A DNA stretch of 64,000 nt from an uncultured Ruminococcus sp. (GTDB lineage: Bacteria; Bacillota; Clostridia; Oscillospirales; CAG-272), in contig CAZUYA010000001.1 of the NCBI GenBank assembly GCA_964624685.1, positions 7,744 to 71,743 on the forward strand, written 5' to 3'. Position numbers and translations under genes: made by a program. The notes under the pieces were generated by a model. The model was not told the origin of the DNA. It was given only the letters and a program-made list of their open reading frames with translations, and ran no database searches. Numbering within the stretch: the stretch's first letter is position 1; every line of letters begins with the position of its first letter. Shown one piece after another: positions 1 through 64,000 of this stretch.

Positions 1-351
1 GTTGTTTCAGCGGTACGCATTTTGTTGATGGGATTCCTTTTCGGCAGTGTTACGAGCTTCTATTTTTCTGTTGCGGGCGGGTTTTGTTCTTATTTGTTGT
101 TATTGGGAATGAAACAATTCGGGCAACGGTGCAGTTTTTTCGGTCTTTCCGTATTATCCGCCGCGGCACATAATACGGGACAGCTGTTGGCAGCGGTAAC
201 TTTGTTCGGACCGATGCTCTTGACCTCATATCTTCCCATGTTGCTGTTTGCGTCGATCGTTTACGGAGGAATTGTCGGCATATTATTGAATTTTTTAATT
301 CCGAAATTAAAGCCGCATACCGATCGGCTGTTGAACGGAGGAAATAGATGA
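1..351 (+). CDS. Gx transporter family membrane protein (heptaprenyl diphosphate synthase component I-like), 5' end outside window
   Basis: The frame is open from nt 1 to TGA at 349-351. The sequence is hydrophobic and TM-rich (FLFGSVTSFYFSVAGGFCSYLLLLG...). It overlaps the next gene (apbE) by ATGA, a pairing I recall as common. Confidence 0.6.
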   Translation, partial: VVSAVRILLMGFLFGSVTSFYFSVAGGFCSYLLLLGMKQFGQRCSFFGLSVLSAAAHNTGQLLAAVTLFGPMLLTSYLPMLLFASIVYGGIVGILLNFLIPKLKPHTDRLLNGGNR

Positions 352-1340
352 AACAATTGAAACGCTTGGTCGGGTTGTTCTTGATCGTTTGTTTGTTGCC
401 GGCGTGTTCCTCATCGGAGGAAAAGCAGAGTCGCTCCTTTTTTTTGATGGATACGGTCATTACGGTGACTTTATATACTTCACAGGATGCCGCCGAGCCG
501 ATTTTTTCCCGTTGCCGTGAGTTGTTGGAGGAGTTGGATGCGCTGTGGTCTCGTACTGTGCAGGAGAGTGATACGGTGCGATTCAATTCCGCTTCCGTGG
601 GAGAAAAAATTTCGGTAGATGCGCGTACCGTACAATTGTTACGCACCGCACTTCTTGTTTCGGAAGCCACCGACGGTGCGTTTGATGTTCGGGTAGCACC
701 TTTGATTTCCCTTTGGCAGAGTTGTGAGGAGACACAGACGCTTCCGACCGATGACCAGCTTTCGCAGGCTTTGAGTGAGGTTCACAACGGTTGTTTTTCT
801 CTATCGGAGGATGCTGTTGTTAAGGATTGCGCAACGACGAAATTGGATCTCGGTGGAATCGGAAAAGGAGGGGCAATATCCTATTTGATGTCTTATTTGG
901 AAACATGCAATCTGACTGGCGCGATGATTTCTTTCGGTAGTAATGTCGCTGTCATCGGCACAAAATCGGATGGTTCCGATTTTCGCATTGCTTTACGTGA
1001 TCCGACCAATGAAGATCGGTATGCGGCAATCTTATGCTTGTTGCCGGGGGAGATTTTATCGGTATCCGGTGACTACGAACGGTTTTATACGGTCGGTGAA
1101 CAAACGTATCACCACATTCTGAACCCCGAAACCGGCTATCCGTCGGATAGCGGATTGACTTCAGTCGCCGTCATTTGCAATGACGGCGCGACGGCAGATG
1201 CTCTTTCAACAGCCTTGCTTGTGATGGGGGCAGAGCGGGCTTTGGAACTCTATCATTCCGATGTGTTCGATTTTGAAGCCGTTTTGATTTCTTCCGACGG
1301 TACGGTGACTTTGACGGACGGATTGTCGGAAACTCCATAA
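348..1340 (+). CDS. apbE: FAD:protein FMN transferase ApbE, lipoprotein
   Basis: 330 aa. Has a lipoprotein-type signal (LIVCLLPACSS) and the ApbE-family motif LDLGGIGKGGA. The C-terminal TADALSTAL region is also typical. Confidence 0.9.
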   Translation: MKQLKRLVGLFLIVCLLPACSSSEEKQSRSFFLMDTVITVTLYTSQDAAEPIFSRCRELLEELDALWSRTVQESDTVRFNSASVGEKISVDARTVQLLRTALLVSEATDGAFDVRVAPLISLWQSCEETQTLPTDDQLSQALSEVHNGCFSLSEDAVVKDCATTKLDLGGIGKGGAISYLMSYLETCNLTGAMISFGSNVAVIGTKSDGSDFRIALRDPTNEDRYAAILCLLPGEILSVSGDYERFYTVGEQTYHHILNPETGYPSDSGLTSVAVICNDGATADALSTALLVMGAERALELYHSDVFDFEAVLISSDGTVTLTDGLSETP

Positions 1341-1351
1341 ATTCGGAACGA

Positions 1352-1400
1352 ATATGACGGAAGTTTGATTGTAAGGTCAAACTTCCGTCATATTTTTATC
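1352..1400 (+). terminator. Rho-independent terminator after apbE
   Basis: A 15-bp stem pairs atatgacggaagttt (1352-1366) with aaacttccgtcatat (1379-1393), followed by a T-run. Confidence 0.8.
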
Positions 1401-1437
1401 TTTTTCGGAATAGAAAGATAAAAAAGGGGGTGCTGGT

Positions 1438-2004
1438 ATGGAGTTGGAAAGATTGACAAAACGTGCATGTGTTGTGGAAGGGTATCAAGTACTTTTGCGT
1501 GCTGAAGCTGATGTTGTGTATCCGAAGGAGCGGGAGGTCATCGAATCGTTTTACAAGCGGTTGACAGAGAAATGTATGGCATGGGCGACGGACGTTCACG
1601 GAGCAGAGTTACGAAACCGTTTTTCAGCCGTGGATGAAAGCAGTGAAAGATCACGATTCGGAATACAGTCCTATCGGTTATCGGTTCGATGCGTCTGGGA
1701 GACCGAAGAACATGCGGCGATTCTGTGTGAATCGCGGTTGACCGGAACACGCGGCGAAAAAACGAACGGGTATCACAGAATGTCGCATGTTTGGAATTTG
1801 TCCGAACAAACAATGTTGCCGTTATCACAAATTTTCGGGTTGTTCGGTGAATGGAGTCATAAACGGAAATTGCCGTTTGTCCCGGATGGAATCTATCCGG
1901 AAGGTGAAAATTTGGTACTGTTTCGGAATGCACGAAACGGAGAATCGTTTTCCGAAATCAAATATCCTTTTCGAAACAATCAAAAATCTGATGAAAAGGA
2001 ATAA
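1438..2004 (+). CDS. Hypothetical cytoplasmic protein, no confident family assignment
   Basis: 188-aa ORF with a GGGGG RBS about 8 nt upstream of the ATG. No signal peptide or TM segment and no motif I recognise. It sits between the apbE terminator and the V-ATPase promoter. Confidence 0.55.
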   Translation: MELERLTKRACVVEGYQVLLRAEADVVYPKEREVIESFYKRLTEKCMAWATDVHGAELRNRFSAVDESSERSRFGIQSYRLSVRCVWETEEHAAILCESRLTGTRGEKTNGYHRMSHVWNLSEQTMLPLSQIFGLFGEWSHKRKLPFVPDGIYPEGENLVLFRNARNGESFSEIKYPFRNNQKSDEKE

Positions 2005-2031
2005 TTTTTTGAAAAAATCGACAAAAACAAC

Positions 2032-2060
2032 TTGTATTTGTATGGAAAATATGATATAAT
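2032..2060 (+). promoter_or_regulatory. Sigma-A type promoter of the V-ATPase operon
   Basis: -35 TTGTAT (2032-2037), a 17-nt spacer, then an extended -10 TGaTATAAT (2052-2060). Confidence 0.55.
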
Positions 2061-2153
2061 GCAAAATAGAAGTGTGAATATTTGTTGATGCGATCCTTTT
2101 CGCATGCTACAGACATTCTTCAAAATTATGATGAAGAAAGCGGATGGGGGATT

Positions 2154-2474
2154 ATGTCGAGAGAATCCATTCTAAAGATTCGTGAAACCGAACAGGTAGC
2201 CGAGGACATTGTGGAATCTGCCAAGGCGCAAGCACGTGAGATGCTTGCCGAAGCGGAACGACGTGGGGAGGCTTTATGCACACGGATTCAAACCGAGGTT
2301 ACAGCCGAGTGGGAACATACGATGCAACAGGTTGATGAGCGCACCGCGGCAATGACGGAGCGCGCCAAACAGGAAGCCGCGAATCTTGCCGAGGAATTGT
2401 GCAAAAATGCGACACTTCATCAGCGAAGTGCCGAAAAAATTGTAATCAGGGGGTTGATGTCGAAGTGTCGATAA
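2154..2474 (+). CDS. V-type ATPase small peripheral-stalk subunit (G/H-like)
   Basis: 106-aa charged coiled-coil protein (AEDIVESAKAQAREMLAEAERRGE...). It is the first gene of the ATPase operon. I chose the internal ATG at 2154, which has a GGATGGGGG RBS, over the ORF-track start at 2082. Confidence 0.7.
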   Translation: MSRESILKIRETEQVAEDIVESAKAQAREMLAEAERRGEALCTRIQTEVTAEWEHTMQQVDERTAAMTERAKQEAANLAEELCKNATLHQRSAEKIVIRGLMSKCR

Positions 2475-2479
2475 GTACG

Positions 2480-4507
2480 ATGAAACGCCTGACGGTTTTT
2501 GCCTATGACAGCGACGTTGATGCCTTGATACGGCGATTGATGTCTTTGCGATGTGTGCAGATCCGTCGGTCGGTTCCGGAACTCGAGGCGATGTCGTTGG
2601 AACGGATGGAAGCCGATCGGCAATGTGCTGAATCGGAAAAAAAAGTTGCGTTGATCCGAGAAGTAATGCCGTCACTTGCCAAATATTCTACACGCAAGCG
2701 CGGGATTCGACGCCGGTTGCTTCATGTAGATCGAGATCAATTTACGGCTGACGGAAAAGCGCAGATCGCATGGCAGACTGCCGAACAAGTAAAGGAACTG
2801 TTGCTGTTGCGGAAACAATTGGCTGAGGAACGCGCACGGGAAGAAGTTTTGATGCGTTCGCTCGTCCCATGGTTGGATTATGATGCTCCTCTTTGTGTAG
2901 AGAATTCGGCAAAAACGGTTACGGTGTTGGGAAGTTATGCTGGTAAAGTTGCTCCGAATACGGATCTGGAGACGGCGGGTGCCTATGTGGAAGATATTTC
3001 AGAAGATGAAAACGGAAAATATCTTGCCGTTACTTGCCATCGGGATGATGAAGAAGCGGTCGGTCGTGTGTTGTCCTGCCACGGTTTTATCAAAACGGCA
3101 TTTCCGGATATTTGTGAGACTGCACAGTCGGCGTATGACCGTTCCGAACGTCGTCTTGTTGAATTGGAAGAAGCGGATCTGAACACGGGTGATCGTTTGA
3201 TGGCATTGGCTGACAGATTGGATGATCTGGAAATTTTGCTTGATATTGAACAGACAACGGTGAATGTTTGCCGGCAAAAGCAAAAACTGTTCCGCACGCA
3301 ATACTGTGTTCTTTTGGAAGGTTGGGTTCCGTCCGAAAAATCCGATTCCGTGATTGCAGCACTCTCGGATTTTGAATGTGCAGGTGAGTTGGCGATGCCG
3401 GAGGACGGGGAGGAACCACCGGTTTTGTTGCGAAACGATTCTTTCTCTTCCACTTTTGAGTGGGTGATCGGGATGTATTCTTATCCGAAATACGGAACTT
3501 ATGATCCGACCGTTGTGATGAGCATTTTTTACTTTCTTATTTTCGGTATGATGTTTGCCGACGTCGGTTATGGTTTGTTGTTGGTTCTGGGGTGTTTTGG
3601 AGGTGTGAAATTACTCAACCCCAAACCCGGGATGAAACAAATGTTGTTGATGTTCGGTTATTGCGGTATTTCGTGTATGTTGATGGGCGTTTTGTTTGGT
3701 GGCTGGTTCGGAGATTTGCCGACGGCGATTATGGATAGCTTTATTTATCACGAGGAGGGCGTGGCACAGACAACACCGATCGGTCGGTTCTTTTATAACG
3801 GTTTGCTTTTCAACCCTGTGGAGTCTTCCATCAGTTTTCTGTTTGTTGCACTCGGTATGGGCGAAATTCATTTGATTGCGGGTATGGCAATCGGTATGAT
3901 GCAAACATGGAAAAGCGGGCGGCATCTGCAAGCATTGGGAACCACGATCCCGTTTTGGGTTTTGTTTGCCGGAATTGATCTTATGGTGCCTTCCGTGGCG
4001 GCGGGAATGATCTCGAACGAGCCGTTGCGTGCGGAAACTGCGGAACTGTTTGCAAAATTGTCCGATGTTGGTTTTTACATGCTGTTTGCCGGACTTGCCA
4101 TGATCCTGCTGTTGAATGGGATCGGACAAAAAAACTTTGTCGGATGGTTGATGAAGGGCTTGAGCGGTTTGTATTCTTTGATCAGCTTTGCATCCGATCT
4201 GCTTTCTTATTCGCGAATTTTGGCACTGGGATTAGTCGCCAGCGTGATTGCTTCGGTCATCAATATGTTGACGGGGTTAGGTTCCACAGGACCTATCGGT
4301 TTCTTCTTTATGTTGCTTGTCATGATATTGGGACATGCTCTCAATTTGGCAATCAATCTTTTGGGAACTTTTGTACATGCGGCGCGGTTGCAGTACATTG
4401 AATTTTTCGAAAAATTTTATGAAGACGGCGGAGAGCCGTTTACACCTGTGCTTCCTTCCGAGGAATATTCGGAGGATGTTTTGAATGTACCCAATGTAAA
4501 TCAATAA
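2480..4507 (+). CDS. ntpI: V-type ATP synthase subunit I (membrane a-subunit)
   Basis: About 675 aa. A soluble N-terminal half is followed by a polytopic C-terminal half with the conserved SYSRILALGL arginine motif. ATG 2480 follows the upstream stop at 2472-2474. Confidence 0.9.
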   Translation: MKRLTVFAYDSDVDALIRRLMSLRCVQIRRSVPELEAMSLERMEADRQCAESEKKVALIREVMPSLAKYSTRKRGIRRRLLHVDRDQFTADGKAQIAWQTAEQVKELLLLRKQLAEERAREEVLMRSLVPWLDYDAPLCVENSAKTVTVLGSYAGKVAPNTDLETAGAYVEDISEDENGKYLAVTCHRDDEEAVGRVLSCHGFIKTAFPDICETAQSAYDRSERRLVELEEADLNTGDRLMALADRLDDLEILLDIEQTTVNVCRQKQKLFRTQYCVLLEGWVPSEKSDSVIAALSDFECAGELAMPEDGEEPPVLLRNDSFSSTFEWVIGMYSYPKYGTYDPTVVMSIFYFLIFGMMFADVGYGLLLVLGCFGGVKLLNPKPGMKQMLLMFGYCGISCMLMGVLFGGWFGDLPTAIMDSFIYHEEGVAQTTPIGRFFYNGLLFNPVESSISFLFVALGMGEIHLIAGMAIGMMQTWKSGRHLQALGTTIPFWVLFAGIDLMVPSVAAGMISNEPLRAETAELFAKLSDVGFYMLFAGLAMILLLNGIGQKNFVGWLMKGLSGLYSLISFASDLLSYSRILALGLVASVIASVINMLTGLGSTGPIGFFFMLLVMILGHALNLAINLLGTFVHAARLQYIEFFEKFYEDGGEPFTPVLPSEEYSEDVLNVPNVNQ

Positions 4508-4533
4508 ATCAAAAAACAAAGGAGATTAAAACA

Positions 4534-5022
4534 ATGGGAATTATCAGTCAGATTATCGAACAAATTTTTACAGGCAATAATATTGCCATCCTCGGAGCGG
4601 CTTTGGCAGTTCTTTTACCGGGTATCGGTTCCGCAAAAGCAGTCAACATGGTTGCACGCGCCACTGCCGGTTTGATCAGTGAAGAACCGAATAAATACGG
4701 AAAATCCATGTTGCTTCAAGCACTGCCCATGACGCAGGGAATTTACGGAATGGTCATTGCATTTTTGATTATGGTATTCAGTGGTATCATGGGGGGGACT
4801 GCAAACCTTTCCGTGACGGAAGGCGGTTACTATCTCTTTTCGGCTTTGCCCATTGCTTTCGGCGGTCTGTATTCGGCAATCAAGCAGGGGGAAGTTGCCG
4901 CTGCCGGAATTGCCGTTTTGGCAAAACGTCCGGATGCGGTCGGTAAAGCGGTTATTTCAGCATCCTTTATTGAGCTGTATGCCATCTTGGCACTTTTGAT
5001 TTCGATTCTCTTGGTTCTGTAA
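4534..5022 (+). CDS. ntpK: V-type ATP synthase subunit K (16-kDa double-hairpin proteolipid)
   Basis: 162 aa with 4 TM segments. Closely resembles Enterococcus hirae NtpK as I recall it (LQALPMTQGIYGMVIAFLI; KQGEVAAAGI; IELYAILALLIS). GGAG RBS. Confidence 0.92.
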   Translation: MGIISQIIEQIFTGNNIAILGAALAVLLPGIGSAKAVNMVARATAGLISEEPNKYGKSMLLQALPMTQGIYGMVIAFLIMVFSGIMGGTANLSVTEGGYYLFSALPIAFGGLYSAIKQGEVAAAGIAVLAKRPDAVGKAVISASFIELYAILALLISILLVL

Positions 5023-5062
5023 AGCGTGAATGACGCACGACGACGGAAATGGAGGAGTCGGA

Positions 5063-5770
5063 ATGTCGATGAACGGACTGGAAAAAATCACCGGTAAGAT
5101 TCTTTCCGAGGCAAACACACGTGCCGAAGAGATTCTTGCCGACGCACGGGCAAAATGTGCCGATATGGACGCAGAATATGCTGAACGTGCGCAAAAAATC
5201 AAAGATTCTTTGTCTGAAGATGCGGCAAAAATCGGAATGGAACGTGTTTCTCGAGCAAAAGCAGAAGCGGAAACATACCAACGAAATTTGCTGTTACAGA
5301 CACAAAGCGATTTGATCGACAAAGTATTTGACGGTGCTTTGGAATGGGTTCGCCGATTGGAGCCGGCTCAGTACACCGAGTTGTTGACCGGGCTTCTTTG
5401 TGCGGCTGTTTTGGAACAAGTTGAGTCGGAGCGAGTTGCTTCGGCTTATGGGACAGAAGATGCGGTGATTCCCGCAAATTACGATGTCCTGATGAATCAA
5501 CGTGATCACGACAAATACGGTTCAACCGTGGTGGAAGGTGCAAAAAAGAAGTTGCACGGTCGAATTTCGGAGGAGTGGCTTGCAAAGTTGCGATTGGATG
5601 GAAGATCTGTTCCCATGGACGGCGGTTTGATCCTGCGTATGGATGACGTGGAGATCAATTGCACGTTGCCGCTGCTTTTTGCACAATTGCGGGCTGAATG
5701 TGAGACCGATGTTGCGCAGGCATTATTTGAAGTCAAGGGCAATTTCGGATCGGGAGCGATGCAAAAATGA
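5063..5770 (+). CDS. ntpE: V-type ATP synthase subunit E
   Basis: The N-terminus is a charged helix (LEKITGKILSEANTRAEEILADARAK), which is E-subunit-like. ATG 5063 has a GGAGGAG RBS. Confidence 0.85.
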   Translation: MSMNGLEKITGKILSEANTRAEEILADARAKCADMDAEYAERAQKIKDSLSEDAAKIGMERVSRAKAEAETYQRNLLLQTQSDLIDKVFDGALEWVRRLEPAQYTELLTGLLCAAVLEQVESERVASAYGTEDAVIPANYDVLMNQRDHDKYGSTVVEGAKKKLHGRISEEWLAKLRLDGRSVPMDGGLILRMDDVEINCTLPLLFAQLRAECETDVAQALFEVKGNFGSGAMQK

Positions 5771-6756
5771 CGGATTATTTATTCGGAAGTGCGCGTGTGC
5801 GTGCATTGGAAGGATCGCTGATCGGTCGTGATCGGATGATTGAGATTTTGCAAGTGCCGAATGAAACGGCGGCATATGAAGCGTTGGAACAATGCGGAGT
5901 CTCGCTTTGCCGTGATGCTGACGGGAAAGTACAACGTGAGGATACATTGTTATCTGTTTTGAAAAAAGCGTATCAAGCGGTCGAGGATGCGGTGCCGGAC
6001 GATGCCTTGCTTTCTCTATGGCGGTTTCCTTATGATTGCAATAATGTGAAAGCCGCTATCAAGGCGTTTTATCGTCGAATCGATCCCATATCCATGATGT
6101 TTGATTTCGGAACAGTGAGCGTCGATACTGTGATGGCTATGATTGCCGATGGAAATCCGAGAGAACTTCCGCCAGAAATGAAAAAGGCAACGGCGGAAGC
6201 CATGTCGGCTTATGCGAAAACAAAAAATCCGCAGTGGATCGATCTGTTGTTGGATCGTGCTTGCTATGCAGATATGTTGCATGTAGCTCAAAATGGCGAA
6301 AATGCGTATATTTTGCGATTGTTACAGTCAAAAATTGATTTGTTGAATCTGATGATGACGGTGCGTGTTTTGCGGATGCGAGAGAGTAACGCGGAAGCTT
6401 TGCTGACGGAAACTTTGCTCGCAGGCGGAAGTTTGCCGCAATCGTTTTGGCTGAAAGCGTTTGAAAACGGCGAGTCGTATTTGTGGAGCCGTTGGTCGGA
6501 AACCGCTTACGGAAGCAGTCCTTTTTTCGGAAACGGAACAGCGTGCGAGTTGTCTGTGATCGAACGTGCGACCGATAATTATTGGATGTCGATGATTCGT
6601 GAAACGAAGTTGATTCCTTTGGGAATCGAGGTGATTGTTTCATTTTTGTTGGCAAAGGAATATGAAGTTAAAAATTTGCGCATTGTGTTAGCCGGAAAAG
6701 CGGCAGGACTTTCCGTGGATACCATTCGTGAAAGGATGCGGGACAGTTATGTATAA
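5767..6756 (+). CDS. ntpC: V-type ATP synthase subunit C (eukaryotic d homologue)
   Basis: 329 aa. Assigned by operon position between E and F and by ATGA overlap with the E stop. The helical repeat protein is typical of subunit C. Confidence 0.85.
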   Translation: MTDYLFGSARVRALEGSLIGRDRMIEILQVPNETAAYEALEQCGVSLCRDADGKVQREDTLLSVLKKAYQAVEDAVPDDALLSLWRFPYDCNNVKAAIKAFYRRIDPISMMFDFGTVSVDTVMAMIADGNPRELPPEMKKATAEAMSAYAKTKNPQWIDLLLDRACYADMLHVAQNGENAYILRLLQSKIDLLNLMMTVRVLRMRESNAEALLTETLLAGGSLPQSFWLKAFENGESYLWSRWSETAYGSSPFFGNGTACELSVIERATDNYWMSMIRETKLIPLGIEVIVSFLLAKEYEVKNLRIVLAGKAAGLSVDTIRERMRDSYV

Positions 6757-7069
6757 AATCGGAATGATCGGTGATCGCGATACCGTGCTTGGATTTATGG
6801 CATTGGGATTTGTTGTGGAAGATGTTACGGATATCGAGGAAGCCGCAAAAAAATTACACTCCATGGCAAAAAGCGGTCAGTATGCAATTATTTTTGTGAC
6901 AGAAAATTATGCCATGCAATTGGAAGAGGAAATCGCACGTTACAAAGATGCATCGTTGCCTGCTGTGATTTCCATTCCGGGACAAGGCGGAAGTACGGGA
7001 TATGGGATGAACAATATTCGTTCTGCCGCCGAACGTGCTGTCGGCGCGGATATTCTGTTTAAGGAATAG
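6749..7069 (+). CDS. V-type ATP synthase subunit F
   Basis: 106 aa ([21 protein letters not shown]...IIFVTE), an F-subunit signature. It overlaps the end of subunit C by 8 nt. Confidence 0.88.
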
Positions 7070-7088
7070 AAGAAAGGCTTGTGAAAAA

Positions 7089-8861
7089 ATGGTAGAAGGA
7101 AAAATTTTGAAAGTATCCGGACCGTTGGTGGTTGCCGAAGGAATGCGGGAAGCGAATCTGTTCGATGTGGTTCGTGTCGGTGCAAAAAAACTGATCGGCG
7201 AGATCATTGAGATGCACGGAGATCGTGCTTCCATCCAAGTTTATGAGGAGACTGCCGGCATCGGTCGCGGCGATCAGGTGATTTCCACAGGTGCGCCGCT
7301 GTCTGTCGAATTAGGACCCGGACTTTTATCAAATATCTATGACGGCATTCAACGACCGTTGGAGACGATGCGGATCAAAGTCGGATCAAATTTGACACGC
7401 GGGATTGATGAACCTGCATTGGACAGAGATCACGTTTGGCATTTTGAGGCAGCATTACAGTTTGGCGATCAAGTGAAACCTGGGGATATTTACGGAACGG
7501 TGCAGGAAAACGATGTTATTTTACACAAGATCATGGTACCGCCGAAGACGTATGGAACCATCGTGGAATTACGTTCCGGAGATTTTAAGGTGACGGATCG
7601 CATCGGTAAGATCAAGTATGCCGACGGAACGATCGAAAACATTACTTTGATGCAAAAATGGCCTGTACGTGTGGCACGACCGTATCAACAAAAATTGCCG
7701 CCGGTCGATCCGATGATTACGGGACAACGAGTGATCGATGCGCTGTTTCCGATTGCGAAAGGCGGAACTGCTTGCGTTCCGGGACCGTTTGGCTCCGGAA
7801 AAACCGTGGTACAGCATCAACTTGCAAAATGGAGTGATGTGGATCTTGTGGTTTATATCGGATGCGGAGAACGCGGAAACGAAATGACCGATGTGTTGCG
7901 TGAGTTTCCTGAATTGATTGATCCGCGAACCGGAAAATCTTTAATGGAACGCACCATTTTGATTGCAAATACTTCGGACATGCCTGTAGCGGCGCGTGAA
8001 GCGTCTGTTTATACCGGAATTACCATTGCCGAATATTTTCGCGATATGGGATATTCGGTTGCAGTCATTGCTGATTCCACTTCCCGCTGGGCTGAAGCTT
8101 TGCGTGAAATGTCGGGACGTTTGGAGGAGATGCCCGGAGAAGAAGGGTATCCGGCTTATCTGACCTCGCGGTTGGCGCAGTTTTATGAACGCGCCGGAAA
8201 AGTCGTATGTCTTGGATCCGACGGACGGCAGGGAGCTTTGTCTGCAATCGGTGCGGTTTCTCCGCAGGGCGGTGATATTTCCGAGCCGGTTACACAGGCG
8301 ACTTTGCGCATTGTGAAGGTGTTTTGGGGATTGGATGCTACCTTGGCATATCGTCGGCATTTTCCGGCAATCAACTGGTTGAACTCCTATTCTCTCTATC
8401 GTGACCGCCTTTCCGGCTGGTTTTCGGAACACGTATCCAAGCAATGGATGGAGTACACCGGCCGGTGCTTAAAAACGTTGCAATTGGAAGCAGACTTGCA
8501 GGAGATTGTGAAATTGGTGGGAATGGACGCGCTGTCTCCTTCCGATCGCTTGACGTTGGATGTTGCGCAATCCATCCGTGAGGATTTTCTGCAACAAAAT
8601 GCTTTTTTGGATGTAGATAGTTATACACCGTTGGAAAAACAGTTTGGAATTTTGCATTTGATCTTTACCTATGAGGATGAGGCTCGTCGCGCGATTGAGG
8701 CGGGCGTTGATATAGAGGATGTTTGTTTATTACCCGTACATGAGCGAATCGGACGTGCCAAATTGGTATCGAACGATTCTTATGAGCGGGAATTTGAAAT
8801 GATACGGACGGAAATTTCAGAACAGCTTGACCGTTTACGGACAGGTTTGGAACAAGATTGA
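7089..8861 (+). CDS. ntpA: V-type ATP synthase catalytic subunit A
   Basis: Has the Walker A motif GPFGSGKTV, and also [11 protein letters not shown] and [12 protein letters not shown] 7089 gives the canonical [15 protein letters not shown]-terminus. Confidence 0.97.
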
Positions 8862-8874
8862 AGGAGGCAGTGCA

Positions 8875-10254
8875 ATGATACGAGAATACAGAACCATTGA
8901 AGAAGTTGCCGGTCCTTTGATGCTGGTCAGACAGGTAGACGGTGTTAAGTACGATGAACTCGGAGAGATCGAATTGCCGAACGGTGAAATCCGCCGATGT
9001 CGTGTGTTGGAAGTCAACGGACGCAATGTGTTGGTACAGTTGTTTGAGTCCGCGGCTGGAATCAATCCTGCAAACAGTAAAGTGCGGTTTACGGGACATG
9101 GTGTGGAGTTGCCTGTTTCCGAGCATATGTTGGGGCGGGTGTTCAACGGAATGGGGGAACTCATTGACGGCGGCGCGCGGATCCTTCCGGAAAAAAATTT
9201 GGATATAAACGGAACGCCCATCAATCCGGCAGCACGGTACTATCCATCCGAGTTTATTCAAACGGGAATTTCCACCATTGACGGATTGAATACATTGGTA
9301 CGCGGACAAAAGTTACCGATCTTTTCCGGTTCCGGACTTCCGCATGCCAATCTTGCCGCGCAAATTGCCAGGCAAGCCAAAGTCAAAAATCGGGATGACA
9401 AATTTGCGGTTGTGTTTGCCGCTGTCGGAATTACCTTTGAGGAAGCAGATTTCTTTATTTCCGATTTTAAGAAAACGGGGGCGATTGATCGTACCGTTTT
9501 GTTCATCAATTTGGCATCGGATCCCGCAATCGAGCGAATTTCCACTCCGCGTATGGCTTTGACTGCCGCCGAATATTTGGCATTTGAACGTGACATGCAC
9601 GTGTTGGTCATTCTGACGGATATTACCAACTATGCCGAGGCATTGCGTGAGGTTTCGGCGGCGCGAAAAGAAGTTCCCGGGAGACGAGGATATCCGGGGT
9701 ATTTGTACACCGATTTGGCTACCATGTATGAGCGTGCGGGCAGAAAAATGGGATCGAACGGTTCCATTACCATGATCCCGATTTTAACGATGCCGGAAGA
9801 TGACAAAACGCATCCCATTCCGGATTTGACCGGTTATATTACGGAGGGGCAGATCATTCTTTCCCGTGAAATGTATCGGAAAGGCTATTTGCCGCCGGTC
9901 GATGTTTTGCCGTCTCTTTCCAGACTCAAAGATAAAGGAATCGGCGAAGGAAAAACGCGCGAAGATCACGCCGCAACCATGAACCAGCTCTTTTCCGCTT
10001 ACGCACGTGGCAAGGAAGCCAAAGAATTGATGGTTGTTTTGGGTGAGGCTGCATTATCTCCGATCGATCGATTGTATGCAAAATTTTCCGATGCATTTGA
10101 GGCAGAGTATATCAATCAGGGCTTTTATGAGAATCGCTCAATCGAGCAAACTTTGGATCTCGGATGGAAATTGCTATCCATTCTTCCAAAGAGTGAGATG
10201 AAGCGCATCAAACCGGAAATGATTGAAAAATACTGGCCGAAAGAAAGTGAGTGA
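8875..10254 (+). CDS. ntpB: V-type ATP synthase subunit B
   Basis: N-terminus [16 protein letters not shown]; also has [33 protein letters not shown]. Confidence 0.97.
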
Positions 10255-10256
10255 CT

Positions 10257-10940
10257 ATGGCTGAGATCAGAGTGAACCCCACGCGCATGGAAATGAAACG
10301 GATTCAAACACGCTATCAAACCGCGCGGAAAGGACACAAGTTGCTCAAGGACAAGCGGGATGAGCTGATGCGACGCTTTTTGGAAGTGGTGCGCGAAGAT
10401 CGGCGATTGCGGGAACGAGTAGAAGCGGCATTGACGGATGCGTACCGTTCTTTTACCGTAGCCAGTGCCGTCAGTAGCCCCAAAATGCTTTGGGAAGCAC
10501 TGATCTGTCCCAAGAAAGAAGGGGAATTGGCAGTTGAATATAAAAATGTCATGAGTGTAACGGTTCCTGCGTTTGAACTCAAAATGTTGACGCATGGAAA
10601 TGATGATCACTGTAATTACGGGTTGGCATTTACTTCCGGAGAATTGGACGCTGCTTTGAAAGATTTAAGCGGCATCATGGAAGATATGATCCGCATGGCA
10701 GAGTTGGAAAAAACGGCGCAACTGTTGGCAGAGGAGATTGAACGTACCCGTCGTCGTGTCAATGCGTTGGAATATATTTTAATGCCGCAATATTTGGAGA
10801 CAATCAAGACCATCAAAATGAAGTTGGACGAAAACGAACGTGGCAATACAACACGTTTGATGAAAGTTAAAGATATGATGATCCGTGCACAACGATCACC
10901 ACACGATGCCGGAGACGATGATGCAGAGGAGGCAACGTAG
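10257..10940 (+). CDS. ntpD: V-type ATP synthase subunit D
   Basis: N-terminus MAEIRVNPTRMEMKRIQ, with a long coiled coil and an RRRVNALE motif. GTG 10251 is an alternative start. Confidence 0.93.
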   Translation: MAEIRVNPTRMEMKRIQTRYQTARKGHKLLKDKRDELMRRFLEVVREDRRLRERVEAALTDAYRSFTVASAVSSPKMLWEALICPKKEGELAVEYKNVMSVTVPAFELKMLTHGNDDHCNYGLAFTSGELDAALKDLSGIMEDMIRMAELEKTAQLLAEEIERTRRRVNALEYILMPQYLETIKTIKMKLDENERGNTTRLMKVKDMMIRAQRSPHDAGDDDAEEAT

Positions 10941-10976
10941 GCGGGAATTGCACGTGGATTTTGTGCTAAAATAATT

Positions 10977-11014
10977 CCTTCCGCCATACCTTATGGTATG
11001 GCGGAAGGGTTTTG
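10977..11014 (+). terminator. Rho-independent terminator of the V-ATPase operon
   Basis: A perfect 14-bp stem pairs ccttccgccatacc with ggtatggcggaagg, with loop ttat, followed by gtttt. Confidence 0.8.
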
Positions 11015-11064
11015 AAAGTAGGCTTCATGCCCAAACAAAAAATCAGAAAGAAACGGAGAAAAAC

Positions 11065-12858
11065 ATGAGTACCAACGTATCAAAGGCAAAGCGCGAGGCG
11101 TTGACGGAGAAAATCAAAGCCATCAAGACCTACATCGCAACCGCGCCGCAGGATGAGCATACGGCACAGCTTTTGCAATACGTTGCAGACATCGAGCGGG
11201 ACATCAAGGGGAAGAAATACGGACTGGTTTTTGAGGAACATCGAGAAGCCATCGACGAGATTTTGGAAACGCACGTTCCCGTTTTGACGGAAGACAAGAA
11301 CTTGTTGATCGACAACGGCGGGCAGATGAATTTCCTGATTGAAGGCGACAATTTGGCAAGCTTGAAACTGTTGGAGAAAACACATAAAGGCAAAATTGAT
11401 TTGATTTACATTGATCCGCCGTACAACACGGGAAACAAGGATTTTGTTTATGATGATAGTTTTGTAGACGGCGACGATGCTTTCCGACACAGTAAGTGGA
11501 TTTCCTTTATGTATCAAAGACTTGAAGTCGCAAAGCAACTCATGACAGATGAAGCAGCGATTTTTATCTCCATTGATGATAATGAACAAGCTGCATTAAA
11601 ATTGTTATGTGATGACATATTCGGTGCGGATAATTTTATGGGCACCATCATTCAAAACAAAATGAATGCAAAAAACGATACCGTAAACATTCAAAAAAAT
11701 CACGAGTATATTCTTGCATACAGAAAAAAATCAATTTACATCAGTGGGTCTCGTATAAAACCAACGTTATTGTTGATACAAAAAAAATATCGTCCTGTCG
11801 TGCAAGAAGGTGAACGATACTATTACATTGGAGAGGCGATTACAACACGAGGCGTCGGCGGAACATTGAATGCTCGTCCGAATTTGGGATACACAATATA
11901 CTACAATCCCATTACAGCAGATAAAGTTGCTGTTGCCGATTACGATATAGAACTCGCACGAATATCCAATAAAGCAGATGAAATCTATCATCACGATGAA
12001 ACGTATATTTCACGCGGATACATTCCGATTTTACCGCCAAAGGTACGTGGCAAATTGGGATGTTGGACATGGGCATTGGAAAAATTTAATCAAGAAACCG
12101 ATAACATTTTGATTACAGGGAAATATCCGAACTACACGGTTAAAAAACGTACATTTGTTTCTGCCGAAAGCATTGTGGAAAGAGACGGAAAACTGTTTTA
12201 TATTTCCATAGAACAAAGCAATTCCAGAAGTGTTTTAGAGTTTTCCACAAACGACGGAACAAATACGCTTACAAACGTTATGGGAACAAAAGCGACGTTT
12301 AGTAATCCTAAAAATCTTGAAATGATACAATATCTTGTTTCGTTAAAGCAAGAGAAAGAGGCAACCATTCTCGACTTTTTTGCCGGCAGCGGAACAACGG
12401 GACACGCGGTGATGAAGTTGAATGCCGAAGACGGCGGGAATCGAAAATTCATCCTTTGTACCAATAACGAAAACAACATCTGCCGTGATGTGACCTATGA
12501 ACGCATCAAACGTGTGATTGCCAAAGAGGACTACAAAGCAAGTTTGAAGTATTACAAAGTGGATTACTTGCCCACGTCGGACAAATTCTATGACGAATAT
12601 GCCGATGACTTGCTGTTACATGTCAAAGAGTTGGTTGAATTGGAAAATGCGATCCGCTTTGACGGCAATTTCGAAGTTGCCATCCTTTTGACCGATGAAG
12701 AGTTGGACGAGTTTGTATCGGCAATTCCGGACGATTGCCGAATTGTTTATTTGGGTTACGACGTTTTGCCGTCGTCAGAACAAGAACAGTTGCTTGCCGC
12801 GCGCCGCGTGGAAATCAAATGGATTCCGGATTATTATTACAGCGACTTGGAGGGGTAA
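11065..12858 (+). CDS. Site-specific DNA methyltransferase, beta-class N6A/N4C, type III Mod-like, with no Res partner
   Basis: Motif IV DPPY lies at 11413-11424 (IYIDPPYNTGNKDFVYDD). It sits upstream of motif I FFAGSGTTGHAV at 12376-12393, which is the IV-TRD-I order. The N-terminal KYGLVFEEH box and the C-terminal tail are typical of Mod proteins. ATG 11065 has a GGAG RBS. Confidence 0.88.
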   Translation: MSTNVSKAKREALTEKIKAIKTYIATAPQDEHTAQLLQYVADIERDIKGKKYGLVFEEHREAIDEILETHVPVLTEDKNLLIDNGGQMNFLIEGDNLASLKLLEKTHKGKIDLIYIDPPYNTGNKDFVYDDSFVDGDDAFRHSKWISFMYQRLEVAKQLMTDEAAIFISIDDNEQAALKLLCDDIFGADNFMGTIIQNKMNAKNDTVNIQKNHEYILAYRKKSIYISGSRIKPTLLLIQKKYRPVVQEGERYYYIGEAITTRGVGGTLNARPNLGYTIYYNPITADKVAVADYDIELARISNKADEIYHHDETYISRGYIPILPPKVRGKLGCWTWALEKFNQETDNILITGKYPNYTVKKRTFVSAESIVERDGKLFYISIEQSNSRSVLEFSTNDGTNTLTNVMGTKATFSNPKNLEMIQYLVSLKQEKEATILDFFAGSGTTGHAVMKLNAEDGGNRKFILCTNNENNICRDVTYERIKRVIAKEDYKASLKYYKVDYLPTSDKFYDEYADDLLLHVKELVELENAIRFDGNFEVAILLTDEELDEFVSAIPDDCRIVYLGYDVLPSSEQEQLLAARRVEIKWIPDYYYSDLEG

Positions 12859-12875
12859 TGTCCTCCGCGACACAA

Positions 12876-12920
12876 AAAAGAAAAAGGTTTGACGCGAAAA
12901 GTGTCAAACCTTTTTCTTTT
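12876..12920. terminator. Bidirectional hairpin between the methyltransferase gene and tRNA-Gly
   Basis: Stem aaaaaggtttgac (12881-12893) pairs with gtcaaaccttttt (12903-12915). It has an A-run on one side and a T-run on the other. Confidence 0.75.
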
Positions 12921-12993
12921 GGAGCAGATGACGGGAATCGAACCCGCGTATTCGGCTTGGGAAGCGGACACTCTGCCATTGAGTTACATCTGC
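12920..12993 (-). tRNA. tRNA-Gly (anticodon CCC)
   Basis: I folded the 74-nt cloverleaf by hand. The acceptor stem GCAGATG/CATCTGC is perfect. The anticodon loop is TTCCCAA, the T-loop is TTCGATT, and the CCA end is encoded. Overall it resembles E. coli glyU as I recall it. There is one C:C mismatch at positions 29:41. Confidence 0.88.
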
Positions 12994-13026
12994 AGGATGG
13001 AGTTGTTAATTCCTTTATATTATAAT

Positions 13027-13067
13027 ACAAAATGCGTCCGATGTCAAGAGGTCGGACGCATTTTTTC
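13027..13067 (-). terminator. Terminator of the EamA gene (bidirectional hairpin)
   Basis: An 11-bp stem pairs aatgcgtccga (13031-13041) with tcggacgcatt (13052-13062), flanked by A and T runs. Confidence 0.75.
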
Positions 13068-14038
13068 TAAAAAATATGATCTGAATCCATAGAATCAACG
13101 GAGTTTGCATTGGAATGAGATGACTTTGAATTGAAAAATTGCGGAAGTTGTGCGGTGATAATGGCGGCAAAGACCAAGGTGCATCCGACCAATTCCTGTG
13201 TTGAAAGCAGATTGCCGGAGAAGAACCAACCACCCAATGCGGCAAAAACACTTTCCAAACTCATTACAATGGAGGCAAGGGCAGGATCGGCATACTTTTG
13301 ACCGTAGATTTGGAGGGTATATCCGATTCCGCTGGAAATAATGCCAAGATACAGGATTTGCGGAACGGCGGTCAAAACCGCTTCCCAAACGATGTGTTCC
13401 AGTAGAAGGGAAAGCAGTCCGGAAAGCATCCCGCAAACCAAGAATTGCATCAGAGACAGCAATGTTCCGCCGACCGTATTGCCGTAACGATTCACCGCAA
13501 GAATGTGAAAACTGTAGCTAAAGGCACAGATCAACATCAATCCGTCGCCGAGGTAAATGTTGTCAAGTCCTCCGGAAAAACTGAGAAGATAGATTCCGAC
13601 CGTTGCAAAGCCGACGGCGATCCAAACGGGGACGTGAATGCGTTTCCCCAAAAAAGCCGAAATGATGGGGACCAGTACCACATACAATGCGGTTAAGAAC
13701 CCTCCGCGTGCTTCACTGGCGACACCTTGCGGATAATTGACCAATCCGAATTGTTGAAAATTGACACTGATTGCCAACAGAGTACCGCATATCAGACCGC
13801 CCATGATCATTTCTTTTCGTTGTAACGGATCCGAAGGTATAATGGGGGTGTCTGTTCGCAATTTTTTGAGCAACAGGAGAAGAAAAAGAAAGAATGCGCC
13901 GATAAAAGAGCGCAGACAGTTGAGAAGAAAAGGTGGGACGGCATCCGCGGCTTGGCTTTGAGCCACCATGGCAAGCCCGAAAATCAAGGCTGCTGTTGCC
14001 AACAGAATGCTTCCTTTAAGGTTGTTGTGTTTTTTCAT
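13067..14038 (-). CDS. EamA/DMT family transporter
   Basis: About 323 aa with about 10 TM segments in the two-repeat EamA architecture. I chose the internal ATG at 14038 (MKKHNNLKGSILLATAAL) over the ORF-track start at 14110. Confidence 0.8.
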   Translation of the reverse strand: MKKHNNLKGSILLATAALIFGLAMVAQSQAADAVPPFLLNCLRSFIGAFFLFLLLLLKKLRTDTPIIPSDPLQRKEMIMGGLICGTLLAISVNFQQFGLVNYPQGVASEARGGFLTALYVVLVPIISAFLGKRIHVPVWIAVGFATVGIYLLSFSGGLDNIYLGDGLMLICAFSYSFHILAVNRYGNTVGGTLLSLMQFLVCGMLSGLLSLLLEHIVWEAVLTAVPQILYLGIISSGIGYTLQIYGQKYADPALASIVMSLESVFAALGGWFFSGNLLSTQELVGCTLVFAAIITAQLPQFFNSKSSHSNANSVDSMDSDHIF

Positions 14039-14163
14039 AAATTGATTTCCTTTGATACAATGCCTTATTATTATATCACAATCGATCCGAAAAATCAATA
14101 GAATTTTCAAAAATACAGAAACGGATTAAAAATGTGAATTTTTTTTGATTCTGTAAGTTTTTC

Positions 14164-14192
14164 TTGCAAAACCTTAAAAATAATGGTATAAT
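14164..14192 (+). promoter_or_regulatory. Sigma-A promoter of the TetR gene
   Basis: -35 TTGCAA (14164-14169), a 17-nt spacer, then TGgTATAAT (-10 at 14187-14192). Confidence 0.6.
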
Positions 14193-14230
14193 AAGATATT
14201 ATTATGATAAGATGAAAGGGAGGAGTTTGC

Positions 14231-14806
14231 TTGTCGCAGTTGACAAAAAAAGCCATTGTGGAAACGACACTTGCTATGGCGGAACGGTATCCGTTAAACA
14301 AGATTACGGTACGCGATATTGTGGAAGCTTGCGGAATTACCAGAAACACCTTTTACTATCATTTTCATGATATTTACGAAGTTTTGGAATCTTCCCTTGA
14401 GGATGCTTTTGCGCAATTGACGGGAACGTGGGATGACGATGAAAAGGCATTGCTCGTTTTGATCGATTTTTGTGAGACGCACAAAAGAATCTTTCTTAAT
14501 CTTTATAAAGCGGTCGGTATTGACGGAATGTCGTCCTACGCAAGGCGCAAAGTTCGCATGATTTTGAATGAGCGGTTGCGGGCAGAATCGGCAGATTTGA
14601 ATGTGTCGGAGTCGGATCTTGCTTTGATCGCCGAATTTTATGAGGAAGCACTGATCGGCATTTGGGTTCATTGGTTGCGGGATGAACGTTCCAATCGTAC
14701 ACCGGAGGACGAACGCGCGATCATTGAACGGATTCGGGTGATTTTTCACGGGCATTTGCGATTTTGTCTTGAAAATTGCGCGCATCGTCCGGAACATTCG
14801 ACTTGA
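14231..14806 (+). CDS. TetR/AcrR family regulator, DhaS-like
   Basis: TTG start with a GGGAGGAG RBS. The HTH region ITVRDIVEACGITRNTFYYHFHDIYEVL matches the DhaS-type TetR N-terminus as I recall it. Confidence 0.85.
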   Translation: MSQLTKKAIVETTLAMAERYPLNKITVRDIVEACGITRNTFYYHFHDIYEVLESSLEDAFAQLTGTWDDDEKALLVLIDFCETHKRIFLNLYKAVGIDGMSSYARRKVRMILNERLRAESADLNVSESDLALIAEFYEEALIGIWVHWLRDERSNRTPEDERAIIERIRVIFHGHLRFCLENCAHRPEHST

Positions 14807-14932
14807 ATTTTGTTACAAAATGCCGCAAATGCACAAAAAACAGACATCGGCGGCGAATTGTACATAGATTTTTGAATTGTAGTTTGGTAAAATATGACCG
14901 TGATTTTGAATCGGCAGAAAGGAGAATGTACT

Positions 14933-15535
14933 ATGAATGAGCATTTCGGTGAAAAACCAAACAGCATCATTGTAAGAAGTGCAAAGATTGTTCATTTGTG
15001 TTCCTCGGTGATTTTTTTGTTGGCGGGGATCGTGGTCGGCGCATTGCCGATGTTGGACAGTGATACCTTCAGCGCACTGGGGAATATCGTGGTCGGGATT
15101 GCCAGTATCGTGATCGGCGTGACCGGAATTTACGGCTATTTTTCCAATGATATGTATCGTTTGGCGTTTCAATCGGATTTTGCTTTTGGAATTTTCAATG
15201 TTGTCTTCGGTATTCTGCTGATTATCAATCCGGTGCAACTTCCCGTTCTTTTACCGACGGTGATTTCCATTTTGGCGTTATTGGACGGCGGAAACAAATC
15301 CCAAATTGCTTTGGAGGGACAGCGGTTCGGCCTTCACAAGTGGTATCTTGTGTTGTTGTCGGCGTTGCTTGAAATTGCGGCAGGGGTTGTTTTGATGATT
15401 TTGGCTTATCACAATGTGGAAACCGTGCATGTATGGATGGGCATTGCCATGGGCATTGTCGGCGTGACCAATTTTTGGACGACGATGTACACGGTTCGTA
15501 TCCGGGAAAATCACCAAAATTTTACGGATAAATGA
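14933..15535 (+). CDS. DUF308/HdeD-like membrane protein
   Basis: 200 aa with 6 predicted TM helices in repeated pairs. GAAAGGAGAA RBS before ATG 14933. Confidence 0.6.
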   Translation: MNEHFGEKPNSIIVRSAKIVHLCSSVIFLLAGIVVGALPMLDSDTFSALGNIVVGIASIVIGVTGIYGYFSNDMYRLAFQSDFAFGIFNVVFGILLIINPVQLPVLLPTVISILALLDGGNKSQIALEGQRFGLHKWYLVLLSALLEIAAGVVLMILAYHNVETVHVWMGIAMGIVGVTNFWTTMYTVRIRENHQNFTDK

Positions 15536-15546
15536 GGAAAAACAAC

Positions 15547-16446
15547 ATGAGAAAAGTTCAAGTGCTGACCGATTCCTGCTCCGACCTTTCCGAGGAGCTT
15601 TTGAAGAAATACGGAATTGACTATTGCCGCATGAACACGGTTTATCAGGAAAAAGAAACTCCGGCATCCCTGCTTTGGGAATATTACACGCCTTCCGAAT
15701 TGTACGGAATCATGCGTGACGGTCATCGCGTCAAAACAACACAGGTACCTCCGGAGGAATTTCAACGGGTGTTCGGAATTTATTTGGAGAAAGCATGCGA
15801 CATCGTTTACATTGGTTGTTCCACAAAACAGTCCGGTTCGGTGAATACCGCTCTGGTTCTATCAAAAAAGTTGTCCGAGCAATATCCGGATGCGAAAATT
15901 TACTGTATTGATTCGTTGAATGCCAGCATCGGCGAAGGGATGCTTGCCGTTCGTGCGGCAGAGTTGGCATCGGAAGGAAAGAGTGCCGATGAGATCTATG
16001 AAACGGTGATGTCGTTGCGCAATCGTGTCAACGAGTATGTAACCGTGCATTCATTGGATGCGCTGAAACGTGCGGGAAGAGTCAAGGCAAGTGCGGCATT
16101 TTTCGGAAATTTGATGGGAGTAAAGCCGATTTTGATCTCCGACGCAAACGGCGAACAGACTCCTGTCAAAAAAGTCAAGGGACGCTTGAAATCTTTGAGT
16201 GAAATGGTGGCAATGTTGAAGGAGTCCATTACAGAACCGGAGCAACAGGTCATCTATTTGGCACATGCTGATTGTCCGGCAGAGGAAGTGACGGCTTTGA
16301 AACAGATGATCATGGAGCAAATTCCGTGCCGTGGAATTGAGACGGTCTATATCGGTCCCATCATCGGTGCCAGCATCGGTCCGGACGCGATCGGAATTTG
16401 GGGCTACGGTCAGGAAATTACATACAAGGTCGGAGACGCAAAGTGA
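15547..16446 (+). CDS. fakB: DegV family fatty-acid-binding protein (FakB-like)
   Basis: N-terminus MRKVQVLTDSCSDL, about 300 aa, with the typical DegV layout. It is directly coupled to the DAK2 gene by a TGATG overlap. Confidence 0.88.
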   Translation: MRKVQVLTDSCSDLSEELLKKYGIDYCRMNTVYQEKETPASLLWEYYTPSELYGIMRDGHRVKTTQVPPEEFQRVFGIYLEKACDIVYIGCSTKQSGSVNTALVLSKKLSEQYPDAKIYCIDSLNASIGEGMLAVRAAELASEGKSADEIYETVMSLRNRVNEYVTVHSLDALKRAGRVKASAAFFGNLMGVKPILISDANGEQTPVKKVKGRLKSLSEMVAMLKESITEPEQQVIYLAHADCPAEEVTALKQMIMEQIPCRGIETVYIGPIIGASIGPDAIGIWGYGQEITYKVGDAK

Positions 16447-18110
16447 TGGCGATACAAGAACTTGACGGGATTCAATGGGCGGGCATGATCGGTGCCGGTG
16501 CGGCAAATTTGCACGCGCATATGGAAGAAGTAAATGATTTGAACGTATTTCCGATTCCGGACGGAGATACCGGAGAAAATATGATGTTGACCATGCAAGG
16601 AGGGCTTACGGCTCTTCGAACCGATGAAGCCGATCTGTCCGACGTTTCCGAAAAAATCGCAGGCGGAATGTTGTTGGGCGCGCGCGGAAATTCCGGTGTT
16701 ATTCTTTCACAATTTTTTGAAGGAATTTCAAAAGGGTTTCATACCTATCAAACAGCCGATGTCTGTACATTGGAAAAAGCGATTGCATGCGGTGTTGATT
16801 GTGCTTTTGAATCGGTTGTTACTCCGACGGAGGGGACGATCCTGACGGTCATGCGGGAAGCGTGCGGTCATGCGGCTGATTGCCGTTGTCAAACGGTCAA
16901 TGAATATTTTGAAGCTTTTTTGTCAGAGGCAAAACGATCTTTGGCGCGGACACCAGATCTGCTTCCCGTATTGAAGGAAGCAGGCGTTGTGGATTCCGGA
17001 GGTGCGGGATTGATCTATATTACGGAAGGAATGTATTCTTTCCTTAACGGGAACAGCGAAGCTGTTGTTTCCGTGAATGTTCCGACTGCTCATGCAGTCA
17101 ATCCGGATCTGTTTACCGAGAATGATGTGATGCAGTTCGGTTACTGTACCGAGTTGTTGTTACGGTTACAGACCGTAAAAACGAATCCGGAACAGTTTGA
17201 TGTCGGTGTGATCACTTCCTATTTGCAAGAGATCGGAAATTCCGTTGTAACGGTGAAAAACGGTAGCATTGTAAAACTGCATGTACATACGATGACACCT
17301 TATAAAGTTTTGGAATTTTGCCAACGTTACGGAGAATTTTTAACGGTCAAAATCGAAAATATGATGTTGCAACACAATGAAACTGTGGAGAAGGAAAATG
17401 ATTCGGCTGTTTTGACGATGGCAAACGGAACGGATGAATCGGTTCGTCGTCCGTTTGCCGTGATTGCCGTTGCTACCGGCGAAGGGATCCGCGAGGCATT
17501 TTGCAATATGGGAGCCGATGAGGTGATCTGCGGTGGGAAAACCATGAATCCGAGCGCCGAGGATTTTTTGCATGCCGTTGACACCGTTCATGCCGATACG
17601 GTCTTTATCCTGCCAAACAACGGGAATGTCCTGTTGGCGGCGCGTCAAGCGGCGCAAATGTGCAAGCAGAGTGATGTGCGCGTTATTCCGACGCATTCCA
17701 TCGGAGATGGGTATGCGGTTTTATCCATGTTGGATTTTGATTCCGGTAATGCGGATTTGATCGAGGCACAGATGAATGAAGCGATGCAAGGCGTTTTGAC
17801 CGCTGAAATTTCACAAAGTATCCGCGATGCCGAAATGAACGGTATCAAGGTGCAAAAAGGCGACTACATCGGAATTATCGGAAAAGAGATCGTTGCTGCC
17901 GGATCGGACAGAACCACCGTCGTTGCGCAAACCGCGCAACATTTGGATCTTGCAACACATGAAGTTCTTTTACTGATTCGGGGACACGGCGTCCCAGCGG
18001 AGGAAGCGGAAAGCGCCGCTTTGACACTTCGCCGGACTTACCCGATGACCGAATTGTGTGAGTCGAACGGCGGTCAGGAAATTTACGATTTTATTTTGGT
18101 TGCCGAATAA
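16446..18110 (+). CDS. fakA: DAK2 domain-containing protein (YloV / fatty acid kinase FakA-like)
   Basis: Has the Dak2 phosphate-binding region DGDTGENM and also LGARGNSGVILSQ. About 555 aa with a C-terminal DegV-like domain. Confidence 0.85.
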   Translation: MAIQELDGIQWAGMIGAGAANLHAHMEEVNDLNVFPIPDGDTGENMMLTMQGGLTALRTDEADLSDVSEKIAGGMLLGARGNSGVILSQFFEGISKGFHTYQTADVCTLEKAIACGVDCAFESVVTPTEGTILTVMREACGHAADCRCQTVNEYFEAFLSEAKRSLARTPDLLPVLKEAGVVDSGGAGLIYITEGMYSFLNGNSEAVVSVNVPTAHAVNPDLFTENDVMQFGYCTELLLRLQTVKTNPEQFDVGVITSYLQEIGNSVVTVKNGSIVKLHVHTMTPYKVLEFCQRYGEFLTVKIENMMLQHNETVEKENDSAVLTMANGTDESVRRPFAVIAVATGEGIREAFCNMGADEVICGGKTMNPSAEDFLHAVDTVHADTVFILPNNGNVLLAARQAAQMCKQSDVRVIPTHSIGDGYAVLSMLDFDSGNADLIEAQMNEAMQGVLTAEISQSIRDAEMNGIKVQKGDYIGIIGKEIVAAGSDRTTVVAQTAQHLDLATHEVLLLIRGHGVPAEEAESAALTLRRTYPMTELCESNGGQEIYDFILVAE

Positions 18111-18156
18111 AATATTTTGGAAGATTTTCCTGCATTCTGCAGGATTTCCTCCTCTA

Positions 18157-18184
18157 AATGGGCTGTTTTTGCGAACAGCCCATT
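18157..18184 (+). terminator. Stem-loop after fakA (weak terminator)
   Basis: An 11-bp stem pairs aatgggctgtt with aacagcccatt. The downstream T-run is poor (cggaagtttt). Confidence 0.45.
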
Positions 18185-18215
18185 CGGAAGTTTTGCAGAA
18201 AGGTTACGATGATTT

Positions 18216-19523
18216 ATGAAAAAGACAAAAAGATCCTCCCCCCATGAGTTTCCGTTGCCGGAATTTACCAAGGAAATGAAACAAACGCACAAAATTCTGG
18301 CACCGGATATTTTTCCCGTACATATGGAATTGATCAAGGAAATTTTCGGAATGTATGGATATGATCTGGAAGTTTTGAAAAGCCGCGGAAAACAAGTGAT
18401 TGACAAGGGATTGGAATATATTCACAATGATATGTGTTATCCTGCAGTCTGTGCTTCCGGACAACAGCTCTATGCTTTGACATCCGGAGAATATGATCCG
18501 CATAAATGCGCATTGATTCAGTTTCAAACCGGAGGCGGTTGTCGTGCATCCAACTATATTTGGTTGTTGCGTAAAGCACTCCACAATATGGGAATGGATT
18601 ATGTACCAGTAATCTCCGTGAGCTTTACGGGAATGGAGAAGTCCGGCGGATTCAAGATTACACCAATGATGATTGCCAAGGCAATGGTTGCTATTATTTA
18701 CGGCGATATGCTGATGTTGTTGCGGAATCAAGTGCGTCCGTATGAAGCGCATCCTGGGGATTGTCAACGTGTGATCGATAAATGGTATCGTGAGTTGGGA
18801 GAGCAGTTCAAACACAACAAAGGGCTGTTCGGCAAACATTTTCGCAAGAATTTGCACGAGATTGCCAAGGATTTTCATGCGATTGAACGCTTGGATATTC
18901 AAAAAACAAAAGTCGGGATTGTCGGGGAAATTTATGTCAAATATTCTCCGTTCGGTAACAACGGTTTGGAAGAGTTCCTGGATTCGCAGGACTGTGAATA
19001 TATGGTTCCCGGTGTACTTGGATTCTTTCAATTCTTTTTTGACAATAAACAGACCGATTATCGTTTGTACGGAAAAAGTTTGAAGTCGGCATTGATTTCC
19101 AGGGGGGGGACTTGGCTGACCAATCGCATTGAACGGACTTTTTGTGAAGTGTTGGCAGAGTATCCGGAATTTACCGCTCCGACCTCTTTTTCGCATATTC
19201 GGAAATTGGGGGACAAAATCATCGGACGCGGTGTCAAAATGGGGGAAGGTTGGTTGTTGCCTGCCGAGATTGCCGAGTTGATCGAAAAAGGATACAGCAA
19301 CGTCATTTGTGCACAACCGTTCGGTTGTTTGCCGAATCACATCGTCGGAAAAGGGACGATCCGAACGTTGCGTGAATTGTATCCGAATGCAAATATTTGT
19401 CCGATTGATTATGATGCGGGAGCTTCCAAAGTCAACCAGGAAAATCGGATCAAACTGATGCTGGCATTGGCAAAGGATTCCGCATTTGCATCTGAAAAAG
19501 AGAGCGAGGTGATACCGGTATGA
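18216..19523 (+). CDS. 2-hydroxyacyl-CoA dehydratase / double-cubane-cluster-protein family subunit (HGD-D-like)
   Basis: 435 aa with family-typical Cys motifs: HNDMCYPAVCASGQ, QTGGGCRASNY and CAQPFGCLPNH. ATGA overlap with the following activase gene. Confidence 0.8.
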   Translation: MKKTKRSSPHEFPLPEFTKEMKQTHKILAPDIFPVHMELIKEIFGMYGYDLEVLKSRGKQVIDKGLEYIHNDMCYPAVCASGQQLYALTSGEYDPHKCALIQFQTGGGCRASNYIWLLRKALHNMGMDYVPVISVSFTGMEKSGGFKITPMMIAKAMVAIIYGDMLMLLRNQVRPYEAHPGDCQRVIDKWYRELGEQFKHNKGLFGKHFRKNLHEIAKDFHAIERLDIQKTKVGIVGEIYVKYSPFGNNGLEEFLDSQDCEYMVPGVLGFFQFFFDNKQTDYRLYGKSLKSALISRGGTWLTNRIERTFCEVLAEYPEFTAPTSFSHIRKLGDKIIGRGVKMGEGWLLPAEIAELIEKGYSNVICAQPFGCLPNHIVGKGTIRTLRELYPNANICPIDYDAGASKVNQENRIKLMLALAKDSAFASEKESEVIPV

Positions 19524-22435
19524 AACGGATCGGAGTTGATATTGGTTCAACAACCATCAAATGTGTCGTATTTGATGAGGACGGAAATTTGTTGTATTCC
19601 AGTTATGAGCGGCACAAATCTCGCATATCGGAGAAGATGGCAGAGCTTTTACGTGCGGTGAATGCACGCTTTCCACGTGAAAACATGCTCCTCTCGATTT
19701 CCGGTTCTGCCGGGATGGGGATGGCGAACGATATGGAGCTTCCGTTTGTACAGGAAGTGTATGCGACTCGTTTGGCAGTCAAAGAGCGGTTTCCGGATAC
19801 GGACACCGTGATTGAGTTGGGAGGCGAGGATGCAAAAATTTTGTTTCTGACCGACGGATTGGAAGTTCGTATGAACGGAACATGCGCCGGCGGTACGGGA
19901 GCTTTCATTGATCAAATGGCTGAGCTGATGAGCGTACAGCCCGATGCAATGAACGCTTTGGCGGAACAAAAGGAAAAAATCTATACGATTGCTTCTCGTT
20001 GCGGTGTGTTTGCAAAATCCGATGTTCAACCGTTGCTCAATCAGGGGGCAAAAAAAGAGGATATTGCGGCAAGTATTTTTTATGCCGTTGTCAATCAAAC
20101 CGTTGCGGGATTGGCACAAGGCAGACAGATCGAGGGAAATGTGCTCTATTTGGGAGGTCCTTTGACTTTCTTCAACTGTTTACGAGAAGCGTTTGACGAT
20201 GTATTGAAAGTGAAGGGTGTTTGCCCGGAAAATTCTTTGTATTTTGTTGCGATCGGTGCGGCATATTCAACCGGTTCCAAAGCTTTTGACCTTTTGGAAT
20301 TGGCAGAACGTGCAGAACATTATTCTTCCTCTCACGGATACCTCGGGTGTGCGCCGCTGTTTGCTTCCCAAGAAGAATTCTATCAATTTACCAAACGGCA
20401 TGAGGCTGATTCGGCGGGGATTCGCACATTGACCGAACCTTCCGGGGAGATGTATTTGGGAATTGATGCCGGTTCCACTACGGTTAAGGCTGTTCTTTGT
20501 GATGCGGATGGAAACTTGTTTCGGATGCTTTACACGCCCAACAGCGGCAATCCCGTACCTTTGATCCAAAATTATTTGCAAGAGCTTTACCGTGATTACC
20601 CGGATATTCATATTGCGAGTGCGGCTGTGACAGGATATGGCGAGCAAATTATTCGAAGTGCGTTCCACATTGATCACGGAGTTGTGGAGACGATTGCGCA
20701 TTATACGGCAGCGAAGCACTTTTGTCCGGATGTTGATTTTATTCTGGATATTGGCGGGCAGGACATTAAATGTTTCCGGATTAAAAACGGTGCCATCGAC
20801 AATATCTTTCTGAATGAAGCTTGTTCCTCCGGATGCGGTTCGTTTTTGCAAACGTTTGCGGGTGTATTGGGATATTCCATGAAAGAATTTGCGCAACTTG
20901 CTTTGTTTGCCGATGCACCGGTTGATCTCGGCTCTCGGTGCACCGTTTTTATGAACAGTTCGGTCAAGCAAGCGCAAAAGGACGGTGCCGGTATTGAAAA
21001 TATCTCAGCCGGTCTTTCGATCAGTGTTGTAAAGAATGCTTTGTATAAGGTGATTCGTTGTGTGGATCCGACGCATCTCGGTCAAAAAATTGTCGTACAG
21101 GGCGGGACATTTCTCAATGATGCTGTCTTGCGTGCGTTTGAGCAGGAGACTGGGCGTGAAGTTTTGCGTCCGTCGGTTGCGGGATTGATGGGGGCATACG
21201 GAGCGGCTTTGTATGCAATGGCGCATACGTCGGCAGGCAATCGGAGCCGTGTGATCGGAGCCGAGGAGTTGGCGGTATTTCAGCACTCGGTGCAAGCTGT
21301 GACTTGCAAAGGATGCAGCAATCACTGCCGTTTGACCGTGAATACTTTTTCATCCGGAGAAAAATATATTGCCGGTAATCGTTGCGAAAAACCTTTGGCA
21401 ATCAAATCGGAACAGAAAAAATACGACCTGTATGAATACAAACTGTCATTGCTATCCGAATATCGAAAAAATGTGCGTGAAGAGGGCAAACAGACAGTCG
21501 GGATGCCGATGGGATTGAATCTGTATGAGTTACTTCCTTTTTGGTACACGTTGTTTACGGAGTTGGGATATAATGTGGTGGTGTCCGGGGATTCCAATCA
21601 CCGATTGTATGTCAGTGGGCAACACACGATTCCGTCGGATACAGTTTGTTATCCCGCCAAGCTCTTACACGGACACATGGAGGATCTGTTTCATAGGAAC
21701 GTCGATCTGATTTTTTATCCCAGCATGACCTATAATTTGGATGAACATTTGGGAGAAAATCATTATAATTGTCCCGTTGTCGCCTACTATCCCAAAGTGA
21801 TTCAGAATAATGTGCGTTTCCCGGATTCTGTGGGGTATATCAATGGGTTTATCGGGTTACACAATCCGAAATTGTTTGTCAAGTATTTTATCCGCATGAT
21901 GGAAGATTATGATATTCATCCGGACCCGGCGAAGGTAAAGCGTGCCGCTTCTGCTGCATATGCGGCTTACAACGCCTATATGCAAAAGGTGCGGGATAAA
22001 GCAGATGAATATTTGGAACTTGCCAAGCGTGAGGATCGGCAAGTGATCGTATTGGCGGGAAGACCTTACCATATGGATCCGGAGATCAATCACGGCATCA
22101 ATCGGTTGCTGACCGATATGGGAGCGGTCGTCGTAACCGAGGATTCGGTTTGTCATCGTGCCGAGAATTTCCGCACAACGGTGTTGAATCAGTGGACATA
22201 TCATTCCCGTTTGTACAATGCGGCAAAATTTGTTTGTGAATGCCAAGATCAAAAAATCAATTTGGTTCAGTTGGTTTCGTTCGGATGCGGTGTGGACGCG
22301 GTTACGACCGACGAAACAAGGGCGATTATCGAGAGCGCCGGAAAACTCTACACACAGATCAAGATTGATGAAATTACCAATTTGGGTGCTGTAAAAATTC
22401 GGTTGCGCAGTCTCTTTGCGGTATTGGATCATTAA
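19520..22435 (+). CDS. CoA-substrate-specific enzyme activase: two BcrAD/BadFG ATPase modules fused to a dehydratase-like domain
   Basis: Two ASKHA phosphate-1 motifs (GVDIGSTTIKCVVFD and GIDAGSTTVKAVLCD). Cluster-ligand contexts are TCAGGTGAF / SRCGVF and ACSSGCGSF / SRCTVF. A Cys-rich linker CKGCSNHC is present. The C-terminal domain has SDTVCYPAKLLHGH and SFGCGVDA. Confidence 0.85.
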   Translation: MKRIGVDIGSTTIKCVVFDEDGNLLYSSYERHKSRISEKMAELLRAVNARFPRENMLLSISGSAGMGMANDMELPFVQEVYATRLAVKERFPDTDTVIELGGEDAKILFLTDGLEVRMNGTCAGGTGAFIDQMAELMSVQPDAMNALAEQKEKIYTIASRCGVFAKSDVQPLLNQGAKKEDIAASIFYAVVNQTVAGLAQGRQIEGNVLYLGGPLTFFNCLREAFDDVLKVKGVCPENSLYFVAIGAAYSTGSKAFDLLELAERAEHYSSSHGYLGCAPLFASQEEFYQFTKRHEADSAGIRTLTEPSGEMYLGIDAGSTTVKAVLCDADGNLFRMLYTPNSGNPVPLIQNYLQELYRDYPDIHIASAAVTGYGEQIIRSAFHIDHGVVETIAHYTAAKHFCPDVDFILDIGGQDIKCFRIKNGAIDNIFLNEACSSGCGSFLQTFAGVLGYSMKEFAQLALFADAPVDLGSRCTVFMNSSVKQAQKDGAGIENISAGLSISVVKNALYKVIRCVDPTHLGQKIVVQGGTFLNDAVLRAFEQETGREVLRPSVAGLMGAYGAALYAMAHTSAGNRSRVIGAEELAVFQHSVQAVTCKGCSNHCRLTVNTFSSGEKYIAGNRCEKPLAIKSEQKKYDLYEYKLSLLSEYRKNVREEGKQTVGMPMGLNLYELLPFWYTLFTELGYNVVVSGDSNHRLYVSGQHTIPSDTVCYPAKLLHGHMEDLFHRNVDLIFYPSMTYNLDEHLGENHYNCPVVAYYPKVIQNNVRFPDSVGYINGFIGLHNPKLFVKYFIRMMEDYDIHPDPAKVKRAASAAYAAYNAYMQKVRDKADEYLELAKREDRQVIVLAGRPYHMDPEINHGINRLLTDMGAVVVTEDSVCHRAENFRTTVLNQWTYHSRLYNAAKFVCECQDQKINLVQLVSFGCGVDAVTTDETRAIIESAGKLYTQIKIDEITNLGAVKIRLRSLFAVLDH

Positions 22436-22452
22436 AAGAAAGGAACAGATAT

Positions 22453-23085
22453 ATGACGTTTATCATTCTTTGTATTGTTTCGGCGGTCAGTGCATATCTG
22501 GTCGGAGGGATTAACGGTGCAATCATTTTGTCCCGTTTGGTCTATCATGAGGATATTCGCAAGTTGGGAAGCGGAAATCCCGGTTTTACAAATTTCAAAC
22601 GGGTTCACGGATTTTGCCCCGCCACATTTGCGGCAATGGCGATTGATATTTTGAAAACAATCATCCCTGTTTTGACTTTCCGAATTCTGTTTGGAGAGTT
22701 GTGCGATGAGGCACAGTTCGGTGCAACTTTTACCTTGTTATGTTGTATGATCGGACATTGCTTTCCTGTGTGGTATAAATTTCGCGGTGGGAAGGCTGTC
22801 ATGGCATATCTTTCCGGAATTTGGTTTGTGGATTGGCGCATGGGATTGATTTGCTTCGGATTGTTTGTTTTACTTCTTTTGACGATTCGGTATATGTCTT
22901 TGGCGTCTATCTCGTTTGCTTTTTCTTCTCCCATCGTGTTGGCGATTTTGGGATGTGACGGTTGGAAGGTGATGACAACATCTGTGATTCTTTCGGCACT
23001 GGTAATTGTTCGACATCGGCAAAATATTGTTCGTCTGTTCCATGGGACGGAATCAAAATTTACTTTGAAAAATAAGAAAGCGTGA
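22453..23085 (+). CDS. plsY: Acyl-phosphate:glycerol-3-phosphate acyltransferase PlsY
   Basis: 210 aa, polytopic. Has the motifs GSGNPGFTNFKR and FRGGKAV. Confidence 0.93.
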   Translation: MTFIILCIVSAVSAYLVGGINGAIILSRLVYHEDIRKLGSGNPGFTNFKRVHGFCPATFAAMAIDILKTIIPVLTFRILFGELCDEAQFGATFTLLCCMIGHCFPVWYKFRGGKAVMAYLSGIWFVDWRMGLICFGLFVLLLLTIRYMSLASISFAFSSPIVLAILGCDGWKVMTTSVILSALVIVRHRQNIVRLFHGTESKFTLKNKKA

Positions 23086-23111
23086 TCGTCGTCGGTTCGA
23101 CGTTGAAGCGC

Positions 23112-23157
23112 AAAAATCGTTCCGACTTCGGTGAAAATCGAAGTCGGAACGATTTTT
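23112..23157. terminator. Bidirectional terminator between plsY and the spoVB-like gene
   Basis: A 19-bp perfect stem pairs aaaaatcgttccgacttcg with cgaagtcggaacgattttt. Confidence 0.85.
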
Positions 23158-23174
23158 GCACAGGTTCCGGTTTT

Positions 23175-24731
23175 CTAAGACCGTTTGGGTGTCAAAATTG
23201 TACCGATCCAGTGCAAATCTTCTTTTTTTACGGCACCCGTCAGAAGTAAAAAGATGAAATACAGACAAACGGCGAAGAGACAGTGAACCACAATGGCAAT
23301 GCCGCCGTCGGAGATGTGCAGAGCGGTCAGTGAAAAAATTCCTCGCGCGACGTAGGTGGCTCCGACAATACAGATCAACGGTTTGTAAATCCATTTGAAA
23401 AGTCGGACGGGAGCTTGGCTGATGTTGAGCAGATGTGTGATGCTGCACACCGTGTTAAATAATTCCGAAAAATAAATGCTGAACAGGTAGCCGTTGATTC
23501 CGTATTGCGGAATCAATACCCAAACCAGGATCACGGAAAGAAGAGCGTCCATGACATTGATCTTCATGGAGTAGACTTGTTCGCCAAGTCCTTTCATCAT
23601 GGCATCCGTTGCAGTGTCCACGTACATGACAGGGATTAATGGTGCCAAGATGCGGATATAGTTTCCGGCGTCGGTATGAGGGTACAGTGCTTCTCCGATT
23701 TCAAAGGAAAAGCAACATAGGATTCCCGCAACGCCGATGGAAAAGATCATGGAAAGTGCCCATACTCGCGAGATCATATAACGAATGTGCCGATTGGAAT
23801 TTTGTACTGCCGCTTCGGCAAGTTCCGGAACAAGCAAACCGGAAAAGGAAGAAATGAGGGCGGCGGGGTATAAAATGACCGGCATTGCCATGCTGTGAAT
23901 GTTGCCGTAAGCGATGAGTGCATCGGCATGTGTGCTGCCGCTGTTTCGAAGCCCTTCCGGGATGAGGATGTGTTGCAGGGTGACCAGACCGGAACGAATA
24001 TATGCGGTTACGGCGATCGGAATCGTAATTTTTAACAACTTTTTGCCTTCCTTACGTCCGTTGTCATGATCGTTCTGATGGAAATGTTTTTTTCGATCCT
24101 GTAAATAGAGCAACAGTTCCAAAAGGAAGGAGCCTACTTCGGCAAGCACGCCTCCGAGTACCAAAGCGCAACAGGTGTTCTCCACGCTGCCGGCGTAAAC
24201 GGCTGATAACAGACGCATTGTAATACCGATTTTCAAACTCTGTTCCGTTACCTGCACGGCGGCACTTTTATACGGTCGGCGAACTGCATTAAAATAGCCG
24301 CCCCATGCCGAGGAAAGTGAAATGAGCGGCAATGTAATACCGAGTAAACGAAGGGAGGAGACGGTGCGACTGTCTTTGAGCCATTCGTTGCCGATGACAT
24401 CGGCAAAAGCAAAGAGCAAAAACGAAGCGAAGATGCCGAATCCAAATGCGTAGCAGGTCGCGCGACGCATAGCCGGTGCAACACGATTGGAGCGGTGCGA
24501 TCCGATTGCGTCAACCACCACTCGTGTAACTCCCAGATGAATGCCGGACGTTGCCAGCGTCAGCGCAAAGCCGTAAACGCCGGACAGCAGAGAGAATAAT
24601 CCCATGGTTTCGGCTCCGGCACGATTGGAGATGTAGACTTGAAAGCTTACACCGACCGTGCGCATGAAAAGGGAGGCGACGGTCAAGAGTATTGCATTCC
24701 AAAACAATTGTTTCGCATGAGGTTTCATCAT
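23175..24731 (-). CDS. spoVB: MOP-superfamily flippase, stage V sporulation protein B-like
   Basis: 518 aa with about 14 TM segments. The N-terminus (FMRTVGVSFQVYISNRAGAETMGLFSLLSGVYGF) is typical of SpoVB/MurJ-type proteins. Confidence 0.7.
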   Translation of the reverse strand: MMKPHAKQLFWNAILLTVASLFMRTVGVSFQVYISNRAGAETMGLFSLLSGVYGFALTLATSGIHLGVTRVVVDAIGSHRSNRVAPAMRRATCYAFGFGIFASFLLFAFADVIGNEWLKDSRTVSSLRLLGITLPLISLSSAWGGYFNAVRRPYKSAAVQVTEQSLKIGITMRLLSAVYAGSVENTCCALVLGGVLAEVGSFLLELLLYLQDRKKHFHQNDHDNGRKEGKKLLKITIPIAVTAYIRSGLVTLQHILIPEGLRNSGSTHADALIAYGNIHSMAMPVILYPAALISSFSGLLVPELAEAAVQNSNRHIRYMISRVWALSMIFSIGVAGILCCFSFEIGEALYPHTDAGNYIRILAPLIPVMYVDTATDAMMKGLGEQVYSMKINVMDALLSVILVWVLIPQYGINGYLFSIYFSELFNTVCSITHLLNISQAPVRLFKWIYKPLICIVGATYVARGIFSLTALHISDGGIAIVVHCLFAVCLYFIFLLLTGAVKKEDLHWIGTILTPKRS

Positions 24732-24936
24732 TGATACCTTTGTTCGCGGTGCGAAAGGATCCTTTCCTATCAGATCAGTAAAACGGTGATAAACAACGGG
24801 TTTGGAGGGACCGAATGAATTCCCCGACCGTGTGGTTTATTCTATGTGAAGTTGAAAAAGATTATTTTCAATTTGTGTCAAATTGTTTCAAAAATAAAAA
24901 AATACAAAAAATATGAAATCTTTTTCTGTTTTTCTA

Positions 24937-24965
24937 TTGACAAAATGCGTATTGTGCTATATGAT
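24937..24965 (+). promoter_or_regulatory. Sigma-A promoter of rubredoxin
   Basis: TTGACA (24937-24942), a 17-nt spacer, then TATGAT (24960-24965). Confidence 0.6.
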
Positions 24966-25016
24966 ATATAATGCAAAAACCAAGATGCAAATACATAGGA
25001 AAAGGAGAAGTTGCAT

Positions 25017-25199
25017 ATGCTGATTCATATTTGTGAATTATGCGGTTACGAGTACAACCCAAAGGAAGGAGATCCGGACAACGGAATTGAGGAAAATACC
25101 GACTTTGAAGATTTGCCCGAAAGTTGGGTATGCCCGTTGTGCGGTGCATCCAAAGACGATTTCGGTGCCGAAGAAAGAAACGACGAAGAAGTTTATTGA
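25017..25199 (+). CDS. rub: Rubredoxin
   Basis: 60 aa with two CxxCG knuckles (CELCGY and CPLCGA). AAAGGAG RBS 9 nt upstream of ATG 25017. Confidence 0.93.
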
Positions 25200-25211
25200 A
25201 TGATTCCTTTG

Positions 25212-25240
25212 GGCGGAAGAGTGATCTTCCGCTTTTTTTA
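25212..25240 (+). terminator. Rho-independent terminator after rubredoxin
   Basis: Stem gcggaag/cttccgc followed by T7. Confidence 0.75.
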
Positions 25241-25337
25241 TTTGTTTACGGAGGTCGTTTTTCATTAAAACCACTTTACAAAAATGATCTTTTATGGTAT
25301 AATCATTCTATACAGAAGTTGAAAGGGGATTGGCATC

Positions 25338-26045
25338 GTGCGATTGGATAAAATGCTTTCGGAATGCGGTATTGCCAGCCGAAAAGAAATTGCCCGTGCC
25401 GTCCGCGCAGGACAGGTAACGATGAACGGAATCACGGTGCAACGTTCGGATGTACAAGTGGATCCGAATGTCGATGCGGTGATTTACGGCGGCAGTCCCG
25501 TTCGTTACCGAAAGTATGTATATATCATGCTGAATAAACCGGATGGTTATGTCAGCGCAACGGATGGCGGCGGTTACGGGGACGAACGGGTTGTTACGGA
25601 GTTGTTGCCGGAAGAATATCGCAAAATGGGGGTTTTTCCGTGTGGACGATTGGATAAGCATACGGTCGGGTTGATGTTGTTGACCAATGACGGATCACTG
25701 TCCCATCGGTTGCTTTCGCCGAAAAATCACGTTGCAAAAAGGTATGCTTTTTCCGTTAAATTTCCGATGTCCTCCTCGGATGTCGAACAACTTCAGGCAG
25801 GTGTCGATATCGGAGGATATGTGACAAAACCGTGTACGGTTTCAATGTCGTCGGAAAAAGAGGGAACGATCACGATCACCGAAGGGAAGTATCATCAGAT
25901 CAAACTGATGATGGGTGTTGTCCACAACCAAGTGGTTTCTTTGGAGCGTCGTACATTCGGTCCTCTGATGTTGGATCCCAGTTTGCCGCGCGGAGCGTGG
26001 CGTGAGTTGACCGACTCCGAGCGACAAGAACTGATGATTGTGTGA
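25338..26045 (+). CDS. rsuA: Pseudouridine synthase with S4 domain (RsuA/RluB family)
   Basis: GTG start with a GAAAGGGGA RBS. N-terminal S4 motif MRLDKMLSECGIASRKE. The catalytic GRLDKHTVGLMLLTNDG contains the conserved Asp. Confidence 0.9.
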   Translation: MRLDKMLSECGIASRKEIARAVRAGQVTMNGITVQRSDVQVDPNVDAVIYGGSPVRYRKYVYIMLNKPDGYVSATDGGGYGDERVVTELLPEEYRKMGVFPCGRLDKHTVGLMLLTNDGSLSHRLLSPKNHVAKRYAFSVKFPMSSSDVEQLQAGVDIGGYVTKPCTVSMSSEKEGTITITEGKYHQIKLMMGVVHNQVVSLERRTFGPLMLDPSLPRGAWRELTDSERQELMIV

Positions 26046-26079
26046 TTTTTATTTTTTGTTTTGCAGGAAAGGATTTTTT

Positions 26080-28248
26080 ATGTCAATCAATATTAACGAG
26101 ACTTTGGCGAATGAATTTCAATTAAAAGTTGAACAAGTGGAAAAAACTGTTGCTTTGATCGATGAGGGGAATACGATTCCGTTCATTGCACGCTACCGTA
26201 AAGAGGTAACGGGAAGTTTGGATGATACCGTTTTGCGTGATTTGAACGATCGCCTGAATTTTTTGCGTAACATCGAAAAGAGGCGGCAAGAGGTTTTCGA
26301 TCTGATTTCGGCGCAAGAGAAAATGACTCCGGAGATCGAGGAGGCAATTGCCGCGGCAAAGACCATTACGGAGATTGACGATATTTATCGTCCGTTCCGC
26401 CCGCATCGAAAAACACGTGCATCCGTGGCGCGCGAAAAGGGACTGGAGCCTTTGGCGGAGCTGATCTATGCGCAAGAACCGGTCTATGAGCCTTCCATTG
26501 AAGAACAAGCGGCATCGTACATCGACGAGGAGAAGGGAGTTGCCAATGTTGAAGAGGCATTGCAGGGGGCGCGTGACATCATTGCCGAGAACGTTTCCGA
26601 CAACGCCGAATTCCGTAAGGAATTGCGCCGATTGACTTTTGAGTTCGGTACACTTTCATCTAAGCAAGCCAAAGAGGAAGATTCGGTTTACGCACAATAT
26701 TACGACTATGCCGAGGCACTCAAAAAGGTGTTGCCGCACCGTGTACTTGCCTTGAATCGAGGCGAAAAAGAAGAGTTTTTGAAAGTCAATATTTCGGTGG
26801 CGACCGATATTGTATTCCGGTATCTTTTTTCACAAACCATTCGCGGGAACCACAGTCCTGCCGAATCTTATGTATCGGAGGCGGTTGTTGACAGTTATGA
26901 GCGATTGATCGCTCCTTCCATCGAACGTGAGATCCGCAGTGATATTTTTGATCAAGCGTGCGAAGGTGCAATCAAAGTTTTTGCCGATAATTTGAGTCAT
27001 TTATTGATGCAATCCCCCTTGAAAGGGAAGACCGTATTGGGATTTGATCCCGGCTATGCGCATGGTTGTAAGCTTGCGGTGGTCGATAAGACCGGTAAAG
27101 TAGTGGATACGGCGGTGATCTATCCGGTCAAACCGCGGGAAGAGATCGAAAAAAGCAAGGCGATTGTAAAACGATTGATTACCAAGCATCATGTGGATGT
27201 GATTGCGATCGGAAACGGAACCGCTTCTAAAGAGAGTGAAATCTTCATTGCGACTCTCCTCAAAGAGATTCCGGAAGATGTTAAGTATATCGTAGTCAGT
27301 GAGGCGGGAGCATCCATTTATTCCGCGTCCAAATTGGCGGCGGAAGAATTTCCGGAGTTTGATGTGATGCAACGGAGTGCGGTTTCCATTGCAAGACGTT
27401 TGCAGGATCCGCTGGCTGAGTTGATTAAAATCGATCCGAAGGGAATCGGTGTCGGGCAATATCAGCACGATATGAAGCAGGCGCGTTTGGATGAAGCTTT
27501 GGGAGGCGTTGTGGAGGATTGCGTCAATGCCGTCGGTGTGGATTTGAATACCGCATCTTACTCGTTGTTATCTTATATATCCGGAATCAATATCACCTCT
27601 GCCAGAAATATTGTGAAATATCGTGAGGAGAACGGAGAGTTTTCCAACCGCGCCCAATTGCTGAAAGTGCCGCGCATCGGTGCCAAAGCATATGAGCAGG
27701 CAGCCGGCTTTTTACGTGTTCCGGGCGGAAAAGAAATTTTTGATAATACCGGTGTGCATCCGGAATCTTATGAGGCGGCAGCCGCTTTGTTGGAATTGTT
27801 CGGTTATACAAAGACCGATGTGGCGAACGGTGCTTTGACGGCATTGGGCGAACAAGTGCAAAAAGCGGGTGCGGTCAAAGTCGCAGAGCAATTGGGCATC
27901 GGGATTCCGACCTTAAAGGATATTGTATCCGAATTGGAAAACCCCAGACGTGATATTCGCGACACATTGCCTCCGCCTGTTTTGCGCGACGATATTTTAT
28001 CTTTGGAAGATTTGAAACCGGATATGGAATTGACGGGGACCGTGCGCAATGTGATCGATTTCGGTGCATTTGTCGATATTGGTGTCCACCAGGACGGATT
28101 GGTACACATTTCTCAACTGTCCGATCGGTTTGTAAAGCATCCTTCCGATGTGGTCAAAGTGGGGGATATCGTCAAAGTGCGTGTATTAAGCGTGGATGTC
28201 TCCAAAAAACGGATTGCATTGACGATGCGTCAGTTCTCTAAAGCGTAA
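26080..28248 (+). CDS. tex: Tex family transcription accessory protein (YqgF/HhH/S1 domains)
   Basis: N-terminus IDEGNTIPFIARYRKE, with a C-terminal S1 domain (GTVRNVIDFGAFVDIG...GDIVKVRVLSVD). About 722 aa from ATG 26080. Confidence 0.93.
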   Translation: MSININETLANEFQLKVEQVEKTVALIDEGNTIPFIARYRKEVTGSLDDTVLRDLNDRLNFLRNIEKRRQEVFDLISAQEKMTPEIEEAIAAAKTITEIDDIYRPFRPHRKTRASVAREKGLEPLAELIYAQEPVYEPSIEEQAASYIDEEKGVANVEEALQGARDIIAENVSDNAEFRKELRRLTFEFGTLSSKQAKEEDSVYAQYYDYAEALKKVLPHRVLALNRGEKEEFLKVNISVATDIVFRYLFSQTIRGNHSPAESYVSEAVVDSYERLIAPSIEREIRSDIFDQACEGAIKVFADNLSHLLMQSPLKGKTVLGFDPGYAHGCKLAVVDKTGKVVDTAVIYPVKPREEIEKSKAIVKRLITKHHVDVIAIGNGTASKESEIFIATLLKEIPEDVKYIVVSEAGASIYSASKLAAEEFPEFDVMQRSAVSIARRLQDPLAELIKIDPKGIGVGQYQHDMKQARLDEALGGVVEDCVNAVGVDLNTASYSLLSYISGINITSARNIVKYREENGEFSNRAQLLKVPRIGAKAYEQAAGFLRVPGGKEIFDNTGVHPESYEAAAALLELFGYTKTDVANGALTALGEQVQKAGAVKVAEQLGIGIPTLKDIVSELENPRRDIRDTLPPPVLRDDILSLEDLKPDMELTGTVRNVIDFGAFVDIGVHQDGLVHISQLSDRFVKHPSDVVKVGDIVKVRVLSVDVSKKRIALTMRQFSKA

Positions 28249-28394
28249 ATTTGAGTACTTATTTTAATATATTAAAATCAAAAGTTTTGCTGTTTTTCGT
28301 TTTGTTCACAAATTGGCGGAGTGATTTGTGTAAAATACACAAATATCAAAGCAAAATTTTGGGCAAATAACCTCTTCCATTTTTGAAGAAAATA

Positions 28395-28403
28395 TGGTAC
28401 AAT
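28395..28403 (+). promoter_or_regulatory. Extended -10 promoter element upstream of the ABC ATPase gene
   Basis: TGgTACAAT at 28395-28403, about 55 nt upstream of the start codon. No good -35 element. Confidence 0.4.
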
Positions 28404-28457
28404 ATGTTATACTGAAAAAATAATGCTCCGCGGCGGAGCAACAGGAGGAATGAGAGA

Positions 28458-29573
28458 ATGGCTGGCTTATCACTCAGACATATTTATAAAAAATATCCGG
28501 GCGGCGTAACCGCTGTTTCCGATTTTAATTTGGAGATCAAGGATAAAGAATTTTTGGTTTTGGTCGGACCTTCCGGATGCGGTAAATCTACCACACTTCG
28601 TATGATTGCCGGCTTGGAGGAAATTTCCGAGGGCGAGTTGTTTATCGGTGATCGTTTGGTTAATGATGTGGCACCGAAAGATCGTAAGATTGCAATGGTG
28701 TTCCAGAACTATGCTCTGTATCCCCACATGTCCGTATTTGAAAATATGGCATTCGGTTTGAAATTGAGTAAAGTTCCGAAGGAAGTCATTAAAAAGAAGG
28801 TAGAGGAAGCTGCGCGTATTTTGGATATTACGCACTTGTTGGATCGGAAGCCGAAGGCATTGTCCGGAGGTCAGAAACAGCGTGTGGCTTTGGGACGTGC
28901 AATCGTTCGTGATCCGCAGGTCTTCTTGCTTGACGAGCCGCTCTCCAACTTGGATGCAAAATTGCGTGCAACCATGAGAACCGAGTTGACCAAGCTTCAT
29001 AATCGTGTGGAGACAACCTTTATTTACGTTACGCACGACCAGGTTGAGGCTATGACGATGGCAACCAGAATCGTTGTTATGAAGGACGGTTTGATTCAAC
29101 AAGTGGCAACTCCGCAGGATTTGTACGATCATCCCGTTAATATTTTTGTCGCCGGATTTATCGGAACGCCTCAAATGAACTTTATGAATGGCGCATTGGT
29201 TAAAAAGGGTGAGGATGTTTACTTCGTCTTTGAAGGAAATGAATTGAAGGTCCCGGCTGAAAAGGCAAATTCCGAGGAATTAAAGCCTTATATCGGACAG
29301 GAAGTTGTTGCGGGACTTCGTCCGGAATGTATCTATGATGATGCAGCCAATGTTGAAAGATGTTCGGACGCAGCCCTGAATGCCGATGTGGATGTAACGG
29401 AGTTGATGGGTGCCGAGATTTATCTGTACCTGAAAGTCGGAGAAGAGGGCAAACTGATTGCTCGTGTTTCCTCCAAATCGACAACTCGTGCCGGCGAAAA
29501 TATCAAGATTGGGTTTGATATGGAAAGAATGCACTTCTTTGATAAGGATACCGAAGTTTGCATTATTCATTGA
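28458..29573 (+). CDS. Sugar ABC transporter ATP-binding protein (MsmK/UgpC/MalK type), with no cognate permease nearby
   Basis: Walker A GPSGCGKST, signature LSGGQKQR and Walker B FLLDEPLS. The C-terminal regulatory/TOBE-like domain is present. Confidence 0.92.
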   Translation: MAGLSLRHIYKKYPGGVTAVSDFNLEIKDKEFLVLVGPSGCGKSTTLRMIAGLEEISEGELFIGDRLVNDVAPKDRKIAMVFQNYALYPHMSVFENMAFGLKLSKVPKEVIKKKVEEAARILDITHLLDRKPKALSGGQKQRVALGRAIVRDPQVFLLDEPLSNLDAKLRATMRTELTKLHNRVETTFIYVTHDQVEAMTMATRIVVMKDGLIQQVATPQDLYDHPVNIFVAGFIGTPQMNFMNGALVKKGEDVYFVFEGNELKVPAEKANSEELKPYIGQEVVAGLRPECIYDDAANVERCSDAALNADVDVTELMGAEIYLYLKVGEEGKLIARVSSKSTTRAGENIKIGFDMERMHFFDKDTEVCIIH

Positions 29574-29611
29574 TGTGAATCTTTTTAATATCTATTATTC
29601 AATATATAAAA

Positions 29612-29645
29612 CCGCCTCATCGGTTGAAACCGATGAGGCGGTTAT
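29612..29645 (+). terminator. Terminator after the ABC ATPase gene
   Basis: A 13-bp stem pairs ccgcctcatcggt with accgatgaggcgg, loop tgaa. The T-tract is weak (ttattgtat). Confidence 0.65.
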
Positions 29646-29661
29646 TGTATCTGTTTGCATA

Positions 29662-29707
29662 TTTCAAAAAGGGAAGGGGCGAGCAAATGGAAACATTGGC
29701 TCGCCCC
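29662..29707 (-). terminator. Rho-independent terminator of the barnase-barstar operon
   Basis: A 9-bp GC-rich stem pairs ggggcgagc (29676-29684) with gctcgcccc (29699-29707). On the minus strand it is followed by ttcccttttt. Confidence 0.7.
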
Positions 29708-29710
29708 AAA

Positions 29711-29765
29711 CTTTTGGCGGAGTATCACAGAACGGTGTTGAACACTTTTCCGATATTTATCCAAA
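29711..29765. repeat. Direct repeat copy 1 (about 55 nt) flanking the barnase-barstar cassette
   Basis: cttttggcggagtatcacagaacggtgttgaacacttttccgatatttatccaaa aligns with 30522-30575 at about 46 of 55 positions, including a 16-nt identical core gaacggtgttgaacac. Confidence 0.85.
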
Positions 29766-29777
29766 CTTATTTCAAAC

Positions 29778-30107
29778 TCAATCAATCTCGTAGCGGGCTT
29801 TACCATAGACAATTTCAACCTTGATCGTATTGTAATACGACTCGTTATCATAATGCTTCAATCTCTTTAATATTTCAAGCATTTTATTCGACACATGAGA
29901 AAATTTTTGTTGTAATTCTTCCAAACCGATCAGCTCAATATATAAGACTTCTTCATCTACCATCTCTGTAAGGCAATCCCAAAAGGCAGACCAATTTTCT
30001 CCGTAATAATCGGGAAAATCAAGTTCTTTTCTAATGATTTGATGAACATCTCCGTATTGTTGAACATTTGAAAAATCGAGTGTATATTTTTCTTTATATG
30101 CATACAT
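29778..30107 (-). CDS. Barstar family ribonuclease inhibitor
   Basis: DFPDYYGENWSAFWDCLTE aligns with B. amyloliquefaciens barstar ALPEYYGENLDALWDCLTG, and the Asp39 equivalent is retained. ATG 30107 lies 5 nt after the barnase stop. Confidence 0.88.
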   Translation of the reverse strand: MYAYKEKYTLDFSNVQQYGDVHQIIRKELDFPDYYGENWSAFWDCLTEMVDEEVLYIELIGLEELQQKFSHVSNKMLEILKRLKHYDNESYYNTIKVEIVYGKARYEID

Positions 30108-30112
30108 TGACC

Positions 30113-30409
30113 TTAATTTCTCCTCTCTGATATCTCGTAAAAGGTTTCGTAGTGATCTTTGGTTACAAAAATCAATCCATCGTTTGAGTAAAGTATTCGA
30201 TCGCATTTGCTACGAAAACCGGAAACATAGCTAATATCCGCCTCATACCATTTCCTTCCGGGGGTACCGGGAAGTTTCCCATCATCATTTTGGTAAATAT
30301 CTCCTCCAATCATATTTTCAGGTGCTATTTCCGCAAGATTTCCTTTTTTGGTTCTCCATCCTAAAGCTTTTGCTTGACTTTTTGTAATATAGTAATACGT
30401 TTGTTTCAA
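30113..30409 (-). CDS. Barnase-like guanyl-specific ribonuclease (N1/T1/microbial RNase family), with no signal peptide
   Basis: 98 aa. YITKSQAKALGW...KGNLAEIAP...IGGDIY...GKLPG...WYEADISYVSGFRSKCDRILYSNDGLIFVTKDHYETF aligns along its whole length with barnase residues about 23-110. TTG start with an AAGGTGG RBS 6 nt upstream. Confidence 0.88.
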   Translation of the reverse strand: MKQTYYYITKSQAKALGWRTKKGNLAEIAPENMIGGDIYQNDDGKLPGTPGRKWYEADISYVSGFRSKCDRILYSNDGLIFVTKDHYETFYEISERRN

Positions 30410-30477
30410 ACAGTGCCACCTTATGCCAATGCGTGCCGCTTTTTTGAAAAAACAGAAAAATTTGTAAATTTACCGAA

Positions 30478-30517
30478 AGGCAAAAAAGGTTGAGTCATGT
30501 GAAACACAAACTCAACC
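30478..30517 (-). terminator. Terminator-like hairpin adjacent to repeat copy 2
   Basis: An 8-bp stem pairs ggttgagt (30488-30495) with actcaacc (30510-30517). On the minus strand it is followed by a T6 run. Confidence 0.55.
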
Positions 30518-30521
30518 CAAC

Positions 30522-30575
30522 CTTTTGGAGGAGGTTCACGAACGGTGTTGAACACCTTTCCGACAAATACCCAAA
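30522..30575. repeat. Direct repeat copy 2
   Basis: cttttggaggaggttcacgaacggtgttgaacacctttccgacaaatacccaaa; see copy 1. Confidence 0.85.
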
Positions 30576-30590
30576 ATCAACCCAAATTTT

Positions 30591-30625
30591 AGTGAAGAGT
30601 GAAAAGTGAATAGTGAAAAAGTAAA
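30591..30625. repeat. Tandem heptamer array (AGTGAAN x4 plus one degenerate unit)
   Basis: The units are agtgaag agtgaaa agtgaat agtgaaa aagtaaa. The array partly overlaps the T-run of the tRNA-Ser terminator. Confidence 0.8.
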
Positions 30626-30656
30626 GGGATTAAGTTGCATTCGACTTAATCCCTTT
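30612..30656 (-). terminator. Terminator of tRNA-Ser
   Basis: A 13-bp stem pairs aaagggattaagt (30623-30635) with acttaatcccttt (30644-30656) and abuts the CCA end. A T-run follows on the minus strand. Confidence 0.75.
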
Positions 30657-30747
30657 TGGCGGAGAAGGTGGGATTTGAACCCACGCAACGCGTTAACGTC
30701 CTACGAGATTTCGAGTCACGCCTCTTCGACCACTTGAGTACTTCTCC
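30657..30747 (-). tRNA. tRNA-Ser (anticodon CGA)
   Basis: A 91-nt class II tRNA. The acceptor stem GGAGAAG/CTTCTCC is perfect. The discriminator is G, CCA is encoded, the anticodon loop is CTCGAAA, there is a long variable arm, and the T-loop is TTCAAAT. There is one U:U mismatch at positions 29:41. Confidence 0.85.
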
Positions 30748-30766
30748 GTATATTTTGAACGTTGCT

Positions 30767-30795
30767 ATTATACCATATTTTATTTGAAAATGCAA
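30767..30795 (-). promoter_or_regulatory. Sigma-A promoter of tRNA-Ser
   Basis: On the minus strand: TTGCAT (30795-30790), a 17-nt spacer, then TGgTATAAT (-10 at 30772-30767). This is about 20 nt upstream of the mature 5' end. Confidence 0.65.
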
Positions 30796-30906
30796 GCTTT
30801 TTTTGAAAATTCATCAATTTTATTTTTGTGTGTGAAAATTCGGTGTTTTTTCTGTAGAATAAAATCGATTTATTCATGAAACGTTCATACATTGCGTTGG
30901 ATTTTG

Positions 30907-30915
30907 TGTTATAAT
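30907..30915 (+). promoter_or_regulatory. Extended -10 element upstream of the rhaB-like gene
   Basis: TGtTATAAT at 30907-30915. No well-spaced -35 element. Confidence 0.45.
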
Positions 30916-30998
30916 GGAAGAGAACAAAGCAATGGCGATGTTGTGGGATCACGTGTTGCCATTCTATCCAGAAAGGACGCTTTCGCCGAACGAAAGCG

Positions 30999-32483
30999 AT
31001 GGTCGTGATTATGACAGAGAAAAAAATGCTTGCGATCGATTTGGGTGCTTCAAGCGGTCGCGGAATTGTCGGCTCTTATGATGGCGAGAAGCTTTCTCTC
31101 AAGGAGAATCATCGTTTTTCCAATGATCCCGTGATTGTAAACGGTAGAATGTATTGGGATATTTTACGTATTTTTCATGAGATCAAACAATCCATTACCA
31201 AGACTGTACTGGAGAAAGATGAGATTGATTCGATCGGTATCGACACGTGGGGAGTAGATTATGCATTGTTGGATCAAAACGGCAGAATGCTCTCAAACCC
31301 CGTTCATTATCGGGATACCCGAACAGATGGGATTGTGTCGTATGTCGATCGCTTTTTTACGCAAGACGAGCTTTATAAGGTAGCCGGAATTCAGTGTATG
31401 AATTTCAATACCATTTTCCAACTTGCCGCCGATCTTCGGGATGACGGAGAGATGGTCGAACGCGCAGAACGGATGCTCAACATTCCCGATTTGCTGAATT
31501 ATTTTCTGACCGGAAATATGGCAAATGAATATACCATTCTCTCAACCGGTGCATTGTTGGATGCCAACAAACGGGATTATGCGTTTGAAATGATCGATCG
31601 GATTGGTATTCCTCGTCGGTTGTTCGGTCAAATCGTTCAACCCGGAAATTGCGTCGGATCTCTTCTGCCGCAAATTTTGGAGGAGACCGGAAAGACGGAT
31701 GCAAAAGTGCTGAATGTTGCCTCACATGATACGGCAAGTGCCGTGATCGCTGTTCCGACGCAAGAAGATGATTTCCTCTTCATCAGTAGCGGTACATGGT
31801 CTTTGATGGGGACCGAACTGAAAGCACCGATGCTGACCGAACAAACCGCGGCATATAACTTTACCAATGAAGGCGGTGCCGACGGAACGATTCGGTTCTT
31901 GAAGAATATCATGGGCTTGTGGTTGATTCAGGAGTCCAGACGGCAGTGGAGAAGAGAAGGAAAAGAATACAGTTTTGCCGAATTGGAAAATTTGGCGAGA
32001 GCGTGCGAGCCGTTGCAGTCTTTTATTAACCCAGATGATGCGTCTTTCGCAACCCCCGGAAACCTTCCGGAACGGATTCGAAATTATTGCAAACGTACCG
32101 GACAGCATGTTCCCGAAAGTGTGGGAGAAGTCGTTCGTTGCATTTATGAAAGTTTGGCTTTGAAATATCGCCGTACCGCAGAGGATATTCATGCCTTGAC
32201 CGGCTTAAATGCGCGTGTCATTTACGTGGTCGGCGGAGGTACCAAGGACGGATTCCTTTCGCAAATGACTGCCGATGCAACCGGGATGCCTGTGTCTGCG
32301 GGACCGGAAGAAGCAACTGCCATCGGAAACCTGCTCATGCAACTGATGGCAAGCGGAGAAGCAAAAGGATTGAAGGAAGCACGCCGCATCGTGGCAAATT
32401 CCTTTGCTTGCAAGTACTATGAGCCGACGACTGAGCGATCGGCATGGGATGCGGCTTATAAAAGATTTTGTGAATTGAACTGA
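30999..32483 (+). CDS. rhaB: Rhamnulokinase-like FGGY carbohydrate kinase
   Basis: The N-terminal AIDLGASSGRGIVG and HRFSNDPV...YWDI are RhaB-like, and the FGGY C-terminal VVGGGTKDGFLSQMTADATG is present. The start may be 30999 or 31011. Confidence 0.82.
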   Translation: MVVIMTEKKMLAIDLGASSGRGIVGSYDGEKLSLKENHRFSNDPVIVNGRMYWDILRIFHEIKQSITKTVLEKDEIDSIGIDTWGVDYALLDQNGRMLSNPVHYRDTRTDGIVSYVDRFFTQDELYKVAGIQCMNFNTIFQLAADLRDDGEMVERAERMLNIPDLLNYFLTGNMANEYTILSTGALLDANKRDYAFEMIDRIGIPRRLFGQIVQPGNCVGSLLPQILEETGKTDAKVLNVASHDTASAVIAVPTQEDDFLFISSGTWSLMGTELKAPMLTEQTAAYNFTNEGGADGTIRFLKNIMGLWLIQESRRQWRREGKEYSFAELENLARACEPLQSFINPDDASFATPGNLPERIRNYCKRTGQHVPESVGEVVRCIYESLALKYRRTAEDIHALTGLNARVIYVVGGGTKDGFLSQMTADATGMPVSAGPEEATAIGNLLMQLMASGEAKGLKEARRIVANSFACKYYEPTTERSAWDAAYKRFCELN

Positions 32484-32566
32484 CGAAAAATGACCTGTCG
32501 GCACAAGAAGTTGCATCTTCTTGTGAATTGGGGAATCAACGTAAAAATAAAAAACGGAGGCTTATT

Positions 32567-33715
32567 ATGAAGGACAATCAATTCGGAGAACTTGCCGTCA
32601 TCGGCATGAACGGGTGTGGCGCATTTGCGGATCAGGTGGATTATTATCTGAAAGACTGGCGTCGGCATGGAGATAATGATCGTAGCTTTTTGGTAGAAGC
32701 CGATTGCCCAAGATTCGGTTCCGGCGAAGCAAAAGGAATGATCCATGAATCTATGCGCGGCAAGGATGTTTACATCATTTGCGATACCTTTAATTACGGT
32801 GTGACTTACAAAATGTATGGAATGACCGTTCCGATGAGTCCGGACGATCACTATGCCGATCTGAAGCGTATCATCGCTGCGATCGAGGGAAAAGCAAGAC
32901 GGCTGACCGTCATTATGCCGATGCTTTACGAAGGCAGACAGCACAAGCGTTCCGGACGCGAGTCGTTGGATTGTGCGATGATGTTGCAGGAGTTGGTTTC
33001 CATGGGGGTTTCCAATATTTTGACATTTGACGCACACGATTCCCGCATTTCCAATGCAATTCCGTTGTCCGGTTTTGACAATGTGCGTCCTGCTTACCAA
33101 ATGATCAAGGCTTTGATTCGTGCGGTGCCGGATGTGCAGATCGATAAGGATCATATGGTAATCATTTCACCGGATGAAGGTGCGATGTCGCGTTGCATGT
33201 ACTACAGTTCCGTATTGGGACTGGATATCGGTATGTTCTACAAGAGAAGAAATTATTCCGTCGTTATCAACGGAAGAAATCCGATCGAGGCGCATGAATA
33301 TTTAGGTCAGGATCTGCATGGGAAAGATGTAATTGTTGTGGATGATATGATTGCCTCCGGAGAATCCATGTTGGATGTGTGCAAGCAATTGAAAGAAAAG
33401 GGTGCCAATCGTGTGTTCTGTTTCGGTACATTCGGATTGTTCACCGAAGGGCTTGAGAAATTCGATCAAAGCTTTAAGGAAGGTGTGTTTGATCGGGTAT
33501 TTACGACCAATTTGGTTTATCGCCGTCCGGATTTGGCTGAAAAGCCATGGTATGTGGAAGTCAATATGTGCAAGTATGTTGCCTATTTGATTGATACGCT
33601 CAATAATGACGCTACCATCAGTACGCTTCTCAATCCGGTCAAACGGATTCAAACATTGATGGAAAAACATCGCAAAGAGTTGGCGGCACAATTGAAGATC
33701 GAGTTTGATGAATGA
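32567..33715 (+). CDS. prs: Ribose-phosphate pyrophosphokinase (long form)
   Basis: PRPP-binding loop VIVVDDMIASGESM, and also YEGRQHKRSGRES. ACGGAGG RBS before ATG 32567. Confidence 0.88.
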   Translation: MKDNQFGELAVIGMNGCGAFADQVDYYLKDWRRHGDNDRSFLVEADCPRFGSGEAKGMIHESMRGKDVYIICDTFNYGVTYKMYGMTVPMSPDDHYADLKRIIAAIEGKARRLTVIMPMLYEGRQHKRSGRESLDCAMMLQELVSMGVSNILTFDAHDSRISNAIPLSGFDNVRPAYQMIKALIRAVPDVQIDKDHMVIISPDEGAMSRCMYYSSVLGLDIGMFYKRRNYSVVINGRNPIEAHEYLGQDLHGKDVIVVDDMIASGESMLDVCKQLKEKGANRVFCFGTFGLFTEGLEKFDQSFKEGVFDRVFTTNLVYRRPDLAEKPWYVEVNMCKYVAYLIDTLNNDATISTLLNPVKRIQTLMEKHRKELAAQLKIEFDE

Positions 33716-33747
33716 TTTTGAAAAAATATTAACAAATCCATCAAAGG

Positions 33748-33791
33748 TTGCATGGAGCATTGTCAAGGATGATGCTTCATGCAATCTTTTT
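33748..33791 (+). terminator. Rho-independent terminator after prs
   Basis: A 13-bp stem pairs ttgcatggagcat with atgcttcatgcaa (one G:U pair), followed by tcttttt. Confidence 0.75.
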
Positions 33792-33863
33792 GATTTCTTT
33801 TTGAAAATTTAGCACTTGAATCAGATGTTTACAAAAAATTCATAACTTTATTGTGAAAAAGAC

Positions 33864-33892
33864 TTGACAAAAGGCAAAAAAAGTGGTAAATT
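33864..33892 (+). promoter_or_regulatory. Sigma-A promoter of the hrcA operon
   Basis: TTGACA (33864-33869), a 17-nt spacer, then TGgTAAATT (-10 at 33887-33892). Confidence 0.7.
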
Positions 33893-33903
33893 TATATCAT
33901 GAT

Positions 33904-33930
33904 TTAGCACTCTTACGTTTCGAGTGCTAA
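33904..33930 (+). promoter_or_regulatory. CIRCE operator (HrcA binding site)
   Basis: TTAGCACTC-N9-GAGTGCTAA, a perfect match to the consensus. It lies between the promoter and hrcA. Confidence 0.95.
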
Positions 33931-33969
33931 AATCAAGCTTTGAAGGAAACAGAAAGGAGCAAATCGGAG

Positions 33970-35049
33970 ATGAGTTCCGACAATCGCGAATTGACAGAGC
34001 GAAAAAAGCAGATATTAAAAGCAATTGTTGACGCGCATATTGAAGGCGGAGAACCGGTCGGCTCCAAGTATATTTTGCAAAATCAACAACTCAATTGTTC
34101 TTCGGCGACCATTCGCAACGAGATGGCGGAATTGGAAGAAATGGGGTATTTGGAGCAACCGCATGCGTCGGCGGGGAGAGTTCCCAGTGAATTGGGATAC
34201 CGATTTTATGTGGATTCCCTCATCGAGCATTATGCGATGACGACACATGAGATCGCACAGATCAATGCCTTGTTGAAAGCCAAAATGGGAGAATTGGATC
34301 AGATTCTCCTGGCAGCCTCCAATTTGGCATCCACAATGACAAATTATACCGGAATTGCCATCAAACCGCGTGTCAATTGTGTCAGCATTGAAAAATTCGA
34401 TACCATCTATTTGGAACCGGATCATTATATTTTGGTTGCGGTAGACTCCGAACGAAATGTCAAAAGCAAACAGATTCGTACCGACGTACCGATCCTAACG
34501 CCGGGAGCATTAAGCAAATTGACGAATGCACTCAATACGTATGTGACCGGTTTGTCAGCCGAACAGATCACGCTTCCGATTATTATGAAATTGGAAGCGG
34601 AAATGGGAAGTGACAACGGATTGATTGCCGATGCCATTAAAATGATTTATGATTTGCTCAATGCACCCGAAAACGGGGAAATGCGGGTGAGCGGAATTGA
34701 TCGTTTGTTGCAATATCCGGAATACAGTGATGTGTCGCAACTTCAGGCATTGTTGGGAACGCTTGAAAAGAAAGAAGATATTCTGAATCTTGTTTCGCAA
34801 AACGAAAATGATGACATCAGTGTTGTAATCGGTTCCGAAAGTCAAGTCAAGGTGATGAATAATTCGGCATTGGTTTTTAAGCCCATCATCAAGGACGGTA
34901 AAACCCTCGGCGCGATCGGCGTTTTGGGACCGCGGCGTATGGATTATGCCAAGGTATTGGCAACTTTGGAAGGATTGAGCGGAAATATTGAAAATATGTT
35001 GCATTCCAATAAACAATTAAACGGAGGAGAACCCAATGGAGGAAAATAA
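33970..35049 (+). CDS. hrcA: Heat-inducible transcription repressor HrcA
   Basis: LTERKKQILKAIVDAHIEGGEPVGSK and SSATIRNEMAELEEMGYLEQPHASAGRVP. AAAGGAG RBS before ATG 33970. Confidence 0.95.
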   Translation: MSSDNRELTERKKQILKAIVDAHIEGGEPVGSKYILQNQQLNCSSATIRNEMAELEEMGYLEQPHASAGRVPSELGYRFYVDSLIEHYAMTTHEIAQINALLKAKMGELDQILLAASNLASTMTNYTGIAIKPRVNCVSIEKFDTIYLEPDHYILVAVDSERNVKSKQIRTDVPILTPGALSKLTNALNTYVTGLSAEQITLPIIMKLEAEMGSDNGLIADAIKMIYDLLNAPENGEMRVSGIDRLLQYPEYSDVSQLQALLGTLEKKEDILNLVSQNENDDISVVIGSESQVKVMNNSALVFKPIIKDGKTLGAIGVLGPRRMDYAKVLATLEGLSGNIENMLHSNKQLNGGEPNGGK

Positions 35050-35596
35050 GAATACCGCCACAGAGGAATTGGAGACGGAAGCGGTACAGCAGGAACTCTC
35101 CAAAGCGGACGGAAAAACGGAAAAAAAGAAACAAAAAAAGCAGGAATCCGAAATTGCCGCATTACAAAAACAATTGGAAGAGAAAACGGCAGAATGTGAA
35201 GCTGCCAATGATAAATATGTACGCATGATGGCAGAATACGATAATTTCCGTAAGCGCAGTGCCAAAGAAAAAGAAGGCGTTTACGCGGATGCTTACAGCG
35301 ATTGTATTGCAACCCTGCTTCCGATCCTGGACAATCTCGAACGTGCCGGAAAATCGGATAACTTTGAGGCGGTTACAAAAGGATTGGAGTTAACGGTTAA
35401 AGCATTTGATGATGCGCTGCAAAAAATGGGTGTGACGGAAATTGAGACAACGGTATTTGATCCCAATCAACACAATGCCGTGATGCATGTGGAAGATGAA
35501 CAGTATGGCGAATCCGAGATTGTTGAGGTGTTCCAAAAAGGATACCGCAAGGGTGATAAAGTGATTCGTTATGCGATGGTCAAGGTTGCAAATTGA
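35036..35596 (+). CDS. grpE: Nucleotide exchange factor GrpE
   Basis: RMMAEYDNFRKR and LLPILDNLERA motifs, with the C-terminal FDPNQHNAVMHVE. Confidence 0.95.
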   Translation: MEENKNTATEELETEAVQQELSKADGKTEKKKQKKQESEIAALQKQLEEKTAECEAANDKYVRMMAEYDNFRKRSAKEKEGVYADAYSDCIATLLPILDNLERAGKSDNFEAVTKGLELTVKAFDDALQKMGVTEIETTVFDPNQHNAVMHVEDEQYGESEIVEVFQKGYRKGDKVIRYAMVKVAN

Positions 35597-35656
35597 GCTT
35601 GACCGCGATGCTTTGTTTTGAATTTTGATTTTTATAATATTGGAGGAACTTTTATT

Positions 35657-37489
35657 ATGGGAAAAATTATTGGTGTGGATCTGGGTACGACAAACTCCTG
35701 TGTTGCGGTTTACGAGGGCGCAGAGCCGATCGTGATTCCGAATCCGGAAGGGGCGAGAACGACTCCGTCCGTGGTGGCGTTTTCCAAGACGGGAGAAAGA
35801 ATGGTCGGTCAGGTAGCAAAGAGACAGGCAATTACAAATCCGGATCGTACAGTTATTTCCATCAAACGGGAAATGGGTACCGGCTATAAGAAGACCATTG
35901 ATGACAAATCCTATACACCGCAGGAATTTTCCGCTATGATTCTGCAAAAATTGAAGGCTGACGCCGAAAGTTATTTGGGTACGAGCGTCAATCAGGCAGT
36001 CATTACCGTTCCTGCTTATTTCTCGGATGCGCAACGTCAAGCAACCAAGGATGCGGGTAAAATTGCCGGTTTGGAAGTTCTTCGTATCATCAACGAGCCG
36101 ACAGCGGCAGCGTTGGCTTACGGCATGGATAAAGAAGCCAATCAAAAAATTATGGTATTCGATTTGGGCGGAGGTACGTTCGATGTATCTTTGTTGGAAA
36201 TTTCCGATGGCGTATTCGAAGTTTTGGCAACAAACGGAGATACCCGTTTGGGCGGAGATGATTTTGACCAGAGAATTATTGATTGGATGGCTGAACAGTT
36301 CCAAAGAGAAAACGGAATCGATTTGCGGAAAGATAAGATGGTTTTGCAAAGATTGCGTGATGCTGCCGAGAAAGCAAAGATCGAGTTGTCCGGCATGACT
36401 TCCACTTCCATCAATCTGCCCTTTATTACCGCAACGGCGGCAGGTCCTTTGCACTTTGAGGCGACCTTGACACGTGCTGAATTTGATCGCATTACCGCCG
36501 ATCTGGTAGAGCGCACGATGATCCCCACAAAGAAGGCATTGGCAGATGCCGGACTGTCTGTCAATCAAGTGGATAAAGTTTTGTTGGTTGGCGGTTCCAC
36601 CAGAATTCCGGCTGTACAGGAAGCGGTGAAAAAGTTTATCGGAAAAGATCCGTTTAAGGGAATCAATCCGGATGAGTGTGTTGCCATCGGTGCGGCAATC
36701 CAAGGCGGTGTGTTGGGCGGCGAAGTCAAAGACCTCTTGTTGTTGGACGTTACCCCGTTGTCTTTGGGAATTGAAACCATGGGCGGTGTGTTCAATCGAA
36801 TCATCGATCGGAATACCACGATCCCAGTGAAAAAGAGCCAAGTTTATTCCACTGCCGCAGACGGTCAAACATCTGTTGAGATTCATGTGTTGCAGGGTGA
36901 ACGTGAGATGGCGGCGCATAATACGACGCTCGGTCGTTTCATTTTGGACGGCATTACGCCGGCACCCAGAGGCGTTCCGCAGATCGAAGTCACGTTTGAT
37001 ATTGATGCCAACGGCATTGTCAATGTAACGGCAAAGGATAAAGGTACCGGAAAAGAACAGCATATCACTATCACTTCTTCTACCAATATGAGTCAGGAAG
37101 ACATTGACCGTGCGGTCAAGGATGCCGAAAAATATGCAGAGGAAGATAAGAAAGCAAAAGAAGCGGTTGATGTGAGAAACCGTGCCGAGACGATTATTTT
37201 CCAAAGCGAAAAGACTTTGACGGAGCTTGGAGATAAAGCCGATCCTTCCGATGTACAGACCGTAAAGGATGCTATTGAAAAACTGAAAGAGACCTTGAAG
37301 GGCAGCGATATTGAGGCAATCAAGGCTGATACGGAAGCAGTTGAGAAATCCTTCTATAAGATTTCCGAAAAGCTCTACAGTCAGCAGGCGGGGGCACAGA
37401 ATGCAGATCCCAATGGCGGTGCAGACGGTCAGGATGGTACCTACTACAATGCAAGCTATGAGGATAATTCCGGCAACAATAATCAGTAA
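35657..37489 (+). CDS. dnaK: Molecular chaperone DnaK
   Basis: [28 protein letters not shown] and [14 protein letters not shown]. Confidence 0.98.
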
Positions 37490-37509
37490 AATCAATATAT
37501 TTGATCATC

Positions 37510-37550
37510 GGGAAAGGCGGTTCACCGCCTTTCCCGTCGGGTGTATTTTT
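37510..37550 (+). terminator. Intra-operon stem-loop between dnaK and dnaJ (partial terminator or processing site)
   Basis: An 11-bp perfect stem pairs gggaaaggcgg with ccgcctttccc, loop ttca. The T5 run lies only 10 nt downstream. Confidence 0.55.
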
Positions 37551-37636
37551 GCAATGAATACGGTATTGCCGTCATCCATATTCATTTGCTCAAAATGAGC
37601 ATGGATGACTACGATACAGCAATGGAAAGGGTTTAT

Positions 37637-38788
37637 ATGGCAGACAAGAGAGATTATTACGAGGTTCTCGGTGTAGATAAAAATGCGGATGCGGGAACGA
37701 TCAAAAAAGCATATTATAAATTGGCAAAACAGTATCATCCGGATGCGAACCCGGGGGACAAAGTGGCAGAGGAAAAATTCAAAGAGGCAAACGAAGCTTA
37801 TGAAGTTTTGTCCGATCCGGATAAGAAGGCGAAATATGACCAGTTCGGGCATGCCGCTTTTGATCCTAATATGGGGGGCGGTACCGGCGGTTTCGGCGGT
37901 TTTGGAGGTTTTGGCGATTTCGGCGACCTCGGTGATATTCTTGGCGGGATGTTTGGCGGTGCATTCGGCGGAAGTCGGTCGGCACGGCAGAACGGTCCCG
38001 TGGCGGGTGATGATGTCGGTGCAACGGTCAGCATCACGTTTGAAGAAGCCGTATTCGGTGTCAAAAAAGATATTTCCTATTCTCGCATTTGCCGCTGTCG
38101 GGATTGTCAGGGAACCGGCTCGGCAGACGGAAGCAGCGGCGTGGAGACCTGTTCGGTATGTCACGGAAGCGGTCAGGTTCGTCGTGTACAACGAATGGGC
38201 GGGATGTCATTTCAGTCTACCGCACCGTGCGAAGCCTGCCGTGGGAATGGAAAGATCATTAAGAATGCGTGTACAAAATGTCGCGGTACCGGAATGTCAC
38301 GGGAGAATAAGCGGTTGACTGTTTCGATTCCTGCCGGAATTGACGACGGCGAACGGGTTGCATTGCGCGGACAGGGGAACGACGGAAGGAACGGAGGTCC
38401 TGCCGGGGATTTGATTCTTTCCGTATCGGTTCGCAGTCACGCGATCTTTGAGAGAGACGGTTACAATCTTTATTGCGAAATTCCTTTGACGGTGGCAGAG
38501 GCGACTTTGGGAGCGGAATTGGAGATCCCCACTTTGGAAGGAAATGTGAAATATACGATTCCGGAGGGAACGCAACCCGGTACAAAGTTTACCATGCGCG
38601 GCAAGGGGGTTCCTTATGTCAACGGGAACGGCAGACGAGGCGATCTGATTTTCCGTGTAACGGTGGAAATTCCGAAAGGTTTGAATGATAAGCAAAAGGC
38701 GGCAATGAAAACGTTTGCCGAAAGTTGCGGCGAAAGCAATTATGCCAAGCATAAGCAATTTTTCAAAAAGATTTTCGGAAAATCATGA
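37637..38788 (+). CDS. dnaJ: Molecular chaperone DnaJ
   Basis: J-domain YYEVLGV...[14 protein letters not shown], a G/F-rich region, and four CxxCxGxG zinc-finger repeats. Confidence 0.97.
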
Positions 38789-38811
38789 AATAAGGGGGTA
38801 AAAAACGGAAT

Positions 38812-39768
38812 ATGATAGATCAGGATTATGTATGCGGTGATTACGGTACCGAGACGCAATGGACGCAAATTCGCGTGACGGTTCCTTTGGAACGGCTGGA
38901 TTGTTTGACTGCTGTGATGAGCATGGTTTCCAACAATTTACAAATTGAAGATTACAGCGATATTGATTTGAAAACTTGTTACGGTGATTTGATTGACGAT
39001 CGGATTCTCAATGCCGATAAGACAATTGCATCGGTTTCCGTCTATCTTCCGGCAGAGAGAAGTGTTGCCGAATGCCTCTCTTTTCTCAAAGAACGTTTTG
39101 CCGATATCGGCTTATCCGATGCCAAAATTGAAACTGTTGGAGTGAATGAAGAAGATTGGGCAAACTCCTGGAAAGAGTATTATAAGCCGATCAAAATCGG
39201 AAAACGGCTGGTCATTGTTCCGGCATGGGAAAAGTATGAGCCGAACGACGGCGAATTGATCGTTCGCATGGATCCGGGAATGGCATTCGGAACGGGAACG
39301 CATGAAACGACGCGCTTGGTGATCCGCATGTTGGAAAACTATACCGTTCCCGGATGCAGAATGTTGGACGTTGGAACGGGAAGCGGAATCCTTGCGATTT
39401 GTGCTTCTAAATTGGGAGCCGCCGAATGTCGTGCCTATGATATTGATCCGATGGCGGTTCGTGTGGCAAATGAAAATATTCGAGACAGCGGATTGACGAA
39501 TATTACCTGTGAAACATCCGATTTGCTTCGTCAGGTGGATGACAGTCGGCCGTATGATCTGATTTGTGCCAATATCGTAGCCGATATTATCATTCGTATG
39601 ACACCGGATGTCGGACGTTATATGCATGATCGCACGGTCTTGTTGGCTTCCGGTATTATTTTGGAGCGTAGCCAAGATGTGGAGGAGTGTTTTGAACGGA
39701 ACGGATTCCGCATTGTGGAAAAATTGGTGGATAACGATTGGTGCGGTCTTGCCGTTATGAAAAAGTAA
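38812..39768 (+). CDS. prmA: Ribosomal protein L11 methyltransferase PrmA
   Basis: DPGMAFGTGTHETT and SAM motif LDVGTGSGILAI. The usual position after dnaJ. Confidence 0.92.
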   Translation: MIDQDYVCGDYGTETQWTQIRVTVPLERLDCLTAVMSMVSNNLQIEDYSDIDLKTCYGDLIDDRILNADKTIASVSVYLPAERSVAECLSFLKERFADIGLSDAKIETVGVNEEDWANSWKEYYKPIKIGKRLVIVPAWEKYEPNDGELIVRMDPGMAFGTGTHETTRLVIRMLENYTVPGCRMLDVGTGSGILAICASKLGAAECRAYDIDPMAVRVANENIRDSGLTNITCETSDLLRQVDDSRPYDLICANIVADIIIRMTPDVGRYMHDRTVLLASGIILERSQDVEECFERNGFRIVEKLVDNDWCGLAVMKK

Positions 39769-39812
39769 GGGAGCTGTTCCGAACGCACAAGCGATGGGAT
39801 TCTTTCCGAAAT

Positions 39813-39866
39813 CGGTTCAAATGCATGAGGTTGTTTGACATTTGAACCGTTTCTTTTTGCTTTTTT
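39813..39866 (+). terminator. Rho-independent terminator after prmA
   Basis: An 11-bp stem pairs cggttcaaatg (39813-39823) with catttgaaccg (39839-39849), followed by tttctttttgctttttt. Confidence 0.8.
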
Positions 39867-39907
39867 GTAAAAAACAAGGAAAAAATTGATTTGTTTACAA
39901 AAAGGTG

Positions 39908-39936
39908 TTTACAAAAGAATATTTTTGTAGTAAAAT
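39908..39936 (+). promoter_or_regulatory. Sigma-A promoter of pyrH
   Basis: TTTACA (39908-39913), a 17-nt spacer, then TAAAAT (39931-39936). Confidence 0.55.
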
Positions 39937-39975
39937 ATAAAGGAATACATGACAAGCCAAGGAGTGGAACTGTTT

Positions 39976-40683
39976 ATGGGAAAGCCGAAATATCATCGCG
40001 TTTTGTTGAAACTGTCTGGGGAAGCATTGGAATCTGCTGATGGAATCTTGGATTTTACGTTTATTGAAAAAGTGGCTGTGCAGATTCGACGTTGCGTGGA
40101 GGAAGGTGTACAGGTCGCTGTTATTGTAGGTGCTGGCAATATTTGGAGAGGTAGGCAGGGAACCGGAATGGATCGTTGTCGTGCCGATCATATGGGAATG
40201 CTTGCGACCGCAATCAATTCGATTGCTTTGCAAGACGTCTTTCTCCGTGTCGGAATGAAAGCAACGGTAATGACCGCTGTGGAAATGCAAGCGTTTGCCG
40301 AACCTTACACGGTACGCGGTGCAATTGAAGCGTTGGAGAACGGGACTGTTGTCATTTTCGGTTGCGGATTGGGAACGCCGTTCTTTTCCACCGATACTGC
40401 TGCAGCGTTGCGTGCTGCCGAGATCGGTGCCGAGTGTATTTTGATGGCAAAGAATATCGATGCGATTTACAGCGATGATCCGAAACGGAATCCGAATGCG
40501 GTGCGTTACTCCGATGTGACTTATTTGCAGATCATTGAGAAGAATTTGCGTGCATTGGATATGTCTGCCATTATTTTATGCCGCGAGAATGACATCAATG
40601 GGTATGCATTCGGACTGGCTGATCCGGAGAATATCTACCGTGCGGTGATGGGCGAAGCTGTCGGGACTGCAATTCATAATTGA
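39976..40683 (+). CDS. pyrH: UMP kinase
   Basis: YHRVLLKLSGEAL and VIVGAGNIWRG. AAGGAGTGG RBS. Confidence 0.95.
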   Translation: MGKPKYHRVLLKLSGEALESADGILDFTFIEKVAVQIRRCVEEGVQVAVIVGAGNIWRGRQGTGMDRCRADHMGMLATAINSIALQDVFLRVGMKATVMTAVEMQAFAEPYTVRGAIEALENGTVVIFGCGLGTPFFSTDTAAALRAAEIGAECILMAKNIDAIYSDDPKRNPNAVRYSDVTYLQIIEKNLRALDMSAIILCRENDINGYAFGLADPENIYRAVMGEAVGTAIHN

Positions 40684-40724
40684 AAGCAGTCATCGAACAT
40701 TTACATAGAAAGGATTTTATAACC

Positions 40725-41279
40725 ATGAAATTTAACACCAAAGAAACCGAAGAGAAGATGCAAAAAAGCGTCAGCGTGTATGAAAACAATCTCTCGACCA
40801 TTCGCGCCAGTCAGGCAAACGGTGCCGTTGTATCGAAAGTGACTTTTGAATATTACGGATCGGCGACTCGGTTGACGGATATGGCATCCGTGGCGGTAAC
40901 AGATCCGAAGACATTAACCATTACCCCGTATGACCGTTCTACTTTGAAGGCGATGGTCAAGGCAATTCAAACCTCTGATATTGGAATCAATCCCGTAGAT
41001 GACGGTTCGGTGATTCGGTTGGTATTCCCACCTTTGACAGAGGAGCATCGTAAAGGATTGGCAAAACAGATTCAAAAATTGTCGGAAGAAGCGCGCGTGG
41101 CTGTACGGAACGTGCGCAGAGAGGCAAATGATGATATTAAAAAACAGAAAAAAGACGGAGTTATGACAGAGGATGAGCAAAAAGCGGGGGAAAAATCCGT
41201 TCAGGATTTGACTGACCGTTATGTGAAGCTCATTGATGAAATCACTGCAAAAAAAGAAAAAGAGATTATGCAGATCTGA
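40725..41279 (+). CDS. frr: Ribosome recycling factor
   Basis: LSTIRASQANGAVVSKV, ITPYD and LTEEHRKGLAKQ. 184 aa. Confidence 0.95.
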   Translation: MKFNTKETEEKMQKSVSVYENNLSTIRASQANGAVVSKVTFEYYGSATRLTDMASVAVTDPKTLTITPYDRSTLKAMVKAIQTSDIGINPVDDGSVIRLVFPPLTEEHRKGLAKQIQKLSEEARVAVRNVRREANDDIKKQKKDGVMTEDEQKAGEKSVQDLTDRYVKLIDEITAKKEKEIMQI

Positions 41280-41368
41280 ACAAACATACGGGGGTGTCAC
41301 ATTCAAGGACTTTTTCATATGCCGCTTGATCGTGGCATCCCCTCAACGGTTTGTGACATGGGGGATTT

Positions 41369-42094
41369 ATGTTTTTCAGAAACAAAGCCAAACAGGCGTC
41401 GGAGGCGGTGCAGGTTGACGATCGGTTACAGCATATCGCTTTTATCATGGACGGGAACGGGAGATGGGCAAAAAAGCGTGGAATGCCGCGTGAATACGGG
41501 CATTCTCATGGAGCCGCTACGTTCAAACGTGTCGGACGCTATTGCGAACGCATCGGGATCAAATATATGACGGTGTACGCTTTTTCGACGGAAAATTGGA
41601 AGCGACCGCAAAAAGAAGTCGATGCGATTATGAAAATTTTGGATGAATATATCGAAGAATGCTTTTTGGAGATGAAAGACGATAACGTTCATTTTCGTTT
41701 CATCGGAAATTTGCAGATCTTTCCCACAGAGTTGCGGGAAAAAATGGAGAAGATCGATCGTGAAACGGCACACAAACCGTTTGTCTTAAATATTGCCGTT
41801 AATTACGGCGGGCGGGAAGAGATTGTTCATGCTTGTAACACCTTGATCGCAGAAGGAAAAAGAGAAATCTGTGAAACGGATATTGGCAACCATATATATA
41901 CGGCAGGTTGCCCGGATCCGGATCTGGTCGTTCGCACCGGCGGAGATCTGCGAATTTCCAATTTTTTGCTTTGGCAATCGGCATATACCGAATATTATTT
42001 TACAGATGTTCTGTGGCCGGATTATTCCGACAGAGATGTTGATTTGGCGGTTGCCGCTTTTTATTCCAGACAACGGCGTTACGGCGGTGTATAA
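41369..42094 (+). CDS. uppS: Isoprenyl transferase (undecaprenyl diphosphate synthase)
   Basis: HIAFIMDGNGRWAKKRG, AFSTENWKRP and RTGGDLRISNFLLWQSAYTE. Confidence 0.95.
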   Translation: MFFRNKAKQASEAVQVDDRLQHIAFIMDGNGRWAKKRGMPREYGHSHGAATFKRVGRYCERIGIKYMTVYAFSTENWKRPQKEVDAIMKILDEYIEECFLEMKDDNVHFRFIGNLQIFPTELREKMEKIDRETAHKPFVLNIAVNYGGREEIVHACNTLIAEGKREICETDIGNHIYTAGCPDPDLVVRTGGDLRISNFLLWQSAYTEYYFTDVLWPDYSDRDVDLAVAAFYSRQRRYGGV

Positions 42095-42143
42095 TGATTG
42101 ACATGCGTTTTTACATGTCCGAAAAAACGGAGGAAACTTCAGT

Positions 42144-42983
42144 ATGAAACAACGAATTATTACGGGAGCTGTGATATTGGCGGTATTGGTGGTTGTGGAA
42201 ATTTTTTCTTGGACACCGCTTTTTCCGCTGGTATTGGCACTGTGTTCCGTAATTGCGGTTTATGAAATGGCGCGTTGCATCGGATTAAAAAAAGAGTATA
42301 TTTTGAATGTACCGCTTTATATATTGGCGGCGGTCTATCCGTTTTTGATGCGTTATATCGGCGATAAAATTTTACTTCAAAAAATCCATTTCATTGTGAT
42401 TATGTGTGTTCCGCTGTATTTCTTCACGGTTTTGACTTTTTCCCGCGGAAGATATAAACTTGCCGATATTGCCGTTTTGTTTATGACTGTATTTTACATC
42501 CTGTTGGGATTCAACTCAATCATGATTCTGTATTGCCATCGAGGTGATGTGGGACACTTTTTGCATATTACGGTTTTCTTAGGCGCATGGGTAACGGATA
42601 TATTTGCTTATTTTTGCGGCGTTATGTTTGGTAAGCATAAACTGATTCCGGATGTTTCTCCGAAAAAAACAGTGGAGGGAAGCATCGGCGGAATCTTGTT
42701 TTGCGTATTGTTTATGACGCTGTTTGGCTTGGTTTGTGATTTGATTTCAGCCAAATTTGCTACGCATCTGTGGGTGTTTGCGGTAGGCGGCTTGATTGCG
42801 TCCGTTGTGGCGCAAGTGGGAGATCTGTTGATGTCCGTTATCAAACGAACTTATGGCATTAAAGATTACGGAAAGATCTTTGTCGGTCACGGCGGAATGT
42901 TGGATCGGTTTGATTCCGTGCTTTCCGTTGCCATTGCATTGGCGGCATTCAGCTCTTTCTTTCAATTTTTTGAGGTGGTTTGA
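42144..42983 (+). CDS. cdsA: Phosphatidate cytidylyltransferase
   Basis: Polytopic. Has SPKKTVEGSIGG and the C-terminal signature KRTYGIKDYGKIFVGHGGMLDRFDS. Confidence 0.93.
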   Translation: MKQRIITGAVILAVLVVVEIFSWTPLFPLVLALCSVIAVYEMARCIGLKKEYILNVPLYILAAVYPFLMRYIGDKILLQKIHFIVIMCVPLYFFTVLTFSRGRYKLADIAVLFMTVFYILLGFNSIMILYCHRGDVGHFLHITVFLGAWVTDIFAYFCGVMFGKHKLIPDVSPKKTVEGSIGGILFCVLFMTLFGLVCDLISAKFATHLWVFAVGGLIASVVAQVGDLLMSVIKRTYGIKDYGKIFVGHGGMLDRFDSVLSVAIALAAFSSFFQFFEVV

Positions 42984-42985
42984 AT

Positions 42986-44170
42986 ATGAACGACGTTGTA
43001 TATCCATCGGTTTCCGTATTGGGATCGACCGGCTCGGTCGGTGAGCAGGCAATTGATGTTGCCACACGATGCGGCATCCGCATCCATGCGATTTCTGCCA
43101 ATCGGAATGTGGACAGAGTGGAAGTTCAGGCACGCTCCCTGCATGTACGGGCATGTGCCATGGCGGACAGAGAGGCTGCAAAAGAATTGCAGATCCGCTT
43201 AGCCGATACCGATATTCGGGTTTATGCGGGGACGGAAGGCATTTGTGAGATGATTGCCCAACCGTATGAAGACAAAGAAGTAATTGTCAATTCTATTATC
43301 GGTGAAGCCGGGTTGCGTCCGACGTTGGCGGTGTTGAATGCCGGTAAACGGTTGGCGTTGGCGAACAAGGAGTCCCTGGTTTGTGCCGGTGAATTTGTCA
43401 TGAAAATGGCAGAGGCAAAAAAGGCTGAGATTCTTCCGGTTGACAGCGAACACAGTGCCATTTTTCAGGCATTACGTGCCGGCGAGCCGAAAGAAATTAA
43501 ACGGATCCTGTTGACGGCATCCGGAGGTCCTTTTTACGGAATGCAGCGGGAAGAGCTTTCTTCCATTACGGTGGAACGTGCGTTGGCGCACCCCACATGG
43601 AAAATGGGATCCAAAATTACCGTTGACAGTGCAACGCTGATGAACAAAGGGTTTGAAGTGATTGAGGCGGTTCATTTGTTTGGTGTACGCCCGGAGCAGA
43701 TCGATGTTTTGGTCCATCGTGAGAGCATAATGCATTCGGCAATCGAATACACTGATAACAGTGTCATTGCGCAACTGTCCGTTCCGGATATGCGTTTGTG
43801 TGTGCAATATGCACTGACGCATCCAAACCGTGCCGAAGCGGTCATTCCTCCTTTGGATCTGACTGCTGTCGGGAAGATGACATTTGCCAAACCGGATACG
43901 GATACGTTTGTTTTATTGCGTGCGGCGTTGGATGCAATTCGCATCGGAGGTGCGGTTCCGGCAGTGTTGAATGCGGCAAATGAAGTTGCGGTGGAAGCTT
44001 TTTTGAAGAAGCAGTTGGATTTTGTCGGTATTTTTGACGTTGTTTTGCAAACGATGGAAGCTTTACCGGATGCAGGAAAAATTTATTCCATGGAAGACAT
44101 TTTCGCTTTTGACGGTGCGGCAAGATCTCTTGCAAATGAATTTTTGGCAAAACGCGGTGCGGTTTGTTGA
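42986..44170 (+). CDS. dxr: 1-deoxy-D-xylulose-5-phosphate reductoisomerase
   Basis: VLGSTGSVG, LANKESLV, PVDSEHSAIFQ and HPTWKMG. Confidence 0.96.
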   Translation: MNDVVYPSVSVLGSTGSVGEQAIDVATRCGIRIHAISANRNVDRVEVQARSLHVRACAMADREAAKELQIRLADTDIRVYAGTEGICEMIAQPYEDKEVIVNSIIGEAGLRPTLAVLNAGKRLALANKESLVCAGEFVMKMAEAKKAEILPVDSEHSAIFQALRAGEPKEIKRILLTASGGPFYGMQREELSSITVERALAHPTWKMGSKITVDSATLMNKGFEVIEAVHLFGVRPEQIDVLVHRESIMHSAIEYTDNSVIAQLSVPDMRLCVQYALTHPNRAEAVIPPLDLTAVGKMTFAKPDTDTFVLLRAALDAIRIGGAVPAVLNAANEVAVEAFLKKQLDFVGIFDVVLQTMEALPDAGKIYSMEDIFAFDGAARSLANEFLAKRGAVC

Positions 44171-44190
44171 TCTGAAGGAGGAGTTCCGAA

Positions 44191-45588
44191 TTGAATATGT
44201 TATATATTCTGTTGGCACTTGTAATTTTCGGACTTTTGATTTTCATTCATGAGTTGGGACATTTTTTGGTGGCTCGTGCTTGTGGTGTTCGCATCTTGGA
44301 ATTTGCAATCGGTATGGGACCGAAGTTGGTCTCCTGGAAGAGTAAAAAATCGGGAACCAAATATGCCATTCGTCTGTTTCCAATCGGCGGCTTTGTCAGT
44401 ATGTTGGGGGAAAACGGGATGGAAGCGGTTCAAGGCGACAGTGATGGAGCGGAAGACGAATCCGATGATGACGACGAAACAAGTTTTATCAATGATGAAG
44501 AGCCGGAAAGCGTCGAAGCGTCGAAACGAGAGCGTGTCAACCTTTGGATGGACGAAGAAACGGCAAGTCATGCTTACTGCAATCAAAGCGTTTGGAAGCG
44601 GATTCTGATTTCGATAGCGGGACCGGCAATGAACATTGCACTGGGCTTTGTATTGATGTTGGTTATGGTATTGATGGCTGGACATCAAAATTTGGCAACC
44701 AATATCATTGGCGGTTTTTCCGTTGAATATGCGGGAGAAGAGGCACAAAGCGGATTTTTGCCGGGGGATGTTCTATATTCTTTGGATGGGAATCGGGTGT
44801 TTTCTTATGCTTCTTTGGAACAGACCGTGGAGGAAAATCCCGAAAAGGTCTTTGCTGTCACCGTGTTGCGGACAGATGCCGATTCCAATGTACAAAGTTA
44901 TGTTGAATTTGAGTCCGAGATAGATGAATCGTTGCTCAAAGGATTCCGTAAACCGTTCAGTGAAGAAAACGGATTACAGATCAACGATACGATCATCAAA
45001 GTCAATTCGACTCGTGTGCATACTTACAATGAATTATATTATGAAATTACCAATCAAGGTTATCAAAGTCTGACCTTGACAATTGTACGCGACGGGGAAG
45101 AAATGGTTTTGGAAAATGTGACTTTTCTGACGCAACAGGAGAGTGGTGTTTGGTTCGGTTATGTGGATATTATCCCGTATCGGGAGCAGAATTTTGATTT
45201 TCAAACCGTGATGAAGCATACATGGTTCCGTTCTCTCTCAACGGTCAAAATGGTCTTTGATTCTTTGATCGGTATGATACGGGGGCGGTTTGGAATGGAT
45301 GCGGTGTCCGGACCGGTCGGAATTACCAAAACAATCGGTGAGGTGGCGCAGATCGGCTTTACCAGTTTGCTGAATTTGGTTGTCATCATTTCCATCAATT
45401 TGGGAGTGATGAATCTGTTGCCGTTTCCCGCATTGGACGGTGGGCATATTTTGATCTATTTGATTGAAGCCGTTCGAGGCAAACCGATGAAAAAAGAAGT
45501 CGAGGCGATGATCAATTTTGTCGGATTGGTTATTTTGTTGGCTTTGGCAGTGATTATTGGATTGAAGGATGTACTTTCATGGCTATGA
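44191..45588 (+). CDS. rseP: RIP site-2 metalloprotease RseP/RasP
   Basis: HELGHF zinc motif in TM1, a PDZ region, and the C-terminal NLLPFPALDGGH motif. TTG start 8 nt after GAAGGAGGA. Confidence 0.93.
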   Translation: MNMLYILLALVIFGLLIFIHELGHFLVARACGVRILEFAIGMGPKLVSWKSKKSGTKYAIRLFPIGGFVSMLGENGMEAVQGDSDGAEDESDDDDETSFINDEEPESVEASKRERVNLWMDEETASHAYCNQSVWKRILISIAGPAMNIALGFVLMLVMVLMAGHQNLATNIIGGFSVEYAGEEAQSGFLPGDVLYSLDGNRVFSYASLEQTVEENPEKVFAVTVLRTDADSNVQSYVEFESEIDESLLKGFRKPFSEENGLQINDTIIKVNSTRVHTYNELYYEITNQGYQSLTLTIVRDGEEMVLENVTFLTQQESGVWFGYVDIIPYREQNFDFQTVMKHTWFRSLSTVKMVFDSLIGMIRGRFGMDAVSGPVGITKTIGEVAQIGFTSLLNLVVIISINLGVMNLLPFPALDGGHILIYLIEAVRGKPMKKEVEAMINFVGLVILLALAVIIGLKDVLSWL

Positions 45589-46679
45589 GATATAACGAGA
45601 TCAGAAGAAAAACAAGAACGATTCGTGTGGGTACACGGTCAATCGGCGGTCAGCAGGCTATCGCGATTCAGTCTATGACCAATACCGATACTTTAGATGT
45701 TGAACGAACGGTTGAACAGGTTCGTCGGTTGGAACTTGCCGGATGTGACGTAGTACGGGTATCTGTTCCAACGGAAGAAGCCGCATATACGATTTGGAAG
45801 ATTAAAGAAGCTGGTGTTCGGATTCCGATTGTTGCCGATATTCATTTTGATTACCGCATTGCTTTACGTTGTGCCGAACTGGGATTTGATAAAATTCGCA
45901 TCAATCCCGGGAATATCGGAGATGACGATCGGGTTCGTGCGGTTTGTGCGGCATGCAGAGAAAGAAAAATTCCCATTCGCATCGGTGTCAACAGCGGATC
46001 GTTGGAAAAACATATTTTGGAAAAATACGGTGCGCCTACGCCGGAGGCACTCTGTGAGAGTGCATTATATCATATTGCTTTGTTGGAGAAATTTGATTTT
46101 TATGATACCTTGGTTTCCATCAAAGCATCTACCGTGTCGGATATGATTGCCGCCAACCGTTTACTGGCTTCCAAATGTGATTATCCTTTGCATTTGGGCG
46201 TGACCGAAGCGGGCGGAGGAAGTCGCGGATTACTGAAAAGTGCCGTCGGAATCGGTTCTTTGCTATGCGACGGGATCGGGGATACGATCCGAGTGTCTTT
46301 GACCGATGATCCGATTGAAGAAGTCGATGCGGCAAAGCAAATCTTGCGTGCCGTCGGAATTGAAGGACAGTGCGGGATGGATATTGTCAGTTGTCCGACT
46401 TGTTCCCGCACCAAGATCGAGTTGATTCCCCTGGTCAAATCGTTTGAAGCTGCCGTTAAGAAAGCGGGATTAGAGGATGTTCCCGTGAAAGTTGCTTTGA
46501 TGGGATGCGTTGTAAACGGTCCGGGAGAAGCACGCGAAGCAGATGTTGGAATTGCCGGCGGAAAAGGAGAAGCCATGCTGTTTCGTCACGGTGAAATTAT
46601 GGAAAAAATTCCGGAAGACGAAATTATCGAGCGATTGTTACGGGAAATTCGCATTTTGAAGGAACAAAAACAATTATGA
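45579..46679 (+). CDS. ispG: 4-hydroxy-3-methylbut-2-enyl diphosphate synthase
   Basis: IQSMTNTDT, RINPGNIG, and cluster cysteines in SCPTCSRT and GCVVNGPGE. Confidence 0.95.
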   Translation: MAMRYNEIRRKTRTIRVGTRSIGGQQAIAIQSMTNTDTLDVERTVEQVRRLELAGCDVVRVSVPTEEAAYTIWKIKEAGVRIPIVADIHFDYRIALRCAELGFDKIRINPGNIGDDDRVRAVCAACRERKIPIRIGVNSGSLEKHILEKYGAPTPEALCESALYHIALLEKFDFYDTLVSIKASTVSDMIAANRLLASKCDYPLHLGVTEAGGGSRGLLKSAVGIGSLLCDGIGDTIRVSLTDDPIEEVDAAKQILRAVGIEGQCGMDIVSCPTCSRTKIELIPLVKSFEAAVKKAGLEDVPVKVALMGCVVNGPGEAREADVGIAGGKGEAMLFRHGEIMEKIPEDEIIERLLREIRILKEQKQL

Positions 46680-49600
46680 GTAAAAATTTACTGGAGATTT
46701 TCAATCGCTATCATCCGGACGCGGAGACCGCCGAGTTGTTACTCTCGGCGGATGCCGCCGGGATCACTTTGCGCGCCGATAAACCGCAAAGAGTGATCGA
46801 AGTGACGACACCGTTTCCGCGTGTCATTCCGAAACGGACGTTGTATCGAATCGAAGAAGAAATTCGCACGGTCTATGAGTTGAATGCCGTGCGAATCTGT
46901 CCGCGCTATGACGCGGCACTTTTTGACGTTGCGCAGATTCCCGATTTGTTGATGGAGACCAATCGGCGTGGAATCGTTGCCAACGGCTTTTTTAATCATT
47001 GTGAATATCATTTTGCAAACGGAGAATTGCTTGTGGAGATTCCGTTTTCCGACGGCGGTGTGGATTTGATTTATGATGCGCAAACGCCGCGGTTGATGGA
47101 ACGAATCATAAAAGAAGAGTTTTCGCTGACCGTTTCGGTCAAAATTGAAAGAATGAGAGATTTCGATTCGTCTGCCTTACAGAATCCGGTACGTGCTCGG
47201 TTGGAAGAAATGAGCCGTGCCGCGGCAAAAGCCGAAGTGCAATACCAAGCCGCACAGGAAACTCCCGCGTATGCGCGCGAAGAGGTTTCCGGTGAAGAAG
47301 AAAAAGAGCAGTTGCCTCGCGCCGCGTCCATCTATGACGGAGAGTGTGTCTGTGAGATCGAAAACGGGATCTGTAAGATTGGTTTTGCGACCTATGATAT
47401 TGCAGAACCGGAATTCGTTTTCGGTGATGAATTTGAGATTTGTCCCACTCCCATTTCCAAATTGGACAAGCCGCAACGGAATGTTGTCATTGTCGGAGAA
47501 GTATTTGGATTGACCAAAGAAGAAAGCCGCGGCGGTGAAAAATTTGATGTCAGTTTTGACATTTTTGACGGAAATGCTTCAATCGAACATCGTAGTTTTG
47601 GAATGGAGCCGGAGGATGCCGACCGTATTTGCGGCTTGATCGGAAACGGCACGGTGGTAGCCATGCGCGGGTATGTCAAAAAGGTAACACGCAAGGGAAA
47701 AGTGGATACGGATTTCACTTTTTACTACACGGATATTGCAAAAATTTCAAAGCTCAAACGGAAGGATACCGCTGAAAAAAAGCGTGTTGAGTTGCACTTG
47801 CATACAACCATGTCCACAATGGATGCTCTGATTGCACCGGATGTTGCGGTGAAGACTGCTTTGAAATGGGGAATGCCGGCTGTTGCCATTACCGACCACG
47901 GGAATGTGCAGGGCTTTCCGGATGCTATGTTGGCTTTGGAAAAAGCGGCACCGGAAGGCGGTTTTAAGGTTTTGTACGGAATCGAAGCGTATTTTGTCAA
48001 TAATACCGCCAGTGCCATTACGGGGCAATATGATCCGAATTTTCGCGCTGAATGTGTGGTTTTTGATATTGAAACCACGGGACTTTCGGTTCAAAATTGT
48101 AAAATCACGGAAATCGGTGCTGTCAAGATTCGGGACGGAAAAGTATTGGAGCGATTTAATACGTTTGTTGATCCGGAATGCTCGATTCCGCCGGAGATTG
48201 TCAAGTTGACCGGGATTACCGATGAAATGGTCGTCGGTGCACCGAAATATCCGGAGGCTTTGCAGTCCTTTTTCGATTTTATCGGTCATACCGCCGATGG
48301 CAAAACTTTGCCGTTGCTGATTGCGCACAATGCCAATTTTGACATCGGGTTCATTCGCCATTTTGCCAAAGAAGCAGGACTTCCGTTTGAAAATCCCTAT
48401 TTGGATACGGTTGCATTGTCACGGCACATCAACCCGGATTTGAAAAAACATACGCTGGATGCCATTGCCGAGGCATATCAGTTGGGTGACTTTAACCATC
48501 ATCGTGCCTGCGACGATGCCGAAATGTTGGCAATGATTTATTTTCGCATGATCGAATTGATGGAAAAATCCGAATTGCGTGATCTGAAAGCGTTGCAAAA
48601 AGAAATGACCGAAAAAGCTGATCCGCTGAAGCTGAAACCCTACCATCAAATTATTTTGGTACAGAATCAAGTAGGCTTGAAGAACCTCTACAAGCTGATT
48701 TCCATGAGTTATTTGGATTATTACAAAAGATTTCCTCGAATTCCGAAAACGGCGTTGGAAAAACATCGGGAAGGGTTGATCATCGGTTCTGCCTGTGAGG
48801 CAGGGGAGCTGTTCCGTGCCATTTTGGAAAATCGACCGGAGTCCGAAATTGAGGAGATTGTCAATTTTTATGATTATTTGGAGATTCAACCCATTTGTAA
48901 TAATCGCTTTTTGATTGCCGAAGGTTCGGTTGCCGATGATGAAGGGTTGCGCAATTTGAATCGACGAATTGTGGAATTGGGAGAAAAATATCATAAACCG
49001 GTTTGTGCAACCTGTGATGCACATTTTCTGAATAAAGAAGATGAATTATATCGAAAAATCCTGTTGGCAGGACAAAAGTTTAAGGACTTTGACAAAGATG
49101 TTGGAATCTATTTCCGAACAACCGATGAGATGTTGGAGGAATTTTCTTATCTCGGTGCCGAAAAAGCATACGAGGTAGTGGTGGAAAATACCAATTTCAT
49201 TGCAGATCGCATTGAGCCTGTGCGTCCGATTCCAAAAGGAAACTACACACCGGAAATGGAAGGTGCCGAGCAGGAGTTGCAGGATATGTGTTGGGAAAGG
49301 GCAAAACGGATGTACGGTGATCCTCTTCCGGAATTGGTTTCCGCCCGCTTGGAAAAAGAATTGACTTCCATTATCAAAAACGGATTTGCTGTTTTGTATT
49401 TGATTGCCCAAAGATTGGTACATTACAGCGAAGAGCAGGGGTATCTTGTCGGATCGCGTGGTTCGGTCGGTTCTTCCTTTGTTGCCACGATGGCCGGAAT
49501 TTCCGAGGTTAATCCGTTGCCGCCTCACTATTATTGTCCCAATCCTGCGTGCAAGCACAACGAGTTTTTTACAGACGGTTCGGTCGGATCCGGTTTTGAT

Positions 49601-51127
49601 CTGCCGGATAAGATGTGTCCGAAGTGCGGAACTAAATACAAAGCCGACGGACACGATATTATGTTTGAGACTTTTCTTGGATTTTACGGCGATAAATCCC
49701 CTGATATTGATTTGAATTTTTCGGGAGATGTTCAGGGGCGCGTACATAAATATACCGAGGAATTGTTTGGTGAGGGACACGTTTTCCGTGCGGGAACTTT
49801 GGGGACGTTGGCTGATAAAACGGCATATGGTTATGTGGCGAAATATGTGGAGCAAAAGGGGATCAGTCTGCCTCGTGCCGAAATGAATCGCTTGGTCATG
49901 AACTGTGTCGGTGTCAAGAAAACGACCGGGCAGCATCCCGGCGGGATCATCGTTGTACCACAGAAATATGACGTTTATGATTTTACACCGGTTCAACATC
50001 CGGCAGATGATCCAAATTCCGATATTATTACCACGCACTTTGCGTTTTCCTATTTACACGATACAATTTTGAAGTTGGACGAGCTCGGACATGATATGCC
50101 AACAAAATATAAGTGGTTGGAGACTTTTACCAATACATCCGTGTTGGATGTTGCGATGAATGATCGTTCCGTTTACGAATTGTTTGAATCGACGGCACCT
50201 CTCGGAATCCGTCCGGAAGATATTGAAGGATGTACCATCGGTACTTACGGTCTGCCGGAACTGGGAACGCCTTTCATCCAACAAGTATTGCTGGATGCAA
50301 AACCGCGAAATTTTGCCGACTTGTTACAGATTTCCGGTTTGACGCATGGAACCAATGTGTGGTTGGGCAACGCACAAGACCTGATTAAGGAAGGAATTTG
50401 TGATATTTCACGTGTCATCGGAACCCGTGACGGTATCATGTTGGATATGATTCGTTACGGATTGGAAAATGCGATGGCTTTCAAGATTATGGAAGCAGTC
50501 CGAAAAGGAAAGGGATTGACACCGGAATGGGAAGAAGCAATGCGTTCGCACGGTGTACCGGAATGGTATATTCTTTCCTGTAAAAAAATCAAGTATCTTT
50601 TCCCAAAAGCGCATGCAGCAGCTTATGTCATGTCGGCGATCCGCTTGGCATGGTATAAAGTTCACAAACCGGTCGAGTTCTATTGCACCATGTTTACGGT
50701 TGCTCCGAACGGATTTGATGCGCAGATCGTTATGGGCGGTAAAAGTCATGTGGTGGCGGTGATGCGGGACATTCAAAAGCGCGGCAAAGAAGCGTCTCCC
50801 AAAGAACAGGCAAGTGTGACGGTTCTGCAACTCATCAATGAGGCGATGGCACGCGGCATTCGTTTTTTGCCCGTCGATTTGCAAAAGTCTCATTCCTATG
50901 CCTTTTTGCCGGAGGACGGTGCCATCCGTATGCCGTTTTCTTCTTTGCCGGGACTCGGTGAAAATGCGGCGCAAAATATTATCCGTGCGCGGGAAGAGGA
51001 ACCGTTCTTTTCGGTGGAAGATCTGCAAATTCGAGCCAAGATCAGTAAAGCGATCATCGAAATGCTTCGTCATAACGGTGTGTTGGATCATATCAGCGAA
51101 ACAGATCAATTGACAATCACTTTTTAA
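46676..51127 (+). CDS. polC: PolC-type DNA polymerase III alpha subunit
   Basis: 1483 aa. PHP region ELHLHTTMS, an inserted DEDDh exonuclease (VVFDIETTGL...HNANFDIGF), the zinc module CPNPACKH...CPKCG, and the polymerase core. Confidence 0.98.
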   Translation: MSKNLLEIFNRYHPDAETAELLLSADAAGITLRADKPQRVIEVTTPFPRVIPKRTLYRIEEEIRTVYELNAVRICPRYDAALFDVAQIPDLLMETNRRGIVANGFFNHCEYHFANGELLVEIPFSDGGVDLIYDAQTPRLMERIIKEEFSLTVSVKIERMRDFDSSALQNPVRARLEEMSRAAAKAEVQYQAAQETPAYAREEVSGEEEKEQLPRAASIYDGECVCEIENGICKIGFATYDIAEPEFVFGDEFEICPTPISKLDKPQRNVVIVGEVFGLTKEESRGGEKFDVSFDIFDGNASIEHRSFGMEPEDADRICGLIGNGTVVAMRGYVKKVTRKGKVDTDFTFYYTDIAKISKLKRKDTAEKKRVELHLHTTMSTMDALIAPDVAVKTALKWGMPAVAITDHGNVQGFPDAMLALEKAAPEGGFKVLYGIEAYFVNNTASAITGQYDPNFRAECVVFDIETTGLSVQNCKITEIGAVKIRDGKVLERFNTFVDPECSIPPEIVKLTGITDEMVVGAPKYPEALQSFFDFIGHTADGKTLPLLIAHNANFDIGFIRHFAKEAGLPFENPYLDTVALSRHINPDLKKHTLDAIAEAYQLGDFNHHRACDDAEMLAMIYFRMIELMEKSELRDLKALQKEMTEKADPLKLKPYHQIILVQNQVGLKNLYKLISMSYLDYYKRFPRIPKTALEKHREGLIIGSACEAGELFRAILENRPESEIEEIVNFYDYLEIQPICNNRFLIAEGSVADDEGLRNLNRRIVELGEKYHKPVCATCDAHFLNKEDELYRKILLAGQKFKDFDKDVGIYFRTTDEMLEEFSYLGAEKAYEVVVENTNFIADRIEPVRPIPKGNYTPEMEGAEQELQDMCWERAKRMYGDPLPELVSARLEKELTSIIKNGFAVLYLIAQRLVHYSEEQGYLVGSRGSVGSSFVATMAGISEVNPLPPHYYCPNPACKHNEFFTDGSVGSGFDLPDKMCPKCGTKYKADGHDIMFETFLGFYGDKSPDIDLNFSGDVQGRVHKYTEELFGEGHVFRAGTLGTLADKTAYGYVAKYVEQKGISLPRAEMNRLVMNCVGVKKTTGQHPGGIIVVPQKYDVYDFTPVQHPADDPNSDIITTHFAFSYLHDTILKLDELGHDMPTKYKWLETFTNTSVLDVAMNDRSVYELFESTAPLGIRPEDIEGCTIGTYGLPELGTPFIQQVLLDAKPRNFADLLQISGLTHGTNVWLGNAQDLIKEGICDISRVIGTRDGIMLDMIRYGLENAMAFKIMEAVRKGKGLTPEWEEAMRSHGVPEWYILSCKKIKYLFPKAHAAAYVMSAIRLAWYKVHKPVEFYCTMFTVAPNGFDAQIVMGGKSHVVAVMRDIQKRGKEASPKEQASVTVLQLINEAMARGIRFLPVDLQKSHSYAFLPEDGAIRMPFSSLPGLGENAAQNIIRAREEEPFFSVEDLQIRAKISKAIIEMLRHNGVLDHISETDQLTITF

Positions 51128-51167
51128 GCAACACGCAAGTGTGCTGGAAAAATGTTCGACGAACAGC

Positions 51168-51206
51168 AAAAAAGCCAAGGTCTTATGAACGACCTTGGCT
51201 TTTTTG
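51168..51206. terminator. Bidirectional terminator between polC and mecA
   Basis: Stem aaaaagccaaggtc pairs with gaccttggcttttt, flanked by A and T runs. Confidence 0.85.
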
Positions 51207-51225
51207 CTGTTCCGGTTGTTGCAGG

Positions 51226-51855
51226 TCATTTGAGTGTGCCGAGCAGTCGGATTGCGTTGTCGCGACAAATGGTTTTGCCGTGTTCGCTGATGTAAAGCTT
51301 GAGAAACAGGGGATCTGCCATATGACCGTATTCGGCGATAAAGTCCAATTCTTTCGGCATGGTGAACGGAGAGTCTGTGGATATGTTCAATAATAGATAC
51401 CAGTTGTTGCGGTGATCTCGGAAGGCACTTCCGATGCCTTTGTAATCGGTTCTGTCGAGCCGTTGGCAAACTTTCAACAAGTGATCGAGTTGCTCAAATC
51501 GGTAAGCATATTCACGGTGAAATCCGCCGGTCGTTTCGGATGGATGCCGTTGTAAGGCTTTCCCTTCAAAAGCATTTGCAATCGCTTCCTGTGCGCTTGC
51601 GTCTTTTGCGGCAGCGATGGAGCTGATGAACATTTCACAGCCTCCCTCCCGCGACGGGAAATATTGTACCGTGAGGTGATTGTCATCGGTCTCAAATCCG
51701 GTTTGTTTTTTGATTTCCTCCAAAAGCAGTCGAAAGGCACGGTGCATTTCGGCACTGTCCTCTCCAACGGTGTCGAGGTTCAGTTCAAAGTGGCGCATAT
51801 CCTTCGGAGTCAGCATGATCTTCAATTTGCGGTCGCTGATGCGAATCAGTTCCAT
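51226..51855 (-). CDS. mecA: Adaptor protein MecA (ClpC adaptor)
   Basis: N-terminus MELIRISDRKLKIMLTPKDM; the C-terminal FIAEYGHM...SEHGKTICRDNAIRLL pattern is typical of MecA. AAAGGAGTG RBS. Confidence 0.75.
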   Translation of the reverse strand: MELIRISDRKLKIMLTPKDMRHFELNLDTVGEDSAEMHRAFRLLLEEIKKQTGFETDDNHLTVQYFPSREGGCEMFISSIAAAKDASAQEAIANAFEGKALQRHPSETTGGFHREYAYRFEQLDHLLKVCQRLDRTDYKGIGSAFRDHRNNWYLLLNISTDSPFTMPKELDFIAEYGHMADPLFLKLYISEHGKTICRDNAIRLLGTLK

Positions 51856-51972
51856 GCAAGGTCACTCCTTTCGGTAAGTTTGACGATTTGATGGTCGTCT
51901 CTTATCTATATTATAATCCGATCGAGCGAAAAAGGGAACCCCTAAATTTTTGGTAATTTGTTTCCCATGTGA

Positions 51973-52001
51973 TTGACAACCTGTTCTTTTTATGCTAAAA
52001 T
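51973..52001 (+). promoter_or_regulatory. Sigma-A promoter of the PHP gene
   Basis: TTGACA (51973-51978), a 17-nt spacer, then TGcTAAAAT (-10 at 51996-52001). Confidence 0.6.
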
Positions 52002-52053
52002 ATGTGTAGCCAGAATCATCTGAGCAATCATGTATATTTTGTGAGGTGTGTTT

Positions 52054-53058
52054 ATGAAAAAAATATTATTGGATGCTGCAAAACCGTTTTATAAGGCAAA
52101 TCTTCATTGTCATTCGACTTTTTCCGACGGTGCCAAAACTCCGGAGGAATTAAAGCAAATGTACATGGAGCATGGGTATTCCGTGATTGCTTATACCGAT
52201 CATGATGTATTCATCGGTCACAATGAGTTGTCGGACGATCATTTTTTGGCACTCAATGGTTTTGAGATCGAGATCGACGAAGCGGGCAAACCGTGGGCGG
52301 AAGCAAAAACTTGTCACATCTGCTTAGTTGCTTTGGAACCGGACAATCTGAATATTGTTTGCTATCATCGTACCAAATATATCACCGGGAGCAATTCTGT
52401 CTATCGCCCCTTGATTCGGGTGGAGGAAACACAACCGGATTTTGAAAGAATCTATACGCCGGATTGTATCAATACCGTTTTTGCGGAGGGAAGAAAGCAC
52501 GGATTTTTTGTGACGTATAACCACCCGGCATGGTCGATGGAGACCTTGGAACAATACGGTGCCTATCACGGAATGAATGCCATGGAAATCTGCAATTACG
52601 GATGTGTGGAATCCGGATATCCGGATTATAACGAAAAAGAATATGATGAGATGTTGCGTGGGGGCGAAAAAATCTTTTGTATTGCCACGGATGACAATCA
52701 TAATCGCAGACAGGATTCCTTCGGCGGATTTACCATGATCAATGCGGATCGGTTGGAGTATCGCACAATTACATCGGCGTTGGAAGCGGGAACTTTTTAT
52801 GCGTCGCAAGGACCGGAGATCTATGAGCTTTGGTATGAAGACGGAAAAATCGGAATCAAATGTTCGGATGCGGTATCCGTTGCGTTGAATACGGGAGTCA
52901 GAAGGACGGGAATTGCGTATGCAACGGAGAAGAACGCATTGAACGAGGCAGTCTTTGATGTAAAGGATACGGATGGTTATGTTCGTTTGACCGTTACGGA
53001 CGCGTCCGGAAAGCATGCCAATACCAATGCATATTTTTTGGAAGATTTGATGAAATAA
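52054..53058 (+). CDS. PHP domain metal-dependent phosphoesterase
   Basis: N-terminal HCHSTFSDG and AYTDHD motifs. About 334 aa. Confidence 0.8.
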   Translation: MKKILLDAAKPFYKANLHCHSTFSDGAKTPEELKQMYMEHGYSVIAYTDHDVFIGHNELSDDHFLALNGFEIEIDEAGKPWAEAKTCHICLVALEPDNLNIVCYHRTKYITGSNSVYRPLIRVEETQPDFERIYTPDCINTVFAEGRKHGFFVTYNHPAWSMETLEQYGAYHGMNAMEICNYGCVESGYPDYNEKEYDEMLRGGEKIFCIATDDNHNRRQDSFGGFTMINADRLEYRTITSALEAGTFYASQGPEIYELWYEDGKIGIKCSDAVSVALNTGVRRTGIAYATEKNALNEAVFDVKDTDGYVRLTVTDASGKHANTNAYFLEDLMK

Positions 53059-53115
53059 GCAAAAGGCGATCGATGCGCCGATACCATCGGAAAGATGTCG
53101 AGGAGACAGATTATT

Positions 53116-54603
53116 ATGATACCATTGACGACTGTTGCCATGATGCGCGCTGCCGATGCGGCAACCATTGCGGGCGGTATTCCCGGACGGGAACTGATGC
53201 GGCGAGCGGCGCGTGGCATTTTTGAAAATTACCCATGGAAGGGGAAAACAGCCATTGTATGCGGAAGCGGAAACAATGCGGGGGATGGATATGCGTTGGC
53301 ACTTTGCTTGCGGTTTGCCGGAATTGCTTGTGATCTGATTTTGTTGGAAGATCGTTTTTCGGAAGACGGGGCATATTATTATGCTCAATGTACAGAGCAT
53401 GGAATTCGCAGCATTTCGTATCATACGCCGTTTGATTTTTCGGAATATGAGGAGATCGTGGATTGTATTTTCGGAACCGGTTTTTCCGGAACGGTACAAA
53501 GAATTGCCGCCGAAGCCATCCGTGACATCAATCGAAGCGGAAAACATGTGATCTCTGCCGACATAAACAGTGGATTGAACGGTGATAACGGATTGGGAAC
53601 GCTTTGTGTTCGTTCCGATCTGACCGTTGCGATCGGTTGCTGTAAGACGGGACACTTTTTGAACGGGGCAAAGGATGCCATTGGATCGGTACATGCGGTG
53701 GATATCGGAATTTCGGTTCCGGACAGCAATATTTATTTGATGACCGGTCAAGATTTTCGCGGAATTTTTCCAAAGCGCGCACAGCTGTCCCACAAAGGCG
53801 ATTACGGTTATGTGACCGTTTTGGGGGGCAGTGCGGAATATTCCGGCGCGGTCAAGCTTGCCAATCTGAGTGCGTCGGCACTTCGAGCGGGATGCGGTGT
53901 GGCACAGTTGGCTGTTCCGCAATCAATCGCAAATGCGGTTGCACCGTATTTGCTGGAAAGTACGCTTTTGCCGATTCCATCCGATGAAAGCGGACATATG
54001 TGCTATTGTCCGGACTGTTTGGATGCGATTTTGGCACACCGAGCCGCGCTTGCGGTCGGAATGGGATGGGGACACGGTGCAGAACATGCAAAAATTTTAT
54101 CCCATATTCTGAAAAACGGTTCGCTTCAAGTGGTGATCGATGCCGACGGTTTGAACACCCTGTCCGAAATGGGAACGGAGATCCTTTCGCAAACCAACTG
54201 CCGTGTCGTTTTGACGCCGCATTTGAAAGAATTTGAACGTCTTTCCGGTGTTCCGATGTCCGAGATCCTTTCGGATCCCATTCAACATGCGAAGGCATTT
54301 GCAAAGCAACACGGGATTTGTTTGTTATTAAAGGGGAGTTGCACAGTCGTGACGGATGGAGAGCTTGTGTATTTGGTCAATTGCGGTTGTGCGGGAATGG
54401 CGACTGCCGGAAGCGGCGATGTTTTGTCCGGAATTTTGGTGGGACTGTTAGGTTATTTGCCACTTTCACCGTTGACTGTTGCGTGCGGTGCCTATTTGGC
54501 AGGACGTGCGGGAGAATTGGCAGAGAAGGATTTGAATCCGGTCAGTATGCTTGCTTCGGATACGGTGTCGCACATTACACAGGCAGTCGGAGAACTTCTG
54601 TAA
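53116..54603 (+). CDS. nnr: Bifunctional NAD(P)H-hydrate epimerase / ADP-dependent dehydratase (YjeF, Nnr)
   Basis: The N-terminal YjeF_N domain has CGSGNNAGDGY. The C-terminal carbohydrate-kinase domain has HKGDYG and GMATAGSGDVLSG. ATG 53116 has an AGGAGA RBS. Confidence 0.9.
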   Translation: MIPLTTVAMMRAADAATIAGGIPGRELMRRAARGIFENYPWKGKTAIVCGSGNNAGDGYALALCLRFAGIACDLILLEDRFSEDGAYYYAQCTEHGIRSISYHTPFDFSEYEEIVDCIFGTGFSGTVQRIAAEAIRDINRSGKHVISADINSGLNGDNGLGTLCVRSDLTVAIGCCKTGHFLNGAKDAIGSVHAVDIGISVPDSNIYLMTGQDFRGIFPKRAQLSHKGDYGYVTVLGGSAEYSGAVKLANLSASALRAGCGVAQLAVPQSIANAVAPYLLESTLLPIPSDESGHMCYCPDCLDAILAHRAALAVGMGWGHGAEHAKILSHILKNGSLQVVIDADGLNTLSEMGTEILSQTNCRVVLTPHLKEFERLSGVPMSEILSDPIQHAKAFAKQHGICLLLKGSCTVVTDGELVYLVNCGCAGMATAGSGDVLSGILVGLLGYLPLSPLTVACGAYLAGRAGELAEKDLNPVSMLASDTVSHITQAVGELL

Positions 54604-54688
54604 AGTGTTTTTGGATTGTCCAATATTTCAAAAATGTATATTATGACAGAAAAGTGAAAAAATATTTTGCAAATTTGTCATTTTTGCA

Positions 54689-54717
54689 TTGACAAACGCA
54701 TTTGAATATGGTAGAAT
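54689..54717 (+). promoter_or_regulatory. Sigma-A promoter of the GH31 gene
   Basis: TTGACA (54689-54694), a 17-nt spacer, then TGgTAGAAT (-10 at 54712-54717). This lies inside the ORF-track model and argues for the ATG 54798 start. Confidence 0.65.
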
Positions 54718-54797
54718 ATGGGCAAGCAAGAAAAATCTTGCCGGAATCCCCACAGGTTTGGGGAAATACAGATGAATATAAAAGGAACAATTCAGTC

Positions 54798-57215
54798 ATG
54801 GAAAAAAGAACTTGTAAGAGAGCGTGCAAGACCGAAGAGATTACGGTCTGTGCGAATGCTGCAGTGAAGAATGTTCTTCAATCCGCAAAGGCATTATATT
54901 TTGATAATGCAGATGGCATTTCCTTCCGTTTGACATTTGAGGGAATCAACGGATGGAGATTATTGACCTCCAAGGACGGTCAATGTTTTGATGAGAAAGG
55001 TGCATCTCAGGCTCTTGCATATTTTATGGGTGAGGAGATCAAGGATTGCGCGCAAAAAATCACCGTAGAGGCAGATAAAAATGCCGTGATCGCGACCGCA
55101 AAGAACGGAACGAGTGCGATCCTTTCTTTCGGAAAGACGTTCTCTTTGAAGTTTTGCTCTGCCGATGGCAAGACAATTACCGAGTTGACGTCTGTCGGTT
55201 ATGATGAAGCCGGCGAACTGTTAATGAAGGGAACTCTGATTGAGAATGAAGCAATTTACGGCGGTGGTGAACGCTTGGATGTTGATAACAAGCGCGGAAC
55301 CGCATTTGACCTTTATACATGTGACGGTTGGAACAACTCTTCTACCACATATGTTGTTCTTCCCGTATTTTTGACGACGCGCGGCGGTGGTATGTTTATT
55401 AACCGTAACGAAGCGGCATATGTCGATTTCGGTAAAGAAGCGAGCGATACGTGGGTATATACACTCCGCAACGGTGATATGGATTGCTATTTCTATCCGA
55501 CGGGAAGTATGGCAGACGTATTGCGCGGCTACACCGAATTGAGCGGTCATGCTTACATGCCGACTCCTTGGATGCAGGGCATGCACATTTGTCGTTACGG
55601 TCCCGATTATTCTTGCTTTGATAAGGATATGAGTTATGAGACCTTTGAGCAGATTGCCGATTGGAATAAGACCTTTGTTGAAGTTGATGGCAAGTACGTA
55701 CCTTATACCGAGTTGGATGCCGATGCAAAAGCGGCGGCAAGACGTTTCTATCTCTTGAATGAGACCAACGGCAACTATGATTTGGCATATGTGAAAAATG
55801 ATGCCGGAAAATATTTCAAGCGCGGTCCGAAGGGCAACCCCGGCGGAGAGAGTTGCAAAACGATCATGACAAATTTGATCAATGCCGATATGAAACCGGA
55901 TGCTGCAAGTATGGAAGCACGCGGTTGGTCTGCTTGCTTCAGAAATACTGATGATGCTCGTGCCAACAAGGAAGATTTGAAGAAGTCCGTTGCGTGGTTG
56001 CATGCACATGGCATCAAAGCGATGGTCTACATTCGTGTGGGCGGCGTGGATGCCGGCGACATCGGCTTTAAGGATGAATATAAAGTTCATGCCGATGTGG
56101 AGATCACCAATCCGGACGGTACGGTTACGGTACGGGAAAACACCGTTGCCATTCCGTGGATTTTGGGAACAGGCGATAACCCCGACTGCGGGCGTACCCG
56201 CGACGGAAGCATTCGTACCGGTGACTATTTGGATATTACCAATGATGAAGCGGTGGAATGGTATTTTGACAAGATTTGGGGTGAAATGATCGACATCGGT
56301 ATTGACGGTGTGAAAATCGACTTCTGTGAGTGTATGCCGGACGGTGAAAAACAGGTTGGAATCACCAAGACGCATTATAAATGGAAGAATCCGGACAGAA
56401 TCGTAACCGGAACGGAGCACCATGCTTATGCTCCTTACTTCATTTCCGCATTCTATAAGAGAATGGTAGAGTTGAAAGCTGCCAAAGGCTTGAAAGATGG
56501 CTTTATGGTATTCACTCGCGGTGGCGGTATCGGTTCTCAACGGAACCCCTATATGTGGTCTGGTGACCAGGCACGCGATTTTGCAAAGTTGGATGACCAA
56601 CTTTTGGCGACGGTTAACTGCGGACTTTCCGGTTTGCCGTATATGTCTTTCGATATGGCAGGATACTCCTATTGCGGAAACAACTATTTTACGATCGGTT
56701 TGGAAAAAGAATCCGAAATTTTTGCACGCGCCGTGGAATTTACCGCGTTCTTAACGCAAATGCAAACGCACGGTGACGTTCGTCACGCATATGAAATGAC
56801 GGAAAAAACACAGGCGATTTACCGCAACTTTACACGGTTGCACACGGAATTGATTCCGTACATGCAGAAGTATTCCAAGATTGCATGTGAGACCGGTATG
56901 CCTCCTGTACGTCACTTGGTTCTCAAATATATGGAGGATATTCACGTACACGATCGTATCGATGAGTTTATGTTGGGTGACGGTTTGCTGGTTGCACCGA
57001 TTTTGAGTGCCGATACTTTCGAAAGAGATGTTTACCTGCCGGCGGGTAGCTGGACGGATTTGCTCACGGGCAAGGTACTGAAAGGTGGTCAAACGGTCAA
57101 AGCAAAAGCAAATCTCGGACAGATCCCCGTGTATTTGAACAACGATTCCGCTGATATTGCAGAATTGCTTCCCATCTTTGAAGGACAAAACTGGAACGAA
57201 ATCAAGAACTTTTAA
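54798..57215 (+). CDS. Glycoside hydrolase family 31 (alpha-glucosidase/alpha-xylosidase type), cytoplasmic
   Basis: Nucleophile region GVKIDFCE and acid/base region WSGDQ, plus YGGGER. No signal peptide. Confidence 0.82.
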   Translation: MEKRTCKRACKTEEITVCANAAVKNVLQSAKALYFDNADGISFRLTFEGINGWRLLTSKDGQCFDEKGASQALAYFMGEEIKDCAQKITVEADKNAVIATAKNGTSAILSFGKTFSLKFCSADGKTITELTSVGYDEAGELLMKGTLIENEAIYGGGERLDVDNKRGTAFDLYTCDGWNNSSTTYVVLPVFLTTRGGGMFINRNEAAYVDFGKEASDTWVYTLRNGDMDCYFYPTGSMADVLRGYTELSGHAYMPTPWMQGMHICRYGPDYSCFDKDMSYETFEQIADWNKTFVEVDGKYVPYTELDADAKAAARRFYLLNETNGNYDLAYVKNDAGKYFKRGPKGNPGGESCKTIMTNLINADMKPDAASMEARGWSACFRNTDDARANKEDLKKSVAWLHAHGIKAMVYIRVGGVDAGDIGFKDEYKVHADVEITNPDGTVTVRENTVAIPWILGTGDNPDCGRTRDGSIRTGDYLDITNDEAVEWYFDKIWGEMIDIGIDGVKIDFCECMPDGEKQVGITKTHYKWKNPDRIVTGTEHHAYAPYFISAFYKRMVELKAAKGLKDGFMVFTRGGGIGSQRNPYMWSGDQARDFAKLDDQLLATVNCGLSGLPYMSFDMAGYSYCGNNYFTIGLEKESEIFARAVEFTAFLTQMQTHGDVRHAYEMTEKTQAIYRNFTRLHTELIPYMQKYSKIACETGMPPVRHLVLKYMEDIHVHDRIDEFMLGDGLLVAPILSADTFERDVYLPAGSWTDLLTGKVLKGGQTVKAKANLGQIPVYLNNDSADIAELLPIFEGQNWNEIKNF

Positions 57216-57224
57216 TGGATCAAA

Positions 57225-57252
57225 GGGAGTCTCAAATGAGGCTCCCTTTTTT
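57225..57252 (+). terminator. Rho-independent terminator after the GH31 gene
   Basis: Stem gggagtctc/gaggctccc followed by T6. Confidence 0.8.
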
Positions 57253-57404
57253 GACTTTCAGACACGCTTTTGTTATAAGCTTGCAAATTTTTTGAACGGT
57301 TTTTGCCGAAACCTCTTTACAATCGGAGGTTTTTGTGATAGAATGTATTATTATATTATTATACTGTACGGTTTCGGATGTTTGGAACAGGAGGGAAGAG
57401 CTGC

Positions 57405-58412
57405 GTGACGTTGAACGAGTTATACTATAAAAAAGTGATTTCCTCTATCGGATGGACATTGGTGATTTGGTGGGGATTGATACAAGGGTTTGGTGTCTTG
57501 CTGGTTTTGTTGCAGTTTCTATTGTCTGTTTTCTCTCCTTCCGAAGTTGTTTCCAATGTTGTATATCAGCTGATTTATGCGGCAGGGTATTTGACTGTTT
57601 TTCTGTTGCCGGTCTGTTTTTTACGCTTGTTTCTGAAAGGAAACGGTTGTCCTCCGCAACCCATGCGACTTTCTCCAAGTCCGTCACCGTGGTTGCCGCT
57701 GTTTGTTTTTGCCGGTTTGGTAAGTTGCTTGTCGGCAACTCAACTCAATGCGGCGTTGGTTTCCGTGCTTGATTTTTCTTCTTTTCTGTCGGAAAATCTT
57801 TTGGATGGAACGGAAAACATGGAACCTTATGAAATTGTTCTTCATTGGATTGTGATTTCGATTATTCCCGGATTTTGTGAAGAATTTTTGTTTCGCGGTG
57901 CCATATTGGAGAATTGTTTACCGTTCGGTCGTTCCAAAGCTGTTTTTATCAGTGCTTTTCTTTTTTCCATGATGCATCAAAATCCGGAACAATTATTTTA
58001 TACGTTTGTGGCGGGTATCGTTCTGGGATTGCTCTACGAATGGACGGGTAGCATTTGGTGCGGTATCGTTGTTCATCTGTTGAATAATTTTGTTTCACTA
58101 TTGGAAACCGTTTTTTACAATGGTGCCGGAAACAGTGCAGAGAGGTCAATGATGTTGTTTCTGTTGGAAGGAACCATCTATTTCCTTGGTATTCTATCGG
58201 TCTGCATCTTGATTTTTCGCTTCCTTCCACAAAAAGCAAAATGGCAGGATGGCTTTTTCGGAAGAGAATTGCCGGCGACGGATTCTTATGCGCAGTACCC
58301 GGTGGACGAAGCAGGTAGCATTCGATTGTTTTGTACACCTTCCATGCTCTTGTTTTTGGGATTGTGTGTGTTGCAAACGGTCGCTTTGATTTTAATGACA
58401 GTGGGGATGTGA
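57405..58412 (+). CDS. CPBP family intramembrane glutamic endopeptidase (CAAX protease-like)
   Basis: Motif 1 EEFLFRG, motif 2 FSMMHQ and motif 3 HLLNN. I prefer GTG 57405, which is 9 nt after AGGAGGG. ATG 57378 is an alternative. Confidence 0.85.
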   Translation: MTLNELYYKKVISSIGWTLVIWWGLIQGFGVLLVLLQFLLSVFSPSEVVSNVVYQLIYAAGYLTVFLLPVCFLRLFLKGNGCPPQPMRLSPSPSPWLPLFVFAGLVSCLSATQLNAALVSVLDFSSFLSENLLDGTENMEPYEIVLHWIVISIIPGFCEEFLFRGAILENCLPFGRSKAVFISAFLFSMMHQNPEQLFYTFVAGIVLGLLYEWTGSIWCGIVVHLLNNFVSLLETVFYNGAGNSAERSMMLFLLEGTIYFLGILSVCILIFRFLPQKAKWQDGFFGRELPATDSYAQYPVDEAGSIRLFCTPSMLLFLGLCVLQTVALILMTVGM

Positions 58413-58416
58413 TAGA

Positions 58417-58899
58417 ATGGAACAGCAATGGAAAACCGATGAAGATTGGATGCGGTTGGCACTGGAACAGGCACGATTGGCAGCCGCAAACGGAGAAGTT
58501 CCCGTAGGAGCTTTGGTCGTGCAGGACGGTCGGCTACTGTCAATAGCACACAATTGTTGTGAAGCGCGGAAAGATGCAACAGCACATGCCGAATGTCTGG
58601 CAATTTCCGAGGCATCCAAGCAAAAAGGAAGTTGGCGGCTTTCCGATTGTACTCTGTATGTTACCTTGGAGCCGTGTCCCATGTGTGCCGGTGCGGCAAT
58701 CAATTCCCGTATTTCAAAAATTATATACGGTGCGAAAAATCCGCGTGCCGGCTCCTGCGGAACCTTGATCCGTCTGCAGGATTATCCGTTAGAATCCTCA
58801 CCGGATTGTCGCGGCGGAATTTTGCAAGAGGAATGCCTTGCGGTATTACAAACGTTTTTTGAACAAAAAAGGCACCATGCCGGGAAAGAGGCAGACTGA
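58417..58899 (+). CDS. tadA: tRNA adenosine(34) deaminase
   Basis: Zinc motifs HAECLAI and PCPMCAGA. 160 aa. Confidence 0.93.
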   Translation: MEQQWKTDEDWMRLALEQARLAAANGEVPVGALVVQDGRLLSIAHNCCEARKDATAHAECLAISEASKQKGSWRLSDCTLYVTLEPCPMCAGAAINSRISKIIYGAKNPRAGSCGTLIRLQDYPLESSPDCRGGILQEECLAVLQTFFEQKRHHAGKEAD

Positions 58900-58950
58900 C
58901 GCTTTCCGGCTGTTTGATTTGATTATTTTTATGAAAGGTTGGTATTTCCA

Positions 58951-59955
58951 ATGTCCCGTGTTACGATTCCGAAAGATTATCATCCGTTTTTGAACTTTCG
59001 TCAAACCGAATTCGCCATTAAAAAAGTGAAAGACTTTTTTGAACGCGATCTTGCGGCACAACTCAATTTGTTGCGTGTTTCGGCACCGCTGTTTGTTTCT
59101 CCGGAGAGCGGCTTGAATGATAATCTGAACGGAGTGGAACGAACGGTCGGATTTGATCTTCTCGGCGGACAGGCGTTGGAAATCGTGCAGTCGTTGGCAA
59201 AATGGAAGCGTTATGCACTTAAAATGTACGATTTTCAACCGGGGGAAGGTCTTTATACCGATATGAATGCGATTCGTCGGGATGAGGAGACCGATAATAT
59301 TCATTCCGTTTACGTGGATCAATGGGACTGGGAAAAGATCATTACACGCGAGCAAAGATGTGAAGCGACTTTGCGTGATGCGGTAGAATGTATCTATCGT
59401 GCCTTACATCATACGGAAAATTATATTGTCAATGAATATGCTTTTATCGGGAAGTTGTTACCGGAACGTATCACATTTATCACGACGCAGGAATTGGAAG
59501 ATCGGTATCCGAACAAAACACCGAAAGAGCGGGAATATCTGGCATCAAAAGAGTATGGTGCGATTTTTTTGATGCAAATCGGCGGCAATTTGAAGAGCGG
59601 GGCACCGCATGACGGACGCGCTCCGGATTATGATGATTGGTCGTTAAACGGTGATATTATCGTATATTATCCGATCTTGGATATTGCATTGGAGTTGTCT
59701 TCTATGGGGATCCGCGTGGATGCCGAGACGTTGCATTGTCAATTGGAGGCGCGCGGCTGTACCGATCGAGAGCAACTGGCGTTTCATCAATCGCTTTTGA
59801 AGGGAGAATTGCCTTATACCATCGGCGGAGGGATCGGACAGTCTCGTTTGTGTATGTTCTTTTTGAGAAAAGCACACATTGGGGAAGTGCAATCTTCCTA
59901 TTGGTCGCCGGAGGAGCTTGCGCTCTGTCACAAAAACGGCGTATATTTGCTTTGA
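58951..59955 (+). CDS. asnA: Aspartate-ammonia ligase
   Basis: Collinear with E. coli AsnA as I recall it (HSLAKWKR-like SLAKWKRY, SVYVDQWDWE, RAPDYDDW, LSSMGIRVDA, TIGGGIGQSRL). Confidence 0.93.
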   Translation: MSRVTIPKDYHPFLNFRQTEFAIKKVKDFFERDLAAQLNLLRVSAPLFVSPESGLNDNLNGVERTVGFDLLGGQALEIVQSLAKWKRYALKMYDFQPGEGLYTDMNAIRRDEETDNIHSVYVDQWDWEKIITREQRCEATLRDAVECIYRALHHTENYIVNEYAFIGKLLPERITFITTQELEDRYPNKTPKEREYLASKEYGAIFLMQIGGNLKSGAPHDGRAPDYDDWSLNGDIIVYYPILDIALELSSMGIRVDAETLHCQLEARGCTDREQLAFHQSLLKGELPYTIGGGIGQSRLCMFFLRKAHIGEVQSSYWSPEELALCHKNGVYLL

Positions 59956-59990
59956 AGGATACTTGTTTTGATCAAATAAAGGAGCTGAAT

Positions 59991-61058
59991 TTGAAAAGTT
60001 TATTTCGTTTGTGTATGATAGGGCTGTTGTCCGTTGCCCTGTTGATCTTACCGGTTTCCTGCAGTCCCTCCGGAAGCGATGTCAGCGTTCGCGATTTAAC
60101 ATGGGCTGTCGGTGCGCCTTTGCCGCGGGCAGAGGATTTTGTTTCGGGTTTGCAGGACGGATATTCGGTACGGTATGCCGAGGAGTATTCCTTTGATTCT
60201 TTCCGAACCTATTCCTTGCAATTGATTTTGACCGCCCCGAACGGATGGGAAAGCAAATACAATGTGACTTTGACCTTGGTGCAAGATACAGAACCGCCGA
60301 CAATTGCCGGCTTGCGTGATTTGACTGCATATGTGGGCGGGGAAGGTGTTTCCTATCTTTCCGGTGTGATCACATCGGATAACTGTGACGGAAAGGTGAC
60401 GTTGCAGGTGGATTCTTCTGCTGTGGATTTGAAGCGGGAAGGGGTATATCCGGTTGTCTATACCGCAACGGATGCTGCCGGAAATGTCGCTGTGGTTCGT
60501 ATGACTGTTACGGTTTTGACACAGCAAATTACAAAAGAGATGTTGTATTCCGTTTTGGATGATGTGATCGATGATGTCATTGACGACGGAATGACGAAAA
60601 AGCAAAAATTGCGTGCAATCTATGATTATGTGTATGACCATGTATCCTATACGTCCATTGCCGACAAGAGCAGTTGGGTGAGTGCCGCATATGAAGGATT
60701 GACGACGGGAAGTGGAGATTGTTATACTTATTTTGCGTTGTCAAAGGCGTTTTTTGAGCGGTTGGGAATCGAAAATATGGATATGGAGCGGATGCAGAGT
60801 GCCGTTCTTTTGACAGGGGAACGACATTTTTGGAATTTGGTGAATCTCGGAACAACAGAGTCTCCGCAATGGTATCATTTTGACGCTTGTCATTTGAGCG
60901 GTTTATCCAAACCATGGGGATTTTTAATGACCGATGCGCAACTTCAGAATTATGCAAATGTGCGGGAAGGCTCCGGTACGGCTTCCGAACATTTTTATGA
61001 TTATGATACTTCGGCATATCCGGAGATTGCGTGGAAAACAATCACTTCTGTAGACTGA
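59991..61058 (+). CDS. Secreted protein or lipoprotein with an Ig-like (DUF5011-type) domain and a transglutaminase-like cysteine protease domain
   Basis: TTG 59991 follows an AAAGGAG RBS. The signal peptide ends in LPVSC. DTEPPTI...SDNCDG...YTATDAAGN is Ig-like. GSGDCYTYF...HFWN...YHFDA fits a Cys-His-Asp transglutaminase core. The part of the ORF-track model upstream of 59991 overlaps asnA. Confidence 0.75.
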   Translation: MKSLFRLCMIGLLSVALLILPVSCSPSGSDVSVRDLTWAVGAPLPRAEDFVSGLQDGYSVRYAEEYSFDSFRTYSLQLILTAPNGWESKYNVTLTLVQDTEPPTIAGLRDLTAYVGGEGVSYLSGVITSDNCDGKVTLQVDSSAVDLKREGVYPVVYTATDAAGNVAVVRMTVTVLTQQITKEMLYSVLDDVIDDVIDDGMTKKQKLRAIYDYVYDHVSYTSIADKSSWVSAAYEGLTTGSGDCYTYFALSKAFFERLGIENMDMERMQSAVLLTGERHFWNLVNLGTTESPQWYHFDACHLSGLSKPWGFLMTDAQLQNYANVREGSGTASEHFYDYDTSAYPEIAWKTITSVD

Positions 61059-61073
61059 ATGAAGGAGAATGGG

Positions 61074-62591
61074 ATGCAAACCAATATTTTGGAATACTTG
61101 GAAGCAACGGCACCGCGCTGTTTGAATAAGGTCGCATATTCGGACGGAACGTACGATATGTGTTTTTCGGAGCTGCTATCTTCTTCTCGCTCCATAGGCA
61201 GTGCGTTGTTACATGCCGGATATACAAAAGAGCCGATTGCGATTCTGATGAAAAAACACCCGAAAGAAGTGGCGGCGTTTTTCGGTACGGTTTATGCCGG
61301 CGGGTACTATGTGCCTTTGGATCCGGAGATGCCGACGGAGCGAATGAATTTGATTTTGCACAATGTCAGACCACGGTGTATTATTGCCGACCAAAAGTGT
61401 GCCGCATTGGCAGAGAACCTTGAATTTTCCGGTACGATCTTGCTGTATGACGAGCTTGTGCGGGAAGCCGCGGATGATGTTGCGTTGCGTTTTGTTCGTC
61501 TGCAACAGATCGACACCGATCCGCTTTACATCGTGTTTACATCCGGTTCCACCGGAGTTCCGAAAGGCGTGGTTGCCTGCCATCGTTCGGTTATTGACTA
61601 TGTGGAGGCTCTTTGTGAGACGCTTGGCTTTTCGGAGGAGACCGTATTTGCCAATCAGACACCGCTCTTTTTTGACGCGCCGCTCAAAGAGTTGATGCCC
61701 GTCATTAAGTTTGGTGCAACTGCTTACTTGGTTCCAAAAAAATATTTTTCTTTTCCGATGGCACTGTGTGACTTCCTCAATGCGCATCGTGTCAATACCG
61801 TTTGTTGGGTGGTTTCCGCATTGACTATGATTTCTTCCATGGGCGTTTTGGAAAAGAATCCGCCGCGCTACCTGCATACTGTTGCTTTTGGCAGTGAAGT
61901 GTTTCCTCGTCGGCAGTACGAGTTATGGAGATCTGCATTACCGAATGCTAAATTTTTTAATTTGTACGGTCCGACCGAAGCGACCGGTATGTCCTGCTAT
62001 TGGTATGCCGACCGTGTGTTGGATGCCGAGGAGCCGATTCCGATCGGAAGACCGTTCCGCAATACGGGATTGATGCTGTTGAAGGAAAACGGAGAAGCCG
62101 CATCGAACGGAGAAACGGGAGAGATCTGTTTGCGCGGAACTTGCGTAACGTTGGGGTATTACAACAATCCGGAGAAAACATCCGAGGCATTTGTGCAAAA
62201 TCCGTTGCAAAACGCATATCCGGAAGTCATATATCGAACCGGTGATTTGGGCTATATCAACCCACACAGCGAGCTGGTTTTTGTCGGACGTAGGGACGCG
62301 CAGATTAAGCATATGGGACATCGGATCGAGTTGGGCGAGATTGAAGCGATTGCCTCCAAGTGTGAGGGGGTGTCGCGTGCGTGTGCCGTTTACGATCGGG
62401 AGGTGCGACAGATTCGATTGTTCTTTACCGGGACGATGACCGCCGATGATTTGGTTGCGTTTTTGAAAAAGTATTTACCGCAGTATATGTTGCCGACCGA
62501 TTGCAGACATTTGGACGCCATGCCGTTGACACCAAACGGAAAACTGGATCGCCGTGCATTGGCAACGGAATTTTCAAAAGAATCTTTTTGA
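61074..62591 (+). CDS. Stand-alone amino-acid adenylation enzyme, DltA-like (ANL superfamily)
   Basis: Adenylation cores FTSGSTGVPKGV, NLYGPTEAT, YRTGDLG, GRRDAQIKHMGHRIELGEIE and PNGKLDRRAL. About 505 aa, the same size as DltA. GAAGGAG RBS 6 nt before ATG 61074. Confidence 0.85.
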   Translation: MQTNILEYLEATAPRCLNKVAYSDGTYDMCFSELLSSSRSIGSALLHAGYTKEPIAILMKKHPKEVAAFFGTVYAGGYYVPLDPEMPTERMNLILHNVRPRCIIADQKCAALAENLEFSGTILLYDELVREAADDVALRFVRLQQIDTDPLYIVFTSGSTGVPKGVVACHRSVIDYVEALCETLGFSEETVFANQTPLFFDAPLKELMPVIKFGATAYLVPKKYFSFPMALCDFLNAHRVNTVCWVVSALTMISSMGVLEKNPPRYLHTVAFGSEVFPRRQYELWRSALPNAKFFNLYGPTEATGMSCYWYADRVLDAEEPIPIGRPFRNTGLMLLKENGEAASNGETGEICLRGTCVTLGYYNNPEKTSEAFVQNPLQNAYPEVIYRTGDLGYINPHSELVFVGRRDAQIKHMGHRIELGEIEAIASKCEGVSRACAVYDREVRQIRLFFTGTMTADDLVAFLKKYLPQYMLPTDCRHLDAMPLTPNGKLDRRALATEFSKESF

Positions 62592-62620
62592 ATAAAATCG
62601 CGACTTCAAACCATTTTGCA

Positions 62621-62649
62621 TTGACAATTCGTGATTTTTATGTTATAAT
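62621..62649 (+). promoter_or_regulatory. Consensus sigma-A promoter of asnS
   Basis: TTGACA (62621-62626), a 17-nt spacer, then TGtTATAAT (-10 at 62644-62649). Confidence 0.7.
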
Positions 62650-62697
62650 TAAAAACAATAACGTTGCGGCGTTTCCGCAGAGACAAAGAGGTTGAAT

Positions 62698-64000
62698 ATG
62701 AAAAGAGAATTCATCAAAAGTATTTATCAGGATCAAAACGCATTCGACGGCAAAGAAGTGACCGTATGCGGTTGGGCAAGAAGCATTCGTGACAGTAAGG
62801 CGTTCGGCTTTATTGATCTGTATGACGGAAGCTGTTTTAAGACCTTGCAGGTGGTTTTTGAACGAGATAAAATTGCGAATTATGATGAGATTGCCAAATT
62901 GAATGTCGGCTCATCCGTTGTGGTACATGGCAGAGTGGAATTGACACCGGAGATGAAACAACCTTTTGAGTTAAAGGCATCGAAGATTGAGGTGGAGGGA
63001 ACATCGACGCCGGATTATCCGTTGCAAAAAAAGAGACATACGGTTGAGTATTTGCGTGAACAGGCATATCTGCGTCCGCGTACCAATCTTTTTTCGGCTG
63101 TTTTTCGCGTGCGGAGCGAGGTTGCATATGCGATCCATTCTTTTTTCCATGACCGCGGTTTTGTTTATGTGCATACACCGCTGATTACAGGATCCGATTG
63201 TGAGGGCGCGGGGGAAATGTTCCGCGTAACGACTATGGATTTGGAAAATCCTCCAAGACGAGAGGACGGAAGCATTGACTGGTCGCAAGACTTTTTCGGC
63301 AAAAGTACCAATTTGACTGTCTCCGGTCAATTGGAGGGAGAAACGTATGCCATGGCGTTTGGAAATATCTATACGTTCGGTCCGACCTTCCGCGCCGAAA
63401 ATTCCAATACGGCACGTCATGCCGCAGAATTTTGGATGATCGAGCCGGAGATCGCATTTGCCGATTTGAATGACAACATGCAACTGGCTTGGGATATGAT
63501 CCAGTATATCATCCGCCATGTTCTCAAGGCATGTGCACAGGAGTTGGAATTCTTTAACAGCTTTGTGGACAAAACTCTGTTGGAACGTCTCCATGCACTG
63601 GCGAACAGCGATTATCAAAAAGTCACGTACACCGATGCCGTCGAGTTGTTAAAACAGAGCGGTGCCGAGTTCAAATATCCAGTAGAATGGGGTTGCGATT
63701 TGCAAACCGAACATGAAAGATACTTGACCGAACAGATTTTTGGAAAACCGGTGTTCGTCATTGATTATCCGAAGGAGATCAAGTCTTTCTATATGCGTAT
63801 GAATGATGACGGAAAGACGGTTGCGGCGATGGATCTGCTGGTGCCGGGCGTCGGAGAGATCATCGGAGGAAGCCAAAGAGAAGAGCGTTTGGATGTTCTT
63901 CTTGCCCGCATGGAAGAGTGTCACCTCAAAGAGGAAGATTATTGGTGGTATGTCAATCTTCGGAAATACGGTGGAACCAAACATGCCGGTTACGGATTGG
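62698..64000 (+). CDS. asnS: Asparagine-tRNA ligase, 3' end outside window
   Basis: The frame is open from ATG 62698 to the window end, so it is absent from the ORF track for lack of a stop. [31 protein letters not shown] is an AsnRS N-terminus. Class II motifs [21 protein letters not shown] and GGSQRE are present. Confidence 0.92.

Follow-up and report, generated by a model that had tools for sequence, protein, structure and literature searches.

The window, a stretch of 64,000 nt, belongs to a MAG of 1.77 Mb in 81 contigs (87% complete, 1.6% estimated contamination). It carries a mod gene, an intact ORF encoding 597 aa, between the V-ATPase (ntp) operon and a tRNA-Gly(CCC) gene (Table 1). 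The start codon is preceded 8 nt upstream by a GGAG ribosome-binding site. The terminator hairpin of the ntp operon is placed just 3′ of the V-ATPase D gene, and the promoter-like match between this strong terminator and the mod start codon is weak. On the other side, the 3′ end of the tRNA gene abuts the 18-bp hairpin that terminates transcription from both directions. The gap between the mod stop codon and the tRNA measures only 61 nt and holds neither res nor any other ORF, which bears out the preliminary description of a res-less locus wedged between the V-ATPase terminator and tRNA-Gly. Since no res is present, Mod can presumably only methylate at this locus. The locus is interior to a 121-kb contig, and the nearest scaffold gap lies past the window end, more than 50 kb off.

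Table 1. Features of the mod locus (positions are those of the window)
Feature	Position	Strand	Remarks
V-ATPase D gene (ntpD)	10251–10940		Upstream neighbour of mod
V-ATPase (ntp) operon terminator hairpin	10977–11008	+	Perfect 14-bp arms, 4-nt loop; left border of the mod unit
5′ leader with GGAG	11012–11064	+	Conserved, common to paralogous mod copies
mod	11065–12858	+	Type III Mod, predicted beta-class N6-adenine DNA methyltransferase
Resident N block	11065–11424	+	N-terminal helical domain (NTD) through motif IV
Motif IV (DPPY)	11413–11424	+	aa 117–120; catalytic motif; left recombination breakpoint
Central cassette	11425–12375	+	Motifs V–VIII, TRD, motif X; low GC3; unique within the genome
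Motif I (FFAGSG)	12376–12393	+	aa 438–443; AdoMet-binding motif; right recombination breakpoint
Resident C block	12376–12858	+	Motifs I–III and C-terminal alpha/beta domain (CTD, about 12523–12855)
Two-way terminator hairpin, mod / tRNA-Gly	12876–12920	none	Perfect 18-bp arms, 9-nt loop, A/T runs on both sides
tRNA-Gly(CCC)	12920–12993	-	ARAGORN; Rfam tRNA, 65 bits; right neighbour, convergent with mod

The only structured RNA that Rfam reports in the region is the tRNA. An integrative element at the tRNA was considered and rejected, since an att-like direct repeat of the tRNA end is lacking, as is a neighbouring integrase. A 17-nt likeness to the tRNA end occurs at 12429–12445, inside a conserved coding stretch, and is taken as chance. 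Phase variation was also rejected: TRF found no tandem or simple repeats, and the longest homopolymer is an A8 at 11780.

The protein matches Pfam N6_N4_Mtase (PF01555; 4e-33, covering aa 111–466) and the PADLOC MTase_III model (2e-122). Its sequence matches in the PDB are the experimentally proven Mods of H. pylori (9e-47), Mbo45V (7e-44) and EcoP15I (6e-39), and the same three are the best structural matches found with Foldseek for an AF2 model (pLDDT 82.8, pTM 0.71), which aligns over its full length with EcoP15I chains 4zcf_A and 4zcf_B (E 2e-24). The model contains all four domains of the type III Mod layout, namely the NTD helices, the MTase core, an inserted TRD and a C-terminal alpha/beta domain. 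Motif IV precedes the TRD and motif I follows it, in the beta-class order, and both lie at exactly the positions from which a Mod layout had first been proposed. The motif residues that are invariant across 31 aligned homologues are all kept. The motif order, the similarity to proven Mods and the domain layout identify the protein as a type III Mod subunit, predicted to be functional and to act as a beta-class N6-adenine DNA methyltransferase.

The window mod is a mosaic: the same MAG contains at least four more mod copies, and the ends of the gene match them at 90–98% identity. Similarity to the paralogs begins at 11012, immediately past the V-ATPase terminator hairpin. The leader and the first 55 nt of mod form a 109-nt match to contig C11 (98% identical), and the leader is shared with contig C76 from 11037 on. 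The N block has 91–94% amino-acid identity to its paralogs on C76 and C61, compared to 82–86% for the best outside match; some 60-nt windows are 100% identical to the paralogs in nucleotides, and dS is 0.25–0.38. Nucleotide identity to the paralogs then drops from 87% to 57% right after DPPY. Within the cassette, identity to the paralogs is 45–50% over aa 121–220, with no match further on, and dS is saturated; the best outside match, P0002 (82–85%), comes from a sub-lineage that has Res of another type. From motif I on, nucleotide identity climbs to 92–97%, and the CTD is 90–95% identical to the copies on C22, C34 and C52, compared to at most 66% (best 65–66%) for outside sequences.

The closest relatives thus differ by segment, as had been anticipated: the N end and the CTD are nearest to the paralogs of the same genome and the middle to an outside sequence. 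Identity switches at 11425 and 12376, and the centre disagrees with its flanks, the pattern of a motif-mediated cassette exchange. What was exchanged is the whole stretch between motif IV and motif I, of which the TRD is only a part. The preliminary description had proposed that the specificity domain was replaced horizontally; the mosaic that this entails is present, but the unit is not the TRD alone, and the low G+C that had been read as foreign is found throughout the family.

The compositional discontinuity is real and lies in GC3. G+C in 120-nt windows is 0.50–0.53 at 11060–11240, 0.30–0.35 at 11540–11780 and 12080–12380, and 0.48–0.50 at 12320–12500, in agreement with the mosaic obtained earlier from hand counts; only 1.0% of the 790-nt windows of the genome have a G+C of 0.363 or less. 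GC3 is 0.64 in the N block (11065–11424), 0.34 in the middle (11425–12375) and 0.57 in the C block (12376–12855), compared to 0.39, 0.39 and 0.41 for codon positions 1 and 2. Because these latter values are equal across the segments, amino-acid composition was rejected as the source of the low G+C. In an unsupervised scan, low GC3 over 317 codons was most pronounced at 11431–12381, with a difference of 0.27 that exceeds those of all 333 other long ORFs of the genome (99th percentile 0.148, maximum 0.251). The low-GC block that had been described therefore exists, but it starts at motif IV, at about 11425, and not at about 11570.

A low-GC3 middle is present in 63 of 65 family loci (mean difference 0.126); in L127, the closest cassette relative, which resides in another host, GC3 is 0.63, 0.28 and 0.56 for the three segments. 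The low GC3 of the middle is a family-wide trait and does not point to a recent event. As, in addition, even the nearest known cassette shares only 77% nucleotide identity (85% in protein), the replacement is not shown to be recent. Family members with this synonymous-site signature come from many phyla, which suggests that cassettes circulate as a gene pool of their own.

At least four further mod copies were identified by protein and DNA matches on C61, C76, C22, C34, C52 and C11. The copy number is given as a bracket of 5 to 7, most paralogs being fragments at contig ends that may not all share one cell. Two copies, on C1 and C61, are complete and intact, and both lie in the interior of their contigs. 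The paralogs are dispersed over six contigs with unrelated flanks, rather than clustered beside one res as in Mycoplasma, and the fragments run into distinct, ordinary chromosomal flanks of host-like G+C. The contig ends of C76 and C63 overlap by 55 nt. A search of a 5.8-billion-protein collection and 80 related genome loci retrieved no outside sequence as close to the mod copies as these are to each other (90–98% at the ends). No cassette was seen at two loci of the genome.

In the wider family, res typically lies directly downstream of mod. An ORF of 585–743 aa starts within ~110 nt of the mod stop codon in 42 of 56 family loci, mostly 4–13 nt past it and with a typical length of ~730 aa, and Pfam DEAD/ResIII domains are found on the one adjoining the closest homologue. 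Solitary Mods occur at about 10 of the 56 loci, G066:C19 among them. The window locus, where res does not adjoin mod, is not a complete type III R-M system. The genome contains one family res, at C61:7044–8966, about 5 kb from the C61 mod copy and on the opposite strand, which is cut by the contig end at about residue 90. Its visible 640 aa are open, contain the motifs DESH, SAT, QTIGRIRR and PD...ETK, and match PADLOC REase_III (1e-16). The Res N-terminus, which includes the Walker A part, was not found in the MAG by low-stringency tblastn, and the C61 end showed no overlap with any other contig. No other type III res is among the scanned ResIII-domain ORFs, which are RecG, PriA and a Lhr-like helicase; a fourth ORF, on C4, resembles UvrB by eye, and a weak match on C2 lies below the cut-off. 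Mod is thus solitary at its locus, as had been proposed, but not genome-wide. The earlier proposal was also to be abandoned if a cognate res lay just beyond an assembly break; the C61 gene comes close to this, but the break is not at the window locus.

No close homologue of mod was found in any of 24 same-genus species, and the gene is therefore a lineage-specific gain. For strains of the same species, an exact-protein look-up gave no match, and a metagenome scan gave NtpD sequences of at most 82% identity. An empty site could not be defined, because six same-genus species do not keep a common gene order downstream of ntpD. Among relatives of the window cassette, an AbiE-DUF6650-mod-res array is frequent, the host module there being the mod-res pair.

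Comparison with the paralogs gave a dN/dS of 0.05–0.2 overall, at dS 0.25–0.9, which shows purifying selection on the window mod. The values are 0.045–0.07 for the C block and the CTD fragments and 0.18–0.20 for the N block, and the median for the CTD of res-linked relatives is 0.10. In the res-less copies, constraint is strongest on the CTD, where it at least equals that in the res-linked relatives.

We consider it probable that the window gene is a type III Mod and one of at least five dispersed, lineage-specific copies with a uniform scaffold and differing cassettes. By analogy with EcoP15I, Mod would work as a Mod2 dimer whose TRD selects a short asymmetric site, in which a single adenine would be methylated. 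A lineage-specific expansion has probably scattered at least five mod genes over this ~1.8-Mb genome of an uncultured gut member of the Clostridia. The copies have a resident scaffold in common, made up of the 5′ leader, the dimerisation domain at the N-terminus as far as motif IV, and the stretch from motif I through the CTD; recombination or gene conversion between copies probably keeps it alike. Each copy carries a different motif IV-to-motif I cassette and presumably recognises a different target sequence. The window cassette probably stems from a different, horizontally circulating sub-lineage and retains the low GC3 typical of family cassettes in nearly every host. Likely biological roles are a broader methylation repertoire, self-protection, or a reserve of alternative specificities.

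A somewhat unlikely reading, which claims more than the preferred one but agrees with it, is that the single res on C61 serves all of the dispersed Mods in trans. The near-identical CTDs would then dock the same Res, the near-identical NTDs may even allow mixed Mod dimers, and one nuclease would restrict DNA that lacks any of the at least five methylation marks. The presence of one family res, with no other type III res among the ORFs scanned, is consistent with this, as are the strong constraint on the CTD in the res-less copies and its much higher identity inside the genome than outside. In EcoP15I, it is mainly the CTD of Mod that contacts Res, and Mod dimerises through its NTD (PMC4490356). 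Across 60 loci, identity in the CTD follows that of Res (rho 0.89, p 3e-21), more closely than identity in the NTD (rho 0.67) or in the cassette (rho 0.12). However, this correlation shows shared descent and not binding. Moreover, the res is cut and its Walker A part is absent from the MAG, so that it may be broken or interrupted, and the mod copy on C61 has itself a diverged C-terminal tail. The extra mods of Mycoplasma adjoin their res, whereas those seen here are dispersed, and the failure of one Mod would be lethal, which argues against the stability of such a system. Its full form, a dispersed “one Res, many Mods” arrangement in which at least five unlinked mods with NTD and CTD made uniform by gene conversion and with imported cassettes depend on one res in trans, possibly through mixed dimers, we hold to be unlikely. 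If it were true, a small genome would multiply its restriction specificities cheaply, obtaining a combinatorial, multi-specificity barrier from one nuclease gene, and the rules of Mod-Res docking would become testable.

The preliminary description favoured a retained orphan methyltransferase, possibly an epigenetic regulator like CamA; we regard a true orphan kept in the manner of CamA, Dam or CcrM as improbable. The intact ORF, the purifying selection and the lack of res at the locus would suit such a role, and solitary Mods do exist, both in this family and in H. pylori. The gene is, however, not conserved among the same-genus species, and most family members have res directly downstream. 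Its several recent paralogs with differing cassettes suit a diversifying defence or immunity function more than a fixed regulatory motif. The family res on C61, with its N-terminus missing at the contig end, and the lack of a phase-variation repeat tract also speak against a regulator.

It is very improbable that the “paralogs” are an assembly or binning artefact, that is, alleles of different strains or organisms, with a single mod in the true genome. All but two of the copies are contig-end fragments, and the completeness and estimated contamination of the MAG leave room for such an error. Yet each fragment enters different chromosomal flanks of ordinary, host-like composition, the complete copies on C1 and C61 lie inside contigs, and the copies resemble each other more than they do any sequence retrieved from outside. 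Contig breaks within repeats that are 82–98% identical are also what is expected from a short-read assembler. A decaying and no longer active remnant of a type III system after res loss is highly improbable. In its favour are the lack of res at the locus, the weak promoter match and three in-frame stops in L071, the relative whose cassette is closest among the genome loci; but the reading frame of the window mod is fully open, its invariant residues are kept, its dN/dS is low, and the AF2 model is confident and contains all four Mod domains.

The preferred reading, that of one Mod among several with a common scaffold and exchanged cassettes, can be set against known systems. CamA of C. difficile, Dam and CcrM are each conserved throughout a species or clade, with a single fixed motif. 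Like them, the window Mod would be an adenine methyltransferase without an adjacent nuclease gene; unlike them, it is absent from related species and is part of a diversifying multi-copy set. EcoP15I Res, of ~970 aa, is longer than the Res of the window family. The EcoP15I/EcoP1I-type Mods (PDB 4ZCF) share with the modelled protein the order IV-TRD-I, DPPY and FxGxG, and the NTD/MTase/TRD/CTD layout, although EcoP15I Mod is only about 22% identical to the window Mod, which has no res beside it.

Several mod paralogs with a single res in a small genome are also found in Mycoplasma (M. pulmonis; M. bovis Mbo45V, PDB 7DSU; M. hyorhinis SK76), where this arrangement has been described (bioRxiv 10.64898/2026.05.01.722158; PMC13736764), and among relatives of solved structure, Mbo45V Mod is one of the best matches to the window Mod. 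The Mycoplasma mods, in contrast, are clustered beside res, several of them being truncated or under the control of repeat tracts; here they are dispersed, and the two complete copies are intact and without a repeat tract. The modA genes of Haemophilus and Neisseria resemble the window gene in having conserved N and C regions around a hypervariable centre, described for H. influenzae mod and taken as the TRD, and in horizontal exchange (Bayliss 2006, PMC1557822). These, however, are alleles of one and the same locus; they are linked to res, or to a decayed copy of it, and repeat tracts turn them on and off.

The comparison with H. pylori concerns the exchange itself. There, TRDs move between non-orthologous mod loci by recombination at motif-coding sequences, and the locus-0 Mod is solitary (Furuta & Kobayashi 2012, PMC3467074). 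Both systems have several mod loci per genome, a motif-based exchange of recognition regions, discordant trees for TRD and non-TRD parts, and one res-less Mod. In H. pylori, the non-cassette parts are not conserved between orthologous groups, whereas here they are alike between loci to a degree that indicates concerted evolution; and the TRDs of H. pylori move between loci, whereas each cassette seen in this genome occupies one locus. As a single gene, the window mod is ordinary, since there is ample precedent both for type III Mods without res and for exchanged recognition regions, a known means of diversifying methylation targets. Three features go somewhat beyond the documented cases: a genome of this size with at least five mod genes that have concerted ends and different middles; an exchange unit with sharp borders at motif IV and motif I and a GC3 unlike that of the rest of the gene; and a CTD, the region of Res contact in EcoP15I, that is constrained in every res-less copy and tracks the only res of the genome.

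Judged from its sequence, the mod gene downstream of the V-ATPase D gene (ntpD) encodes a type III Mod that has no res at its locus and carries an exchanged recognition cassette. The protein matches Pfam N6_N4_Mtase (4e-33), the PADLOC type III methyltransferase models (best 2e-122), and the Mods of H. pylori (6K0W, 9e-47), M. bovis (Mbo45V, 7DSU, 7e-44) and EcoP15I (4ZCF, 6e-39). An AlphaFold2 model, based on an input alignment of 31 homologues (pLDDT 82.8, pTM 0.71), consists of N-terminal helices, a split methyltransferase core, an inserted β-rich target-recognition domain (TRD) and a C-terminal α/β domain (CTD). Its top fold matches are the same three solved Mods, aligned over their full length. 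The frame is open, all residues invariant across the 31 homologues are retained, and DPPY and FxGxG have the order and positions assigned to them in the preliminary description. The dN/dS values against the other mod sequences of the host MAG (its paralogs; dS range for all blocks 0.3–0.9) are 0.18–0.20 for the N block, up to and including DPPY, and 0.045–0.07 for the block from FxGxG onward together with the CTD fragments. As the median for the CTD in res-linked relatives is 0.10, selection on the res-less copies is not relaxed.

Features of the mod locus, identities of Mod segments, and related genes in the host MAG (window coordinates unless a contig is named)
Feature	Position	Strand	Own paralogs	Best outside	Remarks
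V-ATPase D gene, 3′ end	10940				upstream of mod
Hairpin upstream of mod	10977–11008				perfect, 14-bp arms; after V-ATPase D gene
mod ORF	11065–12858	+			open frame, 597 codons
DPPY	11413–11424 (aa 117–120)				N-terminal to FFAGSG
FFAGSG	12376–12393 (aa 438–443)				
Mod segment	aa 1–120		91–94%	82% (86% among genome loci)	
Mod segment	aa 121–220		45–50%	84%	
Mod segment	aa 221–410		no match	82%	
Mod segment	aa 411–437		no match	85%	
Mod segment	aa 438–486		98%	100%	conserved in family members compared
Mod segment (CTD)	aa 487–597		90–95%	66%	
Hairpin downstream of mod	12876–12920				perfect, 18-bp; adjoins tRNA-Gly(CCC) 3′ end
tRNA-Gly(CCC)	12920–12993				convergent with mod
mod copy	C61:172–1668				complete, 498 aa
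Family res	C61:7044–8966	−			640 open codons
mod copy	C76:1–1207	−			5′ part and cassette
mod copy	C11:1–109				only 5′ start; leader included, 98% identical
mod copy	C22:3–542				3′ part
mod copy	C34:20187–20561	−			3′ part
mod copy	C52:10191–10526	−			3′ part

A GGAG lies 8 nt ahead of the mod ATG, in a conserved leader (11012–11064) that contains only a weak promoter-like match and is immediately preceded by a strong terminator. The 61 nt between the stop codon and the tRNA are too short for any further gene, and the copy lies deep within a 121-kb contig, with the nearest gap more than 50 kb off, past the window end. Thus, no res is present or hidden at this locus, as had been proposed. In mod, a 17-nt stretch (12429–12445) within the conserved region that codes for ‘EDGGNRK’ resembles the tRNA-Gly in its 3′ part (12926–12942; 88% identity), a likeness that we attribute to chance.

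The nucleotide identity to the paralogs is 87–100% from the start codon to DPPY, 32–68% over 11425–12375, 92–97% at FxGxG and 77–95% from there to the stop; dS is saturated in the cassette, compared to 0.25–0.38 in the N block. The closest relatives differ from segment to segment of the protein, which supports a mosaic. The specificity-domain swap suggested previously holds in this sense, but the exchanged unit spans the whole segment between motif IV and motif I instead of being confined to the TRD. Outside the cassette, patches of 100% identity switch between partner copies; these patches, and the near-identity of the parts containing them, suggest that gene conversion between the copies is ongoing.

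The G+C content is 36–37% in the central block, 45–47% at the ends and 46.3% in the genome, where windows as G+C-poor make up 1%. GC3 is 0.64, 0.34 and 0.57 across 11065–11424, 11425–12375 and 12376–12855, compared to 0.39, 0.39 and 0.41 for codon positions 1 and 2; as the contrast is confined to third positions, amino-acid composition is ruled out as its cause. A blind scan with a 317-codon window placed the greatest GC3 deficit at 11431–12381. The difference of 0.27 exceeds that of all 333 other long ORFs of the genome, in which GC3 is 0.51 ± 0.05. The compositional observation of the preliminary description is therefore correct and statistically strong: the sliding-window profile bears out its hand counts, and its low-GC block does coincide with the motif IV–motif I segment, although the true start lies ∼150 nt further left.

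A middle of low GC3 is not peculiar to this gene: 63 of 65 family loci from many phyla share it (L015–L094; mean deficit 0.126), with middle values of 0.16–0.45 throughout and flanking blocks that track host G+C. We know of no earlier statement that this feature is general in the Mod family. The closest cassette, in the outside homologue P0002 (82–85% protein and 77% DNA identity), resides in a host with a matching GC3 profile (0.63/0.28/0.56). The cassette type is also found on very different scaffolds, as exemplified by P0032 (N end 46%, cassette 67–70%, CTD 36%). Christensenellaceae-type modules are the closest relatives of the scaffold and of the resident res, and a sub-lineage with a Res of another type is closest to the cassette. 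The cassettes may thus constitute a low-GC pool that circulates separately and whose turnover outpaces its adaptation to the host. Among genome loci, the closest cassette (78%) is that of L071 (G058:C19:191271–193064, MAG ‘Bacillota bacterium OH_SFB_13’), whose mod contains three in-frame stops (TGA, TAG, TAA) and is probably a pseudogene.

The host MAG (1.77 Mb, 81 contigs, 87% complete) represents, by V-ATPase B similarity, an uncultured gut member of the Clostridia/Eubacteriales, with ‘Candidatus Apopatosoma’ and ‘Ca. Avispirillum’ MAGs as its nearest named relatives. Protein and DNA searches located further mod sequences on other contigs. Every fragment ends at a contig end, as expected for repeats that are 82–98% identical, and the differing flanks are ordinary chromosomal features (e.g. 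alaS, pgk-tpi, a lysine riboswitch). Two complete genes and three unmatched 3′ ends require at least five mod genes; the maximum is seven. No res follows any of the five 3′ ends observed. In other genomes that contain the family, a single copy is usual and three the maximum, and no member was found in 24 species of the same genus. The window copy is one of a set of dispersed paralogs that evolve in concert and are unusually numerous. With a family res also present elsewhere in the genome, its earlier portrayal as a solitary, retained orphan is wrong, or at least incomplete.

The complete copy on C61 (locus L209) is preceded by an apparent tRNA 3′ end, cut by the contig start, and a terminator hairpin (C61:1–171), so that two mod copies adjoin tRNA genes; it is followed by a lysine riboswitch (C61:1764–1933, Rfam 84.9 bits) upstream of a gene for a 563-aa membrane protein. 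An intergenic, dispersed repeat ∼35–65 nt long (core ...GCGTGTGCGGCGCAACGCGCCTTCTCCCACTA...) lies just upstream of the mod 5′ end on C11 (114–180). It recurs on C39, C2, C25, C15, C72, C3, C6, C32, C10, C49 and C55, at a dozen or more sites in the MAG, sometimes paired within 250–450 nt. On C52, a related piece is found downstream of the mod end, so that the repeat flanks two copies. It has no match in Rfam and could be a REP/MITE-like element.

Eighty family loci were retrieved from the genome collection, and the downstream ORF was checked in 56. In 42 of these, the mod stop is followed, at a distance of up to about 110 nt, by the start of an ORF of 585–743 aa; most of these ORFs encode ∼730 aa and start 4–13 nt from the stop. 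At the closest homologue, this ORF contains Pfam DEAD/ResIII and the module reads AbiEii – DUF6650 – Mod – Res – three small genes. Res is absent at about ten of the 56 loci; res-less members are therefore not rare. A Clostridiales MAG (G063:C8:203355–210480) has a tandem pair of family mods upstream of a single res, resembling Mycoplasma, where several mods accompany one res.

The host's own family res, on C61, is 80–81% identical to Christensenellaceae-type Res and 62–65% to the Res of cassette-type relatives. It matches PADLOC REase_III and contains DESH, SAT, QTIGRIRR and PD...ETK. The contig end, which overlaps no other contig, truncates it near residue 90; a search across the MAG did not find the missing N-terminus. 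The remaining ResIII hits yielded no further type III res: three were scanned and proved to be RecG, PriA and an Lhr-like helicase, a fourth (C4) resembles UvrB by eye, and another (C2), outside the scan, is weak and below the cut-off.

Mod of EcoP15I contacts Res extensively through its CTD and dimerizes through its N-terminal helical domain (NTD) (PMC4490356). Over 60 family loci, identity to the window Mod correlates with identity to the resident Res for the CTD (Spearman 0.89, p 3e-21) and the NTD (0.67), but not significantly for the cassette and the motif I–III segment (0.12–0.17), indicating that the ends of the window Mod and the resident Res share one module lineage. This common lineage, and the conservation in all res-less copies of the CTD, the putative docking domain by analogy with EcoP15I, are what a shared Res serving the dispersed Mods in trans would need. 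However, the correlation reflects co-descent, not binding, and the C61 res may be broken, so we consider such sharing rather unlikely.

A type III Mod that has no res beside it and whose recognition cassette has been exchanged, as found here, is a kind of gene that is already well known. As in H. pylori mod, where recombination occurs at sequences encoding conserved methyltransferase motifs (Furuta and Kobayashi, PMC3467074), the exchange boundaries of the window gene fall on such motifs. In contrast to H. pylori, the parts outside the cassette are nearly identical from locus to locus.

Follow-up and report, generated by a model that had tools for sequence, protein, structure and literature searches.

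A pair of overlapping genes in a 64,000-nucleotide stretch of DNA from an uncultured Ruminococcus sp. (the window) raises the question of which reaction is catalysed by a dehydratase-like protein and a double-activase protein encoded together between fatty acid activation genes and an acyltransferase gene. The two frames are the following.

18216..19523, plus strand: candidate plsR, reductase/dehydratase-like subunit 2 of an anaerobic plasmalogen synthase (435 aa; 50% identity to C. perfringens PlsR, invariant cysteines, fold)
19520..22435, plus strand: candidate plsA, double ATPase activase, Cys4 linker (C596, C599, C603, C622) and DUF2229 reductase/dehydratase domain (971 aa; 53% identity to C. 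perfringens PlsA, Pfam/NCBIfam)

Both frames start with ATG and are joined by an ATGA overlap, and their sum of 1406 aa agreed with a preliminary description of the locus made from the sequence. All the cysteine motifs listed there were recovered: CYPAVC (C74, C79), GGGCRASNY (C109) and FGCLPNH (C371) in the 435-aa protein, and CYPAKLLHGH (C710) and FGCGVDA (C923) in the second dehydratase-like domain that it had placed in the 971-aa protein. This domain was matched by Pfam DUF2229 (residues 659-877, 4.8e-72), C-terminal to the two activase modules, which were detected as two stretches of BcrAD_BadFG (Pfam) and of TIGR00241 (NCBIfam) and which matched HadI/HgdC at 6e-30 and 4e-28. The proposed cluster-bridging pairs C122/C161 and C435/C474, each with a spacing of 39 residues, were invariant when the protein was aligned to two fused homologues and C. 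perfringens PlsA; the invariant residues of the window protein in this alignment were C122, C161, C435, C439 and C474, those of the linker (C596, C599, C603 and C622), as well as C710, C751 and C923. In the 435-aa protein, C74, C109 and C371 were invariant across 32 family members.

The term HGD-D-like, previously applied to the 435-aa protein, held at the level of the fold alone, because HGD-D (PF06050) matched neither window protein in Pfam at E <= 0.01; the 435-aa protein had no significant Pfam match, with DUF2229 remaining below threshold (22.3 bits against a cut-off of 29.4). When its AlphaFold model (pLDDT 92.5) was searched with Foldseek, the top 14 matches were HadBC, DCCP, BzdNO and MbdON, and judged from this model the protein shares the dehydratase/reductase fold of HadBC, DCCP and BzdNO. 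The resemblance to HadBC and BzdNO, as well as the database name '2-hydroxyacyl-CoA dehydratase', which implies a CoA substrate, would fit a soluble HAD/BCR-type acyl-CoA dehydratase or reductase acting on a CoA thioester. We consider such an enzyme extremely improbable, given the missing HGD-D match in both proteins, an identity of only 8-13% between the model and solved HAD/BCR/DCCP subunits (TM-scores 0.42-0.53), a search of PDB sequences with the PlsR-family profile that found none, and a neighbourhood of the pair in which no CoA-transferase or fermentation genes were found; the nearest characterised relatives are lipid ester reductases.

The C. perfringens proteins PlsA and PlsR (CPE1194/CPE1195, UniProt Q8XL48/Q8XL47) were described by Jackson et al. 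(2021, ACS Chem Biol 16:6), as relayed in PMC12838417, PMC9702350 and PMC8788747. The reference plsA-plsR operon was located by means of published cloning primers (PMC12838417, Table S6), which matched one locus (L054) exactly, at 3065 and 7263, and spanned 4199 bp, in agreement with the size of the fragment by which plasmalogen synthesis was first conferred. In this locus plsA occupies 3065-5992 and plsR 6001-7263, and the PlsR is identical to the strain 13 protein BAB80900.1. The 971-aa protein of the window aligned with C. perfringens PlsA over its full length (53% identity, 975 aa), and the 435-aa protein with PlsR, also over its full length (50% identity over 408 aa, E 4e-146). The single-gene enzymes verified in E. 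coli show 48-55% (PlsA) and 41-42% (PlsR) against the same reference (PMC12838417), which places the window pair as close to it as these enzymes, or closer. C. perfringens PlsR also gave the sub-threshold DUF2229 signature seen with the window protein. The pair occurs once in the window's genome. A best-match test was made in Clostridium sp. LIBA-8841, the PlsR of which belongs to the same 90%-identity cluster as that of C. perfringens; here, window PlsA scored 1128 bits on the split PlsA against 975 bits on a fused 1423-aa paralogue; another fused paralogue of the family was a 31%-identical copy in G038.

Sequence orthology, domain content, conserved cysteines and fold together indicate that the pair is, with high probability, plsR-plsA, a gut-anaerobe copy of the two-subunit, oxygen-independent plasmalogen synthase of the BCR/HAD superfamily. 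From the literature on the enzymes of C. perfringens, E. faecalis, L. cremoris and B. longum subsp. suis we infer the chemistry that the window enzyme would perform. The pair is an ordinary representative of an already characterised enzyme family and shows a variant gene order; the function of the PlsA/PlsR subfamily has been known since 2021, which the preliminary description had missed. Its suggestion of a lipid or acyl-chain related substrate appears to be right, because the pair is orthologous to the plasmalogen synthase PlsA/PlsR.

Single polypeptides of about 1400 aa, mentioned for this family in the preliminary description, do exist, as open frames of 1411-1453 aa in three genomes (G019, G025 and G009). 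The 435-aa protein aligned to residues 1005-1410 of the 1411-aa homologue (42% identity), confirming that the piece corresponding to the C-terminal third is encoded upstream, and the 971-aa protein aligned to residues 10-983 of the fused homologue (46% identity). Therefore, the window order is swapped with respect to the fused and C. perfringens forms: the order plsA then plsR is absent from the window, where plsR precedes plsA. Only this order is unusual and not the split, because the C. perfringens archetype is split at the same point. In a PlsR tree that covered plsR-first, split plsA-first and fused forms, all the plsR-first sequences (nine of nine) fell into one clade with support 100/99, indicating that the plsR-plsA order arose once, in a clade of Clostridia. 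The swap was confirmed in only 4 of the 201 genomes of an even sample of the taxonomic order.

In the PlsR tree the plsR-first clade was placed beside split plsA-first forms, including C. perfringens, which argues against a Ger-like enzyme, that is, one that would likewise use ATP to reduce the sn-1 ester but would yield a saturated 1-O-alkyl ether or a vinyl/alkyl mixture. Ger has been described as a 'modified PlsA' with the same core of two BcrAD_BadFG modules and DUF2229 (PMC13159169), and authors in the field regard PlsA (vinyl ether) and Ger (saturated ether) as inseparable by sequence alone (PMC13274423). However, both verified Ger enzymes consist of one fused polypeptide in which additional small D/H domains follow the BBD core (BBDHDDH or BBDHDHDH; PMC13159169), whereas the window pair has two genes, no HGD-D match and the same split as the C. 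perfringens proteins to which it is 53% and 50% identical, so that a Ger-like product is unlikely.

The placement of plsR-plsA can be described from the features that surround it.

14164..14192, plus strand: candidate sigma-70-like promoter of the TetR gene, TTGCAA-17-TATAAT preceded by a TG (consensus scan, pattern match only)
14231..14806, plus strand: TetR-family regulator, first gene of the cluster (Pfam TetR_N and TetR_C_8)
14894..15535, plus strand: DUF308 (HdeD-like) small membrane protein (Pfam DUF308)
15532..16446, plus strand: FakB, DegV-family fatty-acid-binding protein (Pfam DegV, 2e-60)
16446..18110, plus strand: FakA, fatty acid kinase subunit, open reading frame from TTG 16398, likely start ATG 16446 (Pfam Dak2, FakA-like_M and FakA-like_C)
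18135..18200, plus strand: strong hairpin of nested form within the 105 nt between fakA and plsR (RNA fold -38.5 kcal/mol, z = -4.4)
22453..23085, plus strand: plsY, acyl-phosphate:glycerol-3-phosphate acyltransferase, ribosome binding site AAAGGAA (Pfam G3P_acyltransf, 5e-44)
23110..23159, no strand assigned: long perfect inverted repeat between convergent genes (sequence reading)

The pair was thus found, as had been claimed, between fakB-fakA and plsY with all genes on the plus strand, and the same-strand cluster in the window's lineage reads TetR-DUF308-fakB-fakA-plsR-plsA-plsY. The TGA stop of fakB overlaps the likely ATG of fakA as TGATG, and 17 nt separate plsA from plsY. None of 200 shuffles was as stable as the fakA-plsR hairpin, which had no Rfam match and was not conserved in L057, because the spacer there is only 19 nt long. 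The inverted repeat downstream of plsY probably terminates transcription in both directions and would mark the end of the operon; against Rfam it gave only sub-threshold 'miRNA' hairpin matches. The same type of TetR gene was located upstream of plsR-plsA in L056, L057 and L058, and the same DUF308 gene was found in L058 and L060.

The arrangement fakB-fakA-plsR-plsA-plsY was present in six independent genomes or contigs of the swapped clade (G000, which is the window's own genome, G024, G005, G093, L057 and L058), spanning families and extending down to 61% PlsA identity, and plsR-plsA-plsY without fak genes was found in G016 and G007. The fak/plsY linkage was missing in four plsR-first members (L056, L059, G147 and G173), and it was not found in the plsA-first forms sampled among the 40 nearest relatives, among which a FakA gene was seen only in G001, at a distance of about 7 kb. 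The context thus recurs in related genomes and metagenome contigs, and on the three points fixed beforehand (the region of alignment, the existence of fused forms and the conservation of the neighbourhood) the results were in accordance with the preliminary description.

Since the pair is embedded in this cluster, ether-bond formation would be brought into one operon with extra genes for FakAB, which activates exogenous fatty acid, and PlsY, which attaches it to sn-1 of glycerol-3-phosphate. Both FakA and PlsY of the window are second copies in the genome, the other FakA (G000:C44) being 46% and the other PlsY (G000:C26) 30% identical to them. These second copies, the tight same-strand cluster with its coupled or short junctions (TGATG, ATGA, 17-nt gap) and its occurrence across families would be consistent with an enzyme that acts on an early intermediate supplied by its neighbours (the acyl-phosphate of FakAB or the 1-acyl-glycerol-3-phosphate of PlsY) rather than on complete diacyl phospholipids; the additional copies of fakA and plsY would then provide a dedicated entry route for ether lipids. 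This is very unlikely, because verified PlsA/PlsR enzymes yield plasmalogens in E. coli without partner genes, and fak/plsY are not adjacent in many plsR-first operons and in all the sampled plsA-first operons. Speculatively, and with a low probability, the swapped clade may belong to a self-contained module under TetR control in which scavenged fatty acid is turned into ether lipid: dedicated FakB/FakA would activate the fatty acid, a dedicated PlsY paralogue would load it on sn-1 and PlsR-PlsA would reduce the same ester, possibly at the lysophosphatidate or acyl-phosphate stage. To our knowledge, the accepted view is that bacterial plasmalogens derive only from finished diacyl phospholipids, and such a module, if it exists, would revise it.

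For the plasmalogen synthase reading, we propose that the two HgdC-type ATPase modules arranged in tandem in PlsA pair up as a pseudo-dimer, in which a bridging [4Fe-4S] cluster would be held by two cysteines from each module. ATP hydrolysis would drive a low-potential electron from this cluster into a catalytic pair of HAD-like domains, made up of the DUF2229 domain of PlsA and PlsR, where the three invariant cysteines of each domain would coordinate a [4Fe-4S] cluster and leave one of its irons open. At this site a glycerophospholipid would undergo reduction and dehydration at its sn-1 acyl ester carbonyl, giving a 1-alk-1'-enyl (vinyl) ether. Translation of plsR and plsA is probably coupled through the ATGA overlap.

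Surveys count species as plasmalogen producers when a pls operon is present. Database names are still '2-hydroxyacyl-CoA dehydratase' and 'acyl-CoA dehydratase activase-related protein'; this misnaming, together with a small subunit that has no significant Pfam domain, means that reversed-order copies could escape rules expecting plsA followed by plsR or a fused gene. In addition, the recurrent placement between fakBA and plsY hints at a coupling of ether-lipid synthesis to the uptake of exogenous fatty acids. Inflammation and ferroptosis in the host have been associated with plasmalogens that gut anaerobes produce (PMC10076029).

Among known systems, HadBC/HgdAB (with the activators HadI/HgdC), BzdNO/MbdON and DCCP with DCCP-R have the fold of the PlsR model and share with the window pair the ATP-coupled injection of low-potential electrons. 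In contrast to these systems, the large protein of the window pair carries two activase copies in one chain with a single catalytic domain, and the substrate of the pair would, by analogy, be a membrane lipid and not a CoA thioester. In DCCP, six cysteines of a single subunit reportedly (Jeoung and Dobbek, 2018) coordinate an [8Fe-9S] cluster. PlsR has only three cysteines invariant among the 32 family members. Compared by description, Ger of Thermotoga maritima (Tmari_0479) and Desulfatibacillum alkenivorans (SHJ90043; PMC13159169) resembles the window pair in superfamily, BBD core and predicted sn-1 ester substrate, and differs from it in being fused, in its additional small domains and in its saturated alkyl ether product. 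The fused PlsA of E. faecalis (EF1327), Lactococcus cremoris and Bifidobacterium longum subsp. suis were verified in E. coli and have the same domain content as the pair (PMC12838417), but join the domains as Act1-Act2-Red1-Red2 in a single chain of about 1415-1640 aa, whereas the window pair is divided over two genes, of which the first encodes Red2. The window pair and the E. faecalis gene share an upstream TetR regulator, which in E. faecalis is EF1326 (PMC9702350). Fused forms of this layout from the window's own taxonomic order are colinear with PlsA then PlsR; those from related genomes form a separate clade and show only 41-42% (PlsR part) and 46-48% (PlsA part) identity to the window proteins. 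Finally, C. perfringens PlsA/PlsR are, like the window pair, two proteins divided at the same point, with a large subunit composed of two activase modules, a Cys4 linker and DUF2229, and a small subunit of about 420-435 aa with three conserved cysteines; they differ in the order plsA-plsR with a short spacer, compared with plsR-plsA with an ATGA overlap in the window, and in their neighbours: the window pair is embedded in a fak/plsY lipid operon, the C. perfringens pair has a two-component system and a gene for a YgiQ-type radical SAM protein nearby.

Both proteins of the window, the 435-aa P0001 and the 971-aa P0002, were found as open reading frames by ORF listing and translation, as the preliminary description had stated, and every one of the Cys motifs that it quoted was present in the translated frames. 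The two genes, named plsR and plsA according to the results presented here, and their neighbours are arranged as follows:

10993-12858, upstream of the lipid cluster: DNA methylase N6/N4, 621 aa (Pfam N6_N4_Mtase)
13067-14110, minus strand: EamA transporter, between the DNA methylase and the lipid cluster
14231-14806, plus strand: TetR, upstream neighbour
14894-15535, plus strand: DUF308, upstream neighbour
15532-16446, plus strand: DegV/FakB, upstream neighbour
ending at 18110, plus strand: FakA, upstream neighbour
18216-19523, plus strand: plsR (P0001, 435 aa; ORF listing and translation)
19520-22435, plus strand: plsA (P0002, 971 aa; ORF listing and translation)
22453-23085, plus strand: PlsY, downstream neighbour
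23175-24731, minus strand: MATE/flippase-like gene, convergent with plsY

In the sequence, plsR and plsA overlap by ATGA and DegV and FakA by TGATG, whereas plsA and plsY are separated by 17 nt that include the RBS; the 105 nt spacer between fakA and plsR is the only longer gap among the junctions of this cluster, which are described as tight. In P0002, Pfam recognised BcrAD_BadFG in two stretches and DUF2229 in full (659-877), and NCBIfam recognised the acyl-CoA dehydratase activase domain twice. P0001 gave only a sub-threshold match to DUF2229 in Pfam and zero matches in NCBIfam, which contains neither a PlsR model nor a PlsA-specific one.

The anaerobic plasmalogen synthase PlsA/PlsR of C. 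perfringens (CPE1194/1195) belongs to the BCR/HAD family and forms a vinyl ether from the sn-1 ester of glycerophospholipids, and single-gene PlsA enzymes of E. faecalis, L. cremoris and B. longum subsp. suis have been verified by expression in E. coli (PMC12838417, PMC9702350, PMC8788747, PMC10191378); knowledge of the family goes back to 2021. In order to obtain the reference locus, the gene-specific portion of a published cloning primer (PMC12838417, Table S6) was scanned against genome contigs. Two Clostridium sp. genomes matched, the C. perfringens representative not being among them, and the PlsR of one of these shares a 90%-identity cluster with C. perfringens proteins, including BAB80900.1 of strain 13, from which the C. 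perfringens locus (L054) was reached by exact-protein look-up. Both published primers matched L054 exactly, at 3065 and 7263, spanning 4199 bp, which is the size of the originally cloned fragment (PMC12838417).

P0002 was 53% identical to C. perfringens PlsA (975 aa) and P0001 was 50% identical to PlsR (408 aa, E 4e-146). Because the verified fused enzymes show 48-55% (PlsA) and 41-42% (PlsR) identity to the same reference (PMC12838417), the window pair is at least as close to it as they are. C. perfringens PlsR and P0001 share one sub-threshold DUF2229 signature. The pair is present as a single copy in its genome, and when compared with Clostridium sp. LIBA-8841, P0002 gave a better score with the split PlsA than with the co-resident fused paralogue. 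Orthology, domain content, conserved ligands and predicted fold, taken together, make it very probable that the window pair is plsR-plsA. The mechanism of the enzyme would be that carried over from the verified orthologues and from the HAD/BCR/DCCP literature; as for the product, the authors in this field state that vinyl and saturated ether cannot be told apart from sequence (PMC13274423).

LIBA-8841 (G041:C3:322467-325394), a close relative of C. perfringens, carries split plsA-plsR together with a fused paralogue of 1423 aa (49% identity to P0002), so fused and split forms are able to coexist in one genome. The plsA gene of C. perfringens is directly preceded, on the same strand, by a radical SAM gene of the YgiQ type (L054:785-2773; Radical_SAM_N, Radical_SAM and DUF3362), and its plsR is directly followed by a gene pair for a response regulator and a histidine kinase.

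The 435-aa protein had been described as HGD-D-like. No HGD-D match to P0001 was found in Pfam, and a PDB sequence search with P0001 alone or with a 32-sequence PlsR profile returned nothing meaningful; the likeness held at the level of fold. The AlphaFold model of P0001, built from a 32-sequence alignment, was confident (pLDDT 92.5, pTM 0.92), and its best 14 PDB fold matches were all catalytic subunits of 2-hydroxyisocaproyl-CoA dehydratase, DCCP, BzdNO or MbdON (TM-scores 0.42-0.53, identity 8-13%). Of these searches, only the one by fold tied PlsR to the HAD/DCCP/BCR enzymes. When the profile of PlsR was compared with that of the PlsA DUF2229 region, the match was weak (41% probability, E 2.7e-4) and covered the first Cys motif only, suggesting that the two catalytic halves may be distant paralogues.

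C74, C109 and C371 were invariant across the PlsR family; C79, of the CYPAVC motif, was not. In PlsA, the activase cysteines C122/C161 and C435/C474 were invariant, each pair with a spacing of 39 residues, the same as that of Cys127/Cys166 in HgdC. C710, C751 and C923 were invariant in the DUF2229 domain. This pattern would fit a bridging cluster in a pseudo-dimeric activase plus a three-Cys cluster in each catalytic half. C596, C599, C603 and C622 form a CxxCxxxC...C linker between the second activase module and DUF2229, invariant also in C. perfringens PlsA and in the fused homologues. This Cys4 site, of which no discussion was found in the cited plasmalogen-synthase literature, could hold a further Fe-S cluster or zinc.

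Homologues of P0001 were sought by a six-frame search of 40 relatives, where they appeared as stand-alone genes, at the C-terminal end of longer open frames (1411-1453 aa; G019, G025 and G009) and, more distantly (31% identical), at the C-terminal end of a 1491-aa frame (G038). P0001 aligned to residues 1005-1410 of the 1411-aa fused protein P0124 (42% identity, E 2e-107), and P0002 to residues 10-983 (46%). HMMER, run exhaustively against 1.84 billion representatives, agreed, with P0001 homologues either stand-alone (~400-440 aa) or forming the C-terminal domain of proteins of ~1400 aa or ~700-900 aa. Therefore, fused proteins ordered activase-activase-reductase-reductase exist, and the upstream gene corresponds to their C-terminal third, both as stated in the preliminary description.

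The plsR-first order was found in seven genomes of a genus-plus-order sample of 41 (G000, the genome of the window, G024, G005, G013, G016, G007 and G012), the canonical plsA-first order in 15 and fused forms in four (G019, G025, G009 and G038); an enzyme copy was absent from 16. A second sample comprised 201 genomes spread evenly across the order and was searched with a concatenated query, scoring two candidates per genome, with PlsY adjacency checked separately. Among the matches listed, and as approximate counts, ~125 of the 201 genomes carry the enzyme, mostly plsA-first and ~30 fused, and the plsR-first order was confirmed only in G000, G147, G173 and G093. Four more metagenome contigs, with PlsA 68-79% identical, were all plsR-first. 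In a maximum-likelihood tree of 28 PlsR sequences, all nine plsR-first members fell in one clade (support 100/99) and the fused forms in a separate one (100/100), with C. perfringens PlsR among the split plsA-first forms on an unresolved backbone. The tree and the order counts therefore indicate one rearrangement, specific to this lineage, of a split enzyme that is canonical in other respects.

The full fakB-fakA-plsR-plsA-plsY cluster was present in G000, G024, G005, G093 (whose family differs) and the homologous loci L057 and L058. A window-type TetR accompanied it in the last two, and L058 also has DUF308 and EamA. In G016 and G007 plsR-plsA-plsY occurs without fak, in L056 TetR-plsR-plsA stands alone, and no lipid neighbours were found beside plsR-plsA in L059, G147 and G173. 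Among the 40 nearest relatives, no fak/plsY linkage was found for plsA-first forms, only G001 having a FakA gene, ~7 kb off. Since L057, the earliest branch of the plsR-first clade, has the full cluster, this embedding may go back to the ancestor of the clade, some members having lost it later.

We observed plsY immediately after fakA in G012 (G012:C8:419-2805) and directly after it in G009 (G009:C147:8904-11205), where fused plsAR lies ~2.5 kb further. Because neither has plsRA between these genes, the fakA-plsY unit seems to be the older arrangement, with plsR-plsA either inserted into it or lost from it. The plsRA-less relatives G022, G020, G006, G014, G003 and G004 likewise carry a window-type PlsY (60-76% identical). 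The genome of the window has a second FakA (G000:C44:9898-11613, 46% identical to that of the window) and a second PlsY (G000:C26:2680-3246, 30% identical), so that those flanking plsR-plsA are extra paralogues.

The surroundings of plsR-plsA in the operon speak for a lipid role, in line with the lipid or acyl-chain substrate first proposed. The boldest reading of this context, in which FakAB and PlsY would provide the enzyme with an early intermediate as its substrate, is unlikely, because the verified enzymes are active in E. coli with no partners of this type (PMC12838417). The identification of plsR-plsA in the window is mainly of value for annotation, and the fak/plsY context gives a modest, testable hint at coupling to fatty-acid scavenging.

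RNA folding of the fakA-plsR spacer gave a nested hairpin at 18135-18200 (-38.5 kcal/mol, z = -4.4), with no T-run after it and no Rfam match; the spacer also holds the DNA palindrome CCTGCA-TTC-TGCAGG. The hairpin could act in RNA processing or stability, or serve as an operator, and it is not conserved across the clade, because the equivalent spacer of L057 has only 19 nt. A perfect inverted repeat of ~50 nt (23110-23159; AAAAATCGTTCCGACTTCG...CGAAGTCGGAACGATTTTT), which separates plsY from the convergent MATE/flippase-like gene, is probably a bidirectional terminator. An Rfam scan of the operon returned sub-threshold hairpin noise only, with spurious miRNA matches at this repeat.

The possibility that the split is the product of a pseudogene or frameshift was rejected, given that both ORFs are intact, the arrangement is kept across a clade and the archetypal C. 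perfringens enzyme is split at the identical point. One exception to the usual fusion order, a protein of 1364 aa (P0197, L060:2341-6435) found on a single 6.5-kb JGI metagenome contig with DUF308 upstream as in the window, is a continuous ORF in which a PlsR-like part (4-411) is followed, after a linker of ~20 residues, by two activase modules and DUF2229. Its PlsR-like domain is N-terminal, in contrast to E. faecalis PlsA, in which the order of the fusion is the opposite.

Follow-up and report, generated by a model that had tools for sequence, protein, structure and literature searches.

What is a leaderless barnase-family RNase, paired with a barstar gene, doing on the 3' side of a tRNA-Ser(CGA) gene? 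The question is raised by a short cassette (Table 1) in a 64-kb stretch of DNA that was analysed as a whole and is called the window here. The best explanation, and a probable one, is that a polymorphic toxin locus carried by a phage left a free-standing remnant here, made up of a MuF barnase tip and its cognate barstar, lodged at a tRNA-Ser(CGA) hot spot and bracketed by repeats. Seen in this way, the cassette is a common sort of toxin-immunity remnant, set apart by a single structural oddity. A sequence-only reading of the same DNA had listed an orphan toxin-immunity cassette from a polymorphic-toxin locus among its possibilities, and as to origin this is supported by MuF-motif relatives and by decay intermediates. 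The ~100-nt direct repeat around the cassette and the tRNA flank as an integration hot spot are new points.

Table 1. Features of the RNase-barstar cassette and its flanks (window coordinates)
Feature	Position	Strand	Basis or remarks
Promoter-like site of the tRNA gene	30767-30795	-	TTGCAT, 17 nt, TATAAT after TGG
tRNA-Ser (anticodon CGA)	30657-30747	-	ARAGORN; Rfam tRNA, 54 bits
13-bp hairpin directly after the tRNA	30623-30656	-	Terminator-like scan; no clear T run
Four tandem 7-nt units (TTCACTN)	30591-30618	-	Between the tRNA hairpin and repeat copy A
Direct-repeat copy A	30482-30586	-	Upstream of the RNase; three parts
Shine-Dalgarno-like AAGGTGG	30416-30422	-	6 nt ahead of the RNase TTG; read from the sequence
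Barnase-family RNase	30113-30409	-	98 aa; TTG start; profile search, alignment, AlphaFold2 model
Barstar-family inhibitor/immunity protein	29778-30107	-	109 aa; PF01337, PDB barstar and PHROG matches
Direct-repeat copy B	29664-29776	-	Directly after the barstar stop; same conserved 5' part as copy A
Perfect 16-bp hairpin	29610-29643	both	Terminator-like; separates the cassette from the convergent ABC ATPase gene

The RNase ORF matches the Pfam family PF00545 (E 6.4e-12; 46.3 bits against a cut-off of 24), and with the protein as query phmmer finds PDB barnase at E 1e-33. Residues 6-93 correspond to barnase 23-109 with 65% identity and a single 1-residue insertion, located in the query. The equivalents of all five catalytic and phosphate-binding residues (K27, E73, R83, R87 and H102) are kept in the alignments, and the barstar-contact residues are intact. 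Only about five residues precede the aligned part: helix 1 (barnase 6-18), which in the complete fold packs against the sheet, is missing, the N-terminus (MKQTYYYITKSQAK) has no hydrophobic stretch, and reading of the N-terminus and of the upstream frame gave neither a signal peptide nor a pro-region. PF00545 is the sole Pfam match, with no fused delivery domain, and NCBIfam gave no match. Upstream, the frame is stopped by a TAA at 30470-30472, 20 codons ahead of the start. The AlphaFold2 model has a pLDDT of 91.3, and its top PDB fold matches are barnase, with an rmsd of about 1.0 A over 89 residues.

The partner ORF matches PF01337 (E 3.5e-17; 62.6 bits, cut-off 23.4), PDB barstar (E 2e-11) and phrog_17593 (E 8e-17). 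PF01337 is its sole Pfam domain, leaving no DNA-binding domain and no degradation-tag region. Toxin precedes inhibitor, with 5 nt between the RNase TAA and the barstar ATG. The sequence-only reading had thus been right in describing a 98-aa barnase homologue that aligns from barnase residue 23, retains the catalytic residues, lacks a leader and the first helix, begins at a TTG with its own AAGGTGG, is followed 5 nt past its stop by a barstar homologue and lies in an AT-rich islet beside tRNA-Ser; the Pfam ribonuclease and Barstar models, which it had proposed as a check, both score above cut-off.

The two proteins also appear to have changed together. The window barstar keeps Asp39, at the centre of the barnase-binding helix, together with Tyr29, Asn33, Trp38 and Thr42, and carries Ser in place of D35 and Arg in place of E76. 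In seven of eight aligned pairs, the residue at RNase position 59 co-varies with those at barstar 35 and 76. The Bacillus amyloliquefaciens pair combines RNase R59 with barstar D35 and E76; three pairs (L028, L029 and L031) have R or K at RNase 59 and D at barstar 76; and the window, L001 and L027 pairs have D at RNase 59 with barstar S35 and R76. The exception is L005, with E59 and D76. As aligned, the interface salt bridge is charge-swapped in step, with RNase R59 replaced by D and barstar E76 by R.

The nearest longer relatives of the RNase, P0004-P0007 (70-74% identity), are MuF-motif proteins with a C-terminal barnase, in which the MuF head-protein motif immediately precedes the barnase domain and a barstar immediately follows it. 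A neighbour-joining tree groups the window RNase with P0001, P0002 and the MuF-motif fusions P0004-P0006, and this group falls inside a 74-member clade without a single signal-peptide form. The best secreted forms are only 65-66% identical to the window RNase. A 1-residue insertion (GFRSxCDR) and an EISERRN tail are common to the window RNase and P0004. At L029, a MuF-motif-barnase gene is followed by a barstar that is 63% identical to the window barstar and has the same MYAYKEKYTLDFS start. A tblastn search with the RNase found nothing in 50,697 GenBank phage records, so phage context was taken from IMG/VR, where a 200-aa MuF-motif-barnase with its barstar adjoins a tape-measure gene (L031) and a 181-aa version also occurs (L030). 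The N-terminal parts match PHROG head-morphogenesis families. MuF has been placed among the delivery modes of Tox-Barnase toxins, with Imm-Barstar as the immunity protein (Zhang et al., 2012; PMC3482391).

Since the closest longer relatives are MuF-motif tips with a similar barstar, the pair can be read as an orphan toxin-tip/immunity cassette. These comparisons establish, at the level of sequence, that the RNase and barstar descend from phage MuF-motif-barnase/barstar pairs and that, as aligned with them, the RNase has lost the delivery part and helix 1. The earlier statement that the RNase cannot be the tip of a larger toxin therefore holds for the present frame, which the upstream TAA closes, but not for its ancestry, which lies in such tips.

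Loss of helix 1 and of the delivery part also suits another account, in which an orphan immunity gene sits beside a dead toxin stub: only the barstar would be functional and selected, against incoming barnase toxins, while the inactive RNase would be kept because barstar expression needs its translation, or would simply be awaiting decay. This account is unlikely, though relatives lend it some weight. The toxin gene of L027 has an in-frame stop and that of L028 a frameshift, each beside an intact barstar. A consensus scan of the minus strand gave no promoter-like site directly upstream of the window RNase. In L001, a second copy of the cassette, conserved positions carry radical changes (R69S and Y103S in the RNase, W38R in the barstar) and the RNase start has a poor context, without a Shine-Dalgarno sequence; the pair evidently can drift. 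Moreover, the barnase fragment 23-110, taken alone, was reportedly found to be largely unfolded by Kippen, Sancho and Fersht in 1994, so the window RNase may be weak or inactive.

Against a dead stub stands the constraint on the RNase itself. The 5' junction (hairpin A and the sequence leading up to the start) is common to the window and L001, and in the single pairwise comparison of these two copies, which spans about 90-110 codons per gene, the RNase has a dN of 0.075, a dS of 0.47 and a dN/dS of 0.16 (Fisher p 5e-7), a constraint at least as strong as that on the barstar (dN/dS 0.21, p 4e-6). Translational coupling alone would forbid only stops and frameshifts. On the window branch there are only four replacements per gene, all conservative; the catalytic and barstar-contact residues are all intact, and the Shine-Dalgarno sequence is good. 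The substitution pattern demonstrates purifying selection on both genes, as read from this comparison, after the delivery part and helix 1 were lost. The sequence-only reading had reasoned that contiguous longer ORFs with a delivery domain in close relatives would make this copy a decayed fragment. Such relatives exist, but the cassette is, by its codon changes, more than a mere decayed fragment, because of the low dN/dS of both genes and the few, conservative replacements on the window branch.

If the cassette is a retained MuF toxin tip with its immunity gene, as preferred here, one transcript would be translated into both proteins. That transcript would probably start at the tRNA promoter and reach the cassette by weak read-through of two hairpins. 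On the minus strand, the site of the tRNA gene is the only strong promoter-like one upstream of the cassette; it was read directly from the sequence and is absent from the consensus-scan list. Repeat copy A has a terminator-like hairpin with a T run (30517-30488). The presence of a terminator-like hairpin between the tRNA and the RNase and the apparent want of an RNase-proximal promoter-like site count against the best explanation, as do the drift of L001, the L005 exception to the covariation and the reported unfolding of the barnase fragment. In the cytoplasm, barstar would bind the RNase 1:1 and block its active site, as in barnase-barstar. It might also neutralise barnase toxins that share the interface class of the resident RNase, with Asp at barnase 59, and arrive from related phages or neighbours. 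The resident RNase would make loss of the barstar costly, so that the pair would persist as a small, selfish unit that combines immunity with addiction.

An intracellular RNase without a leader, with its inhibitor gene close by and both genes under purifying selection at a mobile-element hot spot, might also be taken for a type II-like toxin-antitoxin or abortive-infection module, in which the barstar-held RNase is freed on phage infection or stress and arrests growth or kills the cell. The sequence-only reading had proposed this, and it now looks decidedly improbable, with nothing positive to be found past the gene arrangement. PADLOC-DB 2.0 gave no family at E up to 0.1 except for a chance-level match at 0.043, and the relatives are phage-delivered toxins, not defence genes. 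The failure to find an RNase-proximal promoter also tells against it, as does a barstar that has no DNA-binding or degradation-tag region to provide autoregulation or lability. Barnase-barstar binding is extremely tight, so no release mechanism is evident. The order of the genes, toxin first, is that of toxin-immunity pairs (Zhang et al., 2012; PMC3482391).

The surroundings of the cassette bear on how it came to its present site. The RNase and barstar genes occupy a low-GC gap of 1.1 kb adjoining the 3' side of tRNA-Ser(CGA), with a G+C content of 0.32-0.40 over 29700-30500, compared with 0.45-0.52 for the genes on either side; the convergent ABC ATPase gene ends at 29573. The cassette is bracketed by repeat copies A and B, of ~100 nt each and 79% identical over 47 nt. 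In copy A the conserved 5' part carries the near-palindrome CGGAAAGGTGTTCAACACCGTTCG, and CTCCTCCAAAAGG (30533-30521) resembles the tRNA 3' end and its flank. Copy B contains CTCCGCCAAAAG (29722-29711), identical to the tRNA 3' end and flank at 30664-30653, a 12-mer match whose score was reached in 2 of 500 shuffles, and it has its own, different hairpin with a T run (29707-29676). A scan of GTDB genomes with the repeat core gave one real extra copy (L007), whose ORF matches nothing in NCBIfam, Pfam or PHROGs. When the three copies are compared, only the terminator hairpin varies. Eight further matches in JGI metagenomes, all inside unrelated GC-rich coding DNA, and one in IMG/VR were rejected as chance. 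The repeat gave no match to the Rfam tRNA model and its conserved part is unlike a tRNA; an Rfam search of 28000-32000 at E up to 1 gave no family for it, only weak sub-threshold sRNA matches. The idea that the repeat is a decayed 3' half of the local tRNA-Ser, which draws on the 12-13 nt core and a loose T-arm likeness, was rejected; the three copies are far more alike than any of them is to the tRNA.

In other genomes the same flank is occupied differently. A tyrosine integrase gene lies directly after tRNA-Ser(cga) in L008, and other cargo is found there in L009 and L010; because the flank in relatives holds an integrase or other cargo, it is regarded as an integration hot spot. L001 begins with a tRNA 3' end, at the position held by copy A in the window; its cassette follows directly, the hairpin after this tRNA end is homologous to that of copy A, and the far flank differs from that of the window. 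In near-identical strains, all the Logan contigs (L020-L026) break inside tRNA-Ser and are thus uninformative on the presence or absence of the cassette. With a slim chance of being right, the 0.8-kb unit of hairpin, truncated RNase, barstar and conserved ~60-nt end might be a self-contained, integrase-less mobile mini-cassette, captured at tRNA 3' ends through a ~100-nt palindrome-bearing recombination site with a variable hairpin; the barnase without helix 1 would then be a cytoplasmic toxin minimised by nature but still active, and would form, with barstar, an addiction or defence payload.

Descent from MuF-motif toxin tips also allows for a silent reserve cassette from which a full-length MuF-motif toxin, encoded elsewhere in the genome, would gain a new tip by recombination, in the manner of orphan CdiA-CT or Rhs tips. 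Polymorphic toxin systems are known to diversify by recombination with stand-alone cassettes (PMC3482391). A reserve cassette is very improbable. In the 64-kb window, tblastn searches that included MuF parts turned up neither a MuF gene nor an integrase, nor another copy of the cassette or its barnase, and the neighbours (Tex, ABC ATPase, rhamnulokinase, PRPP synthetase and HrcA/DnaK) include no prophage morphogenesis module. The truncation took the conserved linker and helix 1, which would have served as recombination homology, the ORF carries a start and a Shine-Dalgarno sequence of its own, and the same truncated junction has been kept over a dS of about 0.47. A canonical secreted barnase with an intracellular barstar, as in B. 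amyloliquefaciens, has next to no chance in spite of the 65% identity and the full set of catalytic residues, being refuted, barring non-classical export, by the missing signal peptide and pro-region, by the closed upstream frame and by the secreted or lipoprotein forms (P0014, P0025 and P0041), which are more distant from the window RNase than the MuF-motif fusions are.

As the remnant of a phage toxin locus, the cassette is a clean natural example of the fate of a toxin tip that was once delivered by a phage and then left behind in a host chromosome. Its delivery part and a core helix are gone, yet the stub and its immunity gene are under selection, with a co-evolving interface. Should the stub be active, the barnase 23-110 fragment of protein-folding studies would have an equivalent in nature, and orphan toxin tips could become addiction-type modules. 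Pairs of this kind are best annotated as orphan MuF-type toxin/immunity pairs and not as secreted RNases or defence systems.

Several known systems share part of this organisation. With integrative elements that target tRNA genes, the cassette shares its position on the 3' side of a tRNA, the bracketing direct repeats, the presence of an integrase there in relatives and the 12-nt match to the tRNA 3' end and flank at the far repeat. In contrast to such elements, it has no integrase, the insert is only about 0.8 kb, and the ~100-nt repeat has a conserved part unlike the tRNA. Like type II toxin-antitoxin modules with BECR-fold RNases (RelE), it combines a small intracellular RNase with a linked protein inhibitor in a mobile islet, and by analogy it could act as an addiction unit. 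In type II modules, however, the antitoxin usually comes first and has a DNA-binding domain that autoregulates the operon, whereas here the toxin is first, the inhibitor has no such domain, and the window shows neither a recognisable autoregulated promoter nor any hint that the antitoxin is labile.

Orphan CdiA-CT/CdiI and Rhs tips likewise pair a toxin tip that lacks its delivery part with the cognate immunity gene just behind it, in a variable islet. They usually lie downstream of a full-length toxin gene, without translation signals and with recombination homology kept. In the window there is no full-length gene within 64 kb, and the ORF comes with its own translation signals (Shine-Dalgarno sequence and start) and is under purifying selection at the protein level. 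The barnase-barstar system of B. amyloliquefaciens (and binase) has the same RNase fold and catalytic residues and the same inhibitor family, with Asp39 kept, and there too the inhibitor protects the producer. The window RNase differs in having no signal peptide, pro-region or helix 1; the window genes are adjacent and probably translationally coupled, the R59-E76 pair is reversed to D-R, and barstar D35 is replaced by Ser.

MuF polymorphic toxins with a Tox-Barnase tip and Imm-Barstar (Zhang et al., 2012, PMC3482391; Jamet et al., 2017, PMC5576092) occur in phage and prophage contexts, whereas the window gene lies outside a prophage with no head or tail genes adjoining, and is without the MuF motif, the linker and helix 1. 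They are nonetheless the closest sequence relatives of both window genes, with which they share the toxin-then-immunity order, the short spacing, the private insertion and the C-terminal tail.

The 1.1-kb gap between a convergent ABC ATPase gene (end 29573) and tRNA-Ser(CGA) holds two small genes, encoding a barnase-family RNase and a barstar. The RNase exceeds the curated cut-off of the Pfam Ribonuclease profile PF00545 (E 6.4e-12) and matches barnase in the PDB (E 1e-33), with residues 6-93 corresponding to barnase 23-109 and a single one-residue insertion. The alignments recover equivalents of all five residues K27, E73, R83, R87 and H102. The N-terminus, MKQTYYYITK, is without a hydrophobic leader, and barnase helix 1 (residues 6-18) has no equivalent. 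AAGGTGG lies 6 nt 5' of the TTG start, and the frame is shut upstream by TAA at 30470-30472. The second protein matches PF01337 (E 3.5e-17) and PDB barstar (E 2e-11). G+C over the pair is 0.32-0.40, against 0.45-0.52 in its neighbours. These results bear out, in all details at the level of sequence, the sequence-only reading, which had proposed searches with the Ribonuclease and Barstar profiles and had described, in an AT-rich islet beside tRNA-Ser, a leaderless barnase homologue lacking the first helix, keeping the catalytic residues, translated from its own start and ribosome binding site behind a closed frame, and followed directly by barstar. An AlphaFold2 model of the RNase (pLDDT 91.3 from 92 aligned homologues) superposes on barnase at ~1.0 A over 89 residues; it predicts that the remainder of the barnase fold is encoded and does not address stability without helix 1.

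Features of the cassette and its surroundings in the window
Feature	Coordinates	Strand	Remarks
Barnase-family RNase gene	30113-30409	minus	TTG start, 98 aa
Barstar gene	29778-30107	minus	109 aa, begins 5 nt past RNase stop
Repeat copy A	30586-30482	minus	
Repeat copy B	29776-29664	minus	
tRNA-Ser(CGA)	30657-30747	minus	
Promoter-like site of tRNA	30795-30767	minus	TTGCAT, 17 nt, TATAAT; read from sequence

The promoter-like site of the tRNA is the only strong one upstream of the cassette on the minus strand. Expression of the cassette is probably low, because two hairpins, one with a T run, intervene. Few features of the window lie on the minus strand, the tRNA and cassette among them; almost every long ORF is on the plus strand, whose genes are housekeeping ones (e.g., Tex, PRPP synthetase, HrcA-DnaK-DnaJ). 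The ORF list also contains numerous long antisense ORFs, which are mechanical artefacts.

Database relatives of the RNase number 157 and were sorted into three groups. Among the best 120, at least 51 have a MuF-type arrangement: the Cys/His motif found at the C-terminus of MuF, a phage head protein (SPP1 gp7-like), stands directly upstream, followed by an AGxAT linker and then the barnase domain; 24 relatives carry signal or lipoprotein leaders, and the remainder are short. Over the shared domain, the window RNase is 85% identical to P0001, which is equally short, 78% to P0002, which retains part of helix 1, and 73-74% to the MuF-motif fusions P0004-P0006, versus only 65-66% to the best secreted forms and barnase itself. 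A neighbour-joining tree places it within a 74-member clade containing zero secreted forms, and with P0004 it has in common an EISERRN tail and a private one-residue insertion (GFRSxCDR). At the P0004 locus (L029), the fusion gene runs off the contig start and a barstar follows 4 nt downstream, 63% identical to that of the window and with its first 13 residues identical. In IMG/VR viral contigs, L031 has a 200-aa MuF-motif-barnase that adjoins, with its barstar, a tape-measure gene, and in L030 one of 181 aa follows structural genes. The N-terminal parts of the relatives match head-morphogenesis families in PHROG; for the window barstar the match is a phage barstar family. These comparisons establish, at the level of sequence, a MuF-motif ancestry for the window RNase. 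MuF had already been listed as a delivery mode of Tox-Barnase with Imm-Barstar as immunity, and 'simple barnase-barstar gene pairs' had been mentioned (Zhang et al., 2012, PMC3482391); a MuF toxin family with predicted ribonuclease tips has also been described (Jamet et al., 2017, PMC5576092).

In many of the relatives, the complete protein is only ~165-200 aa long and comprises the C-terminal MuF Cys/His motif and the barnase domain alone. The short loci in L030 (5722-6267) and L031 (5662-6584) differ from the usually described full-length MuF architecture, and in L031 toxin and barstar lie on the opposite strand amid tail genes. A tblastn search with the barnase domain gave no match among 50,697 phage genomes deposited in GenBank and no more than 4 loci in IMG/VR, whereas MuF-motif-barnase clusters in the protein database number dozens. 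Such toxins seem to be restricted to uncultured prophages of gut or rumen type.

Decay intermediates were found: in L027 an in-frame stop lies just 5' of LPDYYITK, the MuF part is broken and the barstar intact, and in L028 a frameshift separates the MuF part from the RNase. Neither a MuF gene nor an integrase nor a second cassette copy lies within the 64-kb window. Together with the MuF-type relatives, this makes the window pair an orphan cassette, toxin tip plus immunity gene, that originated from a MuF-motif toxin. A cassette left over from a polymorphic-toxin locus had been one of the two alternatives in the sequence-only reading, and the closest fusions, with barstar alongside in L029, favour it. 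Another free-standing barnase, P0010 (107 aa, with helix 1 and its own start codon), is found with a barstar in L005 (6533-9410), flanked by an S24 peptidase gene on one side and a CI-like repressor/S24 gene on the other, in a prophage-remnant-like setting; it is another orphan tip.

The truncated cassette occurs a second time, in metagenome contigs L001-L004. The window and L001 share their 5' junction (same hairpin, same stretch before the start), so the truncation predates their split. Between them, dN is 0.075 and dS 0.47 for the RNase (dN/dS 0.16, Fisher p 5e-7), and 0.088 and 0.42 for the barstar (dN/dS 0.21, Fisher p 4e-6). As judged from these codon comparisons, the window cassette is under selection in both genes and not just rotting. 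The earlier reading had allowed that relatives might encode a longer protein with a delivery domain, leaving this copy a decayed fragment; the longer relatives were found, but the constraint on the RNase does not fit mere decay. A dead RNase stub beside an orphan immunity gene would explain the missing helix 1 and the missing promoter; it is nevertheless unlikely, protein-level constraint being as strong on the RNase as on the barstar. With L029 as outgroup, replacements in the window lineage number only four per gene, all conservative, whereas those in the L001 lineage are more numerous and more radical (RNase R69S and Y103S, barstar W38R), and the L001 cassette is without a Shine-Dalgarno sequence. 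The window copy is thus well kept, and such pairs can drift. The cassette dS of 0.45-0.47 lies below the values for housekeeping genes compared between the window and L020, the nearest relative available (about 0.9; saturated against the relatives L008 and L009), which would fit horizontal movement of the cassette.

Double-mutant cycles by Schreiber and Fersht reportedly show barnase R59 contacting barstar D35 and E76. Arg or Lys at this RNase position pairs with barstar Asp or Glu76 in B. amyloliquefaciens, L028, L029 and L031, and Asp59 pairs with barstar Arg76 and Ser35 in the window, L001 and L027; L005 breaks the pattern. Such covariation is how a maintained cognate interface with switched specificity would be expected to look. 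Both proteins would be made from one transcript, with barstar, whose translation begins 5 nt after the RNase stop, binding the RNase 1:1 and blocking its active site. In the simplest view, the selective value would be twofold: barstar would protect against Asp59-class barnase toxins that related phages bring in, and its loss would be penalised by the resident RNase. One sample yielded both a viral contig with an Asp59-class toxin (L030) and a relative of the window genome (L010). Taken whole, this reading of a toxin-immunity pair acting like an addiction unit is judged somewhat better than even.

A true type II toxin-antitoxin or abortive-infection module, the other alternative of the earlier reading, would also place an inhibitor gene next to the toxin, as is seen; it is quite improbable, however, as there is no PADLOC match, no regulatory domain and no evident release mechanism, and the toxin gene comes first. 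A reserve cassette for recombination is very improbable, since the 64 kb hold no full-length gene and the homology stretch is gone. A secreted barnase is ruled out by the sequence.

Relatives of the window genome were located via the rhamnulokinase gene. In L008 the gene immediately after tRNA-Ser(cga) encodes a tyrosine integrase (PF00589, E 1.5e-26), and in L009 and L010 other small cargo follows the same tRNA; cassette and repeat are absent from all three. The 3' side of tRNA-Ser(CGA) is therefore an integration hot spot, occupied in the window by the cassette. L008 (692-1110; rhamnulokinase 86% identical) also carries two partial copies of the tRNA 5' half upstream of the tRNA, which together with the integrase look like a trace of repeated integration. 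In L001, a genuine tRNA 3' end, ATCCCTCTCTCTCCGCCA, which matches the L008 tRNA-Ser end exactly, is followed directly by the copy-A hairpin, and on the far flank a pyruvate:ferredoxin oxidoreductase gene (ORF reading) replaces the ABC ATPase gene. The Logan contigs L001-L004 all begin at the same base inside a tRNA 3' end, and those with the near-identical kinase (L020-L026) all end inside the tRNA-Ser 5' half; such assembly breaks at this tRNA are expected if strains in the samples differ in its 3' flank.

The cassette is bracketed by a ~100-nt direct repeat, absent from the sequence-only reading and built of three parts. The conserved 5' part contains the near-palindrome CGGAAARGTGTTCAACACCGTTC, exact in both copies and absent elsewhere in the window. 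A tRNA-3'-end-like stretch (CCKCCA) follows: CTCCGCCAAAAG is identical at 30664-30653 (tRNA 3' end and flank) and 29722-29711 (copy B), a match score equalled by 2/500 shuffles, and its counterpart in copy A is CTCCTCCAAAAGG. The terminator-like hairpin differs in sequence between copies and retains its pairing. A third copy lies in a Lachnospiraceae MAG (L007, 786-897) with no barnase gene adjoining; it could be a small RNA, because a good promoter-like site (TTTACT-17-TATACT) precedes it. Scans of metagenomes and viral contigs returned chance matches only, and no Rfam family matches the repeat. It may represent a recombination site, a terminator-bearing small RNA, or the att remnant left by tandem integrations. 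Between the tRNA-Ser hairpin and copy A lie four tandem 7-nt units, TTCACTN (30591-30618, minus strand), candidate protein-binding sites left from a former integrative element.

What merits attention is an RNase that is helix-less yet conserved, and the repeat around it. The window proteins belong to both Pfam families of the barnase-barstar system and presumably work in the same way, but the RNase is without helix 1. It is derived from a MuF polymorphic toxin and is not one itself, MuF motif and prophage context having been looked for and not found. Among other polymorphic systems, the cassette is most like their orphan toxin tips, from which it differs in its own translation signals and in the selection acting on it.
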